Part shown: in pieces, positions 1-64,000 of the stretch
Numbering within the stretch: position 1 is the stretch's first letter
How the letters are laid out: every line of letters begins with the position of its first letter
Source: a virus
Strand: one strand, 5' to 3'
DNA length: 64,000 nt
Virus record (IMG/VR): IMGVR_UViG_3300030616_000016
Coordinates: 70,561 to 134,560 of that record
Made by a program: the position numbers and the translations under genes
Notes under the pieces: generated by a model
The model's input: the letters and a program-made list of their open reading frames with translations, nothing else
Databases searched by the model: none
Told to the model about the DNA's origin: nothing

Positions 1-576
1 CTTTGTTCTACCTTTAACAAGGAAGAAGATGTCATTGGGCTTATCAAAACCTATAGATCAAACGATAGCTCGCGTGAAACTAATGTTGTCAGAACGGTGT
101 TATCTGAATGGAAGAAGAGCCTAAACATTCCAGATGCTTGTAGTTTCTGTGGAGTTCATTCTATTCTCTCCGAGTCCCAGATGGTAGCGTTGCTAGACAC
201 TATTGATTTATATGTGTGTACTTCTCGGGGAGAAGGAATGTCAGGCCCATTAATTCATGCTATGGCAATGGGAAAGCCTGTTATTTCTTCTGACTTTAGT
301 GCTATGAGTGACTTTATTTATGGCGATACATCTTTAAAGGTTGTTCGATACTGTCTAGAACCTGTTCATTCTATGTCACACATACCTTGGTATGGTCATA
401 GACAAGACTGGGCTAGACTAAACGTTTCTGATATTAGGGAAGGAATGCGTGAAGGATATGAATTATGGAGAGATGACAGAGATAGATTTGAAGAGATTGG
501 ACAGCGTGGAAGGGATTTTGTCAGAAAGATCTACTCTGACGAAGCAGTCCAGAAACGAATTAAGGAACTTATCTGA
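1..576 (+). CDS. glycosyltransferase family 1 (GT-B), C-terminal part; 5' end lies outside window
   Basis: Frame 1 is open from nt 1. EGMSGPLIHAMAMGKPVISSDFSAMSDFI matches the GT1 E-x7-E / sugar-nucleotide-binding region. Confidence 0.6.
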   Translation, partial: LCSTFNKEEDVIGLIKTYRSNDSSRETNVVRTVLSEWKKSLNIPDACSFCGVHSILSESQMVALLDTIDLYVCTSRGEGMSGPLIHAMAMGKPVISSDFSAMSDFIYGDTSLKVVRYCLEPVHSMSHIPWYGHRQDWARLNVSDIREGMREGYELWRDDRDRFEEIGQRGRDFVRKIYSDEAVQKRIKELI

Positions 577-720
577 TTGCAATATATTAAAGTCAAGTCT
601 TCCTAATAAACAAATTGCATATCTCTTATTAAATGGCTATAAGCCTAAAGAGATATGCAATATGTTACGCATTTCTATAAGATCGTTTTATCGTAGACTT
701 AAACAAAACTAAATACTTAT

Positions 721-745
721 TTTTACTAAACAGGGTTTAGTAAAA
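721..745. terminator. AT-rich perfect hairpin (TTTTACTAAAC-AGG-GTTTAGTAAAA) in the intergenic region between the plus-strand GT gene and the minus-strand RT gene; possible bidirectional terminator
   Basis: 11-bp perfect inverted repeat with a 3-nt loop, seen directly. The stem is weak (2 GC pairs) and the U-tract is poor. Confidence 0.25.
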
Positions 746-877
746 ATGGTTTTAACCCATGCTATTGGGCTTGTCCATATTCCCATCAGGCAATGTGTAC
801 ACTGCCCTATTCTGTATAAACTATCACCAGAAATTTACTATTTAGTTATTTTTAGTTTAGTCTTATAGAAATACTCT

Positions 878-2026
878 TTAGAACGAGTCAGCGCTTTCCT
901 TTTCTCTAACTGCTCTTTTTATTTGACTACTTAGTCTTGCGTGTGATTGCTTTTCTTTTGCTATGTCTTCTAATATTTCTATATCTTTACTGCTTAACAA
1001 CTTTCTTACTCTGATAATATCAAGGTGAGCAGCATATGATAGAGTTGCAAACAATGTTTCCAACTCCTTTTTATCACATTCATAATTCATGACTTTATGG
1101 ATCCACCCTTTATATTGCTTATATTTTTTGGATCCTATTCCACTAATTCTTCTTGCCATTGTTCTACGACTTATGTCAACTCCAAATACAACACCCAATG
1201 CACTTATTCTATTTATACCGCTTAACATAACTTTTGACTTATGTTTATTAAATCTCATTCCTTCTACTGCTACGGCCTTATTTGCGCACTTGAAAATATC
1301 ATTTATCCATTCTTTCCAGAATCTTTTAGATATGTAAGGCATAGAGCTACTTAGTTGTATGTCGTCAGCATATCTTGAATATCTGATCCTTCCATATGGC
1401 CAACCCATGCTTGACATTGTTATATCAAACTTTCTCATACATAGATTTGATATTACAGGACTTGATGGAGCACCTTGTGGTAATCCATTTGTCATTGAAA
1501 CAAGAGGTATTAATGGTATCTTATATTTTCTGCAGCATGTATCTACAGTATGTAATGATATAAGCATCTTTCTAATATGTTTTGCTTTAATAGATGGAAA
1601 GAAGTTCTTAATATCCATACTAATCATTATTCTAGCTCCATCATGTATCGACTGTAATTTGTTAATTGCAGTTTGGAAGCGTCTAGAACGTCTTAGTATT
1701 CTTCTAAAAGATTCTTGTGTTGTAAACAGCGGTTTTGGACTATATGCTAAGCTATGTCCATTTCTGTCATACTTTTGCAATAGCCATGAGACATATCTTT
1801 GTGCCGTTTTTAAGTCTTCGTCTGGCTCATGTAAATGCCTGATGCCACCTGATCTTTTTCTTATCATGTGGTGTGTATATCTTGAGTCTCTATCGTTTGA
1901 GTTTTGTTGTAAGTCTTCAAACAATTGCTGAATTGTAATACCAGATGGCAAGACTAGACTTAGAAAATTGTCAGGAGTTATATCATGAAGTCTCAGTTTC
2001 TTCTTTATCTGATTCTGTTCCATCAT
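878..2026 (-). CDS. reverse transcriptase (free-standing retron / group-II-intron-like RT, 382 aa)
   Basis: RT motifs: IRKRSGGIRHLHEP (1), ISMDIKNFFPSI (2), GLPQGAPSSPVISNL (4), YSRYADDIQL (5, YADD), NKHKSKV (7); the C-terminal KGWIHKVMNY resembles a thumb/X region. QGxxxSP is not the DGR-type IGxxxSQ. Its start overlaps the recA-like stop by 44 nt. Confidence 0.8.
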   Translation of the reverse strand: MMEQNQIKKKLRLHDITPDNFLSLVLPSGITIQQLFEDLQQNSNDRDSRYTHHMIRKRSGGIRHLHEPDEDLKTAQRYVSWLLQKYDRNGHSLAYSPKPLFTTQESFRRILRRSRRFQTAINKLQSIHDGARIMISMDIKNFFPSIKAKHIRKMLISLHTVDTCCRKYKIPLIPLVSMTNGLPQGAPSSPVISNLCMRKFDITMSSMGWPYGRIRYSRYADDIQLSSSMPYISKRFWKEWINDIFKCANKAVAVEGMRFNKHKSKVMLSGINRISALGVVFGVDISRRTMARRISGIGSKKYKQYKGWIHKVMNYECDKKELETLFATLSYAAHLDIIRVRKLLSSKDIEILEDIAKEKQSHARLSSQIKRAVREKESADSF

Positions 2027-3107
2027 CTCCGCCTTCCGATTCCGTATTGTCAGATATTAATTTGGTTATATCATTGTTTGCTGCAAATTCATATAGTGCT
2101 ATTATTCCTTGCACGCTTTCTTCGCCTATGTAGTAGTATCCACCACGCTTGGTGATTTTACCATCTACAATCATTTGATCTACTAAAAATCTTTCTTCAC
2201 TAAACCCATGATTAAAGATGAATGGATATTTTACTTCGGCTCCCTCCGGCATAGTACCAGACTGTCTAGTCTTATTGATTTTCATGTAATGCATGAAGCC
2301 AATAATTTTCTCTTTCTTCTTTCCATCTTCTTCTACAATGGCAGCTGGAGCTTCGCTTTTGCTACCTCTACGAGTCATCAGCCTTACGTGTGTAAAATGC
2401 TTAACCGCATTTCCTCCCTTAACGAGAGTTAGGTCACCATATCCACCAATATTGGTGTATATTTGACCAATCATTATGATTGTTGTGTTTGTCTTTGCTG
2501 CAGGACCACAAGCAAGTCTTAGGAACTGGCTCATTTTTCTTTGAAGAACACCGATGGTATCATCGTTTAGGCTACGGTTAGTACCGGTTTTACTTTCGAG
2601 TTCTGCGCGTGGAAGCAGACCGCCAATTGAATCAATAACTACGATGTCTACTAAATTCTCTCTCATAATGTCGAGACATTTATCTAGCATGTTCTCCATC
2701 GTATCTTTCTCAATTATAAAGAGCTCATCTGTATTGACTCCTTGTACTTTTAACCACTCTTTATCCAATGCTTCTTCTGCATCAACCCAGCATGCAATAC
2801 CATGGTTTTTCTGAACTTCTGCTACACATCTTGCACATGCAGTGCCTTTAGCTGTCTGTTCTGGTCCGGCGATTGTAACAATTTTACCTCTAGGAAAACC
2901 TCCGCCTAAATAGTCATCCCAGCCTTTAATGCCGGTTGATATTCTACCGTAATCCTCTAGTCCAAAATGTACAATTTGATTTTCATCATCGATGTCTTTG
3001 TTAATAGAAGTCGCTACTCTTTTTAGACGAGCCATCTTCTCTGCTTTTATATCTTGTGGAGATACAATCTTTTCTTCACTAGTATCTTTGCTTTTTCTCT
3101 TAGCCAT
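1983..3107 (-). CDS. recA: RecA-family recombinase (374 aa) with acidic C-terminal tail
   Basis: Aligns to the bacterial RecA core: GKIVTIAGPEQTAKGT (P-loop region), VDIVVIDSIGGLLPRAELE, IIMIGQI, GGNAVKHFTHVRLMTRRGS. GGAAG lies upstream of the ATG. Confidence 0.85.
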   Translation of the reverse strand: MAKRKSKDTSEEKIVSPQDIKAEKMARLKRVATSINKDIDDENQIVHFGLEDYGRISTGIKGWDDYLGGGFPRGKIVTIAGPEQTAKGTACARCVAEVQKNHGIACWVDAEEALDKEWLKVQGVNTDELFIIEKDTMENMLDKCLDIMRENLVDIVVIDSIGGLLPRAELESKTGTNRSLNDDTIGVLQRKMSQFLRLACGPAAKTNTTIIMIGQIYTNIGGYGDLTLVKGGNAVKHFTHVRLMTRRGSKSEAPAAIVEEDGKKKEKIIGFMHYMKINKTRQSGTMPEGAEVKYPFIFNHGFSEERFLVDQMIVDGKITKRGGYYYIGEESVQGIIALYEFAANNDITKLISDNTESEGGDDGTESDKEETETS

Positions 3108-3110
3108 GTG

Positions 3111-3287
3111 TTATTCTTCCAAACAAGTTTTACAGATTAAATTCCCAACGTCATCATGACTGCTACAATCTAAACAGATTGTTTTGCCACATGAACTACA
3201 TGATCCTAGATATGTGTCGGCCATAGTTTCCATAAACATTTGGTCGCATATTTCACAGTAGTTATCATTATCGTTGTTGTCACTCAT
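3111..3287 (-). CDS. small Cys-rich zinc-binding protein (58 aa; MSDNNDNDNYCEICDQ...CSSCGKTICLDCSS...CKTCLEE); not in the ORF track because it is under 60 aa
   Basis: Manual translation of the minus strand gives ATG at 3287 and TAA at 3111-3113, with 8 Cys in CxxC pairs. Confidence 0.4.
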   Translation of the reverse strand: MSDNNDNDNYCEICDQMFMETMADTYLGSCSSCGKTICLDCSSHDDVGNLICKTCLEE

Positions 3288-3651
3288 TATCTATGCCCTG
3301 CATTAAATATAGTAAATGATCTAGCTTCAAAGTAACAAGAGTGGTTTCATTACTAGGCTTAGCACTTCCTGAAGTACATAAGATAGGAAATCTACCAGTA
3401 TTTCTTGCTTCGCCTATCAATTTCTTCCAATCTGATTTTGATGGCATAAATATTCCATCTTTATTTGTTCTTTGTTTAGCTTCGATCTGTAATAATCGGT
3501 TTTGTATATCGCTATCAGATGCAAATACATTTCCAGAGCCTGCTGTTTCTCTTAAAGATATACCATATTGCTGTGCTCTTTCAACAATGTATCGTTGCAT
3601 TAATGCAGCGTTTTTATTCCTTCCGCCAACTCTTGACATAGGAATCTCCAT
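3280..3651 (-). CDS. hypothetical protein (123 aa)
   Basis: Minus-strand ORF packed against the recA-like gene; no recognisable motif. Confidence 0.45.
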   Translation of the reverse strand: MEIPMSRVGGRNKNAALMQRYIVERAQQYGISLRETAGSGNVFASDSDIQNRLLQIEAKQRTNKDGIFMPSKSDWKKLIGEARNTGRFPILCTSGSAKPSNETTLVTLKLDHLLYLMQGIDNE

Positions 3652-3752
3652 GCTTATTGCCTTTAAGTTTCTTATAGCCTGTCCATACTAATTCCCAACA
3701 GGCTATCTTAACTACCGTAGTGTATAATCTCCAGAGAATATATCCACAATGC

Positions 3753-4139
3753 CTATTCATGGCCCATATCCTCCTCAGGATTATACAAATAGGTTTTTCT
3801 GCCTATCATAAATCCTAATATACACATCTTTGTCATGCATAAATAGATATTCTTATCAAATTCTTCATCAGTATCACTATTTTCTAATATCCATTCTAGA
3901 TGGTCTTCACATACATTATCTATGAAATGCATGAGTGATCCTTCACATTCTTCTAACCAATCTTGTATCTCATTGCTCGTCTCTCTTTCTTCGAGCAATC
4001 TGTGACATTCGGAGATTATTTCTTTGGATACCATGTTGTAATCATCAAGTGTTATTTTCTTCATTGGTTTTTGGTCTCCATGTATATTTTGCATGCCAGG
4101 TTTTCTTTGCTTCAGTTGCATTGTCGTTTGTATTATCAT
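3753..4139 (-). CDS. hypothetical acidic protein (128 aa)
   Basis: Minus-strand ORF; begins MIIQ like its neighbour. Confidence 0.4.
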   Translation of the reverse strand: MIIQTTMQLKQRKPGMQNIHGDQKPMKKITLDDYNMVSKEIISECHRLLEERETSNEIQDWLEECEGSLMHFIDNVCEDHLEWILENSDTDEEFDKNIYLCMTKMCILGFMIGRKTYLYNPEEDMGHE

Positions 4140-4584
4140 CCTGCTTTGTTTCCTGGCTCTCGTTGGCTTCGTTCTCTGGTTTAGGATCTTCTTTCTTTTC
4201 TTCTTTGATGCGATTGTGTTGATCTAAAATATCTACATTACATGTTTTGATAAATTCATTAAAGTCTGTTTCACTTAAACAGTAATCATTAACATGAATG
4301 TGATAATGTAGATGTTCAGAATCCATCTCAGAAGAAGTTACCAGTTTACCAACAATATACAATGTAGAATCCAAATCTACAGCCTTATCTATCTCCTCTT
4401 CTTCAGGATATTCGAAGTGTAGTTCGTATATATTACTATCATTTGGAGATATACTAGTACCTCTTGCTTTATATACTTTTGTAGATAGAGCTCCTTTCTT
4501 GTCATTGTCTACGGCATCGCTCATTAAATCAATCTTGATCGCCTTCAGAACTGTCATTCCTTGATTGAACCTCTGTATTATCAT
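4045..4584 (-). CDS. hypothetical protein with low-complexity K/E/N-rich tail (179 aa)
   Basis: Minus-strand ORF; overlaps the next gene by 95 nt, so the true 3' end is uncertain. Confidence 0.4.
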   Translation of the reverse strand: MIIQRFNQGMTVLKAIKIDLMSDAVDNDKKGALSTKVYKARGTSISPNDSNIYELHFEYPEEEEIDKAVDLDSTLYIVGKLVTSSEMDSEHLHYHIHVNDYCLSETDFNEFIKTCNVDILDQHNRIKEEKKEDPKPENEANESQETKQDDNTNDNATEAKKTWHAKYTWRPKTNEENNT

Positions 4585-5764
4585 TATTTGCTCCTACAAA
4601 AAATCCTTCTCTCGTGTTCGATGAGTCTGATTGCTCACCGTGTTGTTCTTCTACTTTCCATAGTACTATGTTATTCTCTTCATGCTTAAGTATTTTAAGC
4701 TTGATGGTATTTGTTGCACAGCATTTAATCTGTTCTGCAAACTGTTTGATCGGCAGTAATATAGAGAAATCTTCTTCTGTTTCAGTTGTACAATTTAAGA
4801 TAATATTTGTACTGCCTTCCTCGCCATTAATATTTATTCTTATCCTTTTAACATTGTCATCGCTACCTTCTTCACCTGGAATAACAATAAAGTTAGCTAA
4901 TATTAGGCTTGGATCTTTTAGTATAAACCCTGTGAGATTAATACATTCTTCTCTATTAATAATGAAGGACGCCATTTCTATAGACTGTTCTTCTATTAAA
5001 GAAACACTATTCCATTCCGGTACAGCTTGATCAATATTGCGTTTCATACACTCAATGTTAATATACCATCTAGTGTCTGCATCAAAATGCGTGAGTCTTA
5101 TAAAGTTTAAATTATCAAATACAATAAAATTAAAGCTTGGTGAATGATTTATAATACTGCTCACGTTTGATAATACATCTCTTGTAAGTATAGATGGATT
5201 GTTTATGTCACTTAGGTCTTGTGATCTAATAATACTACTTTGAATTCTATCAATACAATACATTTTTGAGTTATCAATTGTAATTATATCGCCTAGCTGG
5301 TTAAATTCAAGCTTTGTTTTTGCCATAGCTTTAATATATTGTGGTGAAAATATTATTTTCGGTAATCCAATAGCATTAGGTGTAGCACTAAATTCATCTA
5401 TTCCGTTAGTTCCTTCTTCACATAATCTAAAGTCTCTGTTGATGTTGCCGCCGTTAATACTAATAAATCTATTATCATAGCTTATATGTATGACATCATC
5501 ACATGCAGAAATAAAATCAAGTAGCTTTTTGCAGTCATATTTAGTAATGACATTAGACTCAAGCTGTTCTTCTAGAGCATTAGCTGCCATAAATTTACCT
5601 GCTTGAGATCTTAGGCACATCATAAAGATTGAGTGACTTGTAACAAAATTGTTATCGTCATTCCAGAATCCAAAATATATGTCTGATGATTGAGCTATTT
5701 TAGTGGCATTTTGAAGTAGCTCAATCAAACGTGATTTATTAATTTGCATCTCTTCTCCCATCAA
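4529..5764 (-). CDS. hypothetical protein (411 aa)
   Basis: Long minus-strand ORF in the replication/recombination neighbourhood; no motif recognised. Confidence 0.5.
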   Translation of the reverse strand: MMGEEMQINKSRLIELLQNATKIAQSSDIYFGFWNDDNNFVTSHSIFMMCLRSQAGKFMAANALEEQLESNVITKYDCKKLLDFISACDDVIHISYDNRFISINGGNINRDFRLCEEGTNGIDEFSATPNAIGLPKIIFSPQYIKAMAKTKLEFNQLGDIITIDNSKMYCIDRIQSSIIRSQDLSDINNPSILTRDVLSNVSSIINHSPSFNFIVFDNLNFIRLTHFDADTRWYINIECMKRNIDQAVPEWNSVSLIEEQSIEMASFIINREECINLTGFILKDPSLILANFIVIPGEEGSDDNVKRIRININGEEGSTNIILNCTTETEEDFSILLPIKQFAEQIKCCATNTIKLKILKHEENNIVLWKVEEQHGEQSDSSNTREGFFVGANNDNTEVQSRNDSSEGDQD

Positions 5765-6218
5765 TAGTTGCTCTTTTTAATGCTTCGTCTAGTTTATTAA
5801 CTAGCTGACCAGCGCTATACGAAATTCTATTAATCTTATTATATCCTGCTATTGCTTCGACATGTGCAATATACATATCTTTAGTATTCACACGTGCTTG
5901 TCTTAATGCTTCATCTCCTGTATAGTTCTTGTTAGTTGCTTCATTCTTTGTGCCTCTTAATTCGTTATATTCCTCATCTCTAGCAATTTCTCGCTCATAG
6001 TCTGCTTGTTTCTCAGCGCCTATTAATTCTCCAACCATTGGCGAGATGCTTACTAGCAATGCAGATAGGTGTAGAAGGTCATTTTGCATATCATAGTAGT
6101 TATCCCAAGTGTTTGGTTCTCCGCCAAACTCTTCTGGTGCATACTTTTGGGAGATTCTCATAATCTCCCTTATTTCCAGCTCGATGCTTCTTCTACCTTC
6201 TTCTGTTACTTCAATCAT
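5739..6218 (-). CDS. hypothetical protein (159 aa)
   Basis: minus-strand ORF. Confidence 0.45.
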   Translation of the reverse strand: MIEVTEEGRRSIELEIREIMRISQKYAPEEFGGEPNTWDNYYDMQNDLLHLSALLVSISPMVGELIGAEKQADYEREIARDEEYNELRGTKNEATNKNYTGDEALRQARVNTKDMYIAHVEAIAGYNKINRISYSAGQLVNKLDEALKRATIDGRRDAN

Positions 6219-6231
6219 AATTTACACCGCC

Positions 6232-6777
6232 TTAGACTGTTGTGAAATAGAACCTATGTGACATAAGCTCGCAATCTCCGCCACAATACGGGCAGGCAAT
6301 AGTTAATGCAACCATATCTTGTTCACTATCTGATTCAACATCATCGTGAATCAGATCACAATCTTCACATATATATAATTCATTCTTGTCAGATGCATAC
6401 ATGGTAACGATGTCGCTTAAGAAATCAGATATGAATAGTTCTAGAGACACTTTATTTTCTAGAAGACCTAAAGCATAGTCTTCTGCATCTATGGGAGATA
6501 ATGTACTTGCTTTCACAAACTTAGTCATTTTGTCTATGTCTGACTTCCCATCATTTATAATATATATAAGAGCATTGTCTTTATCAATGTGTAGCATGCT
6601 CATTCCATGTTCAGCATTTGTCGACTTTGATTCACTTATTAAGTCTTCCCACATATAGGCTAGTGCAGCTGGATGTATCATCAATTCTTTAGCTATATTT
6701 ATCAATGAAGCTTTGAATTGATCTTTCATCACATCCGAATTGACTAACGCTTTTGGTAAAATGTCTGTGTCTTTCAT
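6232..6777 (-). CDS. hypothetical protein with C-terminal zinc ribbon (ACPYCGGDCELMSHRF)
   Basis: minus-strand ORF; CxxCGG C-terminus. Confidence 0.45.
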   Translation of the reverse strand: MKDTDILPKALVNSDVMKDQFKASLINIAKELMIHPAALAYMWEDLISESKSTNAEHGMSMLHIDKDNALIYIINDGKSDIDKMTKFVKASTLSPIDAEDYALGLLENKVSLELFISDFLSDIVTMYASDKNELYICEDCDLIHDDVESDSEQDMVALTIACPYCGGDCELMSHRFYFTTV

Positions 6778-7069
6778 TTTTATGTATCCATCTGTAGAAG
6801 GTTCTATCGTTAGTCCATATAAACATTAGTTTGTGTGTATATGGTATTCTTTCTTTATAAAGATCACGAAGTATCTGTCTTAGCTCTCCTGATTCCTTAC
6901 CAGTATTATGTATTATAAGAAGTTCTGTTCTTGTATACAAAGTCTTCGCATAGAATATTTGAAGCCAATCTTTGTTTAAAATAGTATGCCATGTAGACTT
7001 AGCATTCTCAATTAGTTGCTCATCATAGTTGAATAGACTAAGAGATAACAACATTTTCTGGTATAACAT
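6689..7069 (-). CDS. hypothetical protein (126 aa); overlaps its neighbour, start uncertain
   Basis: minus-strand ORF. Confidence 0.3.
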   Translation of the reverse strand: MLYQKMLLSLSLFNYDEQLIENAKSTWHTILNKDWLQIFYAKTLYTRTELLIIHNTGKESGELRQILRDLYKERIPYTHKLMFIWTNDRTFYRWIHKNERHRHFTKSVSQFGCDERSIQSFIDKYS

Positions 7070-7475
7070 GATCAGGTACCAATGTTACTGTTTCATAATC
7101 ACTCTCTATATACCCATAGATAATAGATTTAGTATTCATATCAATTGGCATATCTTGGTTGACTTCACATTTAACATCATGTATTTTGCCTTCTTGTATG
7201 ACACCACAAGTTGAAAACATATTGATGAAGCAACGCTTGATTGTTGTTGAAATACGATCAACAATAATGTTATTCTTAAATACTTTTGCATCACAACAAA
7301 CAAAAGTATTTTTAGCAACGTTATCAATAGATGACTTTATTATAACGGGCACGATTGAAACATGGTCTTTACCATCTTTTACATACTCTTGATATATATT
7401 AAGAAACGTATGTTCCTTGTATATACATTTAGTTATAATATAGCCACCTATGATAGCGCTGATATTTTCACTCAC
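7038..7475 (-). CDS. hypothetical protein (145 aa)
   Basis: minus-strand ORF. Confidence 0.4.
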   Translation of the reverse strand: MSENISAIIGGYIITKCIYKEHTFLNIYQEYVKDGKDHVSIVPVIIKSSIDNVAKNTFVCCDAKVFKNNIIVDRISTTIKRCFINMFSTCGVIQEGKIHDVKCEVNQDMPIDMNTKSIIYGYIESDYETVTLVPDHVIPENVVIS

Positions 7476-7477
7476 AC

Positions 7478-8476
7478 TTATTCTCCTTGATTGTCTTGTG
7501 CACTTACACGAAACTCAATGTTCTCTGATGCATCCCTAATAGCATTGATCATCTTATTGATGCCTTTGTCCGTGGCTTCCAATACATTATCATCAGCTTC
7601 TGGACAAAGCTTCGTGATTTTGTAGTCACAGAAGTGAGGAGTAAGTACACATGTACGAGAAGGGCTATCGCTATTTAGTATATTTGTTAGAGCTTCGCTA
7701 TCAACTGATGAAGTGTTAAGACCAGTAAAGAAATCATTGTTAAATTTAAGGAAGGCAACAACAGTAAAATTATTTCTTCCACTAGTTTTTCTGCTGATTT
7801 GCTCGCTCTTATATACTTCTGTCAAGATTCTAAATCCCTTGTAATAGCGGACATAGCCTTTATAGAAGTCTTCTGCAGTGATATATGCAAGCACAACGGT
7901 TCTTGGATCAGGATCATTTTTGGAGAAAGACTCACTGATCTCAAGCTCTTTAGTATTAGCACGAACCATGTCTATATATTCTTTTAATTTCTGACGCTTA
8001 AGCCTAGCAATTCTACGCTGTTCAATAATGTTAGAGATACTTCCAATGGCTTCATCAAGTACTCTAACGTTACGAATCGCAGACATAAGATCATATAGAG
8101 AGTTCTTATATATAACCGCAAAGCTCTCCAGTCTTTCAAGAGCAGCTTTAGCAACTGCTTCAGCATAACTTTGGTCGTCTATCATATTATCCATGATAGA
8201 ATCGACCTCTTTTTTTACTAGCTCCTCAGAACTGTGACAATATTCTGGTATAGTCTCTGAAATAGAATAGCCTATTGCATTTGCTAGTTCTGATGGTGTC
8301 ATATTGATTATTCTGCTGATGTTTCTTAATGTATCTCCATTAGCAACTAACCTTGGCAAAGGATTGTTGAAGTTAGGTGTATAGGAGCCTTTAACAATAA
8401 CATCAGGGATCATGATACTTAAATTTTCTGTAAGAAAATTGCGTATCTTCTCTCTTTCTGTTTTAGGTGTAGACAT
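7478..8476 (-). CDS. hypothetical protein (332 aa)
   Basis: Minus-strand ORF immediately downstream of the JAB gene. Confidence 0.5.
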   Translation of the reverse strand: MSTPKTEREKIRNFLTENLSIMIPDVIVKGSYTPNFNNPLPRLVANGDTLRNISRIINMTPSELANAIGYSISETIPEYCHSSEELVKKEVDSIMDNMIDDQSYAEAVAKAALERLESFAVIYKNSLYDLMSAIRNVRVLDEAIGSISNIIEQRRIARLKRQKLKEYIDMVRANTKELEISESFSKNDPDPRTVVLAYITAEDFYKGYVRYYKGFRILTEVYKSEQISRKTSGRNNFTVVAFLKFNNDFFTGLNTSSVDSEALTNILNSDSPSRTCVLTPHFCDYKITKLCPEADDNVLEATDKGINKMINAIRDASENIEFRVSAQDNQGE

Positions 8477-8492
8477 TAATTAACTCCGCTTT

Positions 8493-9485
8493 CTAGACTT
8501 TGTTGAAGTCTTTAATTACATGACTATGACATCTAGGACATTCCAGATTATTTTCATCATTAATTACAAACACATTATTACATGCAGGACATGTTATTCC
8601 TTCCTCTTCATCTGCATCTATAATAAGAGGATCAGTAATATGGTTATCAATTGGATCATCGATAGGATCGCCATATCCAGCCCAATTACGAATGTTTTGA
8701 GAAGTTCTGTGATGTCTGTTACCAAACCTAGGATTGTAATAGCTACCACCTATTGGAAACATAGTTGATTTTCCTTCAACTACTTCATCTTTGTCTTCAT
8801 CATATGAATGTGTAGTCATAGATTTTACAAGCTCATTTATCTCTTCTCTACATTTCTTATATGTTTCTGTGTAATCTGCAGTTACAACATTGAGATCAAT
8901 ATTGTCAATGACAAGCTTGGGGTTTTTCTGAACATATTTGACTAAGATGTTACCAGATTTATTTCCTACAAGCATTACTGCCCATCCATGTTGCTGAAGC
9001 ATCTCATCTGCAGCATCTACATCCTGTCCACTCCAGAATGTAGGCATGTTTACATGAGAATGCCAATGGAAATTCATGCGGCTGTATATTGATTTGCCAA
9101 TGTCTTGTTTAATAGTCAGCATATCTTCTTCTGATATATCATCAACAGATATATCTTTAAACTCCTCAGAGTCTTCAATATATTTGTTGATGTAGTTATC
9201 GATAATATCATGCTCTCCCTTAATGAGAGGAAGCTCAATTCTCTTACATCTGTCTTTATTACACAAACGAAAGTAGCCTGAGCTTGCTACTTGTTTAACG
9301 ATGAATACATTATCAATGATAAGATTACCATTCTTGTCTTGGATGATGGTACCAAGTCCACCACATTCGGTTGAACAAGCATTGATCCATCCTCTGATCT
9401 TTTCTCTTAGGATTGCTGGCATGTATATATTGATGCTTTCTTTAGTTTCTAAAGCATCTTTCTCGGATTCGTTCTTGATTTGCAT
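8493..9485 (-). CDS. JAMM/MPN+ (JAB) metalloprotease domain fused to a C-terminal zinc ribbon (330 aa); candidate Ubl-processing / deconjugating enzyme
   Basis: HWHSHVNMPTFWSGQD exactly matches the JAMM motif H-x-H-x7-S-x2-D, with an upstream Glu (STECGG). The C-terminus carries CPACN...CPRCH. Confidence 0.75.
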   Translation of the reverse strand: MQIKNESEKDALETKESINIYMPAILREKIRGWINACSTECGGLGTIIQDKNGNLIIDNVFIVKQVASSGYFRLCNKDRCKRIELPLIKGEHDIIDNYINKYIEDSEEFKDISVDDISEEDMLTIKQDIGKSIYSRMNFHWHSHVNMPTFWSGQDVDAADEMLQQHGWAVMLVGNKSGNILVKYVQKNPKLVIDNIDLNVVTADYTETYKKCREEINELVKSMTTHSYDEDKDEVVEGKSTMFPIGGSYYNPRFGNRHHRTSQNIRNWAGYGDPIDDPIDNHITDPLIIDADEEEGITCPACNNVFVINDENNLECPRCHSHVIKDFNKV

Positions 9486-9511
9486 ATCTTTCCTTTCTAT
9501 GCAAGGAGTTA

Positions 9512-10549
9512 TTATGATGCTGATGTATCTACGCGTCCATCAGGCAATAGTTTCAAGTCTTCTTTTTTTGCATATGCTTTCCAGTGGTCAATATCTGCAT
9601 ATGTATCGCCAGAATTACAACTTTCAAGATATTCTTTCAGAATGGCAAATATTACTCCATAACTACCACATTTAAGATACTGAGGAATGGCTCTGCTAAT
9701 ATTCCCCAAGCATGGACCACCATCAACATTAACATGAGGATGTGGATTTGAAGTTTCTTTACCTGGAGGTTCAATAACTGATGTAATGCGTATTCCTGTA
9801 CTATTATATGGAATACTAACAAGATATGTTCCCATATAATAGTACATGTCATTTTCTTTTATCCAGATAGGTGGTGTAAGCCCCTTAATTGAGTCTGGAG
9901 CGAACTCAATGTTAGCATATGCACCTGATTCATATAATTTCATTACTCCAGTAACTGCTTTGTCAATCATCATTTCTTTCTCTTCACCTTCAGGTATGTT
10001 TTCTATATCTTTTAACCTTTCCTTGGCTATTTCAAGGCGTTTCATAAGAGTAAGTTGATGTGTTTGACAAGCTTTCATTTGGTTTTCTGTGAGCCTCAAA
10101 GATGTGAGAAGACTAGTTTTCTCACTATCTACATTACCAAGAAGCTGACGATAAATACATTCCCGTACATCGTTTCTCTTGTTTGCAATGTCTCGTTGAG
10201 ATCTACGACTAGAGCCACTACCTCTTCTAGAAAGAATTATTCGCGCGTCTCTAAAACTTTTAAATGCGTTTGAGATTACTGCGTCAAATATATCTTCTCT
10301 AGAAGCAAGTATTTGTAAACAGTTTGGTGAATGGGTAATAGTTTTTCTTGACTCGTCAACAAAAGGTTCCCATACATTAGATATGTTAGGAATATCTTCA
10401 ATTGGTGTAGGATTTATAATGCAAAGAACCTCTGAAGTAAAATCCTGGAATCTATCACTAATGATAATGGTTTTTGTCAGAGAGATCTCAAATGTTCTGA
10501 AAACAGCAAATAAATCTGAGCTGTTTGCAACTCCCATATTATCAATCAT
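9512..10549 (-). CDS. protein with C-terminal UBC/E2-like domain (345 aa); the N-terminal ~230 aa are of unknown function
   Basis: IRITSVIEPPGKETSNPHPHVNVDGGPCLGNI parallels the E2 active-site HPN(I/V)xxxGxICL signature (HPH...PCL). Confidence 0.65.
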   Translation of the reverse strand: MIDNMGVANSSDLFAVFRTFEISLTKTIIISDRFQDFTSEVLCIINPTPIEDIPNISNVWEPFVDESRKTITHSPNCLQILASREDIFDAVISNAFKSFRDARIILSRRGSGSSRRSQRDIANKRNDVRECIYRQLLGNVDSEKTSLLTSLRLTENQMKACQTHQLTLMKRLEIAKERLKDIENIPEGEEKEMMIDKAVTGVMKLYESGAYANIEFAPDSIKGLTPPIWIKENDMYYYMGTYLVSIPYNSTGIRITSVIEPPGKETSNPHPHVNVDGGPCLGNISRAIPQYLKCGSYGVIFAILKEYLESCNSGDTYADIDHWKAYAKKEDLKLLPDGRVDTSAS

Positions 10550-10684
10550 ATTTGAAAGCCTTTCTGTGTTTTATGATTAGGGTAAAGAAAAGTCAAGTAC
10601 TATAGTAAGTGTTTACTATAATACTTGACTTTTTTGTGGCCACATAACTACACAAAAGTGTAGCTACATTTTTAGGGCACTTTA

Positions 10685-10900
10685 CTACTTGCCGCCATCA
10701 ACCTTCTGCTGCAGAACGACGATGTCGCCGTTATCCAGGACTGTGTCGAGGTCAGCAGCGTCGCCGTTTACACGGACTTTACGACTGCCCAGCTCAACTC
10801 CAGCTGTTGCAAGAAGGTTCGCGACGGTTGCGTTTGCCGGAGTGAGGCTGTAAGTCTTAACTTCGCCTTCACCCTGAGCCAGCTGTACACATGTAACCAT
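10685..10900 (-). CDS. ThiS/MoaD-type beta-grasp ubiquitin-like protein ending in Gly-Gly-Lys (71 aa)
   Basis: GEGEVKTYSLTPANATVANLLATAGVELGSRKVRVNGDAADLDTVLDNGDIVVLQQKVDGGK fits the ThiS/MoaD pattern (ATV..LL, VAVNG, L.DGD.V.I...V.GG). ATG at 10900 is preceded by AAGGAG. Local GC is about 55% against about 33% for the surroundings. Confidence 0.75.
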   Translation of the reverse strand: MVTCVQLAQGEGEVKTYSLTPANATVANLLATAGVELGSRKVRVNGDAADLDTVLDNGDIVVLQQKVDGGK

Positions 10901-10939
10901 TGCAGAACTCCTTAAATAGGGTTCATGTTTTGTCAACGT

Positions 10940-11614
10940 TCAACTACAAGGCCACACTAGCCTGTAGTCCGCTGACCCTTTTAGAAACATTAATTCATCC
11001 ATAGATAAATTATGTTCATTTGCAACTATAAATCCTATGTTTCCGTAGTCATCGAATCTCATAAGAGATATAAAGTTTTCTATTCCGAACCTATTTTTTG
11101 ATTCGTTTCCACAATAAACGCAATTTGGAAATCCGTATAGCATTTTAGAACCACATAGACCACACTCTTCTTTAGACTCCAGTTTGTAAACTCTTAGTTC
11201 TTTTAGTATTCTTTCATTAATCATAAACGATTGTTGCCCAAGTTTTACCTCTGTACGTTCATGCAAATCTACAAGAGCATCAAATGGAATTCGATTGATC
11301 CAGTAATTTAATGGTCTTAAGCTAGCTGTTCTATTTCTATATATAAGTAAGTTAACTAGTATTTTGTCTGCACATATGGGAGAGCCTTCTTTAAAAATAT
11401 ATCCCATAATTTTATTAGTTCCAATAACATTTCTAGAGCTTCCAATTTCTGGCACTGCTAATGTTAAGCGATTTGGGCTTAGGACTATATCCCATTTCTT
11501 TGATAAATCTTGAGGCTCGTCTGGGTTGTGAGGAGTTATATGCGCCAGCTTTTCTTCTATAGCTCCACGAAATATTGAGCTTTTTCTTCGCTCTAGACAT
11601 TGCGACATATACAA
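10940..11614 (-). CDS. hypothetical protein with CxxCG-x9-CxYCG zinc ribbon; the start may be the internal Met at about 11407 because the ORF overlaps the helicase 3' end
   Basis: ECGLCGSKMLYGFPNCVYCG; the ORF overlaps the uvrD-like C-terminus by 180 nt in another frame. Confidence 0.4.
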   Translation of the reverse strand: MYMSQCLERRKSSIFRGAIEEKLAHITPHNPDEPQDLSKKWDIVLSPNRLTLAVPEIGSSRNVIGTNKIMGYIFKEGSPICADKILVNLLIYRNRTASLRPLNYWINRIPFDALVDLHERTEVKLGQQSFMINERILKELRVYKLESKEECGLCGSKMLYGFPNCVYCGNESKNRFGIENFISLMRFDDYGNIGFIVANEHNLSMDELMFLKGSADYRLVWPCS

Positions 11615-13175
11615 CTCTCCTTTCGGACTCTATTTCGTCTTCTTCTACCATTGTGCATGGATAGTATCCTTCTTCCATCCCGCACATATAAACAATATCA
11701 AACTCAAGTCCCTTTACTCCGTGAACAGTAGCTATAGTCACATCTCCTGCATCGTTATCTGAGTTGCTTGTAAGTTTGATCTTATTTACTAGGTCAATCA
11801 TTGAGTCACAAGAGTCAGACATATAATCTATAATTTCATATAAGGATATCTGATACTTACTCTCGTCCATTTCATCAAGGAGTTTACAAGCATCTTTGAC
11901 TCCTTGCATATCATTGTTTAGGATCTTGTCTATTATCTCTACTATGTCCTCATTATCAACAAGAATTTTAGATTTTTCTTGGCTATTTTCTCTGTTAATA
12001 AATTGGTTAAGAAATCGTTTGCCTAATCCTCTTTTCAAGTATGCAAGAAATTGTGAGGTTCTTTCTATATTGATTCCGTCTTCTTTATTAATAGGATGAA
12101 GCCCACATATAAGATCAATAAGTCTTTTTGTCTTACCTCTTTCTGATAGTGACAGTCCACCTATTCTAGTATATGGTATAGCACGTTGATCAAAATATAT
12201 AGCTACAGTATCTAGTTGTCTATGTGTACGACCTAATATAGCCACTGAATTGCCAGCTTCCATATATCTTTGTATGTCTCGTGCCAAAAACTGATTCTCA
12301 TCAGATTCTGAGTTGAATGGATAGAAATCAACATTAGGTATACTAGCTTCTTCTGCAGTAATTTCACTGCTATAAGTATCTGCATTGCAGGATATTAGTT
12401 TATTACAATATCCAGCAATATGATTGTCAAATCTCCATGTATATGATAATGGAAGTACTTTGGCGCCTGATTCTTTTATGAGCATTTCTGTATTTTCGTA
12501 ACATGCACCACGAAATTGGTACAAGCACTGATTTTGGTCGCCTACTACTGTGAATCCTCTGTTAAAATCATACGTAAGTTCTTTAACCATATTGTATTGA
12601 ACAGTGTTGGTATCTTGCCATTCATCCACAATAATTCCATCGCAACCTACGTCTCTCATATATTCTATGGAGTCGTAAAGAAGATCACTGAAGTCTTTGA
12701 CATGGTTCTTTAGCTTGGTAGTTTTGTATATCTTAGCGAGAGAATCTAAGCTGTCTTGTACTGACAGATTATTTACTTCTACATTATTTTGAAGCTTAAT
12801 CTTTGCAGCTTCAAGTAAAAGCTTATAGATATCACTGTCAGGAGAGTATCCCATTTTCTTTATACAGCTTCTTATCAACTCTGTAGATTCGTTCTGGTCA
12901 ATAATCTCGAATTCTTGTTTGTTATTCTTGAGGAGTTGTAAGCCCAAGCCATGGAATGTTCCAATGAAAACAGCATTGTTCCCAGTTAGTCTACTTGTAA
13001 GTTCTTTTGCTGCCTTATTAGTAAATGTAATAGCAACGAACTTGTAATCTATATCAGCAACACCATAAGCTAATGTGGTTGTTTTGCCACTGCCAGGCGC
13101 AGCCATAACTACGTTTTTGTTGGCTGGGTCTTTCATATGCAAGATAATTGCTTGCTGTTCTTCAGTTGGATTCAT
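11433..13175 (-). CDS. UvrD/Rep/PcrA-like SF1 DNA helicase
   Basis: MNPTEEQQAIIL, AAPGSGKTT (Walker A), IIVDEWQD (motif II), RRVVYVAMSRAKKKL (motif VI), and a C-terminal SRFI. Start placed at the Met preceding NPTEEQ. Confidence 0.85.
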   Translation of the reverse strand: MNPTEEQQAIILHMKDPANKNVVMAAPGSGKTTTLAYGVADIDYKFVAITFTNKAAKELTSRLTGNNAVFIGTFHGLGLQLLKNNKQEFEIIDQNESTELIRSCIKKMGYSPDSDIYKLLLEAAKIKLQNNVEVNNLSVQDSLDSLAKIYKTTKLKNHVKDFSDLLYDSIEYMRDVGCDGIIVDEWQDTNTVQYNMVKELTYDFNRGFTVVGDQNQCLYQFRGACYENTEMLIKESGAKVLPLSYTWRFDNHIAGYCNKLISCNADTYSSEITAEEASIPNVDFYPFNSESDENQFLARDIQRYMEAGNSVAILGRTHRQLDTVAIYFDQRAIPYTRIGGLSLSERGKTKRLIDLICGLHPINKEDGINIERTSQFLAYLKRGLGKRFLNQFINRENSQEKSKILVDNEDIVEIIDKILNNDMQGVKDACKLLDEMDESKYQISLYEIIDYMSDSCDSMIDLVNKIKLTSNSDNDAGDVTIATVHGVKGLEFDIVYMCGMEEGYYPCTMVEEDEIESERRVVYVAMSRAKKKLNISWSYRRKAGAYNSSQPRRASRFIKEMGYSPKPKSLNISSARNWKL

Positions 13176-13179
13176 ATTA

Positions 13180-13434
13180 TTAGTCTGTTGTAGTGTTAAG
13201 GTGGTATTCAATCTCATCAGTAATGGATTTGGTGTCTTTATGCAGCGTTTGTTCTCCCTTAATACTGAGTTTGTACTTATTTCTTTTCTTTGGATCTGCA
13301 TATTTTGTTATAGAGATGCTTATGCGTTCATCTTTCTTTTGTGCTTGTTCTTGCGGCTGTTGTGTTTGTTCTGTTACATCACCTGGCATTTTAATATATC
13401 TCCTAATTTGTCTAGGTCTGATAAAAGATCCCAT
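13180..13434 (-). CDS. small hypothetical protein (84 aa)
   Basis: Minus-strand ORF tightly packed between genes. Confidence 0.3.
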   Translation of the reverse strand: MGSFIRPRQIRRYIKMPGDVTEQTQQPQEQAQKKDERISISITKYADPKKRNKYKLSIKGEQTLHKDTKSITDEIEYHLNTTTD

Positions 13435-14087
13435 TGTTTAAACATATGAAGGTCATTTATTAGTATTTTTTTACCACAGTAATAACATTCTGTAAAGTAT
13501 TCTGTGTGTGGACCAATTAATTTGTAGCGCAATATACCATCATTAAATAAATTATATGAAGCACATGAAGGACATAGGTATGGAATTAGTGCTAACATTG
13601 TTGATAGTATATTACCACGTTTTATACGAGCTGGATTTGATTTGTATATTGTTGTAAAACCAACTACTGAATTTAATAATGATCGAGACATAGCCCCAGA
13701 TGAATTTCTTCTTAATTCTTCTAGTATTGCTGTTTTTGAGTTTATTACTATGCGTTGACATGCAATACTAATACGTTGAACAGAATCATAATGCATATAA
13801 TCTGGATATATAGGTGGTATCTTTATCTCTGACATAGTTCCAATCATTTGTTCAATGATAGGTGTAACTGACCAGTTATACAAATCTCTTCCTACTAAAG
13901 AGCATCTTGTTATAGCACATGGAGGAACATATACATGTTTTTGATAACCGGGCGACAAATTATTAGTCATAGCTTTTGTAATGTCAGCATATGATACAGT
14001 AGGCACTGTCCATTTAGGGAGTATAGTGTTTTTAAGTTCTAGTGTGGAACAGATTGCTTTATTAAGACAGTTTATACATGGATGCAT
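13374..14087 (-). CDS. hypothetical Cys-rich protein (237 aa)
   Basis: Minus-strand ORF with several CxxC pairs; second gene downstream of the E1-like gene. Confidence 0.45.
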   Translation of the reverse strand: MHPCINCLNKAICSTLELKNTILPKWTVPTVSYADITKAMTNNLSPGYQKHVYVPPCAITRCSLVGRDLYNWSVTPIIEQMIGTMSEIKIPPIYPDYMHYDSVQRISIACQRIVINSKTAILEELRRNSSGAMSRSLLNSVVGFTTIYKSNPARIKRGNILSTMLALIPYLCPSCASYNLFNDGILRYKLIGPHTEYFTECYYCGKKILINDLHMFKQWDLLSDLDKLGDILKCQVM

Positions 14088-14107
14088 TGCTCTTTTCTCA
14101 CAGAATA

Positions 14108-14575
14108 TTATTTAGATGTCTCGTATATTGCTTTGATGTCTATGTTTGATGAGTCTTCCAATAGTAATTTTACTAGTCCTATTTTATTCTTGCTGTTAAA
14201 TGAAGACATGATTGCTTTAAGTATATTATCATTGTATGCGCCACAAAATTGGCATATAATCGAGCTTCCCAGACACATACAATTTGAACATCTTTCTGTA
14301 AGTTTAGATGTAATACTTATATAATCGCGTGATATTGTTACTGGCAAGCAACCACAACTATCTATTGCCAAAATATCATAAGTATCGTTGTCTATGTATC
14401 CAACTATTATTTTTTTTGCACGCATAAATTCTTTATATATAAGGAGATTATAAGCATTATGTTCTACTTCAAATGGTATTAATATACTATCACTGTCTTG
14501 TAAGGGTTTTGTAGACCCTTCAGAAAGTGTAAGCCCAGTGAATAATATACGATCAAAACGACACGATTTACTCAT
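14108..14575 (-). CDS. hypothetical Cys-cluster protein (155 aa), translationally coupled to the E1-like gene
   Basis: Start overlaps the E1 stop (ATGA). Contains CSNCMCLGSSIICQFCG. Confidence 0.45.
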   Translation of the reverse strand: MSKSCRFDRILFTGLTLSEGSTKPLQDSDSILIPFEVEHNAYNLLIYKEFMRAKKIIVGYIDNDTYDILAIDSCGCLPVTISRDYISITSKLTERCSNCMCLGSSIICQFCGAYNDNILKAIMSSFNSKNKIGLVKLLLEDSSNIDIKAIYETSK

Positions 14576-15309
14576 GGTCTTTTATCCTTAAAGATATCCC
14601 ATGTCTTGAAATTAATATCTATTCCAAATGGAATTGTTTCTTCTGTTCCATTTGCAATATGATAAATACATGAGGATATCCAGCTTGCTGTCCACATTAC
14701 TGGAAATATAATGCTCTTTTCTGTACACTTGATATCAGGCATGTCTTCATCATTATCAAGATTGTTTTCCTCGAACAGCTGAACTTCATCTGGCATGTAA
14801 GGAAGTACTGCGTATGCTTCGCATTGAGTTGCTCCAATTCTTGAGTCTATAAACATGGAAATACGAGCCATATTTTGACAACTATATTCAAACAGGAGTT
14901 GTCTTGCCTTCATGTTATCGACGGCAGAAATAATAATGTCAGCTTTTCTAGCGTATTTGTCAACATCGTCTACGCTTTCAAGTCTGTCTTTATGAAATTC
15001 CCACTCCCAGTTGGGCTTTGAATATCCGCTTATAATCTTTTCAAGTTCAGCTACTTTTAGGGCTCCAGTTTGCCGCCAATTATAAATTTGGTTTGCCTGA
15101 TTATGGACTTCAATTGAATCAAAGTCTACAATAGTACATTTGGTGATACCCATTTTTGCCATAGCAACTGCAGCAAATGAACCTATGCTTCCAGCTCCAA
15201 GCATAAATACATTAAGCTTCATCAGCTTATCAATGTCAACTAGATCAAAGTGACCTTTATAAATTTCTTCATTCTCATTGAATACAAATTCTTCTTCCTG
15301 GTTAGACAT
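14572..15309 (-). CDS. ThiF/MoeB-family E1-like adenylyltransferase (about 246 aa)
   Basis: VFMLGAGSIGSFAAVAMAKMGITKCTIVDFDSIEVHNQANQ is the classic E1/ThiF Rossmann GxGxxG...D.D.VE.SNL.RQ motif; DNMKARQLLFEYSCQN also present. ATG at 15309 is preceded by AAAGGAA. Confidence 0.8.
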   Translation of the reverse strand: MSNQEEEFVFNENEEIYKGHFDLVDIDKLMKLNVFMLGAGSIGSFAAVAMAKMGITKCTIVDFDSIEVHNQANQIYNWRQTGALKVAELEKIISGYSKPNWEWEFHKDRLESVDDVDKYARKADIIISAVDNMKARQLLFEYSCQNMARISMFIDSRIGATQCEAYAVLPYMPDEVQLFEENNLDNDEDMPDIKCTEKSIIFPVMWTASWISSCIYHIANGTEETIPFGIDINFKTWDIFKDKRP

Positions 15310-15328
15310 TGAGTAATTCCTTTCTGGT

Positions 15329-15967
15329 CTACTCACCGAATATTGATTGCATCGAAAAGTATGTATAACATACTAGCTCATATTCCTGAATCCATTCTTC
15401 TCTTTTTGTTCCGCTTTTATCTCTTATGATGTAGCTCGGATGATAAAGACAGATTATTGGAATATCATTATTGTTATTGTTATAGTAAAATGTTTCTCCA
15501 ACTAAATCTCCCATTTTAGTTGTAGTATTTACATCTTTTATTAATGCTATAGCTGATTGTTTGCCAAGGCAAACAATCAACCATGGATCCAGTATTTCTA
15601 ATTCTTTGTGAAGAAATGGAATACATTCTTCAACACAGTCTGTGGGTGGAGGACAAGTTTTCTCACCTTGCCTGAATGGTTTGCATCTGGCTATGTTTGT
15701 TAAGTAGCATTCTGATGCTGGCAATTCGGCGGCTTCTGTCATCTCATTGAGTTCTTGTCCAGCTGGACCACAAAATGGGATGCCTTGGCTATCTTCCTGG
15801 GCCCCAGGAGATTCGCCGATAAAAACTATGTTGTATCGGTAGCTTCCTCTGCTAAAAACAGGACTAGATGCTATATTTCTTAGTCTGCATTTTGTGCAGT
15901 CTAGTACGTCCTGTTCTAAGTCTTGGAGCTGACTTTCTTTACTTATATTTTGAGTATCTCCAGACAT
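15329..15967 (-). CDS. uracil-DNA glycosylase, family 4 (Fe-S type)
   Basis: CTKCRL Cys cluster, GESPGAQED (motif A), IPFCGPAG, and HPS (motif B). Confidence 0.8.
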   Translation of the reverse strand: MSGDTQNISKESQLQDLEQDVLDCTKCRLRNIASSPVFSRGSYRYNIVFIGESPGAQEDSQGIPFCGPAGQELNEMTEAAELPASECYLTNIARCKPFRQGEKTCPPPTDCVEECIPFLHKELEILDPWLIVCLGKQSAIALIKDVNTTTKMGDLVGETFYYNNNNNDIPIICLYHPSYIIRDKSGTKREEWIQEYELVCYTYFSMQSIFGE

Positions 15968-16385
15968 TTTGCGTAAATCCACTAGGGGTTTTGAGTCTAA
16001 TGCGCTCTTTGTCAATACTGACAATCTCTGAGCCTGGTACAAAGAGCTGGGCTAGGCTCATTTCAGTATACTTTGTTGAAGTTTTGGTAAGCTCTTCTTC
16101 TGACCAACCAAACTCCTTAGCCTTTGATACAGCTTCAACAAACTCACTGTCATTATATACATCAGGATTGTATTCTATATCACCGACATCAACTACCTGA
16201 CATATGATATTCTTAATCCTTGACTTGATGAATTTTGCATCGTCGTTCATATGAATATCTTCTAGTTTACTACACATGACAAGCAAGTCACCGCATAGAT
16301 TCCATGCGGGACTTGCTTGCAGTGTTTCTAGATTTGATTCTGACAGTGGAAGTATTTGCGTGATCTTTTCAGCTATAGCTTCCAT
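15939..16385 (-). CDS. hypothetical protein (148 aa)
   Basis: minus-strand ORF. Confidence 0.45.
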   Translation of the reverse strand: MEAIAEKITQILPLSESNLETLQASPAWNLCGDLLVMCSKLEDIHMNDDAKFIKSRIKNIICQVVDVGDIEYNPDVYNDSEFVEAVSKAKEFGWSEEELTKTSTKYTEMSLAQLFVPGSEIVSIDKERIRLKTPSGFTQNVWRYSKYK

Positions 16386-16396
16386 GTTGTCCTTTC

Positions 16397-16879
16397 CTAG
16401 TCGATAACGATATAATCAGAATCGACTACTTCATCTGTTTCGGGGTCAAGAATGTCAACCTTCTGCAATTTGTCCTTGTCAGAAGTATAGCCGTTTATGG
16501 CTTTGTAAATCTTGCGTGTACCCCTCTGAATGGGATTGGCCATATCTGTGCTTGTATCAAGACGCCGGCTTCCAATTGCTTTTAGCAGACCGCTAATCGA
16601 AATACAGCCAGAGTTGTCAATCAGCTCATGATTACCAATACCAAGCACTTTTCTAAGTGCATCTTCTTCAATGATAAACTCACTATCATTGATCCTGACA
16701 GTTGCAACTACCTCCTTATAAGGAAAGAGGAAGAACAAACCGTCACCTGTTTCTGCATCCTGGATAAGTACAAAGGCATTCTTGCCTATGGGTACAATTG
16801 TTACATCTTCCCAACCATACTCATCAAGGACTGTTTGGATGTCAATATTCTCATCCATTACTAACTCCCTTCTGGACAT
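16397..16879 (-). CDS. hypothetical protein (160 aa)
   Basis: minus-strand ORF. Confidence 0.45.
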   Translation of the reverse strand: MSRRELVMDENIDIQTVLDEYGWEDVTIVPIGKNAFVLIQDAETGDGLFFLFPYKEVVATVRINDSEFIIEEDALRKVLGIGNHELIDNSGCISISGLLKAIGSRRLDTSTDMANPIQRGTRKIYKAINGYTSDKDKLQKVDILDPETDEVVDSDYIVID

Positions 16880-16903
16880 GTTAATTAATCACAGCGCGCA
16901 TTC

Positions 16904-18661
16904 TCATGAATGCTTCCAAGCGCTGTATGAGATATCAATTATCTCTGTATCTAATATTTCGTTGGCCACTTGTTGTAAAACAAGTCTTGCAGGTAAGAAA
17001 GGTTTTAGCCTATTAAATGGCAGGCCTAAATTAACCTCAATAATTCCGTTGGAATATTTATATTCAGCTGACTGAATCACATGATAAACCTTAGGAGTTA
17101 CAAGGTTTTTAACTGAATATACTATTTTGTTTATTGTTTCCTTTTTGTTTGACGACATTATAGTATTGATTCTTTTAATTTCATCCAGTATAACACTTGA
17201 ACTTTCAGTGTTTCTTCTTACTGGTGGCAATTCTCTAAATGGTATTATTTCTGCAGGATATTGTCTATCGAATCCTAAGATGGTACTATTTAGAGATTTA
17301 GATACCTTCTTCCAGTTAGATAGGCTAAAGCCTGCAGGTGAACCATAGACTGTATAGAATAGATATACATCTCCGTTCTTAATCTTTCTAGACAGGCTCA
17401 TGATATGATCTTGCCATAACAGTATTGCTTCCATTTTTTGCTGGCTAAGAGGCATGACATAGTTTTCTTCAAAGCTTCTGAATTTGATTACACCTACTAC
17501 CTGAGTGCTAGATATATCAAACTTGGATAGTAGCTTTTTGTAGTCTATATCATTCTCTTCTGCGAATTTGTGTGCTCTTTCGTCACTCTTGCGTACAACT
17601 TCTACATCAATATTATGACCAAGTTCTTCCATAGACCATCGTTCTGACATAACGCCATAGTGTTTGTCAGAATCGACTACGTCGATAATATTGAACGACT
17701 TCTTGGTTTCTGTGATTCTAGCACCCCTGCCAATACACTGCATATACAGAACTTTAGAGGCTGTAGGCCTACCAAGAACTATTGTATCTATATCTGGTAC
17801 ATCTACACCCTCTGTATATATCTCACAGTTTATAAGGGTCTGAATTTTACCTTTGTAAAATGCCTCATTAATTTCTCTTCGTTCTTTTTTGGTATTCTCT
17901 TGAGATATCATTACAGGATTAAACTCTTCGAGTTCTTCAAGTAATGATTTGGCGTGAGTATTATCTACTGCGAATATAAGGGTCTTTCCTAAATATTCTG
18001 CGTCTCTCATGCCTTGTAGAATAGCCTTATTTCTTGCTTCGCTATTGACTTGCTTTAATGATTCTCTGGTAAATCTACCATTGACTTTCTTTAAGTCTAG
18101 TTTAATGCCAGTTCTTACTATATTGTATGAAGGTTTTGCGAGCCAGCCTTTTTCAACCATGTCATAGAATGTGCGTTGATAAGAAATAGAATCGAATCCT
18201 AGGTCTTTACCGTCTAATCTGGTTGGAGTTGCTGTAAGTCCTAGGATACGATTCCATTTAATTCTTTGAATTATGCCATCATCTCCTGATATGCTTGGCA
18301 TAGGGAAATGATGTGCTTCGTCACATACTATAGTATCGACTTCAGGAAGTTCATTATGTAATTCTGATGTAGATAGTATACTGGCGATTATGATATCTCC
18401 GCCAGCATCTTTCTCATCGGCATTCCATATTGTCACTTTAGAACCAAGAGACTCGAATGCACCATAGGCTTGAGATATTAGCTCATTTCTGTGTGCAAGC
18501 CAAAGAGTTTTTCTCTTCTTTGCATGAATCCAAGATGCCGCTGTAAATGTCTTACCTGTTCCAGTTGGAAGACATAACAGTGATTTCTTTCCAGGCTTGA
18601 GCTTCTTACTCATAGCTTTATGTGCTTCTTTTTGATAATCTCTTAGTTGTTTCTTAGCCAA
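16904..18661 (-). CDS. superfamily-2 DEAH-box DNA helicase (Res/SNF2-like phage helicase) with a C-terminal extra domain
   Basis: LPTGTGKT (I), VCDEAHHF (II), LGLTATPTR (III), QCIGRGARI (VI). Confidence 0.8.
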   Translation of the reverse strand: MAKKQLRDYQKEAHKAMSKKLKPGKKSLLCLPTGTGKTFTAASWIHAKKRKTLWLAHRNELISQAYGAFESLGSKVTIWNADEKDAGGDIIIASILSTSELHNELPEVDTIVCDEAHHFPMPSISGDDGIIQRIKWNRILGLTATPTRLDGKDLGFDSISYQRTFYDMVEKGWLAKPSYNIVRTGIKLDLKKVNGRFTRESLKQVNSEARNKAILQGMRDAEYLGKTLIFAVDNTHAKSLLEELEEFNPVMISQENTKKERREINEAFYKGKIQTLINCEIYTEGVDVPDIDTIVLGRPTASKVLYMQCIGRGARITETKKSFNIIDVVDSDKHYGVMSERWSMEELGHNIDVEVVRKSDERAHKFAEENDIDYKKLLSKFDISSTQVVGVIKFRSFEENYVMPLSQQKMEAILLWQDHIMSLSRKIKNGDVYLFYTVYGSPAGFSLSNWKKVSKSLNSTILGFDRQYPAEIIPFRELPPVRRNTESSSVILDEIKRINTIMSSNKKETINKIVYSVKNLVTPKVYHVIQSAEYKYSNGIIEVNLGLPFNRLKPFLPARLVLQQVANEILDTEIIDISYSAWKHS

Positions 18662-18662
18662 G

Positions 18663-19007
18663 CTATGCTCCCTGTATTATCTGTCGTACAGTGAGACAAC
18701 ATGCCTTTCTGAAAGATATTTTACCATGTTTATTGACAACTTCACTAAACGCAGGCCTAAAAATCTTGTCTCGAAAGTGGACTGCTGCCTCAATACTATC
18801 AAATGGAACCGGTATCATAGTAACTACAGGCTCATTGATAATAATGTAGTTTTGACCTTCTTCCTCAATAATACAACTGGATATACTAGTGTTACCAGTG
18901 ATTATTATATTATCCTGATCGTTCTTTGGCATAAGGATCCTCCGGGTCGACTGCCAGGCTGAATCTTGGTCTGTTGCCGCTCTGGTCTCTGTTTTCAAAC
19001 AAGGCAA
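18663..19007 (-). CDS. hypothetical protein (114 aa)
   Basis: minus-strand ORF. Confidence 0.4.
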   Translation of the reverse strand: MPCLKTETRAATDQDSAWQSTRRILMPKNDQDNIIITGNTSISSCIIEEEGQNYIIINEPVVTMIPVPFDSIEAAVHFRDKIFRPAFSEVVNKHGKISFRKACCLTVRQIIQGA

Positions 19008-19248
19008 TCTTAATTTGTTTGTTGTCTCTCAAAGCACCGTCAACGATGTCTTTGATTTTGTCATCGGACTCAGGGTCTTTACCAAAAAGTTCAAGTACAC
19101 CACTGTGAACTGTATCACTTCTTGTTGTCCATAATGCTCCTACAAAGAGCTTATCGCTACCCTTCTGATATCCTCTGCCACGACCTCGGTCGTCATTTCT
19201 TCCTCTGTCGTCTCTTCTCGAACTACTATTGTTTCCGCGCCAGCTCAT
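18910..19248 (-). CDS. RGG/RG-rich hypothetical protein (112 aa)
   Basis: ATG at 19248 is preceded by a perfect AGGAGG; N-terminal RRDDRGRNDDRGRGRGY. Confidence 0.5.
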   Translation of the reverse strand: MSWRGNNSSSRRDDRGRNDDRGRGRGYQKGSDKLFVGALWTTRSDTVHSGVLELFGKDPESDDKIKDIVDGALRDNKQIKIALFENRDQSGNRPRFSLAVDPEDPYAKERSG

Positions 19249-19250
19249 AT

Positions 19251-19568
19251 TTATCCTCCTATGGTATAAAGTATAGCTGTGTCCCAGTTTGCTCCGCATA
19301 CTTTACATTTGTATCCGGATGTATATAAAGGTTTTAATATAGTTGTAGAACATGTTGCACATTTATATATTCTATTGTGACTCATATTGCCAACAGCATC
19401 TTCTTTATTTCTTCTATCCAGCTCTTCCATTACATAATTATCAAGAGGAGCACGAAGGGGAGTATTATCTAGCCATACTAAATATGCTGTTGGTATTTGA
19501 GCTAAAAACGTGCCTTTATGCTTTCCAAAGGGTATTCTAAAGTTCTGAGCAGACATATTTGTCACCAT
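19251..19568 (-). CDS. DUF3820-like protein with C-terminal zinc ribbon
   Basis: IPFGKHKGTFLAQIPTAYLVWL matches the DUF3820 (ExoX C-terminal-like) FGK.KG...YL.WL signature. C-terminus has CATC...CKVCG. Confidence 0.5.
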   Translation of the reverse strand: MVTNMSAQNFRIPFGKHKGTFLAQIPTAYLVWLDNTPLRAPLDNYVMEELDRRNKEDAVGNMSHNRIYKCATCSTTILKPLYTSGYKCKVCGANWDTAILYTIGG

Positions 19569-20148
19569 TCAAGTAATCGTCTATTTTGTTTGCTTCTAGC
19601 TCAATGCCTGGTAGAAATGATGCTTGTTTTCTACTGGCAATAAAGTCCGCTAGCTGCACAATTTTTACTTCAATATCATCACATTTTACTGCGAGATCGG
19701 CTTCAATTTTTGGTTTAGAAAATCTATACATATGGAATCTGACACACCGTGCTAGCATCATTTCAGTTACTTGAAATGAATACGTGTCTCTAAAGCTCAT
19801 AATATATTCAAAACCTAGGATGCCATGCCGATAATCTGTTTTATCTTTCCACCTATGTCCATTCTTTCTTATGTCATGTACAATAGCTGCACCGACTACT
19901 GCATCTTTCATATCTCCTGGTATGTCAAAGTATGTGGCGAGCTGTCCTGCTATATACATAACTTTGATAGTATGTCTAAGCAAGCCATGCTCTCCATTAT
20001 CTTCTGGTGGATGATATTTACCACTAGATGATGCAGCGGCATAGAAGAATTGTTCATCTGCTTCTTTCAGTGCACTTGATACTAGATTTCTTATATTTTT
20101 GTCTTTTATATTGAGTACAATACGGTTAATGAAATTGTCAATGTTCAT
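19537..20148 (-). CDS. HD-domain phosphohydrolase
   Basis: GEHGLLRHTIKV and AAIVHDIRK form an H...HD motif. The ORF-track start at 20196 is probably an upstream extension. Confidence 0.6.
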   Translation of the reverse strand: MNIDNFINRIVLNIKDKNIRNLVSSALKEADEQFFYAAASSSGKYHPPEDNGEHGLLRHTIKVMYIAGQLATYFDIPGDMKDAVVGAAIVHDIRKNGHRWKDKTDYRHGILGFEYIMSFRDTYSFQVTEMMLARCVRFHMYRFSKPKIEADLAVKCDDIEVKIVQLADFIASRKQASFLPGIELEANKIDDYLNGDKYVCSEL

Positions 20149-20536
20149 ATATTCTTCTTTCTTATTTTGATGCCCACCTATCTCTATATTTAGCAAAAGT
20201 GTTGTGCATTGCTTTATTCATTTCCTCTATTTTATGAGGCATGTCACACAATTCATGAACAATCTTATTGTTAAAAGATTTGCCACGGAATAGCTGTAGA
20301 GTTGCTCTGATAAATATGGTTATTATTACCCATATAATATATAGGTATAAGAACAATTTGTCAAGCAATAATAATTTATTTGTCATCTAGTTTATTCTCA
20401 AAAGAGAAAGAAAAGCTATTATCTTTGGCGCTTGCCATATAGAGTTCCCACTAAATATGAGACAAGCTGTAAATGATATACTCCTTAGTAGGTGTAGTTA
20501 TTTACTTAGATAATAGCTTTTCATAGTAATGACAGA

Positions 20537-20851
20537 CTATGTAGCACCAAGATCCCATGGTTCTTTTGGTGGTTCAGTCGCGTCTCCGTTAGTTACAGCT
20601 TGTAATGTTTGCTCCACATTGTGTTTAAATCTCATTGCAAACTGACTAGGCTTAAGGCTTGTAATACCGCAAACCTTAGTTAACGCCTCCTTATAAACAT
20701 TATAAATATTATCTCTTTCCTCAGAGCTAAGTATTTTGCCTTGTAATAGCGTCAGGCAGCTTACTATTTCAACCATACGTTTTAAATCTTCTTTGTCTAC
20801 ATAGTAATTACCTTCTAAGCTCTGCTTGTTCATAATACAGTTCCATAGCAA
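20537..20851 (-). CDS. hypothetical protein (104 aa)
   Basis: minus-strand ORF. Confidence 0.4.
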   Translation of the reverse strand: MLWNCIMNKQSLEGNYYVDKEDLKRMVEIVSCLTLLQGKILSSEERDNIYNVYKEALTKVCGITSLKPSQFAMRFKHNVEQTLQAVTNGDATEPPKEPWDLGAT

Positions 20852-21036
20852 CTGGTTTTGATTTATATCCCATACTCCTTTAAAGAGTGTAAGATAAAAC
20901 TTTTATTATATCATAAATGTGTGTAATATCAACCTTTATGTTTCAAAAAACGGGTACTTACTCTACTTCGATTAAAAAAAGAAACGGGTACTTACTCTAC
21001 TGATAAAAAAGAACTTATGCACACAAAAAACAAGAT

Positions 21037-21195
21037 TCACTTCTTTTCGTCACCACAAATAGTACATCTGTGACCTGAGGATGTTTTGTTGTGGACGCGC
21101 TGAAACTTTCCGTATCTCTTGTCCTGAAAGATAGCGCCGGCTTTATTCATCTTGCCGTTTGCAATATGACCTTCACAAGTACAAGTTTTTATCAT
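21037..21195 (-). CDS. small zinc-ribbon protein (52 aa, MIKTCTCEGHIANGKMNKAGAIFQDKRYGKFQRVHNKTSSGHRCTICGDEKK); not in the ORF track
   Basis: Manual translation; TGGAG lies upstream of the ATG. The locus is GC-rich relative to its flanks, and an 11-bp inverted repeat lies just upstream. Confidence 0.35.
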   Translation of the reverse strand: MIKTCTCEGHIANGKMNKAGAIFQDKRYGKFQRVHNKTSSGHRCTICGDEKK

Positions 21196-21458
21196 GATGT
21201 GCTCCAAATTGGTAAAAGATAGAGACCATCTAAAGTAATATTCTATTCAAAGAGTATTAAAGTAGATGGTCTCATGATTTGATGCGATGGAAATTAATTC
21301 CAATCTCATCAATGAATGAAAGATAGCCCAGAGCGATTAACGCTATTTTCGTGCTATCAATTCATATATAATATTATCTGAAATTAATATTAGTGCATAG
21401 TCGCTTCTCCGTCAGAATTTAGATTTCTGGAATTGTTATTCTTGAATGTTATTTGAAA

Positions 21459-21872
21459 TTATCTGGTGTCAATTTTGCTACTCTCTCCTGTTTCTATGCA
21501 ATAATGGACTGTTGTTTCATGACCTGTCATTACTATCATATGATTTCCGCACATATTTATTACATTAGTACTTTCTAAATCATATACATTAAATACCTTT
21601 TGCAGTTCTTTGTCTTTGAATATGAAGACAAGATCCATATCGAACGCACTAAACTGTGTGTTAGTATCTGATACATTTATTATGTAGTCGAAATCTATCT
21701 TTTTATTGATGGATTCTTCAAGATATTCTTGATAATTTTCATCAATATCCTGAGGGTCTTCTACTCCATATACTTCTGATATTTCTTCTTCTGTCAAGAC
21801 TTCCTTGATTGTTTTGCCTTCGATTTCATCAATGTTTCTATACATTGAATTTCCTTTCTGAGAGAGTGACAT
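21459..21872 (-). CDS. hypothetical acidic protein (137 aa)
   Basis: Minus-strand ORF immediately downstream of the tnpB element's right end. Confidence 0.45.
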   Translation of the reverse strand: MSLSQKGNSMYRNIDEIEGKTIKEVLTEEEISEVYGVEDPQDIDENYQEYLEESINKKIDFDYIINVSDTNTQFSAFDMDLVFIFKDKELQKVFNVYDLESTNVINMCGNHMIVMTGHETTVHYCIETGESSKIDTR

Positions 21873-23167
21873 TACCCCACGCCTAAAGGCGGGGGCTTCC
21901 TAATTCATCGAAAATTGCGTTCCATACTGGCTACGTCTTACATCTTCTCCAAAGGCTTTAGGTTCCCCTTGCCCAGGGGTACAAAATGCAAAATTCAAAA
22001 TATTACTAGATGCAAGGGCATCTCTATCGTGTTTGGCACCACAAGTGCAAGTCCAATATCTGTCACTTAGCTTAAGATTATTATTTATAGCGCCGCACTG
22101 GTTACACATCTTGCTGGATGGTTCAAATCTTCCTATAGTCAAAACATGCTTTCCATACCAACCTGCCTTATACTCAAGAAAGGTACGAAAAGTATACCAT
22201 CCAACATCAGAGATAGCCTTGGCCAAACAATGATTCTTCACCATTCCAGAAACGTTTAAATCCTCAAGACACACTGCTTGGTTCTCGTCAATGAGCCTTT
22301 TGGACAATTTATGCAAAAAATCTTTACGTTGATTAGAAATCTTCTCATGTATCAACGCTACCTTCCTACGAGCCTTGTTTCTATTTGAAGAACCTTTCTT
22401 CTTCTTTGATAATTGTTTTTGCTTTCTTGCCAATCTTCTTTCAAGTTTCTTTAGGTATCTTGGATTATCTATTTTCTCGCCTGTTGATAGTGTTGCAAAA
22501 TGTTTTAATCCAACGTCAACACCTACACTATTATCTCGTTCAGGATTACATTTGATAGGTAATTCTTCTCCATTGTCAACCAAAATAGAAGCAAAGTATT
22601 TCCCAGAAGGAGCCATGAATATAGTTACAGTTTTAATATTGCCTTCAAATTGTCTATGGAATTTGCATTTGATGCCATCACGGAATTTCATTACATATAG
22701 CCTATTATTATCAAAATCCACATTACTTCCTTGTGGAAATTGACAAGATTGCTTTTTGAATTTCTTCTTAAATTGAGGATATCTTGCCTGTTTCTTAAAA
22801 AACCGCCGGAAAGCATTGTCAAGGTTTCTAAAGGCCATTTGCAAAGATTGACTATTAACTTCCTTCAGCCAACCATGCTCAGATTTCATATGTTTCAATT
22901 GCTTTATCAAATCAAAACAGGAAGGAGATTTCCCCGTTTTTTGATAAGACTCTGTTTTCTTTTGGAGTCCCAAATTGTATATGAACCGTACACAACCAAA
23001 ATGCTTCACAAGAAGCTCCTGTTGTTTTTTGTTGGGGTATATTTTGTATTTATATGCTCGTATCATTATATTTATAGTATAGCACAGGTTTCTGTAAATG
23101 TCAAGAGAAAAACGCATTCTTATATCCCCATGGCTAAAGCCAGGGGTCTTACGAATGCACCTTGATA
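21866..23167 (-). mobile_element. IS200/IS605-family tnpB-only (IS1341-like) element with subterminal imperfect hairpins
   Basis: Left end begins TTATCAAGGTGCATTCGTAAGACCCCTGGCTTTAGCCATGGGG; right end finishes CCCCCGCCTTTAGGCGTGGGGTAATGTCAC. Both ends recur at 33634-33883 and 62731-62781. Confidence 0.7.
21900..23066 (-). CDS. tnpB: TnpB (OrfB) RuvC-like RNA-guided nuclease / IS605 accessory protein
   Basis: MIRAYKYKIYPNKKQQELL...FGCVRFIYN N-terminus; C-terminal CNQCG...CTCG zinc finger; RuvC-like regions. Confidence 0.85.
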   Translation of the reverse strand: MIRAYKYKIYPNKKQQELLVKHFGCVRFIYNLGLQKKTESYQKTGKSPSCFDLIKQLKHMKSEHGWLKEVNSQSLQMAFRNLDNAFRRFFKKQARYPQFKKKFKKQSCQFPQGSNVDFDNNRLYVMKFRDGIKCKFHRQFEGNIKTVTIFMAPSGKYFASILVDNGEELPIKCNPERDNSVGVDVGLKHFATLSTGEKIDNPRYLKKLERRLARKQKQLSKKKKGSSNRNKARRKVALIHEKISNQRKDFLHKLSKRLIDENQAVCLEDLNVSGMVKNHCLAKAISDVGWYTFRTFLEYKAGWYGKHVLTIGRFEPSSKMCNQCGAINNNLKLSDRYWTCTCGAKHDRDALASSNILNFAFCTPGQGEPKAFGEDVRRSQYGTQFSMN

Positions 23168-23339
23168 AAAGAGCAGGAGGAAGGTATCCTCTTCCCCCTG
23201 CCAGGTTTCATTATCAAAAGCTCCAGCTGCTTTCAATTATCAGTTGAACGCTGGAATTCAATGAAATGTTGCATTTATGTTGTCTACGGCGCTATAGCCA
23301 ATTTTTAGATCTAAGTACCTGCGACCTGCCATTAGTCCA

Positions 23340-23390
23340 AGGACACATAAGGAATAAAATGGAGTGTCCTGAGGGACTTGAACCCTCAAC
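23340..23390 (-). other. tRNA 3'-half-like module: canonical T-arm (GAGGG-TTCAAGT-CCCTC) followed by AGGACAC-T-CCA, then a 7-nt complement (GTGTCCT) forming a second hairpin
   Basis: Seen in sequence on the minus strand; no D or anticodon arm could be folded. Confidence 0.3.
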
Positions 23391-23499
23391 TCAGGCATAG
23401 TTAATATTGGCGTTCGAGAAGACAACGCAACAAATGCTGAGCTTTCAGGGAATAGTCTGAATTTAGCGTGCTTTCATATTATCACCAGCTTTCGCCGCG

Positions 23500-23560
23500 T
23501 ATGCCAGTTCCGCCATCTTCCCATATAGTGGGAAGAGCAGGGTTCGAACCTGCACGGTGA
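23500..23560 (-). other. Second tRNA 3'-half-like module: T-arm (GCAGG-TTCGAAC-CCTGC) followed by TCTTCCC-A, then the complement GGGAAGA forming a hairpin
   Basis: Seen in sequence; same architecture as 23340-23390. Confidence 0.3.
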
Positions 23561-23608
23561 AGGAAAGTACTTATTTCAGCTTAACCTTAAGCTTCAGCTT
23601 GCCCTGTA

Positions 23609-24346
23609 TTATCCGAAAATGAAGTTACAGATGTCCTTGCCGATTTCTTTGCGTTCAACAGACGTGTTGTTTGCTTCTTCTCGTGCAAACTTGACTGCTC
23701 TCATAAGAACAGCAATTTTGTCAAGCATTTCTTTCTTACGAGTTGCAGAAATACATGTACTGAGCTTTGTAGTAGTCCAGTAACCGATAATCTCATCGCT
23801 GACTACAAGCTGAGTCTGTGCAGGATGCTTTTCAGTAGCAGCATAAAGAACGATAGGTTTCTCAACCTTACGTGTTTTATGTGTCTGACGCGCGCCTGAT
23901 TTGAACATTCCGGAATCTTCATCACGAGCCCATGTTTCTGCTGGATCCAGTTCAGGAAGTTTCTCGACATATGTTTTAATATCGTTCAGCTGTTTTTCGA
24001 GGTACAGCAAGAATGTGGGAGGGGCGTCTTTTACAATTACTGTGTCGCCAACCTTAATATCTGCTTTTGCAATGGTATTGCCAAAGTCTTTAGTTGCAGT
24101 AACATCAAACAGATCTGCGAGAGATTCCGCTACTTCGTTAATTACATTGTTCAGATTTTCTTGTACCTTTACTGATTCTTCTGGAAAGTTCTCACCTTCT
24201 TCGTCTTTAGGCTCATATACTTTATGAAGGCCATTGAATATTTGTGGTGCATCTGACAAACGATGAGCCTGAGTAATGATAGAATTATGGCGGGATTTTT
24301 CGCCCTTCTCAACTGCAATAATCTGATTAAGTTTAACTTCAGACAT
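23609..24346 (-). CDS. hypothetical protein (245 aa), locally higher GC
   Basis: minus-strand ORF. Confidence 0.5.
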   Translation of the reverse strand: MSEVKLNQIIAVEKGEKSRHNSIITQAHRLSDAPQIFNGLHKVYEPKDEEGENFPEESVKVQENLNNVINEVAESLADLFDVTATKDFGNTIAKADIKVGDTVIVKDAPPTFLLYLEKQLNDIKTYVEKLPELDPAETWARDEDSGMFKSGARQTHKTRKVEKPIVLYAATEKHPAQTQLVVSDEIIGYWTTTKLSTCISATRKKEMLDKIAVLMRAVKFAREEANNTSVERKEIGKDICNFIFG

Positions 24347-24371
24347 TTGTTACCTCCTTCTGTAAGATTTA

Positions 24372-25121
24372 TTATTCAATTATTTCTTTTATTTCTTTTA
24401 TGATACTTTCTTTTGATTTAATTTTTGGTTTTGACTCATGCAATATATTATTAGTACTTTCTTGTATCATATAATCTTCAACTTGGATAGATTTTAATGT
24501 GTCTTTATACAAGTCATCGATTGTTATATCTGAAATATCATTTACACTATCAGAATATGTTGATATCATGTTATTAAATTTTGATTTAAGCTCTACTTGT
24601 TTAGACTTTGCCCTCAGAGAAATGAGCTTAGAATCATATTCATTACATTTCTTTTCATATTCTTTTATCTTATTTTCCCAGCTAATCAGAATTTTTCTTA
24701 AAGAGCTTAGTGTTTCTTTTTTAAGCTTAACTTCTTCTTTCATTTTCTTTAGAACAAGTGACCTAGAATGAATCGTTTCTAGTTCTTTTAGGTTTCGCTC
24801 TACATTTGATTCTTTTAGATTTTTCTTTATGTTACTTGTAACTTCTTGTATATTTTGTTCAAGTCCATAAACTTCTTCTTCCAGAAACTTTATATCTATT
24901 TTTAACTCTATTGCCTGTGATTTACTTACTTTCAAATTACTTTTCAGGTCATCTATAACGACCTCGATTCTATCAATTTTTACATCTGTAGGAATTGATT
25001 TTTCTATCTTCTTAACAGTAGTTTTCTGTGCTGTTTTGACATAGCTTTTAACTCTGCTGTATCCAATAAATACGATTGCTAATATTGTTATTATGGCTAC
25101 GACAACAAGTTTTTTAATCAT
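24372..25121 (-). CDS. membrane-anchored coiled-coil protein (N-terminal TM helix)
   Basis: IKKLVVVAIITILAIVFIGY transmembrane helix followed by K/E-rich heptad-like sequence. Confidence 0.5.
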   Translation of the reverse strand: MIKKLVVVAIITILAIVFIGYSRVKSYVKTAQKTTVKKIEKSIPTDVKIDRIEVVIDDLKSNLKVSKSQAIELKIDIKFLEEEVYGLEQNIQEVTSNIKKNLKESNVERNLKELETIHSRSLVLKKMKEEVKLKKETLSSLRKILISWENKIKEYEKKCNEYDSKLISLRAKSKQVELKSKFNNMISTYSDSVNDISDITIDDLYKDTLKSIQVEDYMIQESTNNILHESKPKIKSKESIIKEIKEIIE

Positions 25122-26298
25122 TCAATTTCTCCTCTGATTTTGTTGATTTTTGTAGATTATATTGCATTATGTTTTTATCAAATTCTCTAATCTGTGTCTT
25201 CATTTCTTCTGATTCTTTTATAAGTTTGCTATATTTATGTTTGATAATAGCTTTAGAATGTAATAAGCCAATATGTTCAATAAGTTTATTAAATTTGTAA
25301 GCGAATCTAGTAGCTTTTGCTGGAATTTCTGTCAATGCTTCTACTTCTTGATCAGTTAGAGTTGAAGTTTTTAATTTATCAACTCTTGATTTTAATTCAT
25401 TAAGTTTACTTTGTGGTAATTTCAACTTATTTAATTGGTATTTGAAATCATCTTTGAGGAGATCTGCGAACTTTCCTTCTTTTGCTTCAAGTATATTATC
25501 AAAGAATCCTGTACCTTTCTTAGGTTCTTCTTCTATATATTTATCAAATCTAGTTACGGGTTCTTCCGGAGCACTCGCAAGTTCTTTCAGATACTCTGAA
25601 GGCTTAGGTAATGTTTTAGGTTCTTCTGTTGTTATTTTCTGTTGTAATGATCTTATCCACTCAGCACGTCCATCAAACTTGATGCTGTTTAAAGAAATAT
25701 GGTTATAATAATATTCAATAAGACAATCTGTTACATTTTTTAATATTTGTTCTTTTGGCATTTGATATATACAAGTCTTAAGACATTTTTTACTAATACT
25801 TTCCAAAACATTTTCTTTAATGTTTGGATATTCTGCTTTAATGTATTCTTTTATTAATGGAAGTCTTCTTTCAATAAGTTCATTATTTCTAAGATTATTC
25901 ATCATTAATAATATTACGATTGTTAAGCAAGTTCCAAAAATATATGGATTTATTTTGGTCTCAACTTTTGCAGCATCTCCATATAAGCTATGCCATATTA
26001 CAATAAGTTTTCCTGCTTGGATTATTGAATATACAATTAATGGGATAAATAATATGTATCCTAATGCCTCATATGCACTCATATATGGAAGTGTATTTAT
26101 ATTCATTATTGGCATTGGCTCCTTGGTTTGTGGAACATGGACATTGCTAAGTATTGATATAAGAATAAGTACAAACGAGATTATTAGTGCACAAAATAAT
26201 GACTTACTGGTTTGTATGATTTCAGATAAAAGTATTATCAATGCAAGTAATGGTAATCCAATACAAATGATTATTATAATGTATATAAGCACTACCAT
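25114..26298 (-). CDS. polytopic membrane protein with C-terminal coiled coil (394 aa)
   Basis: Four to five hydrophobic helices in the first 150 aa. Confidence 0.5.
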   Translation of the reverse strand: MVVLIYIIIIICIGLPLLALIILLSEIIQTSKSLFCALIISFVLILISILSNVHVPQTKEPMPIMNINTLPYMSAYEALGYILFIPLIVYSIIQAGKLIVIWHSLYGDAAKVETKINPYIFGTCLTIVILLMMNNLRNNELIERRLPLIKEYIKAEYPNIKENVLESISKKCLKTCIYQMPKEQILKNVTDCLIEYYYNHISLNSIKFDGRAEWIRSLQQKITTEEPKTLPKPSEYLKELASAPEEPVTRFDKYIEEEPKKGTGFFDNILEAKEGKFADLLKDDFKYQLNKLKLPQSKLNELKSRVDKLKTSTLTDQEVEALTEIPAKATRFAYKFNKLIEHIGLLHSKAIIKHKYSKLIKESEEMKTQIREFDKNIMQYNLQKSTKSEEKLND

Positions 26299-26300
26299 AA

Positions 26301-27305
26301 TTATCTCATTAAATATAGATTGCGTAGTTCATCTCTATCATAAAACACATTACGGATTTCTTGTCTAATATTATAGTCTTGAAATATTCTATCATAAAAA
26401 CTAGTAGTATCTCCACCAAGAAATTCTATTGCATCATTTATTGGTTGAGTTGTATTATGGTCTGGAGTAATTCCAATTCCTTCTTTCTCGACTCCATATA
26501 TATCATATATAATTCCTGCTGTGTAATTGAATCCATCGCCTCTATAAAACTTATATGCTTGTACGGCTCTAAAAGCACCAAATGTTTTAGAGCCAAATAT
26601 TGTAGCTTCTGAATAGTATTTCATTGCTGAAACAAATATTTCTGCGAATTGAAATGTACAAGCACTCGTAAGTATACACATATTATTTTTATGAAGCCAT
26701 GTATTTTCTGTTTGCACAGACATATCTGCAAAATCACTAAACGCAAATGCTGTATTATTAATTGCTGCAACTAATTCATTAGAATAAGTTTTGTGAGTAA
26801 ATCCAGCAAGCAGTTTTATGTATTCGCCTAATCCGCCATTATTACAATATCTAAGATCGAGAATTAAAGAATTGCATTCGAATTCATACATGTAATGGTT
26901 GACATTAAGCATAACAGTTTCTGCCATTCCAGCAGACATTTTATCTACAGATATATATAATATATCTGGTTCAATTTTATATATTTTTAATGTTCCTGAT
27001 GCTTCATTATCTGATATGGCTGCTTCCATTTCTTCGCTGTTTATATACCTTGTATATAAATCTGTTTCAGAACGGAGTCTATTTATATATGATTCTAAAG
27101 TATCTGAAGTTAAAGGTGGTTGAACGTTTCCATAAATATAGCCTTGTGATAATACCGAATATGCTTCTTGTAGATATTCTTCATCTACGTTTGTAATTTG
27201 ATTTTCTGTATTTGGATTGCTACTATTTCCTCCTCCTCCACAGCCATTACAAAATATAATTATGATACATAATATGAACAAATTAATTTTGATATTTTTT
27301 ATCAA
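26301..27305 (-). CDS. S41-family (C-terminal-processing / tail-specific) peptidase, lipoprotein
   Basis: Lipoprotein signal (ILCIIIIFCNGCGGGG) and the S41 hallmark LILDLRYCNNGGLG (LxLDLRxNxGG). Confidence 0.65.
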   Translation of the reverse strand: MIKNIKINLFILCIIIIFCNGCGGGGNSSNPNTENQITNVDEEYLQEAYSVLSQGYIYGNVQPPLTSDTLESYINRLRSETDLYTRYINSEEMEAAISDNEASGTLKIYKIEPDILYISVDKMSAGMAETVMLNVNHYMYEFECNSLILDLRYCNNGGLGEYIKLLAGFTHKTYSNELVAAINNTAFAFSDFADMSVQTENTWLHKNNMCILTSACTFQFAEIFVSAMKYYSEATIFGSKTFGAFRAVQAYKFYRGDGFNYTAGIIYDIYGVEKEGIGITPDHNTTQPINDAIEFLGGDTTSFYDRIFQDYNIRQEIRNVFYDRDELRNLYLMR

Positions 27306-27428
27306 GACTACCTCTTTCTGTTTAATAATGGTTGTAATGAATAGGAAAGTCTCTGGTAAGGCAAAAGGATGAAGAGCACGAGGGCTCTTTGGGGGAAGTC
27401 GAAAATTCTCACCAGAGACGGGATATAT

Positions 27429-28220
27429 TTAGAAATCAGTTGATTTTGCGGTTCTCATACCGCGAGCCATCATTTCTTTCACAAAGTCTTCTCCAAGACT
27501 TTCGAAGGTCGCTACATTTGAAGTTGTATCTTCAATTAATACAAACTTCTTAATATTCTCATCGCCGAAGTTATCAGCAATGTCTCTTACTGTATTTGCA
27601 ACACAGTGTGACAGAGCTTCTCCAGTTATGAGAATATCGTCTGCTTCCAGTAGGCTATCAAGAAGATTGCCATTAAGTCTTGTAGTAGGGTCAGACGGGT
27701 CTTCTACATCGGCTTTTACTGCTGAGTAGTGTTCTGTAAAAGGATTAGACCCTTTAGTAACATAGTCAATCATAGCAAACTGATTTTCCCACTCAGTTAT
27801 TGCTTCGAACACATTAGCATCGATTGAATGTCCTTGCGAACCAATAAGACAATGTGGCCGCCAGATGCAGAGAACATATCTGCCATTGTCTTCAAGTGTT
27901 TTTGTATAATCTGAAGCTTTCTGTTGAAGAGCTGGGTTATAGGAATGCCAGACACCATTTTTTACATCATCATGGGATATTACTGTAAATGGGTTTGGAT
28001 GTTTACCATCTTTATCAACCCAGAATATAGGATGTGCAATATGAATGGTTCTGTGAGAATCCATTGTAATATGGATATCATCTAATCCGTCTTTCATTCT
28101 GTTGACCATTTCTGCAAGACGTTTCATATCCTCATCTGCTCTAGGAACAACTAGGGCTCCTTTTGGATTACAGAAGTCATATTGAGGATCAATAGCAAGA
28201 AGATGAGTTTTCTTGTTCAT
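27429..28220 (-). CDS. isochorismatase-family cysteine hydrolase, nicotinamidase (PncA)-like
   Basis: LLAIDPQYDFCNPKGALVVP (PncA N-terminal D...DF) and LITGEALSHCVANTVRD (catalytic Cys motif). Confidence 0.65.
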   Translation of the reverse strand: MNKKTHLLAIDPQYDFCNPKGALVVPRADEDMKRLAEMVNRMKDGLDDIHITMDSHRTIHIAHPIFWVDKDGKHPNPFTVISHDDVKNGVWHSYNPALQQKASDYTKTLEDNGRYVLCIWRPHCLIGSQGHSIDANVFEAITEWENQFAMIDYVTKGSNPFTEHYSAVKADVEDPSDPTTRLNGNLLDSLLEADDILITGEALSHCVANTVRDIADNFGDENIKKFVLIEDTTSNVATFESLGEDFVKEMMARGMRTAKSTDF

Positions 28221-28239
28221 AATTGCTGACCTTTCTTAG

Positions 28240-29895
28240 TTATTTTTTAATACTGATAGAGAACATTTCTTTATCCTCTGTAAAGTATACACTGGTACCA
28301 TCAGTGTATAGTGGCATTGATGAGTCTATCGGCGGATTAGTAATAATGCGTTTTTGATTATCTTTAGAGATCTCAATCTTTTGATCGCTAAATACATCAA
28401 TGCAAACTCCATTATTAAGAACAATGAAATTGATATTATCAACATCGCGCTCTTCTTTGTCTAGCAGAATACCTTTATTTTCTTTGCTGCATAGTTTGAA
28501 TCGGAATCTATAATATTTACCAGATTCTTCTGCTATGCATACTAGAATTCCTCTGCTATGTTTTGCATTGATTATTCTAAGTCCATGGAGTTCCTCAATA
28601 GGACCTAGAAAACTACCAGAATCTTCTAATGGCGCATATGCCCAACATTTGTCTAGGAAGTTGCTAATTACTACTCCACTAAACATTTGATTCATAGTAC
28701 CAAGATTTTGGGATGGATTCGAGCATGCCGCGCTCTTATTCCCCATATTTTTTGCATATACCTCATATACTGAGGCGCCGTTTCTGCAAAATATACTACC
28801 ATTGTATATCATGGCTTTGTCTGCGGCAAATTTACCTGGTATATCCGTTTCTATTTCTACACAGCCATTATCAATTATGCCTAACACAGGGTCAGGAGAT
28901 AGATTGCATAGAAATGCCTTTTTATTGGATATATCCTTAAATATGGATTTACCACAGTATATTGCCTTATCCGTAAATGTATAGAAAATACCATTTAGGA
29001 ATTGTATTGATTTAATCGGCTCATTGTACTTATACATTGATTTAATGTCAAAATTTGCTGTGCTTCTTATAGTCTTTTGAACCATAGCTATATTAATTGT
29101 AGCGTCAGGTTTAGGTGGAGCGCTGCGTTTATTCTCAATGAATATTGACTTAAACCACTCCATATGAGCTTTAGGAATAACTGAGAAGTCTTGACATACG
29201 GATGGAATGGTAACCTTACTATCAAATACGGATATACCATCATCCATTCGCTTAGTAAATTCTCTTGGTTTATAGTCTGGGTGTTTACCCTTATAAGGAT
29301 GGATACCAACATAAAGCTGAAATGCTATTACTGCAAACGAGAACCAATCGCTTAGTTCTGTGAACTTTTTGGCTAAGCGGTCTCTTATTGAATCCATAAT
29401 AGCATTAGCTGGAAATGACTTTGTCTGATAACTGTCAACGTCAATAAAGTAAGGTACTTTATGACCTTTGTCTATCAGAAAGTTCATTTCATTCATATCT
29501 ACTATCAGGCATTGTTTAGAATGAATGTGCTCGACCGTGTCTTGTATATTGCGCACAATTTCTAATACTTGATTAGGAGATATATTATTATCTTTTCTGT
29601 ACTGCTTAGTAAAGAGCTTGCATAGAGCACTTGTCTCTTTAATATACTTCATTGTATATCCGATGACATTGCTTGTCTTTTTATCGCAAACAATATCTTC
29701 CGGTTTGATAACATTGCCGGCTGTTATATAGCCAAGCTCTTCAATCTTTCTTAATGGTATCATATGCTTGATATCATTATAAATCTTGAAGGCAATATTG
29801 TCTTTTTTATATACAGAACCTTGACCACCAGATGCAATAAAATCATTGTCTTTCAGGTCAAATGAAGCCTTTGTTCTATTTACAATGACTCTCAT
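28240..29895 (-). CDS. Hanks-type Ser/Thr protein kinase with a C-terminal beta-rich domain
   Basis: Gly loop GGQGSVY, AFKIY (VAIK), catalytic loop HSKQCLIVDMNEMNFLI, and DVDSY (DFG-like). Confidence 0.7.
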   Translation of the reverse strand: MRVIVNRTKASFDLKDNDFIASGGQGSVYKKDNIAFKIYNDIKHMIPLRKIEELGYITAGNVIKPEDIVCDKKTSNVIGYTMKYIKETSALCKLFTKQYRKDNNISPNQVLEIVRNIQDTVEHIHSKQCLIVDMNEMNFLIDKGHKVPYFIDVDSYQTKSFPANAIMDSIRDRLAKKFTELSDWFSFAVIAFQLYVGIHPYKGKHPDYKPREFTKRMDDGISVFDSKVTIPSVCQDFSVIPKAHMEWFKSIFIENKRSAPPKPDATINIAMVQKTIRSTANFDIKSMYKYNEPIKSIQFLNGIFYTFTDKAIYCGKSIFKDISNKKAFLCNLSPDPVLGIIDNGCVEIETDIPGKFAADKAMIYNGSIFCRNGASVYEVYAKNMGNKSAACSNPSQNLGTMNQMFSGVVISNFLDKCWAYAPLEDSGSFLGPIEELHGLRIINAKHSRGILVCIAEESGKYYRFRFKLCSKENKGILLDKEERDVDNINFIVLNNGVCIDVFSDQKIEISKDNQKRIITNPPIDSSMPLYTDGTSVYFTEDKEMFSISIKK

Positions 29896-30731
29896 GGCTT
29901 ATCCTTAAGCAGTGTAGCACATGCTATATCATCAAAGTGCTTATTGTTTATTTTGGAATCCATGATGCGTATTTTCTTCATTCTTCTTTTTACAAACTCT
30001 CCTTTGAAGGTTTTATATACAGTCATTCGTATAGCGTTATCAAGCACACTTGTATTTTCAAAAGAGCTTATACCATCAGTGAACAGGCTTATGCTCATTC
30101 CTTCTGCCATTGGCGCACTAGACATTATGTATGGCTCGAACATGGGGATTGTAGAGCTCTTAAAGTCTTCGTCTGGGTTATATGACAATACTGTTTTTTC
30201 TGGATTGCCCAATATATCCATAGTATTCATATAGTCTTTAATCTTTTCATCTTCCATGCGATATGCAAGATAGTATGGCATGTTAGATGTATATGATATT
30301 TCTTCAATACGAATCCATGGATTTGGGTCATTCGCTCTATCAAAACCATCATTAAAGACAACTACTCCATCTCCCCATACTGCTATGCCAAATCCCTCAT
30401 TATTGGCTATTACTACCATAAGCGTGGCATAGAATGTCTGGATGTCAAGACAAAGAGCTATTGCTACTTTTGATAGCGCTCCCAACACTTTATTTTCAAA
30501 TGAACAAAGAGCAGTTGATAATGTCTTGTGTCCAAACATAACTATTGAGCTTCTTAATGCTTGTTCTGCAGCAATTCCAAGTATTTTTGCACCAAGGTCT
30601 GTGTTTTGTGCAGAAGAACAGCCGTCACAGACGATACCATAGGAATAACCATAGATATCGCCTGTGATAGCATAATCTTCACACATATCATGACTGGCAC
30701 CAATTTCTACAAAACTATCTTTCTGTATCAT
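29892..30731 (-). CDS. PP2C-family Ser/Thr phosphatase
   Basis: GASHDMCEDYAI ... GIVCDGCSS ... DGVVVFNDG are the PP2C metal-binding Asp motifs. Confidence 0.65.
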   Translation of the reverse strand: MIQKDSFVEIGASHDMCEDYAITGDIYGYSYGIVCDGCSSAQNTDLGAKILGIAAEQALRSSIVMFGHKTLSTALCSFENKVLGALSKVAIALCLDIQTFYATLMVVIANNEGFGIAVWGDGVVVFNDGFDRANDPNPWIRIEEISYTSNMPYYLAYRMEDEKIKDYMNTMDILGNPEKTVLSYNPDEDFKSSTIPMFEPYIMSSAPMAEGMSISLFTDGISSFENTSVLDNAIRMTVYKTFKGEFVKRRMKKIRIMDSKINNKHFDDIACATLLKDKP

Positions 30732-30747
30732 TGGTACTCCCAGTCAT

Positions 30748-31497
30748 TTAGAAGTTAAGAATTGAAGATGCCGAGCCGGATCCAAGAGACTGTGATTGTG
30801 AGGATATGCTTTGACTCACAAATTCAGCCAGCTTTGCAAGCTTGGATGGAGTAGCTTCTCCGACAGATACGTATTTATCAAGGTTTGCATTATCCTTGAA
30901 TGTAGTCAAGAAATTCTTGACTGCAGGATCTTTATCAATCCCGATAAGAACCGTAATAATTGATTCGAGGCTTTCTTCTCTTGTGATATCATCTACTAAC
31001 GTAGCAACTTGTACTGGCGCATTATTTGATTGATTATCAGCGCCATCTGTAATGATAAATACAATTGCATTTGTTAGGAGATCTACTTTATCATACATCT
31101 GCTTGCTATACTGATGTGTTGCTTCGATGCCTTCATATGTTGCATCAAATAATGCAGTTGTACCGCCTGTACGGATGATATTAGAGTATTCATCATCACT
31201 AATATCACTTAGGAGGCGGAAACCATGCATTTCGTTCAGATTAGCATTGAATGTAGTGAAGCGAACCATTAAGTTTTCTGCACGTGGAGACTTTTTGCAT
31301 GATTCGATTACAGTTTTCAGCATATCCTCAATATCATCTTTGTATGGAGACACTGAAGAAGATACGTCGATAATAATTGAAACGAGTGTATATTCAGAAG
31401 CACCTAGTTCATCAAGCTTTACAGCACTGAATCTGAAGTTTGATGCAGTCTGCATACTGGTTATGTTTGCAAGATCTTTATCCATTAATCTTGGCAT
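30748..31497 (-). CDS. von Willebrand factor A (vWA, TerY-like) domain protein
   Basis: MIDAS: IIIDVSSSV (DxSxS), GGTTAL, FIITDGADN. Confidence 0.75.
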   Translation of the reverse strand: MPRLMDKDLANITSMQTASNFRFSAVKLDELGASEYTLVSIIIDVSSSVSPYKDDIEDMLKTVIESCKKSPRAENLMVRFTTFNANLNEMHGFRLLSDISDDEYSNIIRTGGTTALFDATYEGIEATHQYSKQMYDKVDLLTNAIVFIITDGADNQSNNAPVQVATLVDDITREESLESIITVLIGIDKDPAVKNFLTTFKDNANLDKYVSVGEATPSKLAKLAEFVSQSISSQSQSLGSGSASSILNF

Positions 31498-31499
31498 GG

Positions 31500-32486
31500 T
31501 TATTTCCTTTCTTTGTTAAGCCTGTTTCCTTCTCCTAAATGCATAAGGGGAAGCGGTTTAGGGCTATCACCATTTAGGAAGTATACCTTGGTAGCCGGGT
31601 CTTTTGTAATTGTACCTAGTGCTTTAAGTGCTTCAAGCTGGATATATGCAGGATTATTTGCAATAGCATCGTTAACTTTCTGAATTTCATATGCTTTTGC
31701 GTCTGCAAGGATCTTCTGTTTTTCTGCTGAAAGCATTGCGGCGTCTTTATCTGCCTGAGCAGTTTTAACTTTCTTCTGCTGTTCAGTCTCAAACCTGCGC
31801 AACTCTGCTTTCTCACGTTCAGCTTCCTGCTCGCGTTTCTTCTTACTCTCAACACCTTGCTGGATTGTGTTGGGAAGTTGAATATTTCTAATGAGAACAG
31901 CTTCAACATCAAGGCCCTTTGGTGCAACGTATTCTTTAATTGAAGTAAGAAGATTTGCCTGCATCTTTTGCTGAATTTCTTCCCTAAAGAATGACTCTGC
32001 AGTTTTCACACTTTTACCTTGTTCTCGCAATAAGCTTCGGAACTTGGGTAACATGTGTACTTCCATAAGGTCTTTAGGATTACCGGTTTCTTGCAGAATG
32101 TCTGGAGCCATAGACTTGATAATTCGATACTGACAGCTTACATCGAATGTCGTAACAAGCTGGTCCATACTTGGGATGGGAACCTGGCTCATTGTAATAC
32201 TTTTCTGACGACAATCGAATTCTTCCCAATCATACAAAGGATTGGTAAGGTGAATGCCTGCTTCATAGGGCTGATCAACGACTTTACCAAAGAATGTAGC
32301 TACTCCAATATGTCCTGGAGGTATTGAGATAACACATGAAGCGATGAGAGTAATAGCGCCGACGGCTCCTACCAGTAGACCGCCAAGAATATAAGGACGC
32401 CTTTTTTCTTCTGATTTAGCCATAAGACCATATACAAACACCAACAAACCGATTAATGCAATTATAATACCAAGAGCAAGTATCAT
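31500..32486 (-). CDS. SPFH/band-7 (stomatin/flotillin-like) membrane protein with coiled-coil C-terminus
   Basis: N-terminal TM helices followed by an SPFH core (GHIGVATFFGKVVD...), then EQQKKVKTAQADKDAAML coiled coil. Confidence 0.7.
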   Translation of the reverse strand: MILALGIIIALIGLLVFVYGLMAKSEEKRRPYILGGLLVGAVGAITLIASCVISIPPGHIGVATFFGKVVDQPYEAGIHLTNPLYDWEEFDCRQKSITMSQVPIPSMDQLVTTFDVSCQYRIIKSMAPDILQETGNPKDLMEVHMLPKFRSLLREQGKSVKTAESFFREEIQQKMQANLLTSIKEYVAPKGLDVEAVLIRNIQLPNTIQQGVESKKKREQEAEREKAELRRFETEQQKKVKTAQADKDAAMLSAEKQKILADAKAYEIQKVNDAIANNPAYIQLEALKALGTITKDPATKVYFLNGDSPKPLPLMHLGEGNRLNKERK

Positions 32487-32921
32487 ATTACTACCTTTCT
32501 AAATCAAATTACTTTTTAGTATATATACCAATGAAACCATTCCACTGGTAATTTTTGTACTTAATACCACAAATGAATCCAAACAATAGTGTAGATAGAA
32601 CAACAAAGCCTATCATTATTAAAGTAGCTTTTGCTAATTGTTTCATTCTACACCTCTATAATAAGTAAGTTTCCGTATAGCAGCCAACTCCTGGGGAAAT
32701 CGACATTAGGAAAGCATGTCGACTAACTATATGTCTCCATATAGAACAGGTGAAACGTTGGTTTCTCGATTAACTTTCACCTTTCAGCTGTCAACTTTCA
32801 AATCCTGAACTTTGAATTTTAAAGTTTGAGCTTTGAAGGGCTAAGTTTAGTTCGTATTATGAGTACGATACGTAATTCCTATTTTCTTTTCTCCCTCTTC
32901 GCTATGGAAAACTTATTGTAT

Positions 32922-33497
32922 TTATTCTATTGTAATAGTAGTCGTTGCATTGATCATTGACAGCTTACCGTCAATTTCATCTTCAATTTCGCCAAGCTCT
33001 TCCAGTTTCTTATGAACACTTGGTGCATCGACACTGATGACAAGTCCCGCACTGTCTTTGTCGAAGCTGTTGTTCATCGATTCTTCTTGCTTTACATGGC
33101 TATAAACTTGCATATATGAAGTTTTAATTGAAGGGAGAGTTTCTCTTCTCCAAATTAGCCATTCTGCAATTGTCATTTCATAATTGCCAATTTTAACAAC
33201 AGTTGCTTCATTTGCAAGCTGAATTGCCATTCTGATGTTCTTTTTGCGTTCGGCAAGATCAGTGATTGTTTGCATTGTATCTTGCACGAATTTTGCTGAT
33301 CCGCCTTCATTTTCGTATGGATCCTTAAATTTCTCATTCCTTATAGAAACATCAATAACTGCTTTAGTTTTCTTGTTAATCTTATTATTGATGAGTTTAA
33401 TTTCTGCGAGCCCTTCCGTAATAGTCATGTTTGATTCCATGCTGAACCTTTCCTCTCTATTAATTTGTTTTAACCAAAAATTCACCAAACAACACAA
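32922..33497 (-). CDS. hypothetical protein (true start possibly the internal Met at about 33440)
   Basis: minus-strand ORF. Confidence 0.45.
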   Translation of the reverse strand: MCCLVNFWLKQINREERFSMESNMTITEGLAEIKLINNKINKKTKAVIDVSIRNEKFKDPYENEGGSAKFVQDTMQTITDLAERKKNIRMAIQLANEATVVKIGNYEMTIAEWLIWRRETLPSIKTSYMQVYSHVKQEESMNNSFDKDSAGLVISVDAPSVHKKLEELGEIEDEIDGKLSMINATTTITIE

Positions 33498-33633
33498 CTT
33501 GCTTATTAAATGATAATTAGATAGTTACTTAGATAATCAAATTATTTGATAGATCGGTAACATATCTCAATTATGCAATTTTTTGGTAATATATGTATAT
33601 CACTGTGCCTTAAAATGAGTACCTATTATCGTT

Positions 33634-33883
33634 TATCAAGGTGCATTCGTAAGACCCCTGGCTTTAGCCATGGGGATATAAGAATGCGTTTTTCTCTTGA
33701 CATTTACAGAAATCTGTGCTATACTTTTGCTAATGATCGAAAACCAAGATCATTGGCAAAGAATTTAGATACCGCAGGGCATGCGGAAATTTACGCCTTT
33801 GGAGAAGATGTAAGACTTGTCTGCTTGAAAGCAGTCTTCAGTGAATTAGGAAGCCCCCGCCTTTAGGCGTGGGGTAATGTCAC
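33634..33883 (+). mobile_element. MITE-like miniature derivative (about 250 bp) of the IS605-family element, with LE and RE but no tnpB; sits 5 bp downstream of the RNAP beta-like gene
   Basis: About 95 nt match the LE of the full element and about 60 nt its RE (GCCTTTGGAGAAGATGTAAGAC ... GGAAGCCCCCGCCTTTAGGCGTGGGGTAATGTCAC). Confidence 0.65.
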
Positions 33884-33887
33884 CTGA

Positions 33888-35558
33888 TTAGTTTATAAGG
33901 CAAAACAGATACTTCTGAATTCTGTCACTGCCTGTTGCATATTCGTCTATCAGGCGATATAAGAGCTTGTCCCAGCCTTTAGATAGCATCAACTGCATTA
34001 CAGTGATGTATATCCTTGTTCCAGACCTCTTACCACTATTTGCATATATTCCATCATCAGATAGCTTACGACTGCATGCATGAGTATTTGTCTGGTGGCT
34101 GAACTTATCTAATACTATCCAGAACACTTTCCCAGACCATGCCTCAACTGTCTGTCCGTTATAAGTATGCTTTTGTGGCTTGCATTCTTTTATAAGAGCA
34201 GATGGTATATTCCCATCTTCTCCTTCTAGAAAGTGAGGAACGGGCGCCGGCCCTGATTCCTCTGCAATATTATTAAGCATAGCTTCTACTATCTGACCTG
34301 GATTCCTACGCTTTAGAGTTGCAAGAGCGTTGGTTACCACTTCTGCTGGTTTGCCATCTATCTTAGGCATTTGCTCGTCTGGTATAATATTTACTATACC
34401 TTTATTACCGTGACGATTTGTAATTTTGTCGCCACTTCTGAGAATATGAAATCTCTCGTATTCGACAATAAGTTTTGTACAAACTGTGTTTGCTACTTTT
34501 GTTCTTATCTCACTGATATTAGACAGTTTAGCTTCACGCTTGACATGACATTTAAGCGTGATTGTTTCTTCTCCATCAGAATAAGAACCAATTATCTGAT
34601 TTGGTCTTACAATGTCTCCGGCTTTGGCTTCCATCTTTAGGCTTTGTTTGCACCATCCTGGTACTACGAATGTCTGTTTCTCAGGAATGACACATGTCAT
34701 TTTTCTAGCTGCTGACTTACTCATAACAATCTGTTCTTTGTATACACCAGGCATGATTGCATGAACTGTAAGTAAGTGCTTGCCATTAAGATTGTTATCA
34801 TAATCTTCTGGAAACACCATAGGTTTATCTGGACTAACTAGCTTGCTGGAAGCCTTGAAATTAGATGCAGTGGTTCTGCGGCGATTATATTCTGGTACAA
34901 TAAGATTCTTATTGAGTATATCGCAATAAACCCGACCTCTTTTGGTGAAGCATCCAATATCGTTTATTTTGCATTCTTCAGCCATGTACATTGTGCGACC
35001 ACAATTCCCCGATGACTGACTTATACTTGTCCAATCAAGAATGCCTTCTGTATTGAATGGCATAAATTCATCCGTTCGTTCTTGAAATAGCTCTAATGAT
35101 ATTTTGGGTCCATAGTGAGTAGCTATTCCCTTTACGACATGAGATAATCTTGAAGTTTTAAGTAAATTATCGAGCTTCATTTGAGCTGTGGTAGAATCTT
35201 CTTGATGTCCGAACATAAAGAAGTCTGACAGTTGTGTAGCATATGCTTGCTTAATGAATTTAAGAAGAAGCTCGTATGGTGTTGATAAATATGTGTGATT
35301 AATATTCATACATCTGTTATTAAAGATTGGCATTGGATTAAGTGTATAGCATAATTGCCGGCTTATTCCATTTACAGAAAACATACCCTTGTTATCAATC
35401 TTAGGTATATTTAGTTTTACGACTGTTTGCATGCTCTGGGATGCCTCTTTAACAAGCATTTTTGTATGAAATAGGTCATCATATTCTTCTATATGACAGT
35501 CAACAGGCAAACAATTACATATAGGAAACAATCTTGCAAGATGAGACTTATTCATCAT
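33888..35558 (-). CDS. multisubunit RNA polymerase beta-subunit-like protein (C-terminal module of beta)
   Basis: GDKITNRHGNKGIVNIIPDEQMPKIDGKPAEVVTNALA aligns with RpoB GDKMAGRHGNKGVVS...; the GKVFWIVLDKFSHQTNTHACSRK region matches the RpoB C-terminal conserved block. Confidence 0.8.
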   Translation of the reverse strand: MMNKSHLARLFPICNCLPVDCHIEEYDDLFHTKMLVKEASQSMQTVVKLNIPKIDNKGMFSVNGISRQLCYTLNPMPIFNNRCMNINHTYLSTPYELLLKFIKQAYATQLSDFFMFGHQEDSTTAQMKLDNLLKTSRLSHVVKGIATHYGPKISLELFQERTDEFMPFNTEGILDWTSISQSSGNCGRTMYMAEECKINDIGCFTKRGRVYCDILNKNLIVPEYNRRRTTASNFKASSKLVSPDKPMVFPEDYDNNLNGKHLLTVHAIMPGVYKEQIVMSKSAARKMTCVIPEKQTFVVPGWCKQSLKMEAKAGDIVRPNQIIGSYSDGEETITLKCHVKREAKLSNISEIRTKVANTVCTKLIVEYERFHILRSGDKITNRHGNKGIVNIIPDEQMPKIDGKPAEVVTNALATLKRRNPGQIVEAMLNNIAEESGPAPVPHFLEGEDGNIPSALIKECKPQKHTYNGQTVEAWSGKVFWIVLDKFSHQTNTHACSRKLSDDGIYANSGKRSGTRIYITVMQLMLSKGWDKLLYRLIDEYATGSDRIQKYLFCLIN

Positions 35559-37074
35559 TATCTTTCTCCAATACTAGGACTCTGTCCCTGAGATACTTGA
35601 TGAGTTGATTTTTGTCTTCGTTATTCAGTACATTCATGATGTGTTCTATGGCTAGAGTATAGAAAGCGTCGCCTTCTACCATGCTTAGTCTAGGATCAAA
35701 CACTGCATAGAATATAGAATTCTCTGCGTCTACTATATCATTAATTAACTTAGGGTTATCCCTATTATATAGTAGATTAAGATATGGCTCGACTTGTTCT
35801 ACGTCTATCTCACAATCTTTAAGTATTTCGCGAGCTACGTTTATGTCGCTAATACCATCATTTTTAAGTACTTTAATGAGACTGACATATGATTCATCAA
35901 GTTTATGTTTAGAATCAAATAGGCGCTGGTTTGCTTGTTCTGATAGCTTATCTGCAGCTTTGGCTATTTCTATATTGCCATCTGCCAATACTCTTGCACG
36001 ACATGCTGCGGCTCCAGCCTTGCCAATCTCTGATTTCTGGAGAATGAGGCCTTTTGCAACCTTGATGTCGTCTTCTCGTATTTCAGATAAGGACTTGCCT
36101 TTAAAGAATCCTGTAAGGTCCTTAACGTCAATGTCTTCTGCATTACACATGGCTTTTATTGTCTCAGAATTTTCTGTGTCAATAAGGTCATGTGGTCCAA
36201 TTACTCTGAATTTTGAGATTCTTTTTACACCATCATCTATTATGTTTTCCAAGTCAGGGGTTTCTTCTTGATTATCGATAAGAAACTCTTTGTCCCACTT
36301 TGTTGTGGACCAGTCTTCTTCTATATCAATATCAGGATACCCAAGTACTGTTTCAATTAGATCTCCATCGGAATCAGCACCCATGCCATCAGTAATAATG
36401 GGATGAATAATGATCCTGTTGGATTTAGTAGGAAGTATGTATAACTTGCGCATAGAATCGTTGTGTAGCAAGGGATTTCTGAATGCAATTACATAAGGCT
36501 TCCCTTCTGTATTGGACTCTTCTTTCCTTTCTTTCCACTTTTCTATGAACTTGACATATATATGCTGAGGTAATTTTATGTGGTCATAAGGCATTCTGAA
36601 GTCGGTAGCAATATGGCCTTTACCAGAATATAATGCTCTGAAACCAAGGATATATGTATTAAACAATCCTGATTTACCGACCAGCTCTTTAGCCATTATT
36701 TTCCATACTCTTTCAGCACTATCTTCCACTACTTCTGTGTCAATATTGCCAATACCAAGTTGGCTAATTGACACAAGTAGTTTTTCTGTAGCGATTTGTA
36801 TATCATTTAATACTATGTGCCCGGCTACTGGTCCTGGCATATTCATATTAGGGATTATTACTTTTTGAACCTTCTTGCCGAAGTAATTATTTATTTCAAT
36901 CGGCAAGTGTACATACCCGCCATACTGAAGTACATCTTCATCAAGTATGGTGTTTTTGAGGTTCTTATTAAGTAAATCCGGTTTTGAAATGATCGCTTTT
37001 GTTGTATTCGAAAATAGATTTCTTCGTATCTGTATATTACCACACTGTTTCGATAAACTCGTCAGATTCATCAT
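35548..37074 (-). CDS. multisubunit RNA polymerase beta'-subunit-like protein (catalytic N-terminal module)
   Basis: VIAFRNPLLHNDSMRKLYILP (NRQPSLH-like) and IITDGMGADSDGDLIE (NADFDGD catalytic loop variant). Confidence 0.75.
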   Translation of the reverse strand: MMNLTSLSKQCGNIQIRRNLFSNTTKAIISKPDLLNKNLKNTILDEDVLQYGGYVHLPIEINNYFGKKVQKVIIPNMNMPGPVAGHIVLNDIQIATEKLLVSISQLGIGNIDTEVVEDSAERVWKIMAKELVGKSGLFNTYILGFRALYSGKGHIATDFRMPYDHIKLPQHIYVKFIEKWKERKEESNTEGKPYVIAFRNPLLHNDSMRKLYILPTKSNRIIIHPIITDGMGADSDGDLIETVLGYPDIDIEEDWSTTKWDKEFLIDNQEETPDLENIIDDGVKRISKFRVIGPHDLIDTENSETIKAMCNAEDIDVKDLTGFFKGKSLSEIREDDIKVAKGLILQKSEIGKAGAAACRARVLADGNIEIAKAADKLSEQANQRLFDSKHKLDESYVSLIKVLKNDGISDINVAREILKDCEIDVEQVEPYLNLLYNRDNPKLINDIVDAENSIFYAVFDPRLSMVEGDAFYTLAIEHIMNVLNNEDKNQLIKYLRDRVLVLEKDNDE

Positions 37075-37417
37075 CTATGTCTCCGTCTTCAATTTTTGTT
37101 TTATACCAGAAAGATATTGTATCATTTCCATAGTTCTTTCCAGGGATTCTGGAACCATGGAGTTCTCCGAATGCTGCGTTGCTTTCGCAACTCCAGGGAA
37201 GATTTATATGCATCTTATTCTTTAATCTTCCGTCTTCGGCTCTTTCTAACTTTCTGACTTTAACAAAAACTGGAACAGGCACGTATACAGAACCATCTTC
37301 TTCCTTTTTAACTGGCAATCCGCATATTTTGCCCTCTTGATCCTTTGAACTTGTGAATCTTACTGCTTGATCGATAATCTCAGTGAAGCGCTGATTAGGC
37401 TTGAGAAACGTTAGCAA
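37037..37417 (-). CDS. hypothetical protein (126 aa)
   Basis: minus-strand ORF. Confidence 0.4.
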   Translation of the reverse strand: MLTFLKPNQRFTEIIDQAVRFTSSKDQEGKICGLPVKKEEDGSVYVPVPVFVKVRKLERAEDGRLKNKMHINLPWSCESNAAFGELHGSRIPGKNYGNDTISFWYKTKIEDGDIDDESDEFIETVW

Positions 37418-37525
37418 TTGGCAACTCCTTACGTCTTTTTTGAGGTAGGAAGGGAATAAAAAGAGCTGGAATACTTACCAATAAAGGTAAATATTCCAGC
37501 TCAATCCATGTTTGGAGACATTGGA

Positions 37526-38344
37526 TTAGATTTCGTCGACGCTGAACTCTCCGACAACACCACTGTTACTTGCACTGAGTACATCAGACGGATCTCCAAT
37601 GAGAATATCGTCTGTAGCAACGTTATTGTCGCTGTTTGACCTTGCATTATTGTTACCATACATGATCCTATCGATCACTATACGGTGGAACAGAGGTTGT
37701 ACAATTGCTCTTTCATTATTGTCTCCGACCCATCCTTCGAGGGTCTCAGCAGGACCTGGATCTGATTCCAGATGACCAATAATATAGGAGCGAGGAGAAT
37801 CTTCGATATTGAGTCGATGCTCACGACGCATGATATGAATCCATGCAGGAACGTCATCAAGTGACTTTCCCATGATGACACGAGACTTACTATTATGGTA
37901 AGGCTTGGCCTCACCTTTGGCAATAATTGATCCGGCACACTGAGTAGAATGACGTGTCTGCGGGATTTCTTCATCCGCAACAGTTACGATTCCGTCTACA
38001 TAATTAAGCCTGAATCCTTCCTTGGTAACTACGTTTCCTTCCTCATCAGTAGCCTTTATAACTTTACCATCTTCAGTATTGTATGTAAAGGGCATATCGA
38101 TGATTTTGGAGCGCATATTGCCAATTACAATGACGTATTCGCCATGTTTGATCTCGCGTTTTGATACTACCTGAATGATGTTTTCAAAGAAAGAACCACC
38201 ATTGCGAGCCCTCCGTTTTGCAGATACAGTCGACAGAAAACCGAGTCCGTCAATGTGAATCCCACCAAAGCTCTGACCGATAACGGTTACACCCACACTG
38301 GGTCTATCCGCATTGTTTGCACTATTGTTCCTTGTAATGAACAT
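37526..38344 (-). CDS. hypothetical protein (272 aa)
   Basis: minus-strand ORF. Confidence 0.45.
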   Translation of the reverse strand: MFITRNNSANNADRPSVGVTVIGQSFGGIHIDGLGFLSTVSAKRRARNGGSFFENIIQVVSKREIKHGEYVIVIGNMRSKIIDMPFTYNTEDGKVIKATDEEGNVVTKEGFRLNYVDGIVTVADEEIPQTRHSTQCAGSIIAKGEAKPYHNSKSRVIMGKSLDDVPAWIHIMRREHRLNIEDSPRSYIIGHLESDPGPAETLEGWVGDNNERAIVQPLFHRIVIDRIMYGNNNARSNSDNNVATDDILIGDPSDVLSASNSGVVGEFSVDEI

Positions 38345-38446
38345 GTGCTAACTCCTTCCTACAAATAAGATTAGAACGATTACCAACACAAAATATTCAC
38401 AACTATACACACCAATACAAGCTGAACAAAAGTCAAATTGGGACAA

Positions 38447-38770
38447 TTATTCCATGATTTTAATGTGTGGTTTGGTTATTTTCTCGAACCTTACGTTGTC
38501 TTGATATAAAGTTGTATCAGTTAAATCAGGCTTTTCTTTTGGCTTTTCATCCTTGTTTTCTTTGCCATTTATGGTGACTTCGAAGCGTTTTAACATGCTT
38601 TTAGGAAGCACTTCTCTTGCTACTTTTCTGTATAATTCTGCCTCCTGAGGCTTGGTTTTCATTAGTTTAACAAGAGATGACATGGCTTTATCATGGCCAT
38701 TTTCTTTGAGTTCTTTTACCAAGTTTTCGTACTTTTCTCTTGCTTTCTGCTTCTTTTCTGCGCGTGTCAT
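38447..38770 (-). CDS. Lys/Glu-rich hypothetical protein (107 aa)
   Basis: minus-strand ORF. Confidence 0.4.
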   Translation of the reverse strand: MTRAEKKQKAREKYENLVKELKENGHDKAMSSLVKLMKTKPQEAELYRKVAREVLPKSMLKRFEVTINGKENKDEKPKEKPDLTDTTLYQDNVRFEKITKPHIKIME

Positions 38771-38936
38771 TGACTGCTCCTAAAAAATAGATACTGTTTT
38801 TGGTGTCACAAATTTCCAACTAGTTCGACACCAATATTGCTACTAGGATTGAAATTGCCAGAAATCCCCTTATTATAATAGGATTTCTTACACCTCTAGT
38901 GCCAGTTGCCCCAAACGGTTAGTTTTTGAGCAAAAA

Positions 38937-39185
38937 TTATTTTTTGTTCATTTTTATAGACTTCATATTGAACACAAGAACTTCGTCTTTATCAGAGATT
39001 CTTGTGTCAAGATCGTCTACTATTACACCATTCAGAATAACAATTCCATCTTTAGCAATTTGATTTACTTCTGACTTCTTCATTCCCTTAGATAGTAAAT
39101 CAAGAATAGTTGCTTGCTTTTTGACACGTATATCCTCAGATCTACTGACAAGAATACGTGCGCCAACTCTTAGACGTACCTTCAT
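38937..39185 (-). CDS. small protein (82 aa), possibly S4-like RNA-binding
   Basis: VRLRVGARILVSRSE...ILNGVIV resembles the S4 RLD..L...SR...V.VNG pattern (weak). Confidence 0.3.
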   Translation of the reverse strand: MKVRLRVGARILVSRSEDIRVKKQATILDLLSKGMKKSEVNQIAKDGIVILNGVIVDDLDTRISDKDEVLVFNMKSIKMNKK

Positions 39186-39254
39186 GTTGCACCCTCAGTG
39201 TATTTTATGATTATCTTGTAGATTAGCATAATCATATTATAGCACATCCAGATG

Positions 39255-39713
39255 CTAAGTCCAACGAAATAATTTTGAATCTAGAAACAGATGCACTAAC
39301 CATCCGATGGACATAGAGATACAAATTAAAAGAATATTTACAAGTTCTTCGTCTGTATCTTTCCTTAAACAGTATACCATGACAAACGCTATTGTAGGGC
39401 AAAGTATAGCAAAGACTTGTGAATGCATGTATCCACGGTGTTTTGAAGTTTGTGGAAGCAGTGCACATATTGCTACTATATTGGCAATAGCATGTTGTTT
39501 AACAATGAACATGATTAGAAGCGCCAGACAAACAAAACGATTGAACCATCTTTGTGGAATGGATCCAATGTCGAGGTCTGGGATTAGTGAACCACTGAAT
39601 GTGAACAAGCCGCACGCTATTGCTATATCTGGTTTATGACATAAATAGTATGCGCCTGTAGATGTAGCAATGGAAGTTAGTACTCCCATACTACAATGTG
39701 CTTTGAAATTCAT
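39255..39713 (-). CDS. membrane-bound metal-dependent hydrolase (DUF457/YdjM-like)
   Basis: Multiple TM helices and SKHRGYMHS (HRGxxHS motif). Confidence 0.5.
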   Translation of the reverse strand: MNFKAHCSMGVLTSIATSTGAYYLCHKPDIAIACGLFTFSGSLIPDLDIGSIPQRWFNRFVCLALLIMFIVKQHAIANIVAICALLPQTSKHRGYMHSQVFAILCPTIAFVMVYCLRKDTDEELVNILLICISMSIGWLVHLFLDSKLFRWT

Positions 39714-39726
39714 TGTCATTCTCCAA

Positions 39727-40083
39727 TTAGAACACATTGCCTTCCATATCGCTTGCCCATCGACTTACTATATCTTCTGATTCTTCAAGACTCATCTGAG
39801 TAATACGGGCAATTAGTATGACTGTAGCGTTAGATACTTCTTTGTCATTACTAACATTTTTGCCTATATTGTCCTTAAATGAATTTTCAATGAACTTAAG
39901 TGCCTGTTCTTTATCAGCTTCATAGGCGCTTTTTATTATCATGAACGCCGCGTCTATGTTTCTCATCATAGCAAGAAGTATTTTCTGATTATCCAGGTTA
40001 TAGATCATATCATAGCCGATGCTTCTTGCAATTTCTTCCATAAGTTTATTTTTGCATTCTGACATTTTGCTACTCCTTCTCAT
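39727..40083 (-). CDS. hypothetical protein (118 aa)
   Basis: minus-strand ORF. Confidence 0.4.
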   Translation of the reverse strand: MRRSSKMSECKNKLMEEIARSIGYDMIYNLDNQKILLAMMRNIDAAFMIIKSAYEADKEQALKFIENSFKDNIGKNVSNDKEVSNATVILIARITQMSLEESEDIVSRWASDMEGNVF

Positions 40084-40414
40084 CTTCGTTTACTAAGTGT
40101 GGGAATTTATTCACAATTATCTTGCATTGTAGTACTGACTCAAGTTTTCTGATTGTGTCCTTTGTTGTACATACTTCTAAACCGATTGATCTGTCGCCGC
40201 ATAAGTAGAACTGATCGTTTGCTTTTAGTAAGGTACCAGCAGCAAATGCAACGCTCTTATCTTCTTTCTCATCAAGAAGCTCGTCGCTTCTGGTTAAGTG
40301 ATTAAGATTATATTCAATGAATCGCATATCGCCACCTGTTGTTTCAAGAAACTTTATAACGATATTGTTCTTTCTATGAATATCTTCCACCGATAGTATC
40401 TTTTTATTGTGCAT
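40070..40414 (-). CDS. hypothetical protein (114 aa)
   Basis: minus-strand ORF. Confidence 0.4.
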   Translation of the reverse strand: MHNKKILSVEDIHRKNNIVIKFLETTGGDMRFIEYNLNHLTRSDELLDEKEDKSVAFAAGTLLKANDQFYLCGDRSIGLEVCTTKDTIRKLESVLQCKIIVNKFPHLVNEDEKE

Positions 40415-40624
40415 TACCTTGCTCCTTGAAATCTTTATTGGTTATCATGTTACCATTTGCTCTATCTTTTGGAGGTACATAATTATGGTTTAGGGCCTCA
40501 TTTTTTGTAATGCCATGCTCCAATTCTACTCTATTCCAATCTATAAGATCTGATATGCTACTTAGAAAACGTACTGAATCATTTTTATCTTGCGACATCT
40601 TTATCTCCGATAATAATTCATTCT

Positions 40625-40985
40625 ATACATATGGTATATTTATTCTTCGTGATTCATTCGTTTGGCATGGTATTTCAATTTGCTTGATTCGCTAATGAGT
40701 AGTGGTGTTTCAATATTTTTGGCTCATTTTAATACTTTGTTCTATTCTTTCATATGATTCATTCCTTGGTCCTGGTATTTTAGGGCTGATGGCTCATTCA
40801 GTACAATTGGTATTTTCGTGTTCATAATTCATTCTTGTTGTTTGGTATTTCCACCAAGATGACTCATTCTAATAAAGTGGTTGTTCAAATAAAGTGATTC
40901 ATTCTTCCACGTTGATGTATTCAATTGCATAGTTCATTCTTTTCTTGTGATATTTCGTGTAGATTGATTCATTCATGAAAACTAT
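40625..40985. repeat. Degenerate tandem array, about 10 units of about 33-34 bp, consensus TGGTATTTC-N7-8-TGATTCATTC-N7-8
   Basis: Read directly: GATTCATTC recurs about 9 times and GGTATTT about 8 times with regular phasing. Confidence 0.7.
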
Positions 40986-41610
40986 GATATTCACTCCAGA
41001 ATAACTTTTCTCTGTAATCCTTACATGCTTTCATGTATTCTTCTAAAGTCTGTAGAAATGATTTCTGTTCTTTTCTATTGTATGTTATAGGCATAGGAGG
41101 AAATCTTTTTATATATTCCTCTTGCTTTTTCTTTTGTATCTTCTTACGCCTATTTTTTCTTGCAAGTTTTCTTCTTGCTTTCATGCGTTGTGTTTTATTA
41201 AGTTGTACAATTTCACTTGTAATTGTTCTTCTATGAATAATCCACGATTTCCTAAGTTCTTGTTTAAATTCCTTAAAGAAATCCCATTCTTCTATAGCTC
41301 TGATTTTTCTTTTGAGACGCCTTCTTATTTTAATCCTTGATTTTCTAATGTGATTAAGTGTGAATATTTTACTACTTATATCTTTGGGCTCATGTTTATC
41401 GAATCCTGGTATCCAGTTATATTCACACCATAGGGTAAGATCTTTTGTAATTTGTTGAACATGCTCGTAATCTGGTTTTACATAATATGTTCTATATTCT
41501 GGAAGATAATGATTGTTTCTTTGTTCTTCAACGAGTTTGTTTGCTACAATAATTACGCAGCCTTTTAGTGATTTTATTAGATGTTCTCTAACAGATTTTG
41601 TTCGATTCAT
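40969..41610 (-). CDS. highly basic protein (213 aa; R/K-rich tracts such as IKIRRRLKRKIR and RMKARRKLARKNRRKKIQKKKQ), candidate DNA-binding protein
   Basis: Minus-strand ORF between the two repeat arrays. Confidence 0.5.
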   Translation of the reverse strand: MNRTKSVREHLIKSLKGCVIIVANKLVEEQRNNHYLPEYRTYYVKPDYEHVQQITKDLTLWCEYNWIPGFDKHEPKDISSKIFTLNHIRKSRIKIRRRLKRKIRAIEEWDFFKEFKQELRKSWIIHRRTITSEIVQLNKTQRMKARRKLARKNRRKKIQKKKQEEYIKRFPPMPITYNRKEQKSFLQTLEEYMKACKDYREKLFWSEYHSFHE

Positions 41611-41637
41611 TTAGTTTATCCTTATATACAATATGCT

Positions 41638-42030
41638 TTAGAACAAAAACCTTACGTTTGGATACTCCTTGAGACATTCAAGACCGGGTTTGATTACTTC
41701 CTGGAAGATATTATATCTGTTAGCTAGCCCGCCACCTAATCTGCTAATTAAGAAGATATAATCATCATATTCTTCTATTCTTCTCTCTAGCTTGGCTAGT
41801 TCTGTTTGGAATTTAGGCTTATATTCTTCTGGCTTATAAAAGCTACCGTCATTGTTATTAGGCGCCTTCTTTGTTACGAATCCATATGTATTTGGCATAT
41901 CACGCAGCTTAGCAGCTCCGCCATATCCCTTATGTAATAGATTGTCGCCAAATACAAATATTTCATATCTATGTCTCTTTAAATAGGCCCTTGTTATTTT
42001 TGTCTCACCGCCGCTTCTATTAGATTCCAT
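41638..42030 (-). CDS. hypothetical protein (130 aa) with an IFVFGDNLLHKGYGGAAK motif
   Basis: Minus-strand ORF. The G-rich motif is reminiscent of Rossmann-like nucleotide-processing folds, but the family is not identified. Confidence 0.45.
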   Translation of the reverse strand: MESNRSGGETKITRAYLKRHRYEIFVFGDNLLHKGYGGAAKLRDMPNTYGFVTKKAPNNNDGSFYKPEEYKPKFQTELAKLERRIEEYDDYIFLISRLGGGLANRYNIFQEVIKPGLECLKEYPNVRFLF

Positions 42031-42079
42031 TTATATCTCCCTTAATAAATTTGAGCCGCAATTATTACGCAGGATTCAA

Positions 42080-42298
42080 TTGAGAGCAGAGGTAGTTGGT
42101 GTCCAATGTCTGTTGGTCAATCCTGCTTACACATCCCAGACTTGTTCAAAGTGTGGTTATGTCCACAAGCTCAATCGGAATGGTGAGATATTTAATTGCA
42201 GGAATTGTGGCTGCAAAGGGGATGCTGATTTAAATGCATCTCGAAATATCTTGAATCTTGGATTGGCTCAGGAGTCTATAGTCCCTGAAAAAACATAA
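42080..42298 (+). pseudogene. TnpB 3' fragment (RuvC-III plus zinc finger only), divergent from the full tnpB at 21.9 kb
   Basis: VNPAYTSQTCSKCGYVHKLNRNGEIFNCRNCGCKGDADLNASRNILNLGL; there is no N-terminal portion. Confidence 0.6.
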
Positions 42299-42329
42299 AA
42301 GAATATTCCTCTATAAATATTCTAACTAT

Positions 42330-42920
42330 TGGTGTTTTCCTTTTTGTGATTCATTCATTATAACTGATGTTTCTATAAGTGTGATTCATTCTTTAATAAT
42401 GGTAATTTAATGGCTTTGATTCATTTTTCCCCAATGGTATTTCTTATGTAATTATTCATTCTTTATACTTGATATTGTGACTACATTGATTCATTTGTAT
42501 GGACTGGTATTTCATATTTAGTGATTCACTCACTTATTTTGGTATTTCCATGGGTGTGGTTCATTCCGGCATGATGGTACTTCTAGGCAATTAATTCATT
42601 CTTATAGTCTGGTACATTGTCCTATCTGATTCATTCCTTCTTTATGGTATTTCGTGACTGATAATTCATTCTGTTCAGCTGGTATTTTGGAGCTTATGAT
42701 TCGTTCGCAATTAATGGTACTTTCTGATTTATAACTCATTTTCTCCGAATGGTATTTCAGATTGAGTGATTCATTTGTTCATGTTGAATTATTGTGCAAA
42801 GTGATTCATTCTCGCGACATGGTATTTTGGGGCTAATGATTCATTCATAATATATGATATTTTTTGGATAATGATTCGTTCATGTTGCATGGTAATTCTA
42901 GGACGCTGACTCGCTCCAAG
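42330..42920. repeat. Second degenerate tandem array, about 17 units of about 33-34 bp, same consensus (TGGTATTTC ... TGATTCATTC) and same orientation as array 1
   Basis: Read directly; ATTCATTC and GGTATTTC cores alternate with variable 7-8-nt spacers. Confidence 0.7.
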
Positions 42921-43009
42921 GGCTTGTAATCTTAACGGATTTGGCTTATGCTATTTATTAGTAAAACAGGGCAAGCCATTGTAGCTTGCCCTGTAATATA
43001 TTCTTCATA

Positions 43010-44020
43010 TTACCAAGGCCAGTTAGGGACCTCGATCTTATGAACATGTTTCAAGTGATCGAATGCATAAGGCTGGAAAGGCGCTTCGACGCCATAATGA
43101 GCACGATAAGCAACTTCCCACCAGTGAGACAGGAATATCTTAGTAGCCCATCTCTTACTTCTCATATGAATCTGACTATTGGGGAGCTTGCCTTCGCGAT
43201 ATATTGCCCTCTGTTTATGACCAGGCACTCTTCGAAGAACTTCTCGTGCAATATGCGCATATTCCTTGGCTTCATTCTTACGCGACTCGATAATCTTCCT
43301 TTCAACAACAAGATGTCCATAGAGATCTTTTGGATTGTTGCATGTCATATTGAAAGACTCACCGATTTTCCAGCAGAGTGTTTTCAGTTCTGAATTCCAG
43401 GGACGCATTGACAGACCTCTGTAAAGCGTCTTGCCTGTATGAACTCCGCCTCCTTTCTGTAATGAGAGACGAAGTGCGGTAGCTGCTTTGATTCCTCCGG
43501 CTTCTTGTATCGCATTTGCTACCTTAATAGCATCTTCTTCAGATACTCTTCTTGTACTATCAGGATTAATACCGGCTTCGTCAACCATGATTTCTCTTGT
43601 AACTTTCTTGCCAAGCCAGCGCTTTCCGTCTACAAGACCAGCATAGCTATAGATATGTCCTGGAGTCTTAGCTTTGTCCATATCTATATGGGCAATAAGA
43701 CCGGCGCTGATAACAGGGCCAATACCTACAACTGATTGAGCCCATGTACCAATTTTTGTTGATAATGAGAAATGATTGAGCGCGAGCTTCACCTGATTCT
43801 CAAGACGCTCCGCATTCTTAAGAAACCAATCAAGCACTTCCATTGGAGGGTCGTCTACGCCCTGCTCTGCTGCTCTAAGCTGACCAGCAAGCCTGATTCT
43901 CTGGTTCTGCATGGTATAATAACTATCTACCAGATAGCGGGCTTCCTGACGCGTAATCTTTCTTGACGCGTTTCTTATGTCTTTACCTACTCTTTCAATA
44001 ATTTCTTCAATAGCCATCAC
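43010..44020 (-). CDS. hypothetical Trp-rich protein (336 aa) with a Transposase_20-like helix-hairpin-helix motif; locally GC-rich
   Basis: VVGIGPVISAGLIAHIDMDKAKTPGHIYSYAGLV resembles the IS110-family C-terminal HhH (PGIG..tA..L.A...D..RF.s...L.sYAGL). No DEDD N-terminal domain was recognised. Confidence 0.45.
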   Translation of the reverse strand: MMAIEEIIERVGKDIRNASRKITRQEARYLVDSYYTMQNQRIRLAGQLRAAEQGVDDPPMEVLDWFLKNAERLENQVKLALNHFSLSTKIGTWAQSVVGIGPVISAGLIAHIDMDKAKTPGHIYSYAGLVDGKRWLGKKVTREIMVDEAGINPDSTRRVSEEDAIKVANAIQEAGGIKAATALRLSLQKGGGVHTGKTLYRGLSMRPWNSELKTLCWKIGESFNMTCNNPKDLYGHLVVERKIIESRKNEAKEYAHIAREVLRRVPGHKQRAIYREGKLPNSQIHMRSKRWATKIFLSHWWEVAYRAHYGVEAPFQPYAFDHLKHVHKIEVPNWPW

Positions 44021-44038
44021 AATGTCTCCAAAAATTAA

Positions 44039-45196
44039 TTAAAGCATGTTTACCATGCTATTATATAGACCCGCATACTCTTGCGGGCCTGAACGTTTGC
44101 CTGGGTTATCGGACAATTTAACAGTAGGAACAAAGCCCTCTCTATTATATGAACAGGCAGTCATTTTAATAACGATATTAAGAGGATCTACTCCAACATC
44201 ATTAGTGAAATTAGTGCCTATACCATATACTGTTTTGATTCTTTTGTTTACATATTCTTCTATCTCAAGAACCTTGTCAACATCAAGAGAGTCTGAGAAT
44301 ACAATGGTTTTTGTACTTGGATCTATACCAAGGCTCTCATAGTGTTTTATTATTTTGTCAGCAAATTCCATAGGATCGCCTGAATCTTGCCTTACACCAT
44401 CCCAAAGACTCGCTCTGACATAATCAAATGATCTTAGAAACCAATCAGTTGTATAAGTATCAGTAAGCGCTATGCCTAGTTTGCCCTTATATGTCTCTGC
44501 CCATTTATCAAGGGCAATAGAAGTAGCCATTTGAGGACCAAATATGGCGCCGTGGAACATAAACCACTCATGAGCTTGTGTGCCAATTGGTCGCATGTTA
44601 TGAGTGGTTGCTAATAATACATTACTTGTACCAAGACAGTATTGTGAAATTTGTTTTCTTGTAGACATGTCATCCAGAAGTTCATTCTGTACACCAAATG
44701 AAAATCTGCGTCTGGTTCCGAATTCTATGAAGTTGACTTTGTGCTTGATGAGTTTGTCAACCTTGTCTACATTTGTTTTATATCTTTCTTTCCTGAACTT
44801 AGGCGCTATACCAAGCTTAAGATAGTATAGCTCGCTAATAGCCGCTAATAGCGGTACTTCCCATAGTATAGCAGAATACCATGGCCCGCATATTTCTACT
44901 TTGAGATCTTCGTCTGTTTGTGTAACACATACTTCATTAGGATTGAATCGATGATGTCGTAGGTATTCTAGATATGTTGAATCAAAGACTCCAATCTTTC
45001 GCATAGCTGTAATACTATCGTCTATAAAGTATGTATGTTGCATATGATCAATAAACTCATTTAATTCCTTTTGCATACTTTCAGGGAACTCAGTCTTTGT
45101 TCTTGACTTGAATTCATATTTTACTAATGCAGATGGATAGTGTTTAAGTACTGCATTTTGCATGGCGAACTTATAGAAATCATTGTCTGCTGCCAT
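44039..45196 (-). CDS. pncB: nicotinate phosphoribosyltransferase (NAPRTase, PncB-type)
   Basis: FIEFGTRRRFS, LGTSNVLLA and VRQDSGDP signatures of the NaPRTase family. Confidence 0.8.
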   Translation of the reverse strand: MAADNDFYKFAMQNAVLKHYPSALVKYEFKSRTKTEFPESMQKELNEFIDHMQHTYFIDDSITAMRKIGVFDSTYLEYLRHHRFNPNEVCVTQTDEDLKVEICGPWYSAILWEVPLLAAISELYYLKLGIAPKFRKERYKTNVDKVDKLIKHKVNFIEFGTRRRFSFGVQNELLDDMSTRKQISQYCLGTSNVLLATTHNMRPIGTQAHEWFMFHGAIFGPQMATSIALDKWAETYKGKLGIALTDTYTTDWFLRSFDYVRASLWDGVRQDSGDPMEFADKIIKHYESLGIDPSTKTIVFSDSLDVDKVLEIEEYVNKRIKTVYGIGTNFTNDVGVDPLNIVIKMTACSYNREGFVPTVKLSDNPGKRSGPQEYAGLYNSMVNML

Positions 45197-45219
45197 TGTT
45201 ATCTCCGATAATGAATATG

Positions 45220-45702
45220 TTAATATATAGCATCTAATCCTTCACCTGCACGAAATATTTCTGCCTTTTCTATGGCTTCTAATAAACCCTTACATTCACA
45301 ACCGCAATGTATACATATTGCTAATTCTTTTGGATCTACTCGATCTTTCTTATTCAAAAGCTCATTGTTAAATTCTCTGGATCCACAGTAATTACATTGT
45401 GCTCTAAATACTTCTTCAAGTAACCAAGTAGAAATACCCTCTTTCCCTGTTGTGCATGTATGTTCTGGCTCCATACTTGTCAGATGGATATAATCATTTG
45501 GATAAGTTATAGTTTCTGTTCTTATAACTCTATGAAAATATCCAATACATTTCCTTAGTTGTTCTCGATAATCGCTATCTGGGCCAAGATCATCTGCTAT
45601 TTCATATGGTAATAGAATTTCTCCAACATTATATGTTTCCATGACTACTCCATCCCGATGGTATCTATGAAGTATTGTCCATCTCTTAATAATGTCACAC
45701 AA
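45220..45702 (-). CDS. hypothetical Cys-rich protein (160 aa)
   Basis: C-terminus has CNYCGS...CIHCGCEC. Confidence 0.4.
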   Translation of the reverse strand: MCDIIKRWTILHRYHRDGVVMETYNVGEILLPYEIADDLGPDSDYREQLRKCIGYFHRVIRTETITYPNDYIHLTSMEPEHTCTTGKEGISTWLLEEVFRAQCNYCGSREFNNELLNKKDRVDPKELAICIHCGCECKGLLEAIEKAEIFRAGEGLDAIY

Positions 45703-46205
45703 GAATGTTTGGATAATAGTTCGCGTGTATCAAATGGCTCTGTAATTATATGACAGCCATTTAAGGTATCAATTTTGGCTACTTGATTATCAGAAGGAAG
45801 TAGATTCATGATATCGATTATTGTATCTTGATCTGTAGTATCTACATCAAGCATAAACATCTTATCACTATGTGCATGCTCTTTTTGCATTAGAGCAGTG
45901 CGCCACCATGAATCAATAGAAGCTGATATTTCTGGATGGTCAATCATCTTCTTCATAAGCCATTTCATTGCTGCTTCACAATTACGGCTATTGACAGTCT
46001 TGTAAATACGCCACATTCCTCCCCTAATAGTGAGTTCTTCTTTAAGAATTTCTAGATCTATATCATGATCTTTAATAACGCGACGAATACATTTAGGCTT
46101 ATTATCGTTTATCTCCTGGTCTTTATTTCTTCGAACTGCAATGAACAAATCCACAAACTTTGAATAAAATGTTGGCTCTTTGTTTGACATTTCTATTCCT
46201 TTCAC
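45645..46205 (-). CDS. hypothetical protein (186 aa)
   Basis: minus-strand ORF. Confidence 0.45.
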   Translation of the reverse strand: MKGIEMSNKEPTFYSKFVDLFIAVRRNKDQEINDNKPKCIRRVIKDHDIDLEILKEELTIRGGMWRIYKTVNSRNCEAAMKWLMKKMIDHPEISASIDSWWRTALMQKEHAHSDKMFMLDVDTTDQDTIIDIMNLLPSDNQVAKIDTLNGCHIITEPFDTRELLSKHSCVTLLRDGQYFIDTIGME

Positions 46206-46327
46206 AATAAATTGCCACAGAAGCTACCTAGCAATACAGAAATTGTGCCAAGAAGTAATCCTATGAGCAGTGGCCATACTGCTTCAAGCATCTTTTTAAA
46301 ATCTTCCATAATAATAACTCCTTGCAT

Positions 46328-46669
46328 TCAATTGACTGATTTGGATCCACAGTTTGGACATTCAAATAAGAGTTTAATATCATAGCCACAATAAAAGCAT
46401 TGATTATACGGCTCAAGATATTTTATAGTATTGACTGTATTAATAGTTGTGCCAAGTGCGACATTGCTATTAGGGTTTAGAGTGGCATTAGAAAGCTGAA
46501 ACATATTCCATTTTAATCTTTTAGTTATATATACATTGTGCTTATGAGTCCAATTGTATATATAATTCCTATGTACATCGGAAATATCTTCGTTACAAGT
46601 AAGTATGTTCTTGTGATATCTGACGCGTATGTGTCGCTTCATTACTTTTGCGGCTTCTCTATATTTCAT
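46328..46669 (-). CDS. member of the small zinc-ribbon paralog family (C-terminal CFYCG...CPNCGS)
   Basis: Shared N-terminal MKYREAAKV-type start and a C-terminal CxxCG-x8-CxNCG. Confidence 0.5.
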   Translation of the reverse strand: MKYREAAKVMKRHIRVRYHKNILTCNEDISDVHRNYIYNWTHKHNVYITKRLKWNMFQLSNATLNPNSNVALGTTINTVNTIKYLEPYNQCFYCGYDIKLLFECPNCGSKSVN

Positions 46670-46910
46670 TGTGATGGTCCATTTCCGAATACGACTCCGT
46701 CTCTGTACCCTTCTGTATGTCCAGCATTATATCCTGCCGCATAGGCTTTCTTTGCTAGTTCTTTTTGCTTTTTATCTTTTATACTAGCAGCTCTACACCA
46801 TTTCTTGAATTCCTTCTCACTGTATTCCATCATCCTCCTCCTCATAGCGGTCATCTTCAGTCATCTTATGGCGACTTAAGAATGCCCATATTATTATGAT
46901 TATCAATAAT

Positions 46911-47153
46911 TCAACCCCCATTGTTGTCTCCATCTACATGATGATTTTTGCAAATTCTTACCTTGTGTCCTTGATAGTCAATTTCTTTTGTATCCGCCAT
47001 GGCATTCAATCTGCCACAAATAATACATCTTCCAACTGACTTTCTCTTTTCAGCTATTTTATTGCCCAGCAATGCTTTACTATCATTATTTTTGCTCATA
47101 AAAATTCTCCTATTGGTTATGTTGTTGTCTGATAACATTAAGGAATGCATCAA
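46911..47153 (-). CDS. small zinc-binding hypothetical protein (80 aa)
   Basis: CIICG...H..VRICKNHH. Confidence 0.35.
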   Translation of the reverse strand: MMHSLMLSDNNITNRRIFMSKNNDSKALLGNKIAEKRKSVGRCIICGRLNAMADTKEIDYQGHKVRICKNHHVDGDNNGG

Positions 47154-47439
47154 TTCTATCAGAAGGTCTTTTGCGCAATTCTTGAATATAAATCGCGCGT
47201 CTTTTGGTAAGATTATCTATCCTCTCTTTTAGTTTCACTTCTTTCCTTGAAATATAAAACTTTCTTACTATTGGTGATAGAACAAACCATCTACTCTTTA
47301 GTTTTTCGTACTTTACTTTCAATAGCCATATTTCATCATTTAAATTGTTTATGGCAATAGATAAATCAGCACCTGACATTTTTGGAATAAGGTTAGTTTT
47401 CATGCTCTCTCCATATTTCATAATAATGTAGAGCCGCAT
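47110..47439 (-). CDS. hypothetical coiled-coil protein (109 aa)
   Basis: minus-strand ORF. Confidence 0.35.
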   Translation of the reverse strand: MRLYIIMKYGESMKTNLIPKMSGADLSIAINNLNDEIWLLKVKYEKLKSRWFVLSPIVRKFYISRKEVKLKERIDNLTKRRAIYIQELRKRPSDRIDAFLNVIRQQHNQ

Positions 47440-47777
47440 AAATCACAAATCTTCTGCTCTATATTAATATCTTTATTCCCACAAAATGGACATAATGCTA
47501 AATGAATGTTCTGAATGTCTGTTGATGTTAATGCTGCTGTATGCCAATAAGAGTCTATGACTATTGATTTATACTCCATGTGTATTCTAGATATTTTGAT
47601 ACTCTTGTTTGCTATAGTATTTGGAAGCCTGCATTGATACATTGTTGTACCATCTCCTTTATCATATATAGCACCATTAATAAGAGGAGAGTTTTCATCT
47701 TGTACATAAATTACAGACCATTGGTTTTCGTATGCAATAACACATTCTTCATAGGTCATTATGATACTCTCCTTCAA
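47418..47777 (-). CDS. zinc-ribbon paralog family member (LCPFCGNKDINIEQKICDLCGS)
   Basis: family signature. Confidence 0.5.
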   Translation of the reverse strand: MKESIIMTYEECVIAYENQWSVIYVQDENSPLINGAIYDKGDGTTMYQCRLPNTIANKSIKISRIHMEYKSIVIDSYWHTAALTSTDIQNIHLALCPFCGNKDINIEQKICDLCGSTLL

Positions 47778-47784
47778 TAATCAA

Positions 47785-48108
47785 TTAGTATTCTATAATG
47801 ACTTCTGGCTGTTTATACTCATTTGTATCTTTGTTAGTTTTAACCGGCGGCAAGACATTAATGATCCTACCATATGTGTCTTTTACTGTGCGGCTCGCTT
47901 CAAATTCTTCTTGTGTTAGTTCATTGGGATTGCCATACTGTTTGACCCATCCATTATATAGCTGCTTAGCATTTCTTTCTCTTTTTTGTATGATGCTTTT
48001 GCTGCTTCTAAATGTACATATAATCATTGATGAAAGTATGCAGATTATCGCTAATAGTACTACTAATTCAATAAAGGCAAACCCTTTATTACACTTTAAT
48101 ATTTTCAT
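47785..48108 (-). CDS. prepilin-type N-terminal cleavage/methylation domain protein (ComGC-like pseudopilin, 107 aa)
   Basis: MKILKCNK-GFAFIELVVLLAIICIL is a basic leader followed by G|F, Glu at +5 and a hydrophobic helix, i.e. a class III signal peptide. Confidence 0.6.
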   Translation of the reverse strand: MKILKCNKGFAFIELVVLLAIICILSSMIICTFRSSKSIIQKRERNAKQLYNGWVKQYGNPNELTQEEFEASRTVKDTYGRIINVLPPVKTNKDTNEYKQPEVIIEY

Positions 48109-48119
48109 GATATCTCCTG

Positions 48120-48488
48120 TTAGTCAATGTACCCATTTTTCTTAAAGCTAACTAATACTATCTTATTTTTCTCGCGATCATGTTGAAGCTTGATGTATAC
48201 TTTGGTATTACCTATTACTGTTTTGTATACATCCATATATTTTCTTACGTATAGATTTGCTTTTGTTGCATAAGCAAAATCTGGCTCTTTTAAGTTGAGC
48301 AGAGTTTCTACAACTTGGCTTTTTGAAAAGCTAAAGTCTTTTTGCGCATGATATCTCGCATCTCTTAATATCATATATCTATCATTCTTAATGAGAGTTT
48401 TTGCGCCTTCTAACTCAATAGAAGGCATGGCTCTCCTTTTTATGACAGGGAGATCTATGTCATTATTATTTGCTAAAGATACTTTCAC
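48120..48488 (-). CDS. hypothetical protein (122 aa)
   Basis: minus-strand ORF. Confidence 0.45.
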   Translation of the reverse strand: MKVSLANNNDIDLPVIKRRAMPSIELEGAKTLIKNDRYMILRDARYHAQKDFSFSKSQVVETLLNLKEPDFAYATKANLYVRKYMDVYKTVIGNTKVYIKLQHDREKNKIVLVSFKKNGYID

Positions 48489-48516
48489 TGGTCATTACTC
48501 CTCTGACAAAAAATGT

Positions 48517-48912
48517 TCATGGTAGTTCTGAATCGCAGCCGCAATTATTGCAAGCCTTATGCTTAATGTCTATATCTTGATTACCGCAATATTTGCATCT
48601 TATTACTTCAAGATCCTCAATTGATACATTTAGGTATAGAATTGTTTCTCCATCTGATACTGCAAATCCGCCTACATTCTCTGAATTTATCACATTAAGT
48701 TCATCTTTTACTATATCGACTCCTACAATATTTAGTGTCTTACCACGAAATATATCCACATAACAAGGCCCACAAATTGATGATTGTGAGACACAACCAT
48801 TTTCATCTATGTCAGCATGTCTTGCAGTTAAATTATATTCTTCATGTTCACCTATATTTAAGAATACAGGTGTTTTGTTAATATATGCCCGAACTGCCTC
48901 TTTGAACGTCAT
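48517..48912 (-). CDS. zinc-ribbon paralog family member (RCKYCGNQDIDIKHKACNNCGCDSELP)
   Basis: family signature; N-terminal MTFKEAVRAY. Confidence 0.5.
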   Translation of the reverse strand: MTFKEAVRAYINKTPVFLNIGEHEEYNLTARHADIDENGCVSQSSICGPCYVDIFRGKTLNIVGVDIVKDELNVINSENVGGFAVSDGETILYLNVSIEDLEVIRCKYCGNQDIDIKHKACNNCGCDSELP

Positions 48913-49036
48913 GATTTATCCTCACGGTCTTTAAAGATTATCAATAGTATTTTTAGCGAAATAACATACAGTATGAGAATACCTAGAAATAGCTTTAACC
49001 ATAGAAATAGCATCGAATATTCTTCTCGATAGTATA

Positions 49037-49381
49037 TTATTTCGCTTCACGGACATCAATCCCAAGTTTGTCTTTAATCCACTTTGCAACAAGATGTCTG
49101 TGACAAAACTTCGTTGATCCTTCCCAGCATAATAGTATGGGTTCGCCGTCTACTAGCTCATGAATTTCATCATAAACTTCAGCGGCATTTAATTTACTTA
49201 GAATCTTGTCGTATTCTCGTACATAGGCTATTTTATCCAAGTTTCTTCTATAGGACTGTAATAATTCTTGTGATGGAGCTAATGTACGATATGTTGAGCC
49301 TATATAGAATTTTGGAGGAAATAGCGCTATAGACACTGCATCTGGATGAGTACCATAATTTCTGAAGTATGAAGTTTTCAA
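49037..49381 (-). CDS. DUF488-like protein
   Basis: ILLCWEGSTKFCHRHLVAKWI matches the LLC.E....CHR motif of DUF488. Confidence 0.4.
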   Translation of the reverse strand: MKTSYFRNYGTHPDAVSIALFPPKFYIGSTYRTLAPSQELLQSYRRNLDKIAYVREYDKILSKLNAAEVYDEIHELVDGEPILLCWEGSTKFCHRHLVAKWIKDKLGIDVREAK

Positions 49382-49617
49382 TTATCTTCTCCTTTGCTTT
49401 TATTATAATAGTATCTGTAAGCTTCTGTGGCTAATGCGCTCATCATAATTAGTGTGGAAGAACGATTGATATCATTTATTCTTATGAACTCATCAGTGAG
49501 CATACGTAATTTGCAATCGCCAATTTCTCCCTTATCTCTTAGAGTTTCATAATTAGATAGCAGTTCTTTTCTATCTTCGTCTGTCATTTCACCAATATAT
49601 TCTTCCATACTCATTAT

Positions 49618-50052
49618 TTAATCTCCATTGAGAGTTTCTATTGCACGCTCTTTAATGATTTCTTTTACTTTGTCTTCTATCTCATCCATTTTATCTTCAT
49701 CAAGATTATTTGATTCTGGTTTACGAGGACAGCTTGATTCCCAGTCACATTCGAAATCTACTGCAGATTTATCTGGTTCAATTGTGTATGTAGCACGACC
49801 ATGATAATCTTGATATCTCCAATCAGTACTTACTGTCTGTACTGATTTATAATTGGAGAGTTTTACTGTATTATGCTCTCTTGCTTCTTGTATATCATCC
49901 TGGATTTGTTCTTGTGTAACAATCTTATAGATTTGAGTAATATACTTTTTATTACAAGAAGTTTTCATAGCTGCATCATGTATGGTTTCTGCTTCTATGA
50001 TCTCGCTTTGTCCATTACAGCATAATACCTCAAAATGTGCTTTATTACTCAT
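49618..50052 (-). CDS. hypothetical protein (144 aa)
   Basis: minus-strand ORF. Confidence 0.4.
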   Translation of the reverse strand: MSNKAHFEVLCCNGQSEIIEAETIHDAAMKTSCNKKYITQIYKIVTQEQIQDDIQEAREHNTVKLSNYKSVQTVSTDWRYQDYHGRATYTIEPDKSAVDFECDWESSCPRKPESNNLDEDKMDEIEDKVKEIIKERAIETLNGD

Positions 50053-50295
50053 TGCTTGTCCTCCTTCTCCATGAATTCAAGTGTATTGTAATCAATAGCT
50101 TTGAAGCCCTTCTCTTCGAATGTTTCCATATATTTAAGCTGGCGCTCAAGATCTTTCAACAAAGCTTGAGCATTTGCTCTAGGAGAGCCTTCTGCAGGTA
50201 TGTTCTTCTTAACAAGATCAATTTTATCTCTGAGCTTCTGCTTAAATACATTCCTGTGTTTCATTGTCTCAGGGATATTTACTTTATGTGGCATA

Positions 50296-51069
50296 TTACT
50301 CCCTTTCTAGACAGAATGTCTCCATCATGTGATTTTGAACTCCTCTGTATTGCCATTGAAAAGTACAATTGACTCCCTTAATCTTAGGAAACTCTCCAAC
50401 ATTTCTATCTTGTATTTTGCTATTTCTTGAGTCACTCTGAATAGTTATGAAAATTAACTTACAATCGCTTTTGTTCACGAGATGTTTGACTGAAGATATT
50501 CTTTGATGCGTTAGTGGACCATTATAATCTAAGTGTGCTACATCAATGTCTATACGACTACATTTCTTGAGAAATGAATCGACATTCTGGTTTATCAGTT
50601 TTACATCCTTACTTAGCTTGCTCTTTATCGAGTTTTCGCAGATTGTATATATACTGTTTTTCGCCTCAAAGGCTAGAATGTTGTATGTATCTACTCCAAC
50701 CATGTTATTAATTATTACTAATTCAGTTCCTAGGTATGGTAGACATAGAAATTTGATGCTTCTTAGTCCTTTTGAGTGAATAATATTGCCTATGCTAGTA
50801 ATGCTATACCGCTTACCTATTGTGGCATATTTATCATTATTAGCGTCAATATTATTCTTTTTCTTAATGATTGGAAGGTTGGTTCTAACTTTTGTTTTGA
50901 TGTTATGCAAATGTGTCTCAACAGTTCTTGGCTTTATATCAAGCTTAGCTGATATTTGAGGAATAGAAAGACCACGCATGAATAGATCAACATGTTCTTT
51001 TTCTCTCTTTGTAAACAAATGCTTTTTATTAGAGACATCTGACGGCAAATGAACTTTTGTCCTATTCAT
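50296..51069 (-). CDS. LuxR/FixJ-type HTH protein (N-terminal HTH) with a C-terminal domain of unknown function
   Basis: LFTKREKEHVDLFMRGLSIPQISAKLDIKPRTVETHLHNIKTKV matches the LuxR-type HTH. Confidence 0.5.
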   Translation of the reverse strand: MNRTKVHLPSDVSNKKHLFTKREKEHVDLFMRGLSIPQISAKLDIKPRTVETHLHNIKTKVRTNLPIIKKKNNIDANNDKYATIGKRYSITSIGNIIHSKGLRSIKFLCLPYLGTELVIINNMVGVDTYNILAFEAKNSIYTICENSIKSKLSKDVKLINQNVDSFLKKCSRIDIDVAHLDYNGPLTHQRISSVKHLVNKSDCKLIFITIQSDSRNSKIQDRNVGEFPKIKGVNCTFQWQYRGVQNHMMETFCLERE

Positions 51070-51693
51070 CTGGATTCCTTTCTGCTGAAGTATCTCTATC
51101 TGGTCCTCTTACTATTGATCTTAAACTCCATGATTTAGACTGTGGACAGGTTACGAAATGGCTTGTAAAGCATTCTGTTAAATGCCACTTCCCATTTTTA
51201 TCTTTTGTCCAAGCTTTTATTGGATCGACATCTAATGGCATACGTTTGCCATTGGCTGTTGTGATCCATTTAATATTTGCTTCACATGTTCTGCATTTCT
51301 CATATCCCATATCTTTCTCCTATCTTTGTTCTAAAGTCCAAACAGTTTTCTGTCTGATCCTAGGTGATCAACTATTTCACGAGCTAATCTTCTAGTAACG
51401 AGAATACGTATCATATCATCATCTGCATATGGCTCCTTTCTTTCAAAGTTCAATTGAAGATGTTCTTCTTGTGTGCGCAGTGCAATGACTATTTCAGCAA
51501 ACCACGATTCCATTTTACTGACTTCCATTTTTGCTTTATGTAGCTCGGAACTCATCTCCCAACATTTTTTATTTAGCTTCTTTTCGAGCTCTGTTTTTGG
51601 TTTTTGATTATGACAGTTCATTTTTTTCCTTCCTGTTGGACAGAAATATATGGGGTCGGGCTCTATTCCCTTATGCTAAAATTATATGTTAGT

Positions 51694-51972
51694 TTACCAC
51701 CCTTCCAAAAAACCTAAATTTTCCCAATGGATGTTTTCTTCCTTGTCTTTTTTCCATCCTCGTACTACAGTAACTTTCCTAAACCACTTTGTTTTAAAGT
51801 TTATTGTTACCGGTAGTATGGCAAACCAAGTTTTTATTTCTATCTCTGTTTCATCTCTTTCAGGATCTAAAAATCTCGCCAGTTCCCATCTTTTATCAAT
51901 CATACATTCCATTATTGCGACTACTTGTTCCAACCATCGAGTTTCATTATTAGTTTTGCTCGTCGCTGGCAA
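51694..51972 (-). CDS. small hypothetical protein, paralog of 56787-57083 (shared TRWLE.V and WFA[IL]LPVTI motifs)
   Basis: paralogy seen directly. Confidence 0.4.
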   Translation of the reverse strand: MPATSKTNNETRWLEQVVAIMECMIDKRWELARFLDPERDETEIEIKTWFAILPVTINFKTKWFRKVTVVRGWKKDKEENIHWENLGFLEGW

Positions 51973-52128
51973 TAATGCAAACCAAGACTTAATTTCTACA
52001 TCACCACAAACAGGGGGGGTTTACGTTTACGCTTTATTCTCATTTCTCTTATATCCTTAACAAAAAAGTCAGTGGACCGGTTACTACTCAGACTACATCT
52101 TTACCTATTAATTCTATTGCTATGAACT

Positions 52129-52560
52129 TCATGTCTTGTCCTCTCGCCTAACTAAAAATGGCCCGCTTTGGTTATCCTTCACAAGCCTTTGTATTGTACC
52201 CTCGTCCAACTCAAAGCATTCCAAATTAGCCGATGTATGAGCAGACGGGACATGCGGAGCATAATCAGGATGTGATGACAAGCCCGCAGATGTTCTTAAA
52301 ATTCCCTTATCAAAAGGAAGCTCAAATACAGTAAAGTAACCATTATCGTTAGTAGCTTGTATTGCTTTTGATTGAGCTTGCTTCGAATTAAATCCGGTTG
52401 TTCTAACTTCATAATTAAAAATACAAAGCACATCACCAGATTTCAAGTCAGAAGCGTTATGTACTACAACCAAATTAAACTTATCTTGGATTTCTTTGCT
52501 AAAGTTAAAGCATCCTCCAGCTTCTACTATTTCATCAGACATTTTTGACTCCTTATCCAT
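52129..52560 (-). CDS. hypothetical protein (143 aa)
   Basis: minus-strand ORF. Confidence 0.45.
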   Translation of the reverse strand: MDKESKMSDEIVEAGGCFNFSKEIQDKFNLVVVHNASDLKSGDVLCIFNYEVRTTGFNSKQAQSKAIQATNDNGYFTVFELPFDKGILRTSAGLSSHPDYAPHVPSAHTSANLECFELDEGTIQRLVKDNQSGPFLVRREDKT

Positions 52561-52761
52561 TAAGGTCTTTGTGCCGGTGGTGCTATATCGGGCTTTGGTG
52601 TTTTAGGAGGCTCGTTTACACCACCTTTTTGATATGCCCTTCTTTAATTGGATGTACTTGTCCCAGCACCTCCTAGCCCCGCCCTGAGAATATAAACCTT
52701 GACTGGGCAAAACAAACCTGCTTCCCCTCAGGAAATCGAAAATCCCAGTCAAGGAGGTTAA

Positions 52762-54402
52762 TTACTTATCGAGATGCCATGAATCGAATTGCGCGGCTCT
52801 TCCTTCATGCCCACCAAAATGATTAACTTTTGCGACTCTACCAATATAATCATTTGGATTGTTCATAATTTGGATTACCTCTTCGCGGCTTCCCATACTT
52901 GAAGCTCCAATCTTAAATGGCTTGCCTGATTCTAGGCTTTCGAAATTGACAACGCCGGCTATTCCGCCTTTGTCACCTGGTTTAAGATTGACACTTGTTA
53001 CTTCCCAATCTGCCTCATCGTCCTTAAACTTGAACTTTCTTCCGTCATTAATAGAGGCGTTGGCAGGAACACCAACAAACCCTTCAATATCTCTATGTCT
53101 ATCGATATTGTTTATGTCTGCCTTTTCGGGTAATTTGATTAATCCGCCGCTTTTTGATACAAGAGACTTAAGTATGCTGTGATTATCAGACTGGCTGACT
53201 TCTCCAATAGACTTATTGTCTATTTTATCTGCCCGATATGCTCTTATCTCAGGTTTGATTGTTGGATCAAGGTTAGATCCATTGAGAATACCACCAATCT
53301 CATGCGCTTTGAGATATTTGCCATCTCTCTTAAAAGTAAGCTCGCCCATTGATAGCATCTTCTTGGAAGTCTTTATTTTCTCAATACCAGGAACTTTTGC
53401 GGTATATTCAATACGCTGACCAGTCTTCTTGCTAATTCTTGGAGACCAAAGCCTTGTGCCTTTGGGTCCGCTTTCAATATAAGCACTAGCACCGTCGTAT
53501 TTTATTCTTACATCACCATCTTTACCAACAATTCTTTTGAACTTATCAATATCCTGGTCATATGTTAGATGGAGCCTGTCTTTAACAGCCGGCGCGTTTG
53601 GTTTCTTAACTCCAAGACTAATAATAGGCACACTTCTATTATCATTCTTATCCATGATTTTATATAGATAGAGTTTTCTATTATTGATAATATGAGGCGC
53701 GCTTATCTCTAGTGAGTTCTCACTACCATGCATATATATTGTCTTAGATGAAACTACCTGTCTGGATTCGCCTGCTCCATAGCCTGTAGGCCCATTCTCT
53801 TCTCCTATCCAGGATGTTTCTGCATCCTTAGGAGAATGATCAAGATTTTGTGCCAGCCAGGCATTACCTTCAAATTCAGACCTGACAAGCTGCATGATTC
53901 TATCTTTAGTTGCTTCAGTAATAGAACCATCAGTATTTTTGCTTATCTTAAAATCTTGTGGAAGACGCTTCACAATACTAATGTTACCAATGTGTATATC
54001 TACATGGTTACCTGCCTTATTTGCTTCATGTAATATAATGACCATTTTGGTAAATTGCGCCTTAGCCTTAGTAAATTCATTTGTTCTTCCTGCAGATAGA
54101 TTGTTAGCAGAAGTAGGACGGCTTGTGTTTACAATTGATGTTAGCATTCTTGCACAAGACTTTGCACATGGTTTTCTTACTGCTTTATTGAACAACATAT
54201 TACCAATATGCTCAGGAAGCCTGTCTTTCTTGTATGCATCATACAACTTGTAAGCACTTCTGAATCTTCTGGCTCTACTAATTACTTTTGCAAGTCTTCT
54301 GCTCTTGAAAATGAGCGGACCTACAATTAGCTCTTCTGCTACTTCTCTATATAGAAATTCAGCGTCATGAGTTTTCTTCTCAACTCTCGCTAGAATGTTC
54401 AT
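52762..54402 (-). CDS. covalent nucleotidyltransferase-superfamily enzyme, probably an ATP-dependent DNA (or RNA) ligase, with an N-terminal extension of about 300 aa
   Basis: RIKYDGASAYIE (motif I KxDG), later IEGFVGV (motif IV-like), KFKFK (motif V-like), and a C-terminal OB-like region. The Arg of KxDGxR is absent. Confidence 0.5.
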   Translation of the reverse strand: MNILARVEKKTHDAEFLYREVAEELIVGPLIFKSRRLAKVISRARRFRSAYKLYDAYKKDRLPEHIGNMLFNKAVRKPCAKSCARMLTSIVNTSRPTSANNLSAGRTNEFTKAKAQFTKMVIILHEANKAGNHVDIHIGNISIVKRLPQDFKISKNTDGSITEATKDRIMQLVRSEFEGNAWLAQNLDHSPKDAETSWIGEENGPTGYGAGESRQVVSSKTIYMHGSENSLEISAPHIINNRKLYLYKIMDKNDNRSVPIISLGVKKPNAPAVKDRLHLTYDQDIDKFKRIVGKDGDVRIKYDGASAYIESGPKGTRLWSPRISKKTGQRIEYTAKVPGIEKIKTSKKMLSMGELTFKRDGKYLKAHEIGGILNGSNLDPTIKPEIRAYRADKIDNKSIGEVSQSDNHSILKSLVSKSGGLIKLPEKADINNIDRHRDIEGFVGVPANASINDGRKFKFKDDEADWEVTSVNLKPGDKGGIAGVVNFESLESGKPFKIGASSMGSREEVIQIMNNPNDYIGRVAKVNHFGGHEGRAAQFDSWHLDK

Positions 54403-54414
54403 GGTCTTTCTCCG

Positions 54415-54747
54415 TTAGTGTTGTGAGCCACAGCTTGAACACACGCGTGTATCTACTGAAACATCTCCCCCACAAAATTTGCATATAAAGTTCTTTGTAT
54501 CTTTTATGTTTTTGACACTGCACGACTCACATACGTTACTATATTTCGCTATTGTTTCTATATCTATGTTCTGTGGAACAAGGAATGCGACTATTTGTTC
54601 GTATTTCCCAGCAGTGTAGTAATCTTGACAGGTTATGCAAACGCATTCCTCGATGAACTGATATACATCATACTTATATGTATCAGGGTCTACCCATTTT
54701 TTGATTTTAATTAAGTCTCCTTGTATGAACTTTAGGTATGTCCTCAT
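54415..54747 (-). CDS. zinc-ribbon paralog family member (ICKFCGGDVSVDTRVCSSCGSQH)
   Basis: family signature. Confidence 0.5.
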   Translation of the reverse strand: MRTYLKFIQGDLIKIKKWVDPDTYKYDVYQFIEECVCITCQDYYTAGKYEQIVAFLVPQNIDIETIAKYSNVCESCSVKNIKDTKNFICKFCGGDVSVDTRVCSSCGSQH

Positions 54748-54756
54748 CTGAATCTC

Positions 54757-55230
54757 CTAAATACTTGTCTCACATCCGCAGTTCTTACAAACACCTTTTT
54801 GTATTTCATCGCTGCCACAGAATTCACAAATTGCTAATTTCGCATATCTAATCGATTCGGATATTAAAAAATATTTTGAACCATTTGATACTATAAAGCA
54901 ATCGGTAGGAAATAGTGCATCAACAGACTGTATGGTACAAATTTTATCTCTTATTAAGTCTTCCACAAGTACATCAAATAGTTCTGTGCTTCTAATTCCT
55001 TTTGCATCAGTAAGTGTTGTTTTCATAGGATATGAACGAGGTATATCGAATACGATTTTTAGCTTATGTTTTATGGCATGCATTGCTTCTTCTATGGTCA
55101 TAATATTATCCTTTGGAAATGATATTAGGCAGCAAGCTTCCATACTCCAGCTGAGGCGCCTGCTAATGCCCATGTAGAAGAAATGCCCATATATGTCAAT
55201 ATACTTGCTCCTCCAAGAGTGGAGAGGCAT
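54757..55230 (-). CDS. zinc-ribbon paralog family member (ICEFCGSDEIQKGVCKNCGCETSI); the start is probably an internal Met
   Basis: family signature. Confidence 0.5.
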   Translation of the reverse strand: MPLHSWRSKYIDIYGHFFYMGISRRLSWSMEACCLISFPKDNIMTIEEAMHAIKHKLKIVFDIPRSYPMKTTLTDAKGIRSTELFDVLVEDLIRDKICTIQSVDALFPTDCFIVSNGSKYFLISESIRYAKLAICEFCGSDEIQKGVCKNCGCETSI

Positions 55231-55355
55231 AGCAATGAGAATCCTTTCCAGTGATTAGCTATTCCTAAAAAGAAATTTTTTGCTGATGACACGAATGAGT
55301 TTGTAGTTCTTGTAATAAAGTCTTTCATCAATATACCTCTGATAAAATGTTAGTT

Positions 55356-55637
55356 TTAGTAATTTGCTATCTGACATAGTGTCACTGCAATAAGAGTTGT
55401 TACGACTATGGCGAAGCTTATTGACGCAAGTGAGCCGCATCCCATTAGATTTGTAAAGAAATATATGGCCGCGCCGCATCCTCCTCCAATAGCTCCATTC
55501 ATAAACTTCTGCATTTTTGTTAGTTTTCTTTTGTTATCGTACATGTTGGTTCTCCTAAGTATTAGTTTCACATCCACAATTGCAGCATACTTCATCTTGA
55601 ATCTCCTTACTGCCACAAAATTGACATTGTATTTCAT
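55356..55637 (-). CDS. small membrane protein with glycine-zipper (GAIGGGCGAAIYF)
   Basis: hydrophobic helices. Confidence 0.35.
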   Translation of the reverse strand: MKYNVNFVAVRRFKMKYAAIVDVKLILRRTNMYDNKRKLTKMQKFMNGAIGGGCGAAIYFFTNLMGCGSLASISFAIVVTTLIAVTLCQIANY

Positions 55638-55866
55638 AAGGAATTATATATCCTTCATCTACCCAGCGTCTGAGAGTAGTTGCTGTAATTGCGCTCCAGT
55701 TACTGCCACACCCTATTTCATTTAGATTACAATCTAGTCCAATCAGATAAAATGCAGCATCGCAAACGGAATGACGTTCTACTCTGAATATTTGTCCTGA
55801 ATTGCGCTCAATTTTATCTGTCCATTGCCATAGCTCACCAACTTGTGGCATTCTTGTTTCACTCAT
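55555..55866 (-). CDS. zinc-ribbon paralog family member (QCQFCGSKEIQDEVCCNCGCETNT)
   Basis: family signature; AGGAGG lies upstream of the ATG. Confidence 0.5.
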   Translation of the reverse strand: MSETRMPQVGELWQWTDKIERNSGQIFRVERHSVCDAAFYLIGLDCNLNEIGCGSNWSAITATTLRRWVDEGYIIPYEIQCQFCGSKEIQDEVCCNCGCETNT

Positions 55867-56038
55867 TTCTCCTCCTTAGATGACAGTGCGCAATATATGC
55901 CATATCTGCTATTACTCCTGCAAATAGTGAATTTGAGAAGTCGGCGCCAAGTGCCTTCATAAGAGAAAACATGATAAGTCCAATAACTGTTGCTATAAGA
56001 ATTTCCTTACTAGCATTATATGTTTCTTTAGAGCTCAT
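55859..56038 (-). CDS. small membrane protein (59 aa, MSSKETYNASKEILIATVIGLIMFSLMKALGADF...); not in the ORF track
   Basis: Manual translation; GGAG upstream; its stop overlaps the next gene's start (ATGAGTGA). Confidence 0.35.
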   Translation of the reverse strand: MSSKETYNASKEILIATVIGLIMFSLMKALGADFSNSLFAGVIADMAYIAHCHLRRRNE

Positions 56039-56089
56039 TATTATATCTCCTATTATTTGCTATGCATTTCTTGTCAAAAGTTGCCAAAA

Positions 56090-56312
56090 ACGTGTGCGTG
56101 CTTCTTGTTCCCATGCTATACGCCGGTCTTTTACGTCAGGGCCATCGCATTACACGTCTCAGATTTGTTCTGAGTGCGGCAAAAATGTCAAGAAATCGTT
56201 GTCCGCAAGAACCCACATATGCTCCTGCGGATTCGTTGCGAATCGAGATCACAACGCAGCGTTGAATATTTTGCGACTCGGGATGGAGTCGCTTGCAGCT
56301 TCGACTGCATAG
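56090..56312 (+). pseudogene. TnpB 3' remnant (zinc finger plus RuvC-III), frame-disrupted and GC-rich
   Basis: YTSQICSECGKNVKKSLSARTHICSCGFVANRDHNAALNILRLG; three overlapping short frames and no upstream TnpB portion. Confidence 0.55.
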
Positions 56313-56324
56313 ATGCTCGGCAAT

Positions 56325-56756
56325 TCATTGCCGAGAGCATTCACTTTTGCGTTCTTCTATAGGCATTTCTGAATTGCAGCCGCAATTTAAACATACATCC
56401 TTAATCTCATTATGCCCGCAGAATTTGCATATGGCAATAGACAGCTCACGTGGCTCGATAATTATATAGATATCTGATGTCCATTCTAAGATAACAAAGT
56501 CTATCTTCTCTCCATCATAACCCGTTTCTTTATAGACTCTTGCTATCTTCAATGGTTCGTGGTCTGCGCACTCAAGTGAGATACATAATAGCACGCCTTC
56601 TTCATCTACAATATAGCGTTCTTTATTATGTATTACATTTTGAGCCTTAAGCGCGGCAGGATTAAATGCATACCATGCATAATTATCATTAGGATCAACT
56701 ATAACCATAACCTTTAGTCCATTCTTGTAGCACTGCCTTACTTCTTTCAGTTTCAT
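56325..56756 (-). CDS. zinc-ribbon paralog family member (ICKFCGHNEIKDVCLNCGCNSEMP)
   Basis: family signature. Confidence 0.5.
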   Translation of the reverse strand: MKLKEVRQCYKNGLKVMVIVDPNDNYAWYAFNPAALKAQNVIHNKERYIVDEEGVLLCISLECADHEPLKIARVYKETGYDGEKIDFVILEWTSDIYIIIEPRELSIAICKFCGHNEIKDVCLNCGCNSEMPIEERKSECSRQ

Positions 56757-56786
56757 TATTTTTTCTCCAATATGGATTCACTTGTT

Positions 56787-57083
56787 CTAACTATCAATCG
56801 TAAAATCTATTGGATGGTGTATAGTATCGCCTCCTGGTTGTACTTTTGTGTCTTCTCTACTTTGTTGGTCTGTAAATTCGACATTGACCCATTTAAGAAA
56901 ACGCATTGGCTCATATGTAAAATCACTAAATGACATTAACTCCTGTGCCTCTTGAACTACTGTTACTCGTTCCAGCCATCGTGTTTCTTTAATGTTATTC
57001 TTACATATGGTTACTGGCAATAATGCAAACCATGATTTTACACGTCTATTGCCTTCTTTCATTTCTTTCTTTTGGAATCTCAC
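56787..57083 (-). CDS. small hypothetical protein, paralog of 51694-51972
   Basis: shared motifs. Confidence 0.4.
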   Translation of the reverse strand: MRFQKKEMKEGNRRVKSWFALLPVTICKNNIKETRWLERVTVVQEAQELMSFSDFTYEPMRFLKWVNVEFTDQQSREDTKVQPGGDTIHHPIDFTIDS

Positions 57084-57085
57084 GC

Positions 57086-57439
57086 TTAATCTCCTCTCAT
57101 TTCCTCAAGTAGGATATTCAGTGCTTCCCTAGCACGGTCTGTAAGCCATTGTTGGTCACATGACATACGTAATAATGTGCATTTCATCGGCTTTTCTTCG
57201 CTATACATCCATTCAATAAGCTCCTCTGCTTGCTCCCTGTCTGCAACCTCGACAGTCAGGTAAACAATTTTCTTTCTTGTAAGCATATCTACTATGCCGT
57301 TAAAAGTTTTCTCTGCTTGTTCAGGGTTCATCTGTATCACCGCCTTTCTTTGCCATAATCGATCTCCTATAGCGTTAATATAACAACTGTAGCGTATCCC
57401 CTTACATCTCCTTTCAATATACGATACCGTTAATGTCAA
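57086..57439 (-). CDS. hypothetical protein (117 aa)
   Basis: minus-strand ORF. Confidence 0.4.
   Translation of the reverse strand: MTLTVSYIERRCKGIRYSCYINAIGDRLWQRKAVIQMNPEQAEKTFNGIVDMLTRKKIVYLTVEVADREQAEELIEWMYSEEKPMKCTLLRMSCDQQWLTDRAREALNILLEEMRGD

Positions 57440-64000: not shown

What the first reader, a model, noticed from the sequence alone, without database searches (positions are those of the whole stretch)
878..3107. Free-standing reverse transcriptase overlapping a RecA-family recombinase gene
A 382-aa RT with full motifs 1-7 (YADD active site, QGxxxSP, thumb-like GW..NY region) starts 44 nt before the stop of a bona fide RecA homologue, so the two are co-transcribed. No msr/msd-like or group II intron RNA structures are evident: the upstream side is occupied by recA and the downstream 300 nt hold only an AT hairpin. 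Group-II-intron-like RTs (G2L4 type) have been shown to work in double-strand-break repair and microhomology-mediated end joining. An RT-RecA module in a phage could be a recombination/repair device, a retron-like or DRT-like anti-defence element, or a cDNA-generating system.
Basis: partly seen in the sequence, partly recalled or inferred. Interest (0 to 1): 0.65.

Follow-up and report, generated by a model that had tools for sequence, protein, structure and literature searches.

The report
Phage retron-like RT coupled to RecA
A large phage carries a retron-type reverse transcriptase that overlaps its RecA recombinase gene and is followed by a folded RNA resembling a retron template, an arrangement kept in four related phage lineages and not reported in the papers searched.

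Summary
A 382-aa reverse transcriptase (RT) ORF (878-2026, minus strand) starts 44 nt before the stop of a 374-aa RecA/UvsX-like ORF (1983-3107). The catalytic residues are intact.

The G2L4 / group-II-like comparison fails. Sequence profiles and the predicted fold place the RT in the retron clade.

It belongs to a family of only five lineages among billions of proteins. RecA lies directly upstream in all four lineages that can be judged. None of 37 other viral retron-like RT loci has a RecA within 6 kb.

Positions 707-847 on the RT strand fold into a 141-nt element with:
- a closing stem;
- two facing unpaired G residues;
- three short hairpins;
- one longer perfect hairpin.

This matches the published msr-msd plan. 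A covariance model built from the window element alone recovers the equivalent elements downstream of the RT in the other lineages (E 5e-5 to 0.02). Compensatory changes occur in 36 of 48 base pairs. The window holds no second copy.

My best reading is an effector-less retron-like unit with its RNA placed 3' of the RT, built into a phage recombination operon. Production of RT-DNA and its role with RecA are inferred, not shown. I rate it a new variant of a known kind.

The parts
1983..3107 (-). RecA/UvsX-like recombinase, 374 aa, with the clade-specific P-loop GPEQTAKGT and an acidic C-terminal tail
   Evidence: Orthologues are 58-66% identical in L001, L006 and L011/L012.
878..2026 (-). Retron-clade reverse transcriptase, 382 aa, with catalytic D138 and YADD 219-222. 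The family replaces the retron motifs NAxxH and VTG with L[KQ]SxH and [AV]LG; the H and the G are kept.
   Evidence: The family gap is shown.
1983..2026 (-). 44-nt overlap of the RecA 3' end and the RT 5' end in different frames, with GGAAGG upstream of the RT ATG
   Evidence: The region is unstructured (z +0.61).
707..847 (-). Candidate msr-msd-like ncRNA, 141 nt. P0 closing stem 847-839/715-707. Facing unpaired G838 and G716. One pair U837-A717. P1 832-810, P2 807-788, P3 776-748. P4 is 747-719, a 13-bp perfect hairpin with loop CCU.
   Evidence: Folds. It is the only element in 64 kb on either strand with all four hairpins >=8 bp. The covariance model built from it finds the counterparts in the other lineages. 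The window has no second copy.
669..874 (-). Outer 14-bp stem (874-861 with 682-669) enclosing the element and a small 3' hairpin (706-683)
   Evidence: A perfect 12-mer inverted repeat at this spacing is expected about 3 times per 64 kb by chance, so this part is weak on its own.
3111..3287 (-). 58-aa zinc-ribbon ORF directly upstream of RecA; the position is conserved in relatives
   Evidence: weak FYVE/IBR-type hits below cut-off. A 55-64-aa ORF is called in the same position in L001, L006 and L011/L012; it is not called in L002 and its sequence homology was not tested.
3280..3651 (-). 123-aa ORF with a D..D...E.K motif, a weak match to Holliday-junction-resolvase PHROG_2002. It is the first gene of the nuclease / Zn-ribbon / RecA / RT run.
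   Evidence: No PDB sequence match.
449..712 (+). Convergent 87-aa HTH ORF whose stop codon (710-712) lies inside the 3' arm of P0. It overlaps the 3' end of the glycosyltransferase gene, which stops at 576.
   Evidence: The same layout occurs in L006 and L054.

Best explanation
This is an effector-less, retron-like unit inherited vertically inside the recombination/replication module of a roughly 231-kb phage-like contig. RecA and the RT are made from one message and are translationally coupled.

The 3' untranslated end of that message folds into an msr-msd-like RNA (707-847). It has a closing stem, two facing G residues, three short hairpins and one longer hairpin, P4.

Inferred steps, none of them shown here:
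- The RT binds this RNA.
- It primes on the 5' G (G838).
- It copies P4 (719-747), and perhaps P3, into a short hairpin RT-DNA of roughly 30-60 nt.

My preferred function, also inferred, is that this RT-DNA works with the co-expressed phage RecA. It could be a defined ssDNA substrate or cofactor for strand invasion or recombination-dependent replication. It could instead switch on RecA filament activity. A stand-alone toxin-type defence seems less likely.
For: Shown here:
1. Retron-clade RT with intact catalytic residues.
2. A sharply separated family. Bit scores are 785, 620, 234, 217 and 203, then 135, then a continuum at or below 117 among 1.84 billion representatives. With the five-sequence profile four family members score 488-508 bits and the next protein 183.
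3. RecA lies immediately upstream in window/L002, L001, L006 and L007/L011/L012/L054, with gene-by-gene synteny. RT identity of 37% falls within the 19-72% range of neighbouring proteins.
4. RecA-RT spacing is -44, +24, +130 and +119 nt. In the two long spacers a 9-bp stem pairs the RecA stop region with the RT start region.
5. None of 37 other viral retron-like RT loci has a RecA within 6 kb.
6. The downstream element has the same plan in four lineages. The model built from the window copy alone returns them as the top, full-length, RT-strand hits at 28.3, 27.3, 23.3, 22.7 and 18.2 bits, against a background of 12.4 or less.
7. In the aligned copies 97.6% of cells pair, against 64.7% when shuffled and 40-44% when slid. 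36 of 48 pairs carry changes on both sides. About 19 G-U cells, my own tally from the pair table, make the fold specific to the RT strand, and sense folds are more stable than antisense folds.
8. The plan matches the published definition: complementary ends, one to three short msr hairpins, a 10-50-bp msd hairpin, and two opposing G residues (PMC7736814).
Against: - No msDNA, transcript or activity data exist. Priming and template use are pure inference.
- The RNA lies 3' of the RT. The retron ncRNAs described in the papers I read lie upstream of it.
- In L006 about 880-1030 nt separate the RT from the two element copies, and in L007/L054 about 240 nt do. The element instead abuts the stop codon of the convergent HTH gene in three lineages. 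It could therefore belong to that gene or serve as a terminator or insulator for convergent transcription.
- N-A of NAxxH and V-T of VTG, residues linked to msr recognition and initiation, are replaced.
- P4 at 13 bp would give an unusually short msDNA.
- Only four lineages are available. The covariation alignment was fitted to the structure, and the model's E-values are rough.
- L006 and L007 carry extra elements of similar plan: the RecA-RT spacer, and a tandem copy in L006.
- No evidence shows that RT or RT-DNA touches RecA. Adjacency may only reflect operon packing.
Confidence: 0.45

Rival explanations
1. This is a conflict system rather than a recombination device. The phage carries an orphan retron (RT plus ncRNA) whose RT-DNA acts as a decoy or sensor, either against host defences or against competing phages. 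RecA is only a neighbour in the same operon.
For: All characterised retrons act in phage defence (abstracts). Orphan (msr-msd)-RT cassettes without effectors are on record (PMC7736814). Viral contigs often carry retron-like RTs: 37 loci in IMG/VR. At 37% identity the RT has diverged more than RecA at 60-66%.
Against: No toxin or effector gene is nearby, and the neighbouring genes have no significant PADLOC hits. The RT is not in a variable hotspot; it is fixed in a core replication module across lineages whose proteins have diverged to 19-72% identity. The tight coupling to RecA is kept in all four lineages and absent from 37 other viral RT loci.
Confidence: 0.25
2. The RT works as a repair polymerase without a dedicated RNA, as the reader's G2L4 analogy suggests. 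It would do snap-back or microhomology-mediated synthesis at breaks processed by RecA. The downstream element would then be only a terminator or insulator between convergent genes.
For: RecA, a PD-(D/E)xK nuclease-like gene, RuvC, UvrD and DnaE surround the RT. P4 is followed by a U-rich stretch in the AT-rich lineages. The 3' arm of the element overlaps the HTH stop codon.
Against: The RT is retron-clade and not G2L. A five-way junction with facing G residues, kept by compensatory change in four lineages, is far more than a terminator needs. In the GC-richer L007, P4 has no U-tract directly after it.
Confidence: 0.15
3. The real template RNA lies upstream of the RT, in the canonical retron position. 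It survives in L006 and L007 as the structured RecA-RT spacer and has been lost in the window and L001. If so, the window RT may be template-less or may use an RNA encoded elsewhere in the 231-kb genome.
For: The spacers have a 9-bp closing stem, a G right after the 5' arm, GG before the 3' arm and three to four hairpins with compensatory changes (z -4.5 and -4.25). The window-built model aligns them full length, though weakly (12.3 and 11.5 bits).
Against: The spacer stem contains the RecA stop and the RT start, so translational coupling explains it as well. The spacer is absent from two of four lineages (z +0.61 and +0.25), whereas the downstream element is present in all four. The spacer scores are within background.
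Confidence: 0.1

Closest known systems
Type II-A retrons (Retron-Eco1/Ec86, Retron-Sen2/St85)
   Same: They give the best profile matches (PADLOC RT_II-A 1.4e-37, NCBIfam retron_St85_RT 1e-40) and the best solved-structure matches (Ec86 RT, TM-score 0.72 normalised by the PDB chain). The RT sizes are similar. The ncRNA plan is also shared: complementary ends, facing G residues, short hairpins, then one longer hairpin next to the 3' arm.
   Different: - The score (139.8 bits) is below the family cut-off of 235.
- N-A of NAxxH and V-T of VTG are replaced.
- There is no nucleoside-deoxyribosyltransferase-like effector.
- The RNA lies 3' of the RT, not 5'.
- It is encoded by a large phage and coupled to RecA.
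Orphan / stand-alone (msr-msd)-RT cassettes (Mestre et al. 2020, PMC7736814)
   Same: RT plus ncRNA with no linked effector gene; function unknown.
   Different: Those are bacterial and have the RNA upstream. Here the unit sits in a conserved phage recombination operon with RecA as a constant partner.
Retron-carrying P4-like phage elements phiR67 and phiR73 (Ec67, Ec73; from my own knowledge, not checked here)
   Same: A retron RT carried by a phage-type element.
   Different: As far as I recall, those are temperate P4-like phage elements carrying defence-type retrons (Ec67's RT carries a fused Toprim domain) with no RecA link. Ec67-type models score lower here (2.6e-32).
G2L4 group-II-intron-like RT (double-strand-break repair)
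   Same: A free-standing RT linked in concept to DNA repair.
   Different: It belongs to a different RT clade. The structure match is poor (TM-score 0.40 normalised by the PDB chain) and the PDB sequence match is E 2e-3.
Engineered retron recombineering ('recombitrons'; from my own knowledge)
   Same: An RT-made ssDNA expressed together with a recombinase.
   Different: The engineered systems use single-strand annealing proteins and a designed msd. Here the partner is a RecA-type strand-exchange protein, the hairpin is short, and no homology target was found.

Membership tests
Retron | RT falls in the retron/retron-like clade | tested here: met
   PADLOC, NCBIfam, PDB sequence and Foldseek searches all rank retron RTs first. 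The score is below the curated cut-off of every specific retron family.
Retron | Region X motif NAxxH and region Y triplet VTG (PMC7736814) | tested here: inconclusive
   H128 and G278, the residues the paper calls most conserved, are invariant across 72 sequences. N-A and V-T are replaced in all five family members by L[KQ]SxH and [AV]LG.
Retron | Adjacent ncRNA with complementary ends, 1-3 short msr hairpins, a 10-50-bp msd hairpin and two opposing G residues | tested here: met
   Window 707-847 has a 9-bp P0, G838/G716, P1-P3 of 8-9 bp and P4 of 13 bp. The plan is kept in four lineages. Caveat: it is a predicted structure and lies 3' of the RT.
Retron | ncRNA upstream of the RT in one transcript | tested here: not met
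   In the window the upstream side is RecA coding sequence and is unstructured (z +0.61). The element is downstream.
Retron | Production of branched multicopy ssDNA (2'-5' link at the priming G) | not testable with these tools
   Needs nucleic-acid extraction or cDNA sequencing.
Retron | Linked effector/toxin gene (tripartite system) | tested here: not met
   RecA, the Zn-ribbon ORF, the nuclease-like ORF and the HTH ORF have no significant PADLOC match (best E 0.0023). No fused domain is present: the RT model is one RT-thumb body plus a C-terminal helix.
Group II intron / G2L RT | Intron RNA domains, or clustering with maturase or G2L RTs | tested here: not met
   No Rfam hit at E<=10 in window 1-6000 or at E<=1 in four related loci. 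Group II RT/maturase scores 1e-16 against 1e-40 for retron. TM-scores normalised by the PDB chain are 0.40-0.47 for GsI-IIC and G2L4.
Diversity-generating retroelement | Template/variable repeat pair near the RT | tested here: not met
   No direct repeat of 40 nt or more lies near the RT anywhere in the 64-kb window.
DRT/UG and Abi RTs | Best match to DRT, UG or Abi models | tested here: not met
   Drt3a 1.6e-15, Drt2 3.5e-12 and Drt4 5.7e-3, all far below the retron models. Structural matches are weak.
RecA/UvsX recombinase | RecA fold with Walker A lysine, catalytic Glu, Walker B Asp and the L2 GGNA loop | tested here: met
   The P-loop has A/C-K-G-T in place of G-K-T-T, conserved within the clade. 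ATPase activity was not tested.

The most novel reading that the evidence does not exclude
The module is a natural counterpart of engineered retron recombineering. The RT copies the P4 hairpin of its own 3' UTR into a defined ssDNA. The co-translated phage RecA loads onto that ssDNA. The result would be one of two things: a D-loop whose 3' end primes DnaE-dependent replication (a cDNA-primed origin), or a constitutive RecA-ssDNA filament that switches on RecA-dependent signalling in the infected cell.
Probability: 0.12. Interest if true: 0.92.

Novelty: new variant of a known kind. Interest (0 to 1): 0.72.

Why it matters
Retrons are known as bacterial anti-phage systems built from an RT, an RNA and a toxin. 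Here a retron-type RT and an msr-msd-like RNA have been kept, without any toxin, inside the core recombination operon of a phage lineage. They are locked to RecA by overlap or a coupling stem.

If the RT-DNA is real, three things follow:
- A retron-like element would have a role on the virus side.
- A retron RNA could sit 3' of its RT.
- There would be a natural pairing of reverse-transcribed ssDNA with a strand-exchange protein.

That pairing bears directly on how retron editors might be coupled to recombinases. The unit is compact, at about 2.4 kb for RecA, RT and RNA, so it can be tested directly by expression in E. coli.

Tried and rejected
- **Group II intron or G2L RT:** rejected by profile, structure and Rfam results.
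- **DGR:** no template/variable repeats.
- **DRT or Abi:** much weaker matches.
- **Upstream ncRNA hidden in the RecA 3' end of the window or L001:** these regions fold no better than shuffles.
- **Sequence homology among the downstream regions:** none by blastn, and MAFFT cannot align them.
- **A generic 'closing stem plus four hairpins' criterion:** too common to be useful, at 38 places in the window. Only the stricter form, with all hairpins >=8 bp, singles out the element.
- **The outer 12-nt perfect inverted repeat:** expected by chance about 3 times per 64 kb.
- **The covariance model with default filters:** found only itself. Filters had to be switched off.
- **More family members:**
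  - IMG/VR by protein and by profile gave none.
  - JGI metagenomes by profile gave none.
  - A DNA pattern for the spacer stem gave one chance hit and one contig already known.
  - The GenBank phage collection gave none by DNA and only distant RTs by protein.
- **HTH, Zn-ribbon and nuclease-like ORFs as retron accessory proteins:** no significant PADLOC hits.
- **A target for P4 elsewhere in the window:** none.
- **Literature:** no report of a RecA-linked phage retron RT in the papers searched.
Full report
**1. The observation**

The ORF listing gives an RT ORF at 878..2026 (-), 382 aa, and a RecA ORF at 1983..3107 (-), 374 aa. They overlap by 44 nt in different frames. The sequence shows GGAAGG about 5 nt before the RT ATG and no alternative canonical start before the conserved N-terminus.

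The RT matches Pfam RVT_1 (7.6e-20). It keeps D138, YADD 219-222, LPQGAPSSP and the GW thumb motif.

The RecA ORF matches Pfam RecA (1.6e-40), PHROG 'UvsX-like recombinase' (1.1e-49) and TIGR02012 (9.7e-47, below its cut-off). Aligned with E. coli RecA (recalled from memory), it keeps the Walker A lysine, E96, the Walker B aspartate, Q194 and GGNA. Its P-loop reads GPEQT[AC]KGT in all three phage orthologues.

The coordinates and the overlap are therefore confirmed.

**2. What kind of RT**

- All top 25 PADLOC hits shown are retron RT models, the best being RT_II-A at 1.4e-37.
- NCBIfam gives retron_St85_RT 1e-40 and retron Ec67 2.6e-32. Group II RT/maturase scores 1e-16 and Drt3a 1.6e-15.
- The best PDB sequence matches are Ec86, Ec67 and other retron RTs. 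G2L4 scores E 2e-3.
- An AlphaFold2 model (pLDDT 87.3, pTM 0.82) finds 11 retron RT chains first by Foldseek. TM-scores normalised by the length of the PDB chain are 0.72 for Ec86, 0.47 for GsI-IIC and 0.40 for G2L4.

The G2L4 analogy is not supported.

The two retron signature motifs are only half kept. The H of NAxxH and the G of VTG are invariant in a 72-sequence alignment, and Mestre et al. call these the most conserved residues (PMC7736814). N-A and V-T are replaced in the whole family by L[KQ]SxH and [AV]LG.

**3. A very small, phage-specific family tied to RecA**

A profile of the two closest sequences was searched against 1.84 billion representatives. The scores were 785, 620, 234, 217 and 203 bits, then 135, then a continuum at or below 117 bits made of ordinary retron RTs. 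A five-sequence profile against 5.8 billion clusters listed four of the five family members at 488-508 bits, followed by a drop to 183.

The genomic contexts are:
- L002 is the source contig of 231.6 kb.
- L001 is a 41-kb contig.
- L006 is a 29-kb contig.
- L007, L011, L012 and L054 represent one lineage.

All show the same gene order: UvrD ... PD-(D/E)xK nuclease-like (123 aa), Zn-ribbon, RecA, RT, then oppositely oriented HTH and glycosyltransferase genes, then RuvC and DnaE.

Protein identities between lineages run from 19 to 72%. The RT is at 37% and RecA at 60-66%. This means the RT is an old, vertically inherited part of this module and not a recent insert.

The fifth lineage (L005, a 1.5-kb contig) is too short to judge. 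A more distant phage RecA (L013) has no RT. None of 37 retron-like RT loci recovered from IMG/VR has a RecA within 6 kb.

The window looks like part of a large phage:
- nearly all genes lie on one strand;
- most are ORFans;
- there are PHROG hits to phage helicases and a split RNA polymerase beta-like protein;
- no tRNA genes are present.

The 'phage' label remains an inference.

**4. Coupling of RecA and RT**

The spacing is -44 nt (window), +24 (L001), +130 (L006) and +119 (L007). In the two long spacers a 9-bp stem, AUAAUGUCU/AGACAUUAU, pairs the RecA stop codon region with the RT start codon. Its sequence is identical in both lineages, while the hairpins it encloses differ but keep their positions (z -4.5 and -4.25). 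The corresponding region of the window and of L001 is unstructured (z +0.61 and +0.25).

All four arrangements fit translational coupling of the RT to RecA. That step is inferred.

**5. The downstream element**

Folding the RT-sense strand from the RT stop codon gives these parts:
- an outer 14-bp stem, 874-861 with 682-669;
- P0, 847-839 with 715-707;
- unpaired G838 facing unpaired G716;
- one pair, U837-A717;
- hairpins P1 (832-810), P2 (807-788) and P3 (776-748);
- P4 (747-719), which is 13 bp, perfect, with a 3-nt loop.

L001 (10997-11137), L007 (1629-1771) and L006 (12175-12324) show the same plan at the same size, 141-150 nt. Each has the same facing G residues, and the sequences are not alignable. 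Z-scores are -3.4, -9.7 and -7.4.

I checked how special this plan is.
- A generic 'closing stem >=8 bp plus four hairpins' motif occurs at 38 places in 1594 folds of the window. That form is not special.
- Only 707-847 on the minus strand has all four hairpins >=8 bp.
- The same strict form in about 76 kb of related loci marks only the three RT-downstream elements and one unrelated site.

The independent test used a covariance model built from the window element alone. With filters off, it returned these as the top, full-length, RT-strand hits:

| Locus | Coordinates | Bits | E-value |
|---|---|---|---|
| L001 | 10996-11138 | 28.3 | 5e-5 |
| L054 | 1285-1419 | 27.3 | 5e-5 |
| L006 | 12023-12174 (a tandem second copy) | 23.3 | 8e-4 |
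| L007 | 1633-1767 | 22.7 | 1e-3 |
| L006 | 12175-12324 | 18.2 | 0.02 |

The best background hit scored 12.4 bits. In the whole window no second copy exists.

Pair counts on the model-fitted alignment:
- 97.6% of cells pair, against 64.7% when shuffled and 40-44% with partners slid.
- 36 of 48 pairs have changes on both sides.
- P0, P1, P2 and P4 are supported; P3 is variable.
- About 19 G-U cells, by my own tally from the pair table, make the fold specific to the RT strand. Sense folds are more stable than antisense folds for every element of the five-lineage family.

Caveats: the alignment was fitted to the structure, there are only four lineages, and the model's E-values are rough.

**6. 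Comparison with the retron definition**

Mestre et al. describe complementary ends that hybridise, one to three short msr hairpins of 3-10 bp, a long msd hairpin of 10-50 bp and two opposing G residues (PMC7736814). The element meets each of these.

As a sanity check I folded the Ec86 ncRNA, recalled from memory. It gives the same general picture.

The differences are:
- The element is 3' of the RT.
- In L006 and L007/L054, other structured inserts lie between the RT and the element. These are a roughly 700-nt, 65% GC region in L006 and a 230-nt domain with a 105-nt hairpin in L007.
- The 3' arm of P0 overlaps the stop codon of the convergent HTH ORF in the window, L006 and L054.
- No effector gene is present.
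- Rfam has no match.

**7. Interpretation**

What is shown:
- a retron-clade RT with intact catalytic residues;
- a conserved RecA-RT pairing;
- a conserved, strand-specific, msr-msd-like structure downstream.

What is inferred:
- the RT uses this RNA, priming at G838 and copying P4;
- the product acts with RecA.

I give about 0.45 to this combined reading. The rivals are:
- a conflict-type orphan retron with RecA as a bystander (0.25);
- an RNA-independent repair polymerase with the element acting as a terminator (0.15);
- the upstream spacer as the true template, lost in the window (0.10).

I found no report of a RecA-linked phage retron RT in the library searched. That search covered two jumbo-phage reviews and a 2026 retron survey.

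**8. Verdict**

The finding is real and more interesting than first described. It is not a G2L-type enzyme. It is a new variant of the retron kind: phage-encoded, effector-less, RecA-coupled, with its candidate template RNA at the 3' end. The function is unproven, and the unit is small enough for a direct test.

Noticed in passing
window 40650-40975 and 42350-42920: Two ORF-free arrays of a 35-nt unit. On the gene (minus) strand the unit reads GAATGAATCA, 8-9 variable nt, AAATACCA, 8-9 variable nt. There are about 9 and about 17 units. The arrays flank two small genes and sit next to a PHROG_4285 'transposase' ORF (43010-44020). TRF misses them. Their function is unknown; iterons, a promoter array or an RNA array are possibilities.
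   Followed up: partly
window 449-712 (+), overlapping 449-576: An 87-aa HTH ORF overlaps the last 128 nt of the glycosyltransferase gene in another frame. The same overlap and an open frame are kept in L001, L006 and L054. It is either a real overlapping gene or a frameshift product.
   Followed up: partly
window 21900-23117 (-): A 405-aa ORF with a strong match to PHROG_506 'transposase' (1.5e-133), possibly TnpB/IS605-like, inside the phage genome.
   Followed up: no
window 44039-45196 (-): A nicotinamide phosphoribosyltransferase-like ORF (PHROG_448, 1.9e-19), suggesting NAD+ salvage and possibly counter-defence.
   Followed up: no
window 33630-33675 and 62727-62772; 61016-61097 and 63919-64000: A 46-nt repeat (93% identical) ending in a GC hairpin, and an 82-nt repeat (94% identical), each present twice far apart.
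   Followed up: no
window 61601-62056 and 60444-60563: Repeats with 12-nt and 15-nt periods. The first lies inside ORF 61020-62240 and so encodes a tandem peptide repeat.
   Followed up: no
L006 11150-11850: A roughly 700-nt, 63-67% GC, heavily base-paired insert directly after the RT in a phage of about 48% GC. It is bracketed by GGGGAGGAGCUA / UAGCUUCUCCCC. The 178-aa ORF called there looks spurious. It has no Rfam match.
   Followed up: partly
L007 1389-1618: A 230-nt domain directly after the RT stop, with a 17-bp closing stem and a 105-nt hairpin (z -9.0). It sits between the RT and the conserved element. Its nature is unknown.
   Followed up: partly
L003 4278-5484 (Listeria phage LPJP1); L004 3950-5190 (Staphylococcus phage MarsHill): Cultured jumbo phages carry distant RTs (25-26% identity), each preceded by about 1.2 kb with no annotated gene.
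   Followed up: no
L008 9677-10000 and 10976-11452: The next-nearest RT (P0124, 135 bits) sits in a 50-kb phage with MCM and PolA genes. It is flanked by 324-nt and 478-nt strongly structured gaps.
   Followed up: no
L002 15538-20260 (outside the window): The DnaE (Pol III alpha) gene of the source phage is split by a LAGLIDADG-type ORF. L001 has it intact.
   Followed up: no
window 1983-3107, residues 81-89: The RecA P-loop reads GPEQTAKGT (A-K-G-T instead of G-K-T-T). The variant is conserved in the three phage orthologues. Its effect on ATPase activity is unknown.
   Followed up: partly

What the first reader, a model, noticed from the sequence alone, without database searches (positions are those of the whole stretch)
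8493..15336. Phage-encoded ubiquitin-like conjugation set: ThiS/MoaD-type Ubl (GG-K), E2-like, JAMM protease, ThiF-type E1
Three adjacent minus-strand genes are a beta-grasp Ubl ending in Gly-Gly-Lys (10685-10900), a protein whose C-terminus carries a UBC-like HPH...PCL active site (9512-10549), and a JAMM (H-x-H-x7-S-x2-D) metalloprotease fused to a zinc ribbon (8493-9485). A ThiF/MoeB E1-like gene (14572-15309) lies about 4 kb upstream on the same strand, translationally coupled to two Cys-rich ORFs. Ubl + E1 + E2 + JAB is the composition of bacterial Bil/BUBL antiviral ubiquitination operons, where the JAB enzyme trims residues after GG and deconjugates. Here the set sits inside an AT-rich phage DNA-metabolism region, next to the UvrD helicase, UDG and SF2 helicase. 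The phage may modify host or phage proteins, decoy a host Bil-type defence, or mature its own virion with it. The single extra residue after GG implies JAB processing before E1 activation.
Basis: partly seen in the sequence, partly recalled or inferred. Interest (0 to 1): 0.92.

Follow-up and report, generated by a model that had tools for sequence, protein, structure and literature searches.

The report
Phage-encoded ubiquitin-like protein conjugation cassette
A very large phage-like genome carries its own miniature ubiquitin system: a tag protein, an activating enzyme, a conjugating enzyme that looks like the eukaryotic ones, and a trimming protease. The same uncharacterised gene set is widespread in phages, including crAss-like gut phages, whereas such systems have so far been described only as bacterial anti-phage defences.

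Summary
All four genes are real. The E1 (14572-15309) is a clear ThiF-family adenylase. The 71-aa protein (10685-10900) is a SAMP2/ThiS-type beta-grasp ending GG-K. The 330-aa protein (8493-9485) has a complete JAMM motif and is closest to Rpn11-type deubiquitinases. The C-terminal 150 aa of the 345-aa protein (9512-10549) is a UBC/E2 fold, shown by profile, profile-profile and structure comparison. It has an HPH...C motif with the same spacing as HPN...Cys in canonical E2s. This E2 domain defines a large family (about 1,490 clusters at 50% identity) with no match in the Pfam or PHROGs scans made here. In 25 viral contigs and 72 bacterial (mostly metagenome-assembled) contigs it nearly always sits in a [Ubl]-E2-JAB-E1 operon. 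A divergent version is conserved in crAss001-like and Flavobacterium FpV4-like phages, annotated there as "ThiF", "metalloprotease" and "hypothetical". In JAB-containing loci, 40 of 41 Ubls with a C-terminal GG carry a variable tail of 1-10 residues after it. That fits JAB maturation. It is not a Bil, Bub or CBASS member. The biochemical cascade is well supported by inference; the target and biological role are unknown. No description was found in the searchable literature.

The parts
8493..9485 (-). JAMM/MPN+ metalloprotease (330 aa) with a C-terminal zinc ribbon. Predicted to mature the Ubl precursor and to deconjugate it. Active-site codons: E40 9366-9368, H142 9060-9062, D155 9021-9023.
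   Evidence: Motif E...HSH-x7-S-xx-D is invariant in the family. Family profile against PDB: Rpn11 3e-8, PSMD14, archaeal Rpn11-like, JAMM1, AMSH, CSN5. Pfam Prok-JAB only 0.0018, below the cut-off.
9512..10549 (-). E2-like protein (345 aa): N-terminal alpha/beta region, a helix of about 65 residues, and a C-terminal UBC domain (about aa 190-335, nt 9545-9982).
9710..9742 (-). E2 active-site motif H270-P-H272-V-N-V-D-G-G-P-C280. The putative catalytic Cys280 codon is 9710-9712.
   Evidence: H270, P271, H272, C280 and G282 are invariant or nearly so in 65- and 30-sequence alignments. The His-to-Cys spacing of 10 is the same as in UBE2D2 in the hhalign alignment. The motif matches a UBC active-site pattern that I recalled from memory.
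10588..10669 (-). Two hairpins in the 135-nt Ubl-E2 spacer: a 12-bp stem at 10642-10669 and a perfect 21-bp stem plus U-tract at 10588-10633. Possible terminator or attenuator after the Ubl gene.
   Evidence: RNA fold -45.1 kcal/mol, z = -6.9 against shuffles. The function is inferred.
10685..10900 (-). Ubiquitin-like beta-grasp protein (71 aa) ending ...KVDGG-K. Gly69-Gly70 codons are 10691-10696.
   Evidence: Family profile against PDB: SAMP2 3.2e-7, PF1061, MoaD, ThiS; ubiquitin 0.07. GG is conserved with variable tails in relatives.
14572..15309 (-). ThiF-type single-domain E1 (245 aa from the ATG; 254 aa from the upstream GTG at 15336). The invariant Cys204 (GTG numbering) has its codon at 14725-14727.
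   Evidence: Pfam ThiF 77.2 bits. Family profile against PDB: UBA5 9e-18. Invariant residues G47, G49, S53, D71, D73, K94, D140, R145, R166 and C204. It lies next to the JAB gene in most related loci.
10940..11407 (-). Zinc-ribbon ORF (155 aa) between UvrD and the Ubl gene. Conserved in the three closest relatives only; whether it belongs to the system is uncertain.
   Evidence: Homologues in L001 and L003. Gene call on the source contig. No family hit.
13374..14575 (-). Two Cys-rich ORFs: Cys1 13374-14087 and Cys2 14108-14575. Cys2 is translationally coupled to the E1. Whether they belong to the system is uncertain.
   Evidence: Cys1 is conserved in L001 and L003. Cys2 is present in L003 only. 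ATGA overlap with the E1 stop. No family hits; the Cys spacing is not RING-like (sequence inspection).

Best explanation
This is a self-contained ubiquitin-like conjugation cascade encoded by a large phage, and it belongs to a widespread, previously unnamed phage/mobile-element lineage.

Proposed mechanism (every step is inferred from homology; none is shown biochemically):
1. The JAMM protease removes the C-terminal Lys and exposes Gly-Gly on the 71-aa Ubl.
2. The small ThiF-type E1, presumably a homodimer like ThiF/MoeB, adenylates that Gly. It probably forms a thioester through its invariant Cys204.
3. The Ubl passes to Cys280 of the UBC domain of the 345-aa E2.
4. The E2's own N-terminal domain and long helix select the target, since no E3 is evident. 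The Ubl is then attached to a target lysine.
5. The JAMM enzyme can also reverse the modification.

The cassette is a conserved part of the replication/early module in several unrelated phage groups. I therefore think the phage uses it for its own infection programme, tagging host or phage proteins during takeover and replication, rather than as cargo immunity. The target is unknown.
For: - Component identities.
- Catalytic residues are invariant across the families: E2 HPH and Cys, E1 ATP-binding residues and Cys204, JAB E/HxH/S/D.
- Gene linkage: in 18 of 25 IMG/VR loci and 51 of 72 genome loci the E1 lies beside the E2-domain gene, usually in the order [Ubl]-E2-JAB-E1. Most exceptions are cut off by the ends of the loci.
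- Precursor signature: a conserved PKVEGG followed by a variable tail of 1-10 residues in 40 of 41 GG-type Ubls from JAB-containing loci.
- Tandem di-Ubls, each unit ending VKGG.
- In crAss-like phages the Ubl is fused to a C-terminal domain. In cr106_1 an HNH gene splits the fusion exactly after the conserved Gly.
- Core-gene behaviour: the synteny primase / gp79 / gp78 / gp77 / gp76 / gp75 / UDG is the same in seven crAss-like genera. The Myxococcota copies sit among primase, nuclease and annealing-protein genes.
- No sulfur-transfer partner genes lie in the neighbourhood.
Against: - There is no biochemical evidence for any step.
- E1 Cys204 could not be aligned to a solved E1's catalytic Cys, because the profile alignments end at about residue 160.
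- The best sequence relatives of the Ubl (SAMP2, MoaD, ThiS) include sulfur carriers.
- In this window the E1 is separated from the other three genes by about 3.7 kb that includes UvrD.
- The phage identity of the window rests on UvsX, a split RNA polymerase beta subunit, NAMPT and gene organisation. No capsid or terminase gene lies in the 64 kb.
- The argument for 'own life cycle' over 'defence cargo' rests on synteny only.
- Five cassettes without a JAB gene have Ubls ending RPQGS. That does not fit the simple GG model.
Confidence: 0.7

Rival explanations
1. The same conjugation chemistry, but carried as cargo immunity. On this view it is a Bil-like defence or superinfection-exclusion system with which phages and integrated elements tag structural proteins of competing phages.
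For: - The composition equals Bil: Ubl, E2, JAB, E1 (PMC11601596).
- The E2 N-terminal regions are very variable in length, and some loci carry two E2 paralogues. That pattern would fit an arms race over targets.
- The cassette also occurs in integrated elements in bacterial chromosomes, several copies per Myxococcota genome.
- The E1 domain's best PADLOC hits are CBASS Cap2 models.
Against: - The position is fixed inside the replication module across seven crAss-like genera, in FpV4 and in this jumbo phage. It is not in variable accessory islands.
- No PADLOC model matches the E2 or the Ubl.
- The defining features of the Bil E1 and E2 are absent.
- None of the regulators typical of defence operons was seen among the neighbours that recur across loci.
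Confidence: 0.15
2. A sulfur-carrier pathway of the ThiS/ThiF or MoaD/MoeB type. The E1 would make a Ubl thiocarboxylate for a thio-modification of a cofactor, tRNA or nucleotide, and the JAB enzyme would only unmask the GG, as Mec+ does for CysO.
For: - The Ubl profile hits MoaD and ThiS as well as SAMP2.
- The best NCBIfam hit of the E1 is ThiF (82 bits).
- GenBank annotators call the crAss and FpV4 homologues 'thiamine biosynthesis protein'.
Against: - All ThiF/MoeB NCBIfam scores are far below the curated cut-offs (82 against 159).
- The E1 has no rhodanese domain. No ThiG/ThiH/MoaE/cysteine desulfurase-type gene appears in the window neighbourhood or among the recurrent neighbours.
- A UBC-fold protein with an invariant Cys is an obligatory partner in about 100 loci, and sulfur-carrier systems have no use for it.
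- Tandem di-Ubls and Ubl-fusion precursors are features of protein modifiers.
Confidence: 0.06
3. Processing only. The Ubl would be a cleavable folding or assembly module released by the JAB enzyme, as lambda gpK cleaves the Ubl domain of gpI, with no conjugation to targets.
For: - Lambda gpI/gpK is the known Ubl+JAB pair in phages (PMC1779556; conference report PMC12908700).
- The crAss/FpV4 Ubls are N-terminal domains of larger proteins.
- The Ubl profile weakly hits lambda tail tip assembly protein I (E 0.18).
Against: - It does not explain the invariant, tightly linked E1 and the Cys-bearing E2.
- In the window the Ubl is free-standing, with only one residue to remove.
- The cassette lies in replication modules, not tail modules.
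Confidence: 0.05
4. Counter-defence by mimicry. The phage Ubl and JAB enzyme would interfere with a host Ubl-based immune system (Bil, Bub or CBASS), for example by deconjugating host Ubl from phage proteins or by competing for host enzymes.
For: - Host Bil systems tag phage tail proteins (10.1101/2023.09.04.556158, listing).
- Borg elements are proposed to carry many de-SAMPylases for such a purpose (PMC12660748).
- The JAB enzyme is closest to true deubiquitinases.
Against: - A stand-alone DUB would be enough. Keeping a complete, co-evolving E1+E2+Ubl set in about 100 loci argues for active conjugation.
- The phage Ubl, E1 and E2 are not close to their Bil, Bub or CBASS counterparts.
- The hosts are diverse (Bacteroidota, Myxococcota, CPR). 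Whether they carry Bil was not examined.
Confidence: 0.04

Closest known systems
Bil (bacterial ISG15-like) operons, types I and II (BilA Ubl, BilB E2, BilC JAB, BilD E1)
   Same: The same four activities are encoded by separate genes. The Ubl has a conserved Gly followed by up to nine non-conserved residues that the JAB enzyme removes (PMC10557695). Some Ubls have tandem beta-grasp domains. No E3 is present, and the E2 is thought to pick the target.
   Different: - BilD is a large E1 with tandem inactive/active adenylation domains plus a Cys domain. Here the E1 is a single domain of about 245 aa.
- BilB lacks the classical HPN histidine and has a conserved His after the Cys (Iyer 2006). Here HPH precedes the Cys as in canonical E2s.
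- No PADLOC or PDB hit links the phage proteins to BilB or BilA.
- The context is a phage replication module, not a defence island.
Canonical eukaryotic UBC E2 enzymes (for example UBE2L3, UBE2D2)
   Different: About 12-17% identity. A 190-aa N-terminal extension with a long helix. Asn of HPN is replaced by His. Below the Pfam UQ_con threshold. Encoded by phages and mobile elements of bacteria.
Archaeal SAMP / UbaA / JAMM1 sampylation and the Caldiarchaeum/Asgard Ub-E1-E2-RING-Rpn11 operons
   Same: - The Ubl profile is closest to SAMP2 (3.2e-7).
- The JAB profile is closest to Rpn11, Rpn11-like and JAMM1.
- The E1 is a small ThiF/UbaA-like enzyme.
   Different: Sampylation has no E2. The Caldiarchaeum-type operon has a RING E3 and ubiquitin proper. 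Here there is an E2 but no RING, and the hosts are bacteria.
Type II CBASS Cap2 (E2-E1 fusion) / Cap3 (JAB), and Bub (6E/DUF6527) operons
   Same: E1, E2 and JAB chemistry on mobile or defence loci. The E1 domain's best PADLOC hits are Cap2 models (5.9e-18), and the JAB hit is a JAB model, which I take to be the CBASS Cap3 type.
   Different: - In CBASS the 'Ubl' is the CD-NTase C-terminus and the E2 and E1 are fused. No CD-NTase is present here.
- Bub uses fusions, oxyester (Ser) intermediates and a DUF6527 serine protease. Here the Cys residues are invariant and the protease is a JAMM enzyme.
Lambda/T1 tail assembly proteins gpI (Ubl) and gpK (JAB + NlpC/P60)
   Same: The only previously described phage-encoded pairing of a Ubl with a JAB enzyme. 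The JAB enzyme cleaves after the Ubl domain. crAss gp79-like Ubl fusions resemble gpI in architecture.
   Different: No E1 or E2. A tail-module context. The Ubl is not thought to be conjugated.

Membership tests
UBC/E2 superfamily | UBC alpha/beta fold | tested here: met
UBC/E2 superfamily | Catalytic Cys about 10 residues after an HPN-type motif | tested here: met
   H270-P-H272...C280 aligns to HPN...Cys in hhalign (E 5.7e-8) and in the HMM-PDB alignment to UBE2L3 (5.4e-4). The residues are invariant in the family.
UBC/E2 superfamily | Reaches the Pfam UQ_con (PF00179) or Prok-E2 gathering score | tested here: not met
   No Pfam hit for the window protein. Only 1 of 65 family members gives a weak UQ_con hit (0.0054), and none hits a Prok-E2 model.
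UBC/E2 superfamily | Forms a Ubl~Cys thioester | not testable with these tools
   Needs biochemistry.
ThiF/MoeB/E1 adenylating enzymes | ThiF-family Rossmann domain above the Pfam threshold, with ATP/Mg residues | tested here: met
   PF00899 77.2 bits against 28.1. GxGxxGS, D71/D73, K94, D140, R145 and R166 are invariant. UBA5 9e-18.
ThiF/MoeB/E1 adenylating enzymes | Catalytic Cys in the crossover loop (thioester-forming E1s) | tested here: inconclusive
   C204 is invariant in 11 diverse sequences, including crAss and FpV4. Profile alignments to solved E1s stop before it. The positional match to MoeB Cys187 rests on my recollection of that sequence.
ThiF / MoeB sulfur-carrier adenylyltransferases (NCBIfam equivalogs) | Score above the curated equivalog cut-off; sulfur-transfer partner genes nearby | tested here: not met
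   Best hit NF006395 ThiF, 82 bits against a cut-off of 159. All others fall further below their cut-offs. No ThiG/MoaE/rhodanese/desulfurase among the neighbours.
JAMM/MPN+ metalloproteases | E ... H-x-H-x7-S-x2-D zinc site | tested here: met
   E40, H142, H144, S152 and D155 are invariant. Rpn11 3e-8 with the motif aligned. The single sequence falls below the Pfam cut-off (18.5 against 25).
ThiS/MoaD/SAMP beta-grasp Ubls | Beta-grasp domain ending in Gly-Gly | tested here: met
   The family profile aligns end to end with SAMP2 (3.2e-7), finishing at GG. GG is at least 90% conserved. The single sequence falls below the Pfam ThiS cut-off (18.7 against 22.5). The fold itself was not modelled.
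Bil type I/II | Ubl + E2 + JAB + E1 as separate genes | tested here: met
Bil type I/II | BilD-type E1 with tandem IAD-AAD plus a mobile Cys domain | tested here: not met
   The E1 is 245 aa with a single ThiF domain. The feature definition is from PMC11601596.
Bil type I/II | BilB-type E2 (no HPN His; conserved His after the Cys); recognised by defence-system models | tested here: not met
   HPH is retained upstream of the Cys. The E2 has zero PADLOC hits even at E<=1. The PDB profile search returns only eukaryotic-type E2s.
Bub (6E/DUF6527) types I/II | Ubl-E2 or E2-E1 fusions, Ser/oxyester catalysis, DUF6527 serine protease | tested here: not met
   The genes are separate, Cys is invariant in the E2 and the E1, the protease is a JAMM enzyme, and no DUF6527 hit was found.
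Type II CBASS (Cap2/Cap3) | E2-E1 fusion with a CD-NTase substrate and an effector | tested here: not met
   No CD-NTase or effector in the neighbourhood, and the E2 and E1 are separate. Only domain-level similarity of the E1 and the JAB enzyme to the PADLOC E1-E2 and JAB models.

The most novel reading that the evidence does not exclude
The cassette may be a core, phage-borne ubiquitin-like signalling system, not a defence system. Phages and integrative elements of Bacteroidota, Myxococcota, CPR bacteria and others, including crAss-like gut phages, would use it to tag host or phage replication/repair or immune proteins during takeover. Its E2 (HPN-type), Rpn11-like JAMM enzyme and SAMP2-like Ubl are closer in sequence to the archaeal/eukaryotic ubiquitin machinery than the known bacterial Bil/Bub/CBASS enzymes are. 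That would make viruses a reservoir, and possibly a vehicle, in the early evolution of ubiquitination.
Probability: 0.3. Interest if true: 0.92.

Novelty: new variant of a known kind. Interest (0 to 1): 0.85.

Why it matters
Complete Ubl-E1-E2-DUB cascades in prokaryotes have been characterised only recently (2023-2024), and only as bacterial anti-phage defences. This finding puts a complete cascade on the virus side.

- Its E2 family matched no model in the Pfam and PHROGs scans made here, and the window E2 matched nothing in PADLOC or NCBIfam. Yet it is large, with about 1,490 clusters at 50% identity.
- The E2 is more canonical (HPN-Cys) than the defence E2s.
- A divergent version sits in cultivable phages: crAss001, DAC15/17 and Flavobacterium FpV4. 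There the genes are annotated as "thiamine biosynthesis protein ThiF", "metalloprotease" and "hypothetical". The hypothesis can therefore be tested directly by genetics and mass spectrometry.

If confirmed, it would add a new way for phages to manipulate proteins after translation. It would correct a widespread annotation. It would also bear on where E2-dependent ubiquitination came from.

Tried and rejected
- Megablast of the region and tblastn of the E2 against GenBank phages found no match. A close-relative scan of IMG/VR with the E2 found nothing.
- The word-index protein search with the E2 found only 3 proteins. With the domain alignment it found only 4, so that second search was largely wasted.
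- The search for related loci with the domain alignment failed because no stretch was conserved enough. I replaced it with a degenerate DNA motif scan.
- A profile of the three full-length E2 proteins against PDB gave only noise. The wider domain alignment was needed.
I did not pursue it.
- crAss gp78 against canonical E2s directly: no signal. Only the transitive link through the E2-domain family holds (85%, E 5.9e-6). With just two sequences the link was inconclusive.
- RING/E3 idea for the Cys-rich ORFs: rejected. The Cys spacing is wrong, no family hits were found, and the ORFs are absent from the wider family.
- UDG as a specific partner: rejected as a general rule. It is adjacent only in the window lineage, L021, crAss and FpV4.
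- The idea that cassettes without a JAB gene would have Ubls ending exactly at GG: not borne out. They end RPQGS.
- Nine literature searches and several targeted readings found no description of a phage-encoded E1/E2/Ubl/JAB set. The library lacks many subscription papers, so prior description cannot be excluded.

Full report
**Setting.** The 64-kb window has all substantial ORFs on the minus strand and a GC content of about 36%. It has no tRNA genes. It encodes a UvsX-type recombinase, a reverse transcriptase, a TnpB-type transposase, a kinase-like protein, a fragment of multisubunit RNA polymerase beta, and a NAMPT-like protein. It comes from a 231.6-kb metagenomic contig. These features fit a jumbo phage. 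However, no capsid or terminase gene lies in the window, so 'phage' is an inference for this contig. The region has no nucleotide-level relative among GenBank phages.

**Checking the four genes.**
- *E1.* The E1 (14572-15309) is an unambiguous ThiF-family protein: Pfam gives 77.2 bits against a cut-off of 28.1.
- *Single-sequence results for the others.* The other three proteins are weak or silent as single sequences. Prok-JAB scores 0.0018 and ThiS 0.0025, both below threshold. The 345-aa protein has no hit in Pfam, PADLOC, PHROGs or NCBIfam. Family-level evidence was therefore needed.
- *Close relatives.* Two syntenic relatives (L001 and L003, 45-57% identity for the E2-like protein) carry the same block from E1 through UvrD to Ubl, E2-like and JAB. 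L001 shows UDG upstream of the E1, as in the window; L003 is cut off within the E1. Their Ubls end GG-KIS and GG-TAGALAA, against GG-K in the window. The GG is conserved and the tail is not.

**The E2-like protein.** An exhaustive profile search found 1,490 cluster representatives at E<=1e-3. All of them share the C-terminal 120-150 residues. No Pfam or PHROG family covers this domain.
- In 65- and 30-sequence alignments the invariant or nearly invariant residues are H270, P271, H272, C280 and G282.
- Sequence profile against PDB sequences: every listed hit is a ubiquitin-conjugating enzyme. The best is UBE2L3 at 5.4e-4, aligned from helix 1 through the Cys.
HPH aligns to HPN and C280 to the catalytic Cys.
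- The His-to-Cys spacing is 10, as in UBE2D2. The motif fits a UBC active-site pattern that I recalled from memory.
- The first 190 residues form a small alpha/beta region and a helix of about 65 residues. Across the family this N-terminal part varies from nothing to about 600 residues.

**The Ubl, JAB and E1 as families.**
- *Ubl.* A 16-sequence Ubl profile aligns end to end with SAMP2 (3.2e-7). It then hits PF1061, MoaD and ThiS, with ubiquitin at 0.07.
- *JAB.* The JAB profile hits Rpn11 (3e-8), PSMD14, the Caldiarchaeum Rpn11-like protein, JAMM1, AMSH and CSN5. All of these are Ub/Ubl isopeptidases. The E, HxH, S and D residues are aligned and invariant.
- *E1.* The E1 profile hits UBA5 (9e-18) and many other E1-like enzymes, including ThiF, MoeB and Cap2, but only over the nucleotide-binding half. 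The invariant residues include the Gly-rich loop, D140, R145, R166 and C204.
- *Limits on the E1.* C204 is a good candidate for the thioester Cys, but I could not tie it to a solved structure. All NCBIfam ThiF/MoeB/UbaA/6A-MBL scores are far below their cut-offs.

**Gene linkage.** A degenerate DNA scan for the HPHV...G.PC.GN motif returned 25 IMG/VR loci and 72 loci in bacterial genomes, mostly metagenome-assembled. Profiles built from the three close relatives recovered JAB, E1 and usually Ubl genes next to the E2-domain gene in nearly all of them.
- The usual order is [Ubl]-E2-JAB-E1-[Ubl].
- 18 of 25 viral loci and 51 of 72 genome loci have the E1 beside the E2.
- Most exceptions are cut off by the ends of the loci.
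- The window's arrangement, with the E1 about 3.7 kb away, is therefore a rearranged version of a tight operon. L021 shows a similar split.
- The bacterial copies are mainly in Myxococcota (several per genome, including three on one complete chromosome), CPR lineages, Planctomycetota and Gammaproteobacteria.
- In the Myxococcota loci the recurrent neighbours are primase, PD-(D/E)XK nuclease, annealing-protein and HerA/TraD-like ATPase genes, which are modules of mobile elements.

**Precursor signature.** In JAB-containing loci, 41 Ubls have a GG within 10 residues of the C-terminus, and 40 of them carry 1-10 further, non-conserved residues. Only one ends exactly at GG (loci not de-replicated). 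Several phages encode tandem di-Ubls, each unit ending VKGG. This is the pattern of ubiquitin, ISG15 and BilA precursors, for which JAB cleavage after the conserved Gly has been shown (PMC10557695). Five cassettes without a JAB gene do not fit: their Ubls end in a conserved RPQGS. This is unexplained.

**Cultured phages.** tblastn with the E1 finds 75 GenBank phage records. They are Flavobacterium psychrophilum FpV4-like phages and crAss-like Steigviridae such as crAss001, DAC15/17 and seven genera of Asinivirinae. The gene is annotated there as 'thiamine biosynthesis protein (ThiF)'.
- The neighbourhood in all of them is primase / gp79 / gp78 / gp77 ('metalloprotease', with the HSH...SGTD JAMM motif) / gp76 (ThiF) / gp75 / UDG.
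- gp79 begins with a Ubl-like domain ending KKIKSG-A (KQVKSGG in FpV4), followed by 100-200 further residues.
- In cr106_1 an HNH endonuclease gene splits this protein exactly there, leaving a free-standing Ubl that ends KKIKSG-KF.
- The gp78 family aligns to the E2-domain family at 85% probability, E 5.9e-6 over 107 columns. YMHSHV aligns to HPHV, and the Cys residues align.
- gp78 shows no direct signal to canonical E2s, so this link is transitive and moderately supported.

**How it probably works.** The conserved chemistry points to a standard cascade: JAB maturation of the Ubl, E1 adenylation (and probably thioester formation), transfer to the E2 Cys, conjugation to targets chosen by the E2's variable N-terminal region, and reversal by the JAB enzyme. 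No E3 candidate was found. The Cys-rich ORFs near the E1 occur only in the closest relatives and lack RING-like spacing.
- None of these steps has been shown experimentally.
- The cassette holds a fixed place in replication/early modules in four unrelated groups of mobile elements. That makes me favour a role in the element's own programme over cargo immunity.
- That preference is an argument from synteny only. I give the defence/competition reading about 15%.
- The sulfur-carrier, processing-only and decoy readings are less likely, for the reasons listed under the rival explanations.

**Comparison with known systems.** The composition equals Bil, but the defining features of Bil are not met: a large tandem-domain E1 and an E2 without the HPN histidine. 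Those of Bub (fusions, oxyester Ser, DUF6527 protease) and of CBASS (E2-E1 fusion, CD-NTase) are not met either. In sequence terms the parts look closer to the archaeal/eukaryotic machinery (UBE2L3, Rpn11, SAMP2, UBA5) than to the bacterial defence enzymes. A proper phylogeny is needed before drawing evolutionary conclusions.

**Literature.** Searches of the held library found no description of a phage-encoded E1/E2/Ubl/JAB set. That includes a comprehensive jumbo-phage genomics review, which mentions no Ubl, E1, E2 or JAB. The only phage Ubl+JAB pair described there is lambda gpI/gpK. BFVD structural neighbours of the E2 are all uncharacterised phage proteins. The library is incomplete, so earlier work cannot be ruled out.

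**Verdict.** This is a new lineage (a new variant) of prokaryotic Ubl-conjugation systems, carried by phages and mobile elements. Interest is high because it is widespread, mis-annotated, testable in cultivable crAss-like and Flavobacterium phages, and reverses the usual picture of who does the ubiquitinating in phage-bacterium conflicts.

Noticed in passing
window 10588-10669 (- strand): The 135-nt spacer between the Ubl stop and the E2 start holds two strong hairpins. One is a perfect 21-bp stem followed by a U-tract (fold z = -6.9). It may be a terminator or attenuator that lets the Ubl be expressed above the enzymes.
   Followed up: partly
L015, L019, L021, L026, L004 (Ubl genes): Some phage cassettes encode tandem di-Ubls. 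Each half ends VKGG, and the second half carries one extra residue. This resembles ISG15 or polyubiquitin.
   Followed up: partly
L035, L041, L051, L055, L101: In cassettes without a JAB gene, where the E2 gene abuts the E1 gene, the Ubls end in a conserved ...EERPQGS rather than GG plus a tail. This suggests a different C-terminal chemistry or a different protease.
   Followed up: no
L106 3187-4390 (crAss-like phage cr106_1): An HNH endonuclease gene is inserted exactly at the junction between the Ubl domain and the C-terminal domain of the gp79 homologue. The result is a free-standing Ubl (...KKIKSG-KF) and a separate C-terminal protein.
   Followed up: yes
L008 0-1876, L023 479-2988; also L049, L077, L098: A classic-clade AAA+ ATPase, with a ParB-like protein in L008 and L023, lies a few genes from the cassette in five loci. 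This hints at a Ubl-linked unfoldase in a subset of systems.
   Followed up: no
L004, L010, L016, L020, L062: Two adjacent E2-domain paralogues occur in one cassette, possibly giving two target specificities.
   Followed up: no
window 15329-16042; L021 7495-8097; L029 1839-2588; L030 7331-8008; L103 8926-9591: A uracil-DNA glycosylase lies next to the cassette in the window lineage and L021, and again in crAss-like phages and FpV4. From the sequence motifs I judge these to be two different UDG families (family-4 type and family-1 type). UDG is absent from most other loci, so it probably marks the replication module rather than a partner.
   Followed up: partly
window 878-2026, 21900-23117, 43010-44020, 28240-29895, 33888-37074, 44039-45196: The window also encodes a reverse transcriptase next to UvsX, a TnpB/IS605 OrfB and a second transposase-like protein. 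It further encodes a Ser/Thr-kinase-like protein, a fragment of multisubunit RNA polymerase beta and a NAMPT-like protein.
   Followed up: no
E2-domain family members, C-terminal tails; L003 5424-6518: Many family members carry strongly acidic tails after the UBC domain, often containing Cys (for example ...DPDYEEDD...C..C). L003 has a poly-Asp tail and the window protein has none. From memory, this recalls the acidic tail of Cdc34.
   Followed up: no
window 7478-8476 and 7038-7475: Two ORFs directly downstream of the JAB gene are conserved in both close relatives (L001, L003) and have no family assignment. They could be linked to the cassette or be its targets.
   Followed up: no

What the first reader, a model, noticed from the sequence alone, without database searches (positions are those of the whole stretch)
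10660..10990. The Ubl gene is a GC-rich (about 55%) island with a perfect AAGGAG RBS in a 33%-GC genome
Base composition over about 330 bp around the ThiS/MoaD-like gene is sharply different from both flanking genes (E2-like and Zn-ribbon ORF), which are typically AT-rich. That points to recent acquisition of only the Ubl gene from a higher-GC donor, or to strong selection on its mRNA. Either way the cassette looks modular: the Ubl may have been swapped independently of the E2 and JAB genes.
Basis: seen in the sequence. Interest (0 to 1): 0.55.

Follow-up and report, generated by a model that had tools for sequence, protein, structure and literature searches.

The report
GC-rich ubiquitin-like gene kept by selection
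A tiny ubiquitin-like gene in an AT-rich giant phage really is a sharp GC-rich spike, but eight related phages show the same spike at the same place, so it reflects long-term selection on this gene, most likely for very high expression, and not a recently imported piece of DNA.

Summary
The 71-aa Ubl CDS (window 10685-10900, minus strand) is 55% GC in a 36% GC window, the highest peak in 64 kb, about 4.5 SD above the mean. The recent-import reading fails. Orthologues in seven other related phage lineages sit at the same position (UvrD, Zn-ribbon ORF, Ubl, E2-like, JAB) where the contigs are long enough to show it. All are 11-22 GC points above backgrounds of 30-52% GC. The Ubl tree matches the flanking genes, whose synonymous sites are saturated. 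No donor-like relative turned up in any collection searched. The spike coincides with the CDS only; both intergenic flanks are AT-rich. About 45% of the excess comes from a Gly/Ala/Val/Asp-rich protein and about 55% from synonymous codon choice. The codon shift is specific: A-ending codons are lost and C-ending codons gained, with no AGA/AGG, TTA/CTA, AAT or CAA. That is a major-codon pattern, not a high-GC-donor pattern. The gene lies in a conserved cassette of bulged 5' hairpin, ACCC box, AAGGAG, CDS and terminator. Best reading: mutation-selection balance on a highly expressed modifier that conjugation consumes. Expression itself is inferred, not measured. This is an ordinary mechanism in an interesting phage-encoded E1/E2/JAB/Ubl setting.

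The parts
10685..10900 (-). Ubl gene (71 aa, beta-grasp, ends GG+K). This is the GC-rich island itself: 55% GC, GC3 0.55.
   Evidence: Searches give the sequence, ORF and composition. The AF2 model has pLDDT 85 with a beta-grasp topology. Foldseek top hits are Caldiarchaeum ubiquitin, SUMO2, NEDD8 and ISG15, TM 0.65-0.74. Pfam ThiS scores 19.3 bits, below the 22.5 cut-off; orthologue P0012 passes at 25.4.
10908..10913 (-). Shine-Dalgarno AAGGAG, 7 nt before the ATG. It is conserved in all eight lineages but is common in this phage.
10917..10923 (-). AACCCTA, the window copy of a short conserved A(A/C)CC(C/T) box lying 3-14 nt upstream of the SD in all eight lineages. It can pair weakly with the SD. 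Function unknown.
   Evidence: Upstream sequences; folds.
10932..10976 (-). Bipartite stem-loop: a 7-bp outer stem, a 3-nt GAA bulge on the 3' side, and a 12-bp inner stem. It straddles the stop codon of the upstream Zn-ribbon ORF. The same shape with different sequence occurs in the related lineages. I infer it is an RNA processing or stabilising element, or a punctuation signal.
   Evidence: Folds. The structure-anchored comparison shows several pair types per position. It ranks 10th among 6,394 60-nt windows for stability.
10642..10669 (-). First hairpin after the Ubl stop codon (12-bp stem).
10588..10633 (-). 21-bp stem-loop flanked by an A-run and a U-run. It looks like an intrinsic terminator between Ubl and the E2-like gene. 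Every lineage has a non-homologous strong hairpin plus U-tract at this spot.
   Evidence: It is the 5th strongest 60-nt structure in the window.
10940..11407 (-). Upstream 155-aa ORF with a CxxC...CxxC zinc ribbon. It is AT-rich (33%) and present upstream of the Ubl in relatives.
9512..10549 (-). E2-like protein (345 aa). It has a conserved YPHPHV-x4-GxPCLGN motif resembling the HPN...Cys motif of UBC enzymes. It has no Pfam, PHROG or PADLOC hit.
   Evidence: The AF2 model is poor (pLDDT 52) and its fold search is uninformative.
8493..9485 (-). JAB/MPN+ peptidase-like protein (330 aa) with an HSHVNMPTFWSGQD (HxHx7Sx2D) motif and a C-terminal zinc ribbon.
   Evidence: The motif is read from the translation. 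Pfam Prok-JAB scores 18.5 bits, below its cut-off. PADLOC JAB gives E 6e-4.
14572..15309 (-). E1-like ThiF adenylation protein (245 aa), 3.7 kb upstream of the Ubl.
   Evidence: Pfam ThiF 77 bits; PADLOC E1-E2 models; gene call.

Best explanation
The GC spike is an old, selection-maintained property of the Ubl coding sequence in this clade of jumbo-phage-like genomes. It has two additive causes.

1. The protein is unusually rich in Gly, Ala, Val, Asp, Glu and Leu (GC1 about 0.71). That alone predicts 44.5% GC, higher than any other gene in the window.
2. Synonymous codon choice is shifted away from A-ending codons and the phage-typical AGA, TTA, CTA, AAT and CAA. It moves toward C-ending codons and CGT, CTG, CTT, GGC and GGT. 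This adds the remaining 11 points or so.

The same offset is kept on backgrounds of 30%, 36% and 45-52% GC, which is what mutation-selection balance predicts.

The most likely selective agent is efficient, high-level translation. The Ubl is the substrate consumed in a JAB, E1 and E2 conjugation pathway, whereas the enzymes are catalytic, so far more Ubl is needed. In line with this, the gene sits in its own conserved cassette: a bulged 5' hairpin, an ACCC box, a consensus SD, the CDS, and a strong terminator before the E2 gene.

Shown here: the composition, its decomposition, conservation across lineages, co-divergence with flanks, the flanking hairpins, the beta-grasp fold and the C-terminal GG with a variable tail. 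Inferred: high expression, translational selection as the agent, and the biochemical roles of E1, E2 and JAB.
For: - **Conservation across lineages.** Ubl GC versus background: W 0.55/0.36, L001 0.52/0.30, L005 0.63/0.48, L007 and L009 0.62-0.63/0.49-0.51, L008 0.605/0.486, L028 0.63/0.52, L029 0.615/0.50, L031 0.57/0.45. The Ubl is the top GC peak in each of the four contigs of 14-64 kb.
- **Decomposition.** In W the observed GC is 0.554. The GC expected from the protein under background codon usage is 0.445; other genes average 0.361 with a maximum of 0.417. GC3 is 0.55 against 0.28 expected, and 0 of 20,000 simulations reach the observed GC. L001 gives GC3 0.46 against 0.20, and L005 0.70 against 0.52 with P=1e-4.
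- **Saturated flanks.** In E2-like, JAB, UvrD, ThiF and RecA the identical-codon fraction at conserved residues equals the chance expectation (for example 0.50 versus 0.48, and 0.44 versus 0.45). The Ubl exceeds chance: 31 of 48 against an expected fraction of 0.43 for W versus L001.
- **Specific codon shift.** In W, A3 falls from 0.36 to 0.17 and C3 rises from 0.16 to 0.34; G3 goes from 0.14 to 0.20 and T3 from 0.35 to 0.29. The pattern is the same in five lineages. Pooled counts: AAC 14 / AAT 0, TAC 5 / TAT 0, CAG 15 / CAA 0, AGA+AGG 0 of 23 Arg, TTA and CTA 0, ATA 0. GCC, GCG, GTG, GGG and CGG are not favoured in the AT-rich lineages.
- **Co-divergence.** The identity matrices of Ubl, E2-like, JAB and UvrD share one topology.
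- **Island equals CDS.** Both intergenic flanks are AT-rich.
- **Conserved cassette.** The hairpins and terminator recur in all lineages, and three of the ten most stable 60-nt structures in 64 kb lie at this locus.
- **Ubl identity.** Beta-grasp model and Foldseek hits. An invariant GG is followed by non-conserved tails K, KIS, TAGALAA, NV, A, TA and TV. This matches the pre-processing logic reported for Type II BilA (10.1101/2023.09.26.559546).
Against: - No expression data exist; high expression is inferred only from sequence.
- The host and its tRNA pool are unknown. The IS110 scan gave only 23-51% identity hits across many phyla, so codon adaptation could not be scored against a real reference set.
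- No known highly expressed phage gene, such as the major capsid gene, lies in the window for comparison.
- G-ending CAG and AAG are also preferred. That fits a general GC or stability pressure as well as translational selection does.
- The conserved ACCC box can pair with the SD, which would dampen rather than maximise translation.
- The gene has only 71 codons, so per-family codon counts are small.
Confidence: 0.65

Rival explanations
1. Horizontal acquisition of the Ubl gene alone from a higher-GC donor. This could be recent, or repeated, so that the GC content is a leftover donor signature and the cassette is modular.
For: The composition is sharply atypical and the boundaries are sharp. 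The two other GC peaks in the window are genuine mobile-element genes: an IS110-type transposase at 43010-44020 and a TnpB-like fragment at 55971-56312.
Against: - GC-enriched orthologues occur in seven further lineages, at the same position wherever the contig shows the neighbours.
- The Ubl co-diverges with E2, JAB and UvrD.
- Flanking synonymous sites are saturated, so a neutral foreign GC3 would have decayed.
- The Ubl's GC3 tracks each genome's background with a roughly constant offset rather than one donor value.
- The boundaries are the start and stop codons, not a DNA segment with its own flanks, and there are no meaningful flanking repeats.
- The codon shift is A to C with T kept, not a symmetric G+C gain.
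- No relative was found in GTDB genomes, plasmids, isolate phages or IMG/VR. In 5.8 billion proteins, only members of this same family were found, on uncultured metagenome-derived contigs, the longer of which are syntenic with the window.
Confidence: 0.04
2. Selection for GC content as such at the RNA level. A GC-rich, compact, hairpin-capped mRNA would resist AU-directed endonucleases such as RNase E or phage and host RNases. It would also avoid AT-rich internal promoter or terminator signals of the phage RNA polymerase. The result would be long mRNA life rather than faster decoding.
For: - The whole Ubl transcript region folds far better than shuffles (z = -7.5).
- The CDS sits between two of the ten strongest local structures in the window.
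- In W the native CDS folds better than synonymous permutations (z = -2.4, 2% of permutations).
- G-ending CAG and AAG are preferred.
- Synonymous sites are slightly more conserved than chance.
- The window encodes a phage RNA-polymerase beta-like subunit, so phage-specific transcription signals are plausible.
Against: - The folding excess over synonymous permutations is not reproduced in L001 (z = -1.0) or L005 (z = -0.6).
- T-ending codons are retained while A-ending ones are purged, and G3 hardly rises in most lineages. That is not what selection for G+C or for pairing predicts.
- No Rfam family matches.

This rival is compatible with the best explanation. Both give high Ubl output.
Confidence: 0.2
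3. A pure by-product of amino-acid composition. The conserved beta-grasp sequence happens to need Gly, Ala, Val and Asp codons, and no selection acts on synonymous sites.
For: GC1 is 0.67-0.74 in all lineages. The protein alone predicts 44.5% GC in W, the highest of 74 genes.
Against: It explains only about 8.4 of the 19 excess points. GC3 is 0.55 against 0.28 expected, with 0 of 20,000 simulations reaching the observed GC. Similar excesses occur in L001 and L005.
Confidence: 0.05
4. The GC-rich segment hides another element: an antisense or overlapping gene, a structured non-coding RNA, or a DGR-type repeat.
For: The codon-aligned antisense frame has no stop codon across the CDS in all five lineages tested. 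A reverse transcriptase gene lies in the window at 878-2026.
Against: - The open antisense frame follows directly from the absence of TTA, CTA and TCA codons.
- In the window that frame has no start codon giving an ORF of at least 40 aa, and the other antisense frames contain stops of varying position.
- There is no Rfam match.
- There is no second copy or template-like repeat of the segment in the window.
- The sense product gives a confident beta-grasp model.
Confidence: 0.03

Closest known systems
Codon-usage and GC3 deviation of highly expressed genes under translational selection.
   Same: C-ending two-fold codons are preferred: F/Y/I/N are 6 of 6 C-ending in W against 31% in the background, P=9e-4. 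CGT is used rather than AGA. TTA, CTA and ATA are avoided. Pyrimidine-ending codons are kept in four-fold boxes. Cheap small amino acids are enriched. The offset holds across genomes of different GC.
   Different: Expression level and host tRNA pool are unknown here, and the gene is only 71 codons long. The size of the effect is unusually large for a phage gene: about +0.25 in GC3, the strongest in 64 kb.
Compositionally atypical horizontally acquired islands
   Same: A sharp local departure from genomic GC.
   Different: The gene is present at the same place in all related lineages and co-diverges with its neighbours. Its boundaries are the start and stop codons. There are no mobility genes or junction repeats, and no donor was found.
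BilA-type ubiquitin-like proteins of bacterial BilABCD (Type I and II) anti-phage systems (10.1101/2023.09.04.556158; 10.1101/2023.09.26.559546)
   Same: A single beta-grasp Ubl encoded near an E1 (ThiF), an E2-like protein and a JAB peptidase. A conserved C-terminal Gly is followed by up to seven non-conserved residues, as in Type II BilA, where up to nine residues are removed by the DUB. Remote relatives include Ubls with 2-4 tandem beta-grasp domains, as reported for Type II BilA.
   Different: The system is encoded by a jumbo-phage-like genome, not a bacterial defence island. The genes are not one operon: E1 lies 3.7 kb away behind a UvrD helicase and small ORFs, and a terminator separates Ubl from E2. 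The E2-like protein has a His-Pro-His motif before the Cys, like classical UBC HPN. It lacks the His after the Cys described for bacterial 6D/Bil E2s. It has no Pfam or PADLOC match.
ThiS/MoaD/SAMP sulfur-carrier and modifier beta-grasp proteins
   Same: The fold and the C-terminal GG. The best PDB sequence matches are SAMP2 and PF1061 at E about 0.1, and there is a weak Pfam ThiS hit.
   Different: There is no sulfur-metabolism context. The GG is followed by a tail that must be removed, and the partners are E2-like and JAB proteins.

Membership tests
Recently acquired genomic island (horizontal transfer) | Composition atypical for the genome | tested here: met
   55% against 36% GC, the top peak in 64 kb.
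Recently acquired genomic island (horizontal transfer) | Patchy distribution: absent, or compositionally normal, in close relatives at the same junction | tested here: not met
   Seven further lineages carry a GC-enriched orthologue. Synteny is conserved in L001, L005 and L008.
Recently acquired genomic island (horizontal transfer) | Phylogeny of the island discordant with flanking genes | tested here: not met
   The identity matrices of Ubl, E2-like, JAB and UvrD group the lineages the same way. This rests on four taxa only.
Recently acquired genomic island (horizontal transfer) | An identifiable donor-like homologue or mobility signatures at the junctions | tested here: not met
   No relatives in GTDB genomes, PLSDB, INPHARED or IMG/VR. 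There are no junction repeats beyond chance, and the boundaries are the start and stop codons.
Gene under translational (major-codon) selection | Synonymous codon usage significantly different from the genome, beyond what amino-acid composition explains | tested here: met
   GC3 is 0.55 against 0.28 expected, with 0 of 20,000 simulations reaching the observed GC. The result is replicated in L001 and L005.
Gene under translational (major-codon) selection | Preference for C-ending Phe/Tyr/Ile/Asn codons and avoidance of rare AGA, AGG, ATA and CTA codons | tested here: met
   Pooled counts: AAC 14/0, TAC 5/0, ATC 7 / ATT 2 / ATA 0, AGR 0 of 23.
Gene under translational (major-codon) selection | Preferred codons match the host's abundant tRNAs and its highly expressed genes | not testable with these tools
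   The host is unknown and the IS110-based host search was uninformative. There are no tRNA genes in the window.
Gene under translational (major-codon) selection | High measured expression | not testable with these tools
   No transcriptome or proteome data are available. The only indirect signals are the consensus SD and the dedicated terminator.
Ubiquitin-like beta-grasp modifier (ThiS/MoaD/Ub superfamily) | Beta-grasp fold | tested here: met
   AF2 pLDDT 85 with a beta-beta-alpha-beta-beta-beta order. Foldseek hits ubiquitin, SUMO, NEDD8 and ISG15 at E 1e-4 and TM about 0.7.
Ubiquitin-like beta-grasp modifier (ThiS/MoaD/Ub superfamily) | C-terminal Gly-Gly available for adenylation | tested here: met
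   GG at residues 69-70 is invariant in eight orthologues and is followed by 1-7 non-conserved residues.
Ubiquitin-like beta-grasp modifier (ThiS/MoaD/Ub superfamily) | Pfam ThiS (PF02597) score above the gathering threshold | tested here: not met
   The window protein scores 19.3 bits against a 22.5 cut-off. Orthologue P0012 passes at 25.4 bits.
BilABCD ubiquitination-like system | E1 with a ThiF adenylation domain | tested here: met
   PF00899, 77 bits.
BilABCD ubiquitination-like system | E2 of the Bil type, with a catalytic Cys and a conserved His C-terminal to it | tested here: inconclusive
   An invariant Cys280 lies in HPHV-x4-GxPCLGN, so the His is N-terminal to the Cys as in UBC. There is no Pfam or PADLOC hit, and the structure model is too poor to judge.
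BilABCD ubiquitination-like system | JAB/MPN+ deubiquitinase | tested here: inconclusive
   The HxHx7Sx2D motif is present in the translation, but Prok-JAB scores 18.5 against a cut-off of 25. PADLOC JAB gives E 6e-4.
BilABCD ubiquitination-like system | Four genes in one compact operon in a bacterial genome or defence island | tested here: not met
   The genes are spread over about 6.8 kb with a UvrD helicase and small ORFs between them, and a terminator follows the Ubl. The source contig is 231.6 kb with a phage RNAP-beta-like gene.
BilABCD ubiquitination-like system | Ubl conjugation to target lysines | not testable with these tools
   This needs biochemistry.

The most novel reading that the evidence does not exclude
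A clade of uncultured jumbo phages encodes its own complete ubiquitin-like conjugation pathway: a ThiF E1, an E2 with a UBC-like HPH...Cys motif, a JAB protease and a GG-ending Ubl. The phages mass-produce the modifier from a dedicated, evolutionarily conserved mini-cistron. That cistron consists of a bulged 5' hairpin (possibly an RNase III-type processing or stabilising site), an ACCC box, a consensus SD, a codon-optimised GC-rich CDS and a strong terminator that uncouples Ubl output from the enzymes. On this reading the GC spike is a sequence-level reporter that a virus uses ubiquitin-like tagging in bulk, on host or virion proteins.
Probability: 0.3. Interest if true: 0.6.

Novelty: new member of a known kind. 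Interest (0 to 1): 0.3.

Why it matters
For genome scanning, this is a clean example of why a compositional spike should not be read as horizontal transfer without comparative data. Here the spike is the coding sequence itself, and it persists across lineages whose neutral sites are saturated.

For biology, it marks the Ubl as the most strongly codon-biased gene in 64 kb of a jumbo-phage-like genome. It shows that the gene has its own conserved expression signals, separated from the E2 and JAB genes by a terminator. That predicts a large excess of modifier over enzymes and gives a concrete, testable handle on a phage-encoded ubiquitin-like system that has no close relatives in isolate-phage, IMG/VR, plasmid or species-representative prokaryote genome collections.

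Tried and rejected
- **Close relatives in curated collections.** Megablast of 7 kb, and tblastn of the Ubl, against INPHARED found nothing. IMG/VR scans with the E2-like protein, the Ubl and the Ubl alignment found nothing. blastn of the island against PLSDB found nothing. A scan of 185,579 GTDB genomes with the Ubl profile found nothing.
- **Host inference.** The IS110-type transposase at 43010-44020 gave only 23-51% identity hits scattered over Gemmatimonadota, Acidobacteriota, Halomonas, archaea and others. That says nothing useful about the host.
- **A specific conserved mRNA fold inside the CDS.** Native against synonymous-permuted MFE gave z = -2.4 in W but only -1.0 in L001 and -0.6 in L005. 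This is not consistent. RNAalifold on the MAFFT alignment of the upstream regions failed because the sequences are misaligned, so I compared the hairpins anchored on structure instead.
- **Known RNA families.** Rfam found no match at gathering thresholds over the whole window. Only sub-threshold noise appeared on the terminator hairpins.
- **Antisense or overlapping gene.** Rejected.
- **DGR template or second copy.** None in the window.
- **Flanking direct repeats.** Only a 9-nt chance-level match.
- **A sigma-70 promoter for the Ubl.** No convincing hit, and the total count equals the shuffled expectation.
- **The GAA-bulged hairpin as a window-wide punctuation signal.** A pattern scan gave 10 hits against 6.3 +/- 2.2 in shuffles, and only the Ubl copy has long stems. 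There is no evidence for a repeated element.
- **Structure of the E2-like protein.** pLDDT is 52 from a 3-sequence alignment, and the Foldseek hits are not significant. The top hits are Knl1 RWD domains at E 0.1.
- **AAGGAG as a special feature.** Rejected, because 18 ORF starts in the window share it.
- **L010/P0010 (95-aa variant).** It has no GG and lies in a different context, so it looks chimeric or degenerate. I left it out.
Full report
**1. The observation**

The Ubl gene lies on the minus strand at 10685-10900. It has an ATG start, encodes 71 aa (MVTCVQLAQGEGEV...QQKVDGGK*), and has AAGGAG at 10908-10913, 7 nt upstream. The CDS is 55.1% GC (GC1 0.71, GC2 0.39, GC3 0.55).

The window as a whole is 36.1% GC, not 33%. 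The 83 minus-strand ORFs of at least 70 aa average GC 0.359, GC1 0.44, GC2 0.34 and GC3 0.30. In a 219-nt sliding window the Ubl is the global maximum of the 64 kb: 0.557 against a mean of 0.361 and SD 0.044. The runners-up reach at most 0.51. They map to an IS110-type transposase and a TnpB-like fragment.

The spike coincides with the coding sequence:

| Segment | GC |
|---|---|
| Ubl CDS | 55.1% |
| Upstream intergenic (39 nt) | 38.5% |
| Downstream intergenic (135 nt) | 31% |
| E2-like gene | 35.6% |
| Zn-ribbon ORF | 33.3% |

The "perfect RBS" is real but ordinary for this genome, because 18 ORF starts share it.

**2. What the gene is**

Pfam gives only a sub-threshold ThiS hit (19.3 bits against a 22.5 cut-off). 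An AlphaFold model built from two sequences has pLDDT 85 and a beta-beta-alpha-beta-beta-beta order. Foldseek places it with Caldiarchaeum ubiquitin, SUMO2, NEDD8 and ISG15 at E about 1e-4 and TM 0.65-0.74. The best PDB sequence matches are SAMP2 and PF1061, aligned up to the terminal GG.

The neighbours are:
- a ThiF E1 at 14572-15309 (77 bits);
- a 345-aa protein at 9512-10549 with an invariant YPHPHV-x4-GxPCLGN motif, reminiscent of the UBC HPN...Cys signature, but with no family hit;
- a JAB-like protein at 8493-9485 carrying HxHx7Sx2D.

The source is a 231.6-kb metagenomic contig. The window encodes a phage RNA-polymerase beta-like ORF, RecA, UvrD, a DEAD helicase, UDG and a reverse transcriptase, and nearly all genes are on one strand. 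This is a jumbo-phage-like genome.

**3. Relatives and the transfer hypothesis**

Nothing similar exists in INPHARED, IMG/VR, PLSDB or 185,579 GTDB genomes. The 5.8-billion-protein collection and the JGI metagenomes yielded seven further lineages, all on uncultured contigs.

Three contigs are long enough to show synteny: L001 (41 kb), L005 (14 kb) and L008 (29 kb). L001 and L008 share the order ThiF, small ORFs, UvrD, (Zn-ribbon ORF), Ubl, E2-like, JAB, and RecA further on; L005 shows the same order from UvrD onward, and no ThiF is called in its first 3 kb.

In every lineage the Ubl gene is GC-enriched over its own background:

| Lineage | Ubl GC | Background GC |
|---|---|---|
| L001 | 0.52 | 0.30 |
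| W (this window) | 0.55 | 0.36 |
| L005 / L006 | 0.63 | 0.48 |
| L007 / L009 | 0.62-0.63 | 0.49-0.51 |
| L008 | 0.605 | 0.486 |
| L028 | 0.63 | 0.52 |
| L029 / L030 | 0.615 | 0.50 |
| L031 | 0.57 | 0.45 |

The Ubl is the top GC peak in each of the four long sequences. Pairwise identities give the same grouping, (W, L001) and (L005, L008), for Ubl, E2-like, JAB and UvrD. The Ubl has therefore co-diverged with its neighbours.

In the flanking genes, the fraction of identical codons at conserved residues equals the chance expectation from codon usage. E2-like gives 0.50 against 0.48, RecA 0.44 against 0.45, and JAB 0.50 against 0.49. Synonymous sites are saturated, so a neutral foreign GC3 could not have survived. 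Yet the Ubl keeps a GC3 excess of +0.27, +0.26 and +0.18 over expectation on three very different backgrounds.

This rules out recent import and independent swapping. It points to mutation-selection balance.

**4. Where the GC comes from**

I recoded the Ubl protein with each genome's background codon usage. This gives an expected GC of 0.445 in W, against a mean of 0.361 and a maximum of 0.417 for the other genes. Amino-acid composition therefore explains about 8 of the 19 excess points. The remaining 11 are synonymous, and 0 of 20,000 simulated recodings reach the observed GC.

The synonymous shift is not a symmetric gain of G+C:

| Third position in W | Background | Ubl |
|---|---|---|
| A3 | 0.36 | 0.17 |
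| C3 | 0.16 | 0.34 |
| G3 | 0.14 | 0.20 |
| T3 | 0.35 | 0.29 |

The same pattern holds in five lineages. In L001, T3 is unchanged (0.38 to 0.39) while A3 collapses from 0.43 to 0.15.

Pooled over five orthologues, the codon counts are AAC 14 / AAT 0, TAC 5 / TAT 0, ATC 7 / ATT 2 / ATA 0 and CAG 15 / CAA 0. Arg never uses AGA or AGG (0 of 23), although these make up 41-81% of background Arg codons. Leu never uses TTA or CTA. Gly is GGC or GGT in 38 of 43 cases.

In the AT-rich lineages GCC, GCG, GTG, GGG and CGG are not favoured. From established knowledge, this is the classical major-codon pattern of highly expressed bacterial genes: C-ending Phe, Tyr, Ile and Asn codons, CGT for Arg, and pyrimidine-ending four-fold codons. 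It is not what a high-GC donor would leave behind.

**5. RNA-level features**

A specific fold inside the CDS is not consistently supported. Native against synonymous-permuted MFE gives z = -2.4, -1.0 and -0.6 in W, L001 and L005.

The flanks, however, are conserved in architecture though not in sequence.
- **Downstream.** Directly after the stop codon, every lineage has one or two strong hairpins ending in a U-tract. In W these are 10642-10669 and a 21-bp stem at 10588-10633. The E2-like gene follows.
- **Upstream.** A bipartite stem-loop lies about 30-75 nt before the ATG and straddles the stop codon of the Zn-ribbon ORF. It has a 7-8-bp outer stem, a 3-nt GAA bulge on the 3' side (ACGA in L009 and GGA in L028; the stem-loop of L029/L030 departs from this design) and an inner stem of about 10 bp. 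Several pair types occur at each stem position across lineages.
- **Between hairpin and SD.** All lineages have a short A(A/C)CC(C/T) box.

Three of the ten most stable 60-nt structures on the gene strand of the 64-kb window lie at this locus. A pattern scan found no convincing further copies of the bulged hairpin in the window, and Rfam has no match.

I read this as a dedicated expression cassette that uncouples Ubl output from the enzymes. The hairpin's role, whether processing, 5' stabilisation or termination of the upstream unit, is inference.

**6. Mechanism proposed**

All orthologues end in an invariant GG followed by a non-conserved tail: K, KIS, TAGALAA, NV, A, TA or TV. Type II BilA proteins likewise carry up to nine non-conserved residues after the conserved Gly, and their DUB removes them (10.1101/2023.09.26.559546, read).

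The inferred pathway is JAB trimming, then E1 adenylation, then a thioester on E2 Cys280, then transfer to targets. In such a pathway the Ubl is consumed stoichiometrically while the enzymes turn over. That gives a simple reason for selection on high Ubl output: cheap small residues, major codons, a consensus SD and its own terminator.

I put about 0.85 on "selection-maintained, not transferred". I put about 0.6-0.65 on translation or high expression being the selective agent. Selection for mRNA stability or GC content as such is the main, and compatible, rival.

**7. Comparison with what is known, and novelty**

The phenomenon, codon and amino-acid bias producing a compositional outlier in a highly expressed gene, is a known kind. 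This is a new and unusually sharp instance.

The system resembles Bil-type bacterial ubiquitination-like operons but fails several membership features. It sits in a phage genome, the gene order is dispersed, a terminator lies inside the set, and the E2 has a UBC-like His-Pro-His motif before the Cys. It lacks the His after the Cys described for bacterial E2-likes.

Exhaustive HMMER found 264 remote relatives. Many carry 2-4 tandem beta-grasp repeats ending in KGN, and they hit Pfam ThiS. My literature searches of the open-access library found no description of a jumbo-phage-encoded E1/E2/JAB/Ubl set. That library is incomplete, so this is not proof of novelty.

**8. Verdict**

As a finding about base composition it has an ordinary explanation, so I score interest at 0.3. 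Its value is as a pointer to a probably highly expressed, hairpin-insulated Ubl cistron in a little-known phage-encoded ubiquitin-like system.

Noticed in passing
window 9512-10549 (-); L001 10411-11430; L005 5424-6518; L008 10313-11488: The E2-like protein has an invariant YPHPH(V/I)-x4-G-x-PCLGNISRA motif. The His-Pro-His lies about 10 residues before the Cys, like the HPN...Cys signature of canonical UBC E2s. This differs from the bacterial 6D/Bil E2-likes, which Iyer et al. 2006 describe as lacking that His. The protein has no Pfam, PHROG or PADLOC hit and a long helical N-terminal half.
   Followed up: partly
window 21900-23117 (-), 55971-56312 (+), 43010-44020 (-): Mobile-element genes lie inside the phage-like genome. 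There is a full-length TnpB-type transposase (phrog_506, E 1e-133), a TnpB C-terminal fragment on the opposite strand (Cas12f1-like TNB domain), and an IS110-family transposase. The fragment and the IS110 gene are the next-highest GC peaks (0.44-0.51), so they are the real candidates for imported DNA in this window.
   Followed up: partly
window 23501-23560 (-), within the GC-raised stretch 23313-23713: The sequence GGTTCGAACCCTGC resembles a tRNA T-arm and sits in a structured, GC-raised intergenic stretch just upstream of the TnpB gene. ARAGORN and Rfam report nothing here. It could be a tRNA remnant or a transposon-end element.
   Followed up: no
window 33888-35558 (-): This ORF matches the phage RNA polymerase beta subunit family (phrog_3295, E 2e-14). 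That suggests a jumbo phage with its own multisubunit RNA polymerase and therefore non-sigma-70 promoters.
   Followed up: no
window 10917-10923 (-) and the equivalent positions in L001, L005, L008, L009, L028, L029 and L031: A short A(A/C)CC(C/T) box lies 3-14 nt upstream of the AAGGAG in all eight lineages. It can pair with part of the SD. It might be a translational control element, a processing site or a transcription start signal.
   Followed up: partly
proteins P0013-P0160: Remote relatives of the Ubl are often polyproteins of 2-4 tandem beta-grasp repeats (about 70 aa each...KLPG...RVNG...DGD...KGN). Some are embedded in proteins of more than 1000 aa. They are reminiscent of polyubiquitin. 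Their genomic context could not be retrieved.
   Followed up: partly
L010 748-1035 (protein P0010): A 95-aa variant whose first 66 or so residues are Ubl-like. The GG is replaced by PGDCEESSEE... and the gene has neither the AAGGAG nor the usual flanks. It is either a degenerate copy or a chimeric assembly.
   Followed up: no
window 16271-16330 and 37461-37520 (-): These are the two most stable local RNA hairpins on the gene strand (-34.7 and -31.5 kcal/mol per 60 nt). They lie in intergenic positions and are probably strong terminators marking transcription-unit boundaries.
   Followed up: no
window 878-2026 (-) next to 1983-3107 (-): A reverse transcriptase (RVT_1) gene lies immediately downstream of RecA. 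The pairing is conserved in L001 and L008. No DGR-like repeat of the Ubl region was found, and the RT's role is unknown.
   Followed up: partly
window 8493-9485 (-), residues about 294-327: The JAB-like protein ends in a CPAC...CPRC zinc ribbon. The ORF upstream of the Ubl and the E2-like protein of L008 also carry Cys-rich zinc-ribbon-like segments, so zinc ribbons recur throughout this gene set.
   Followed up: no
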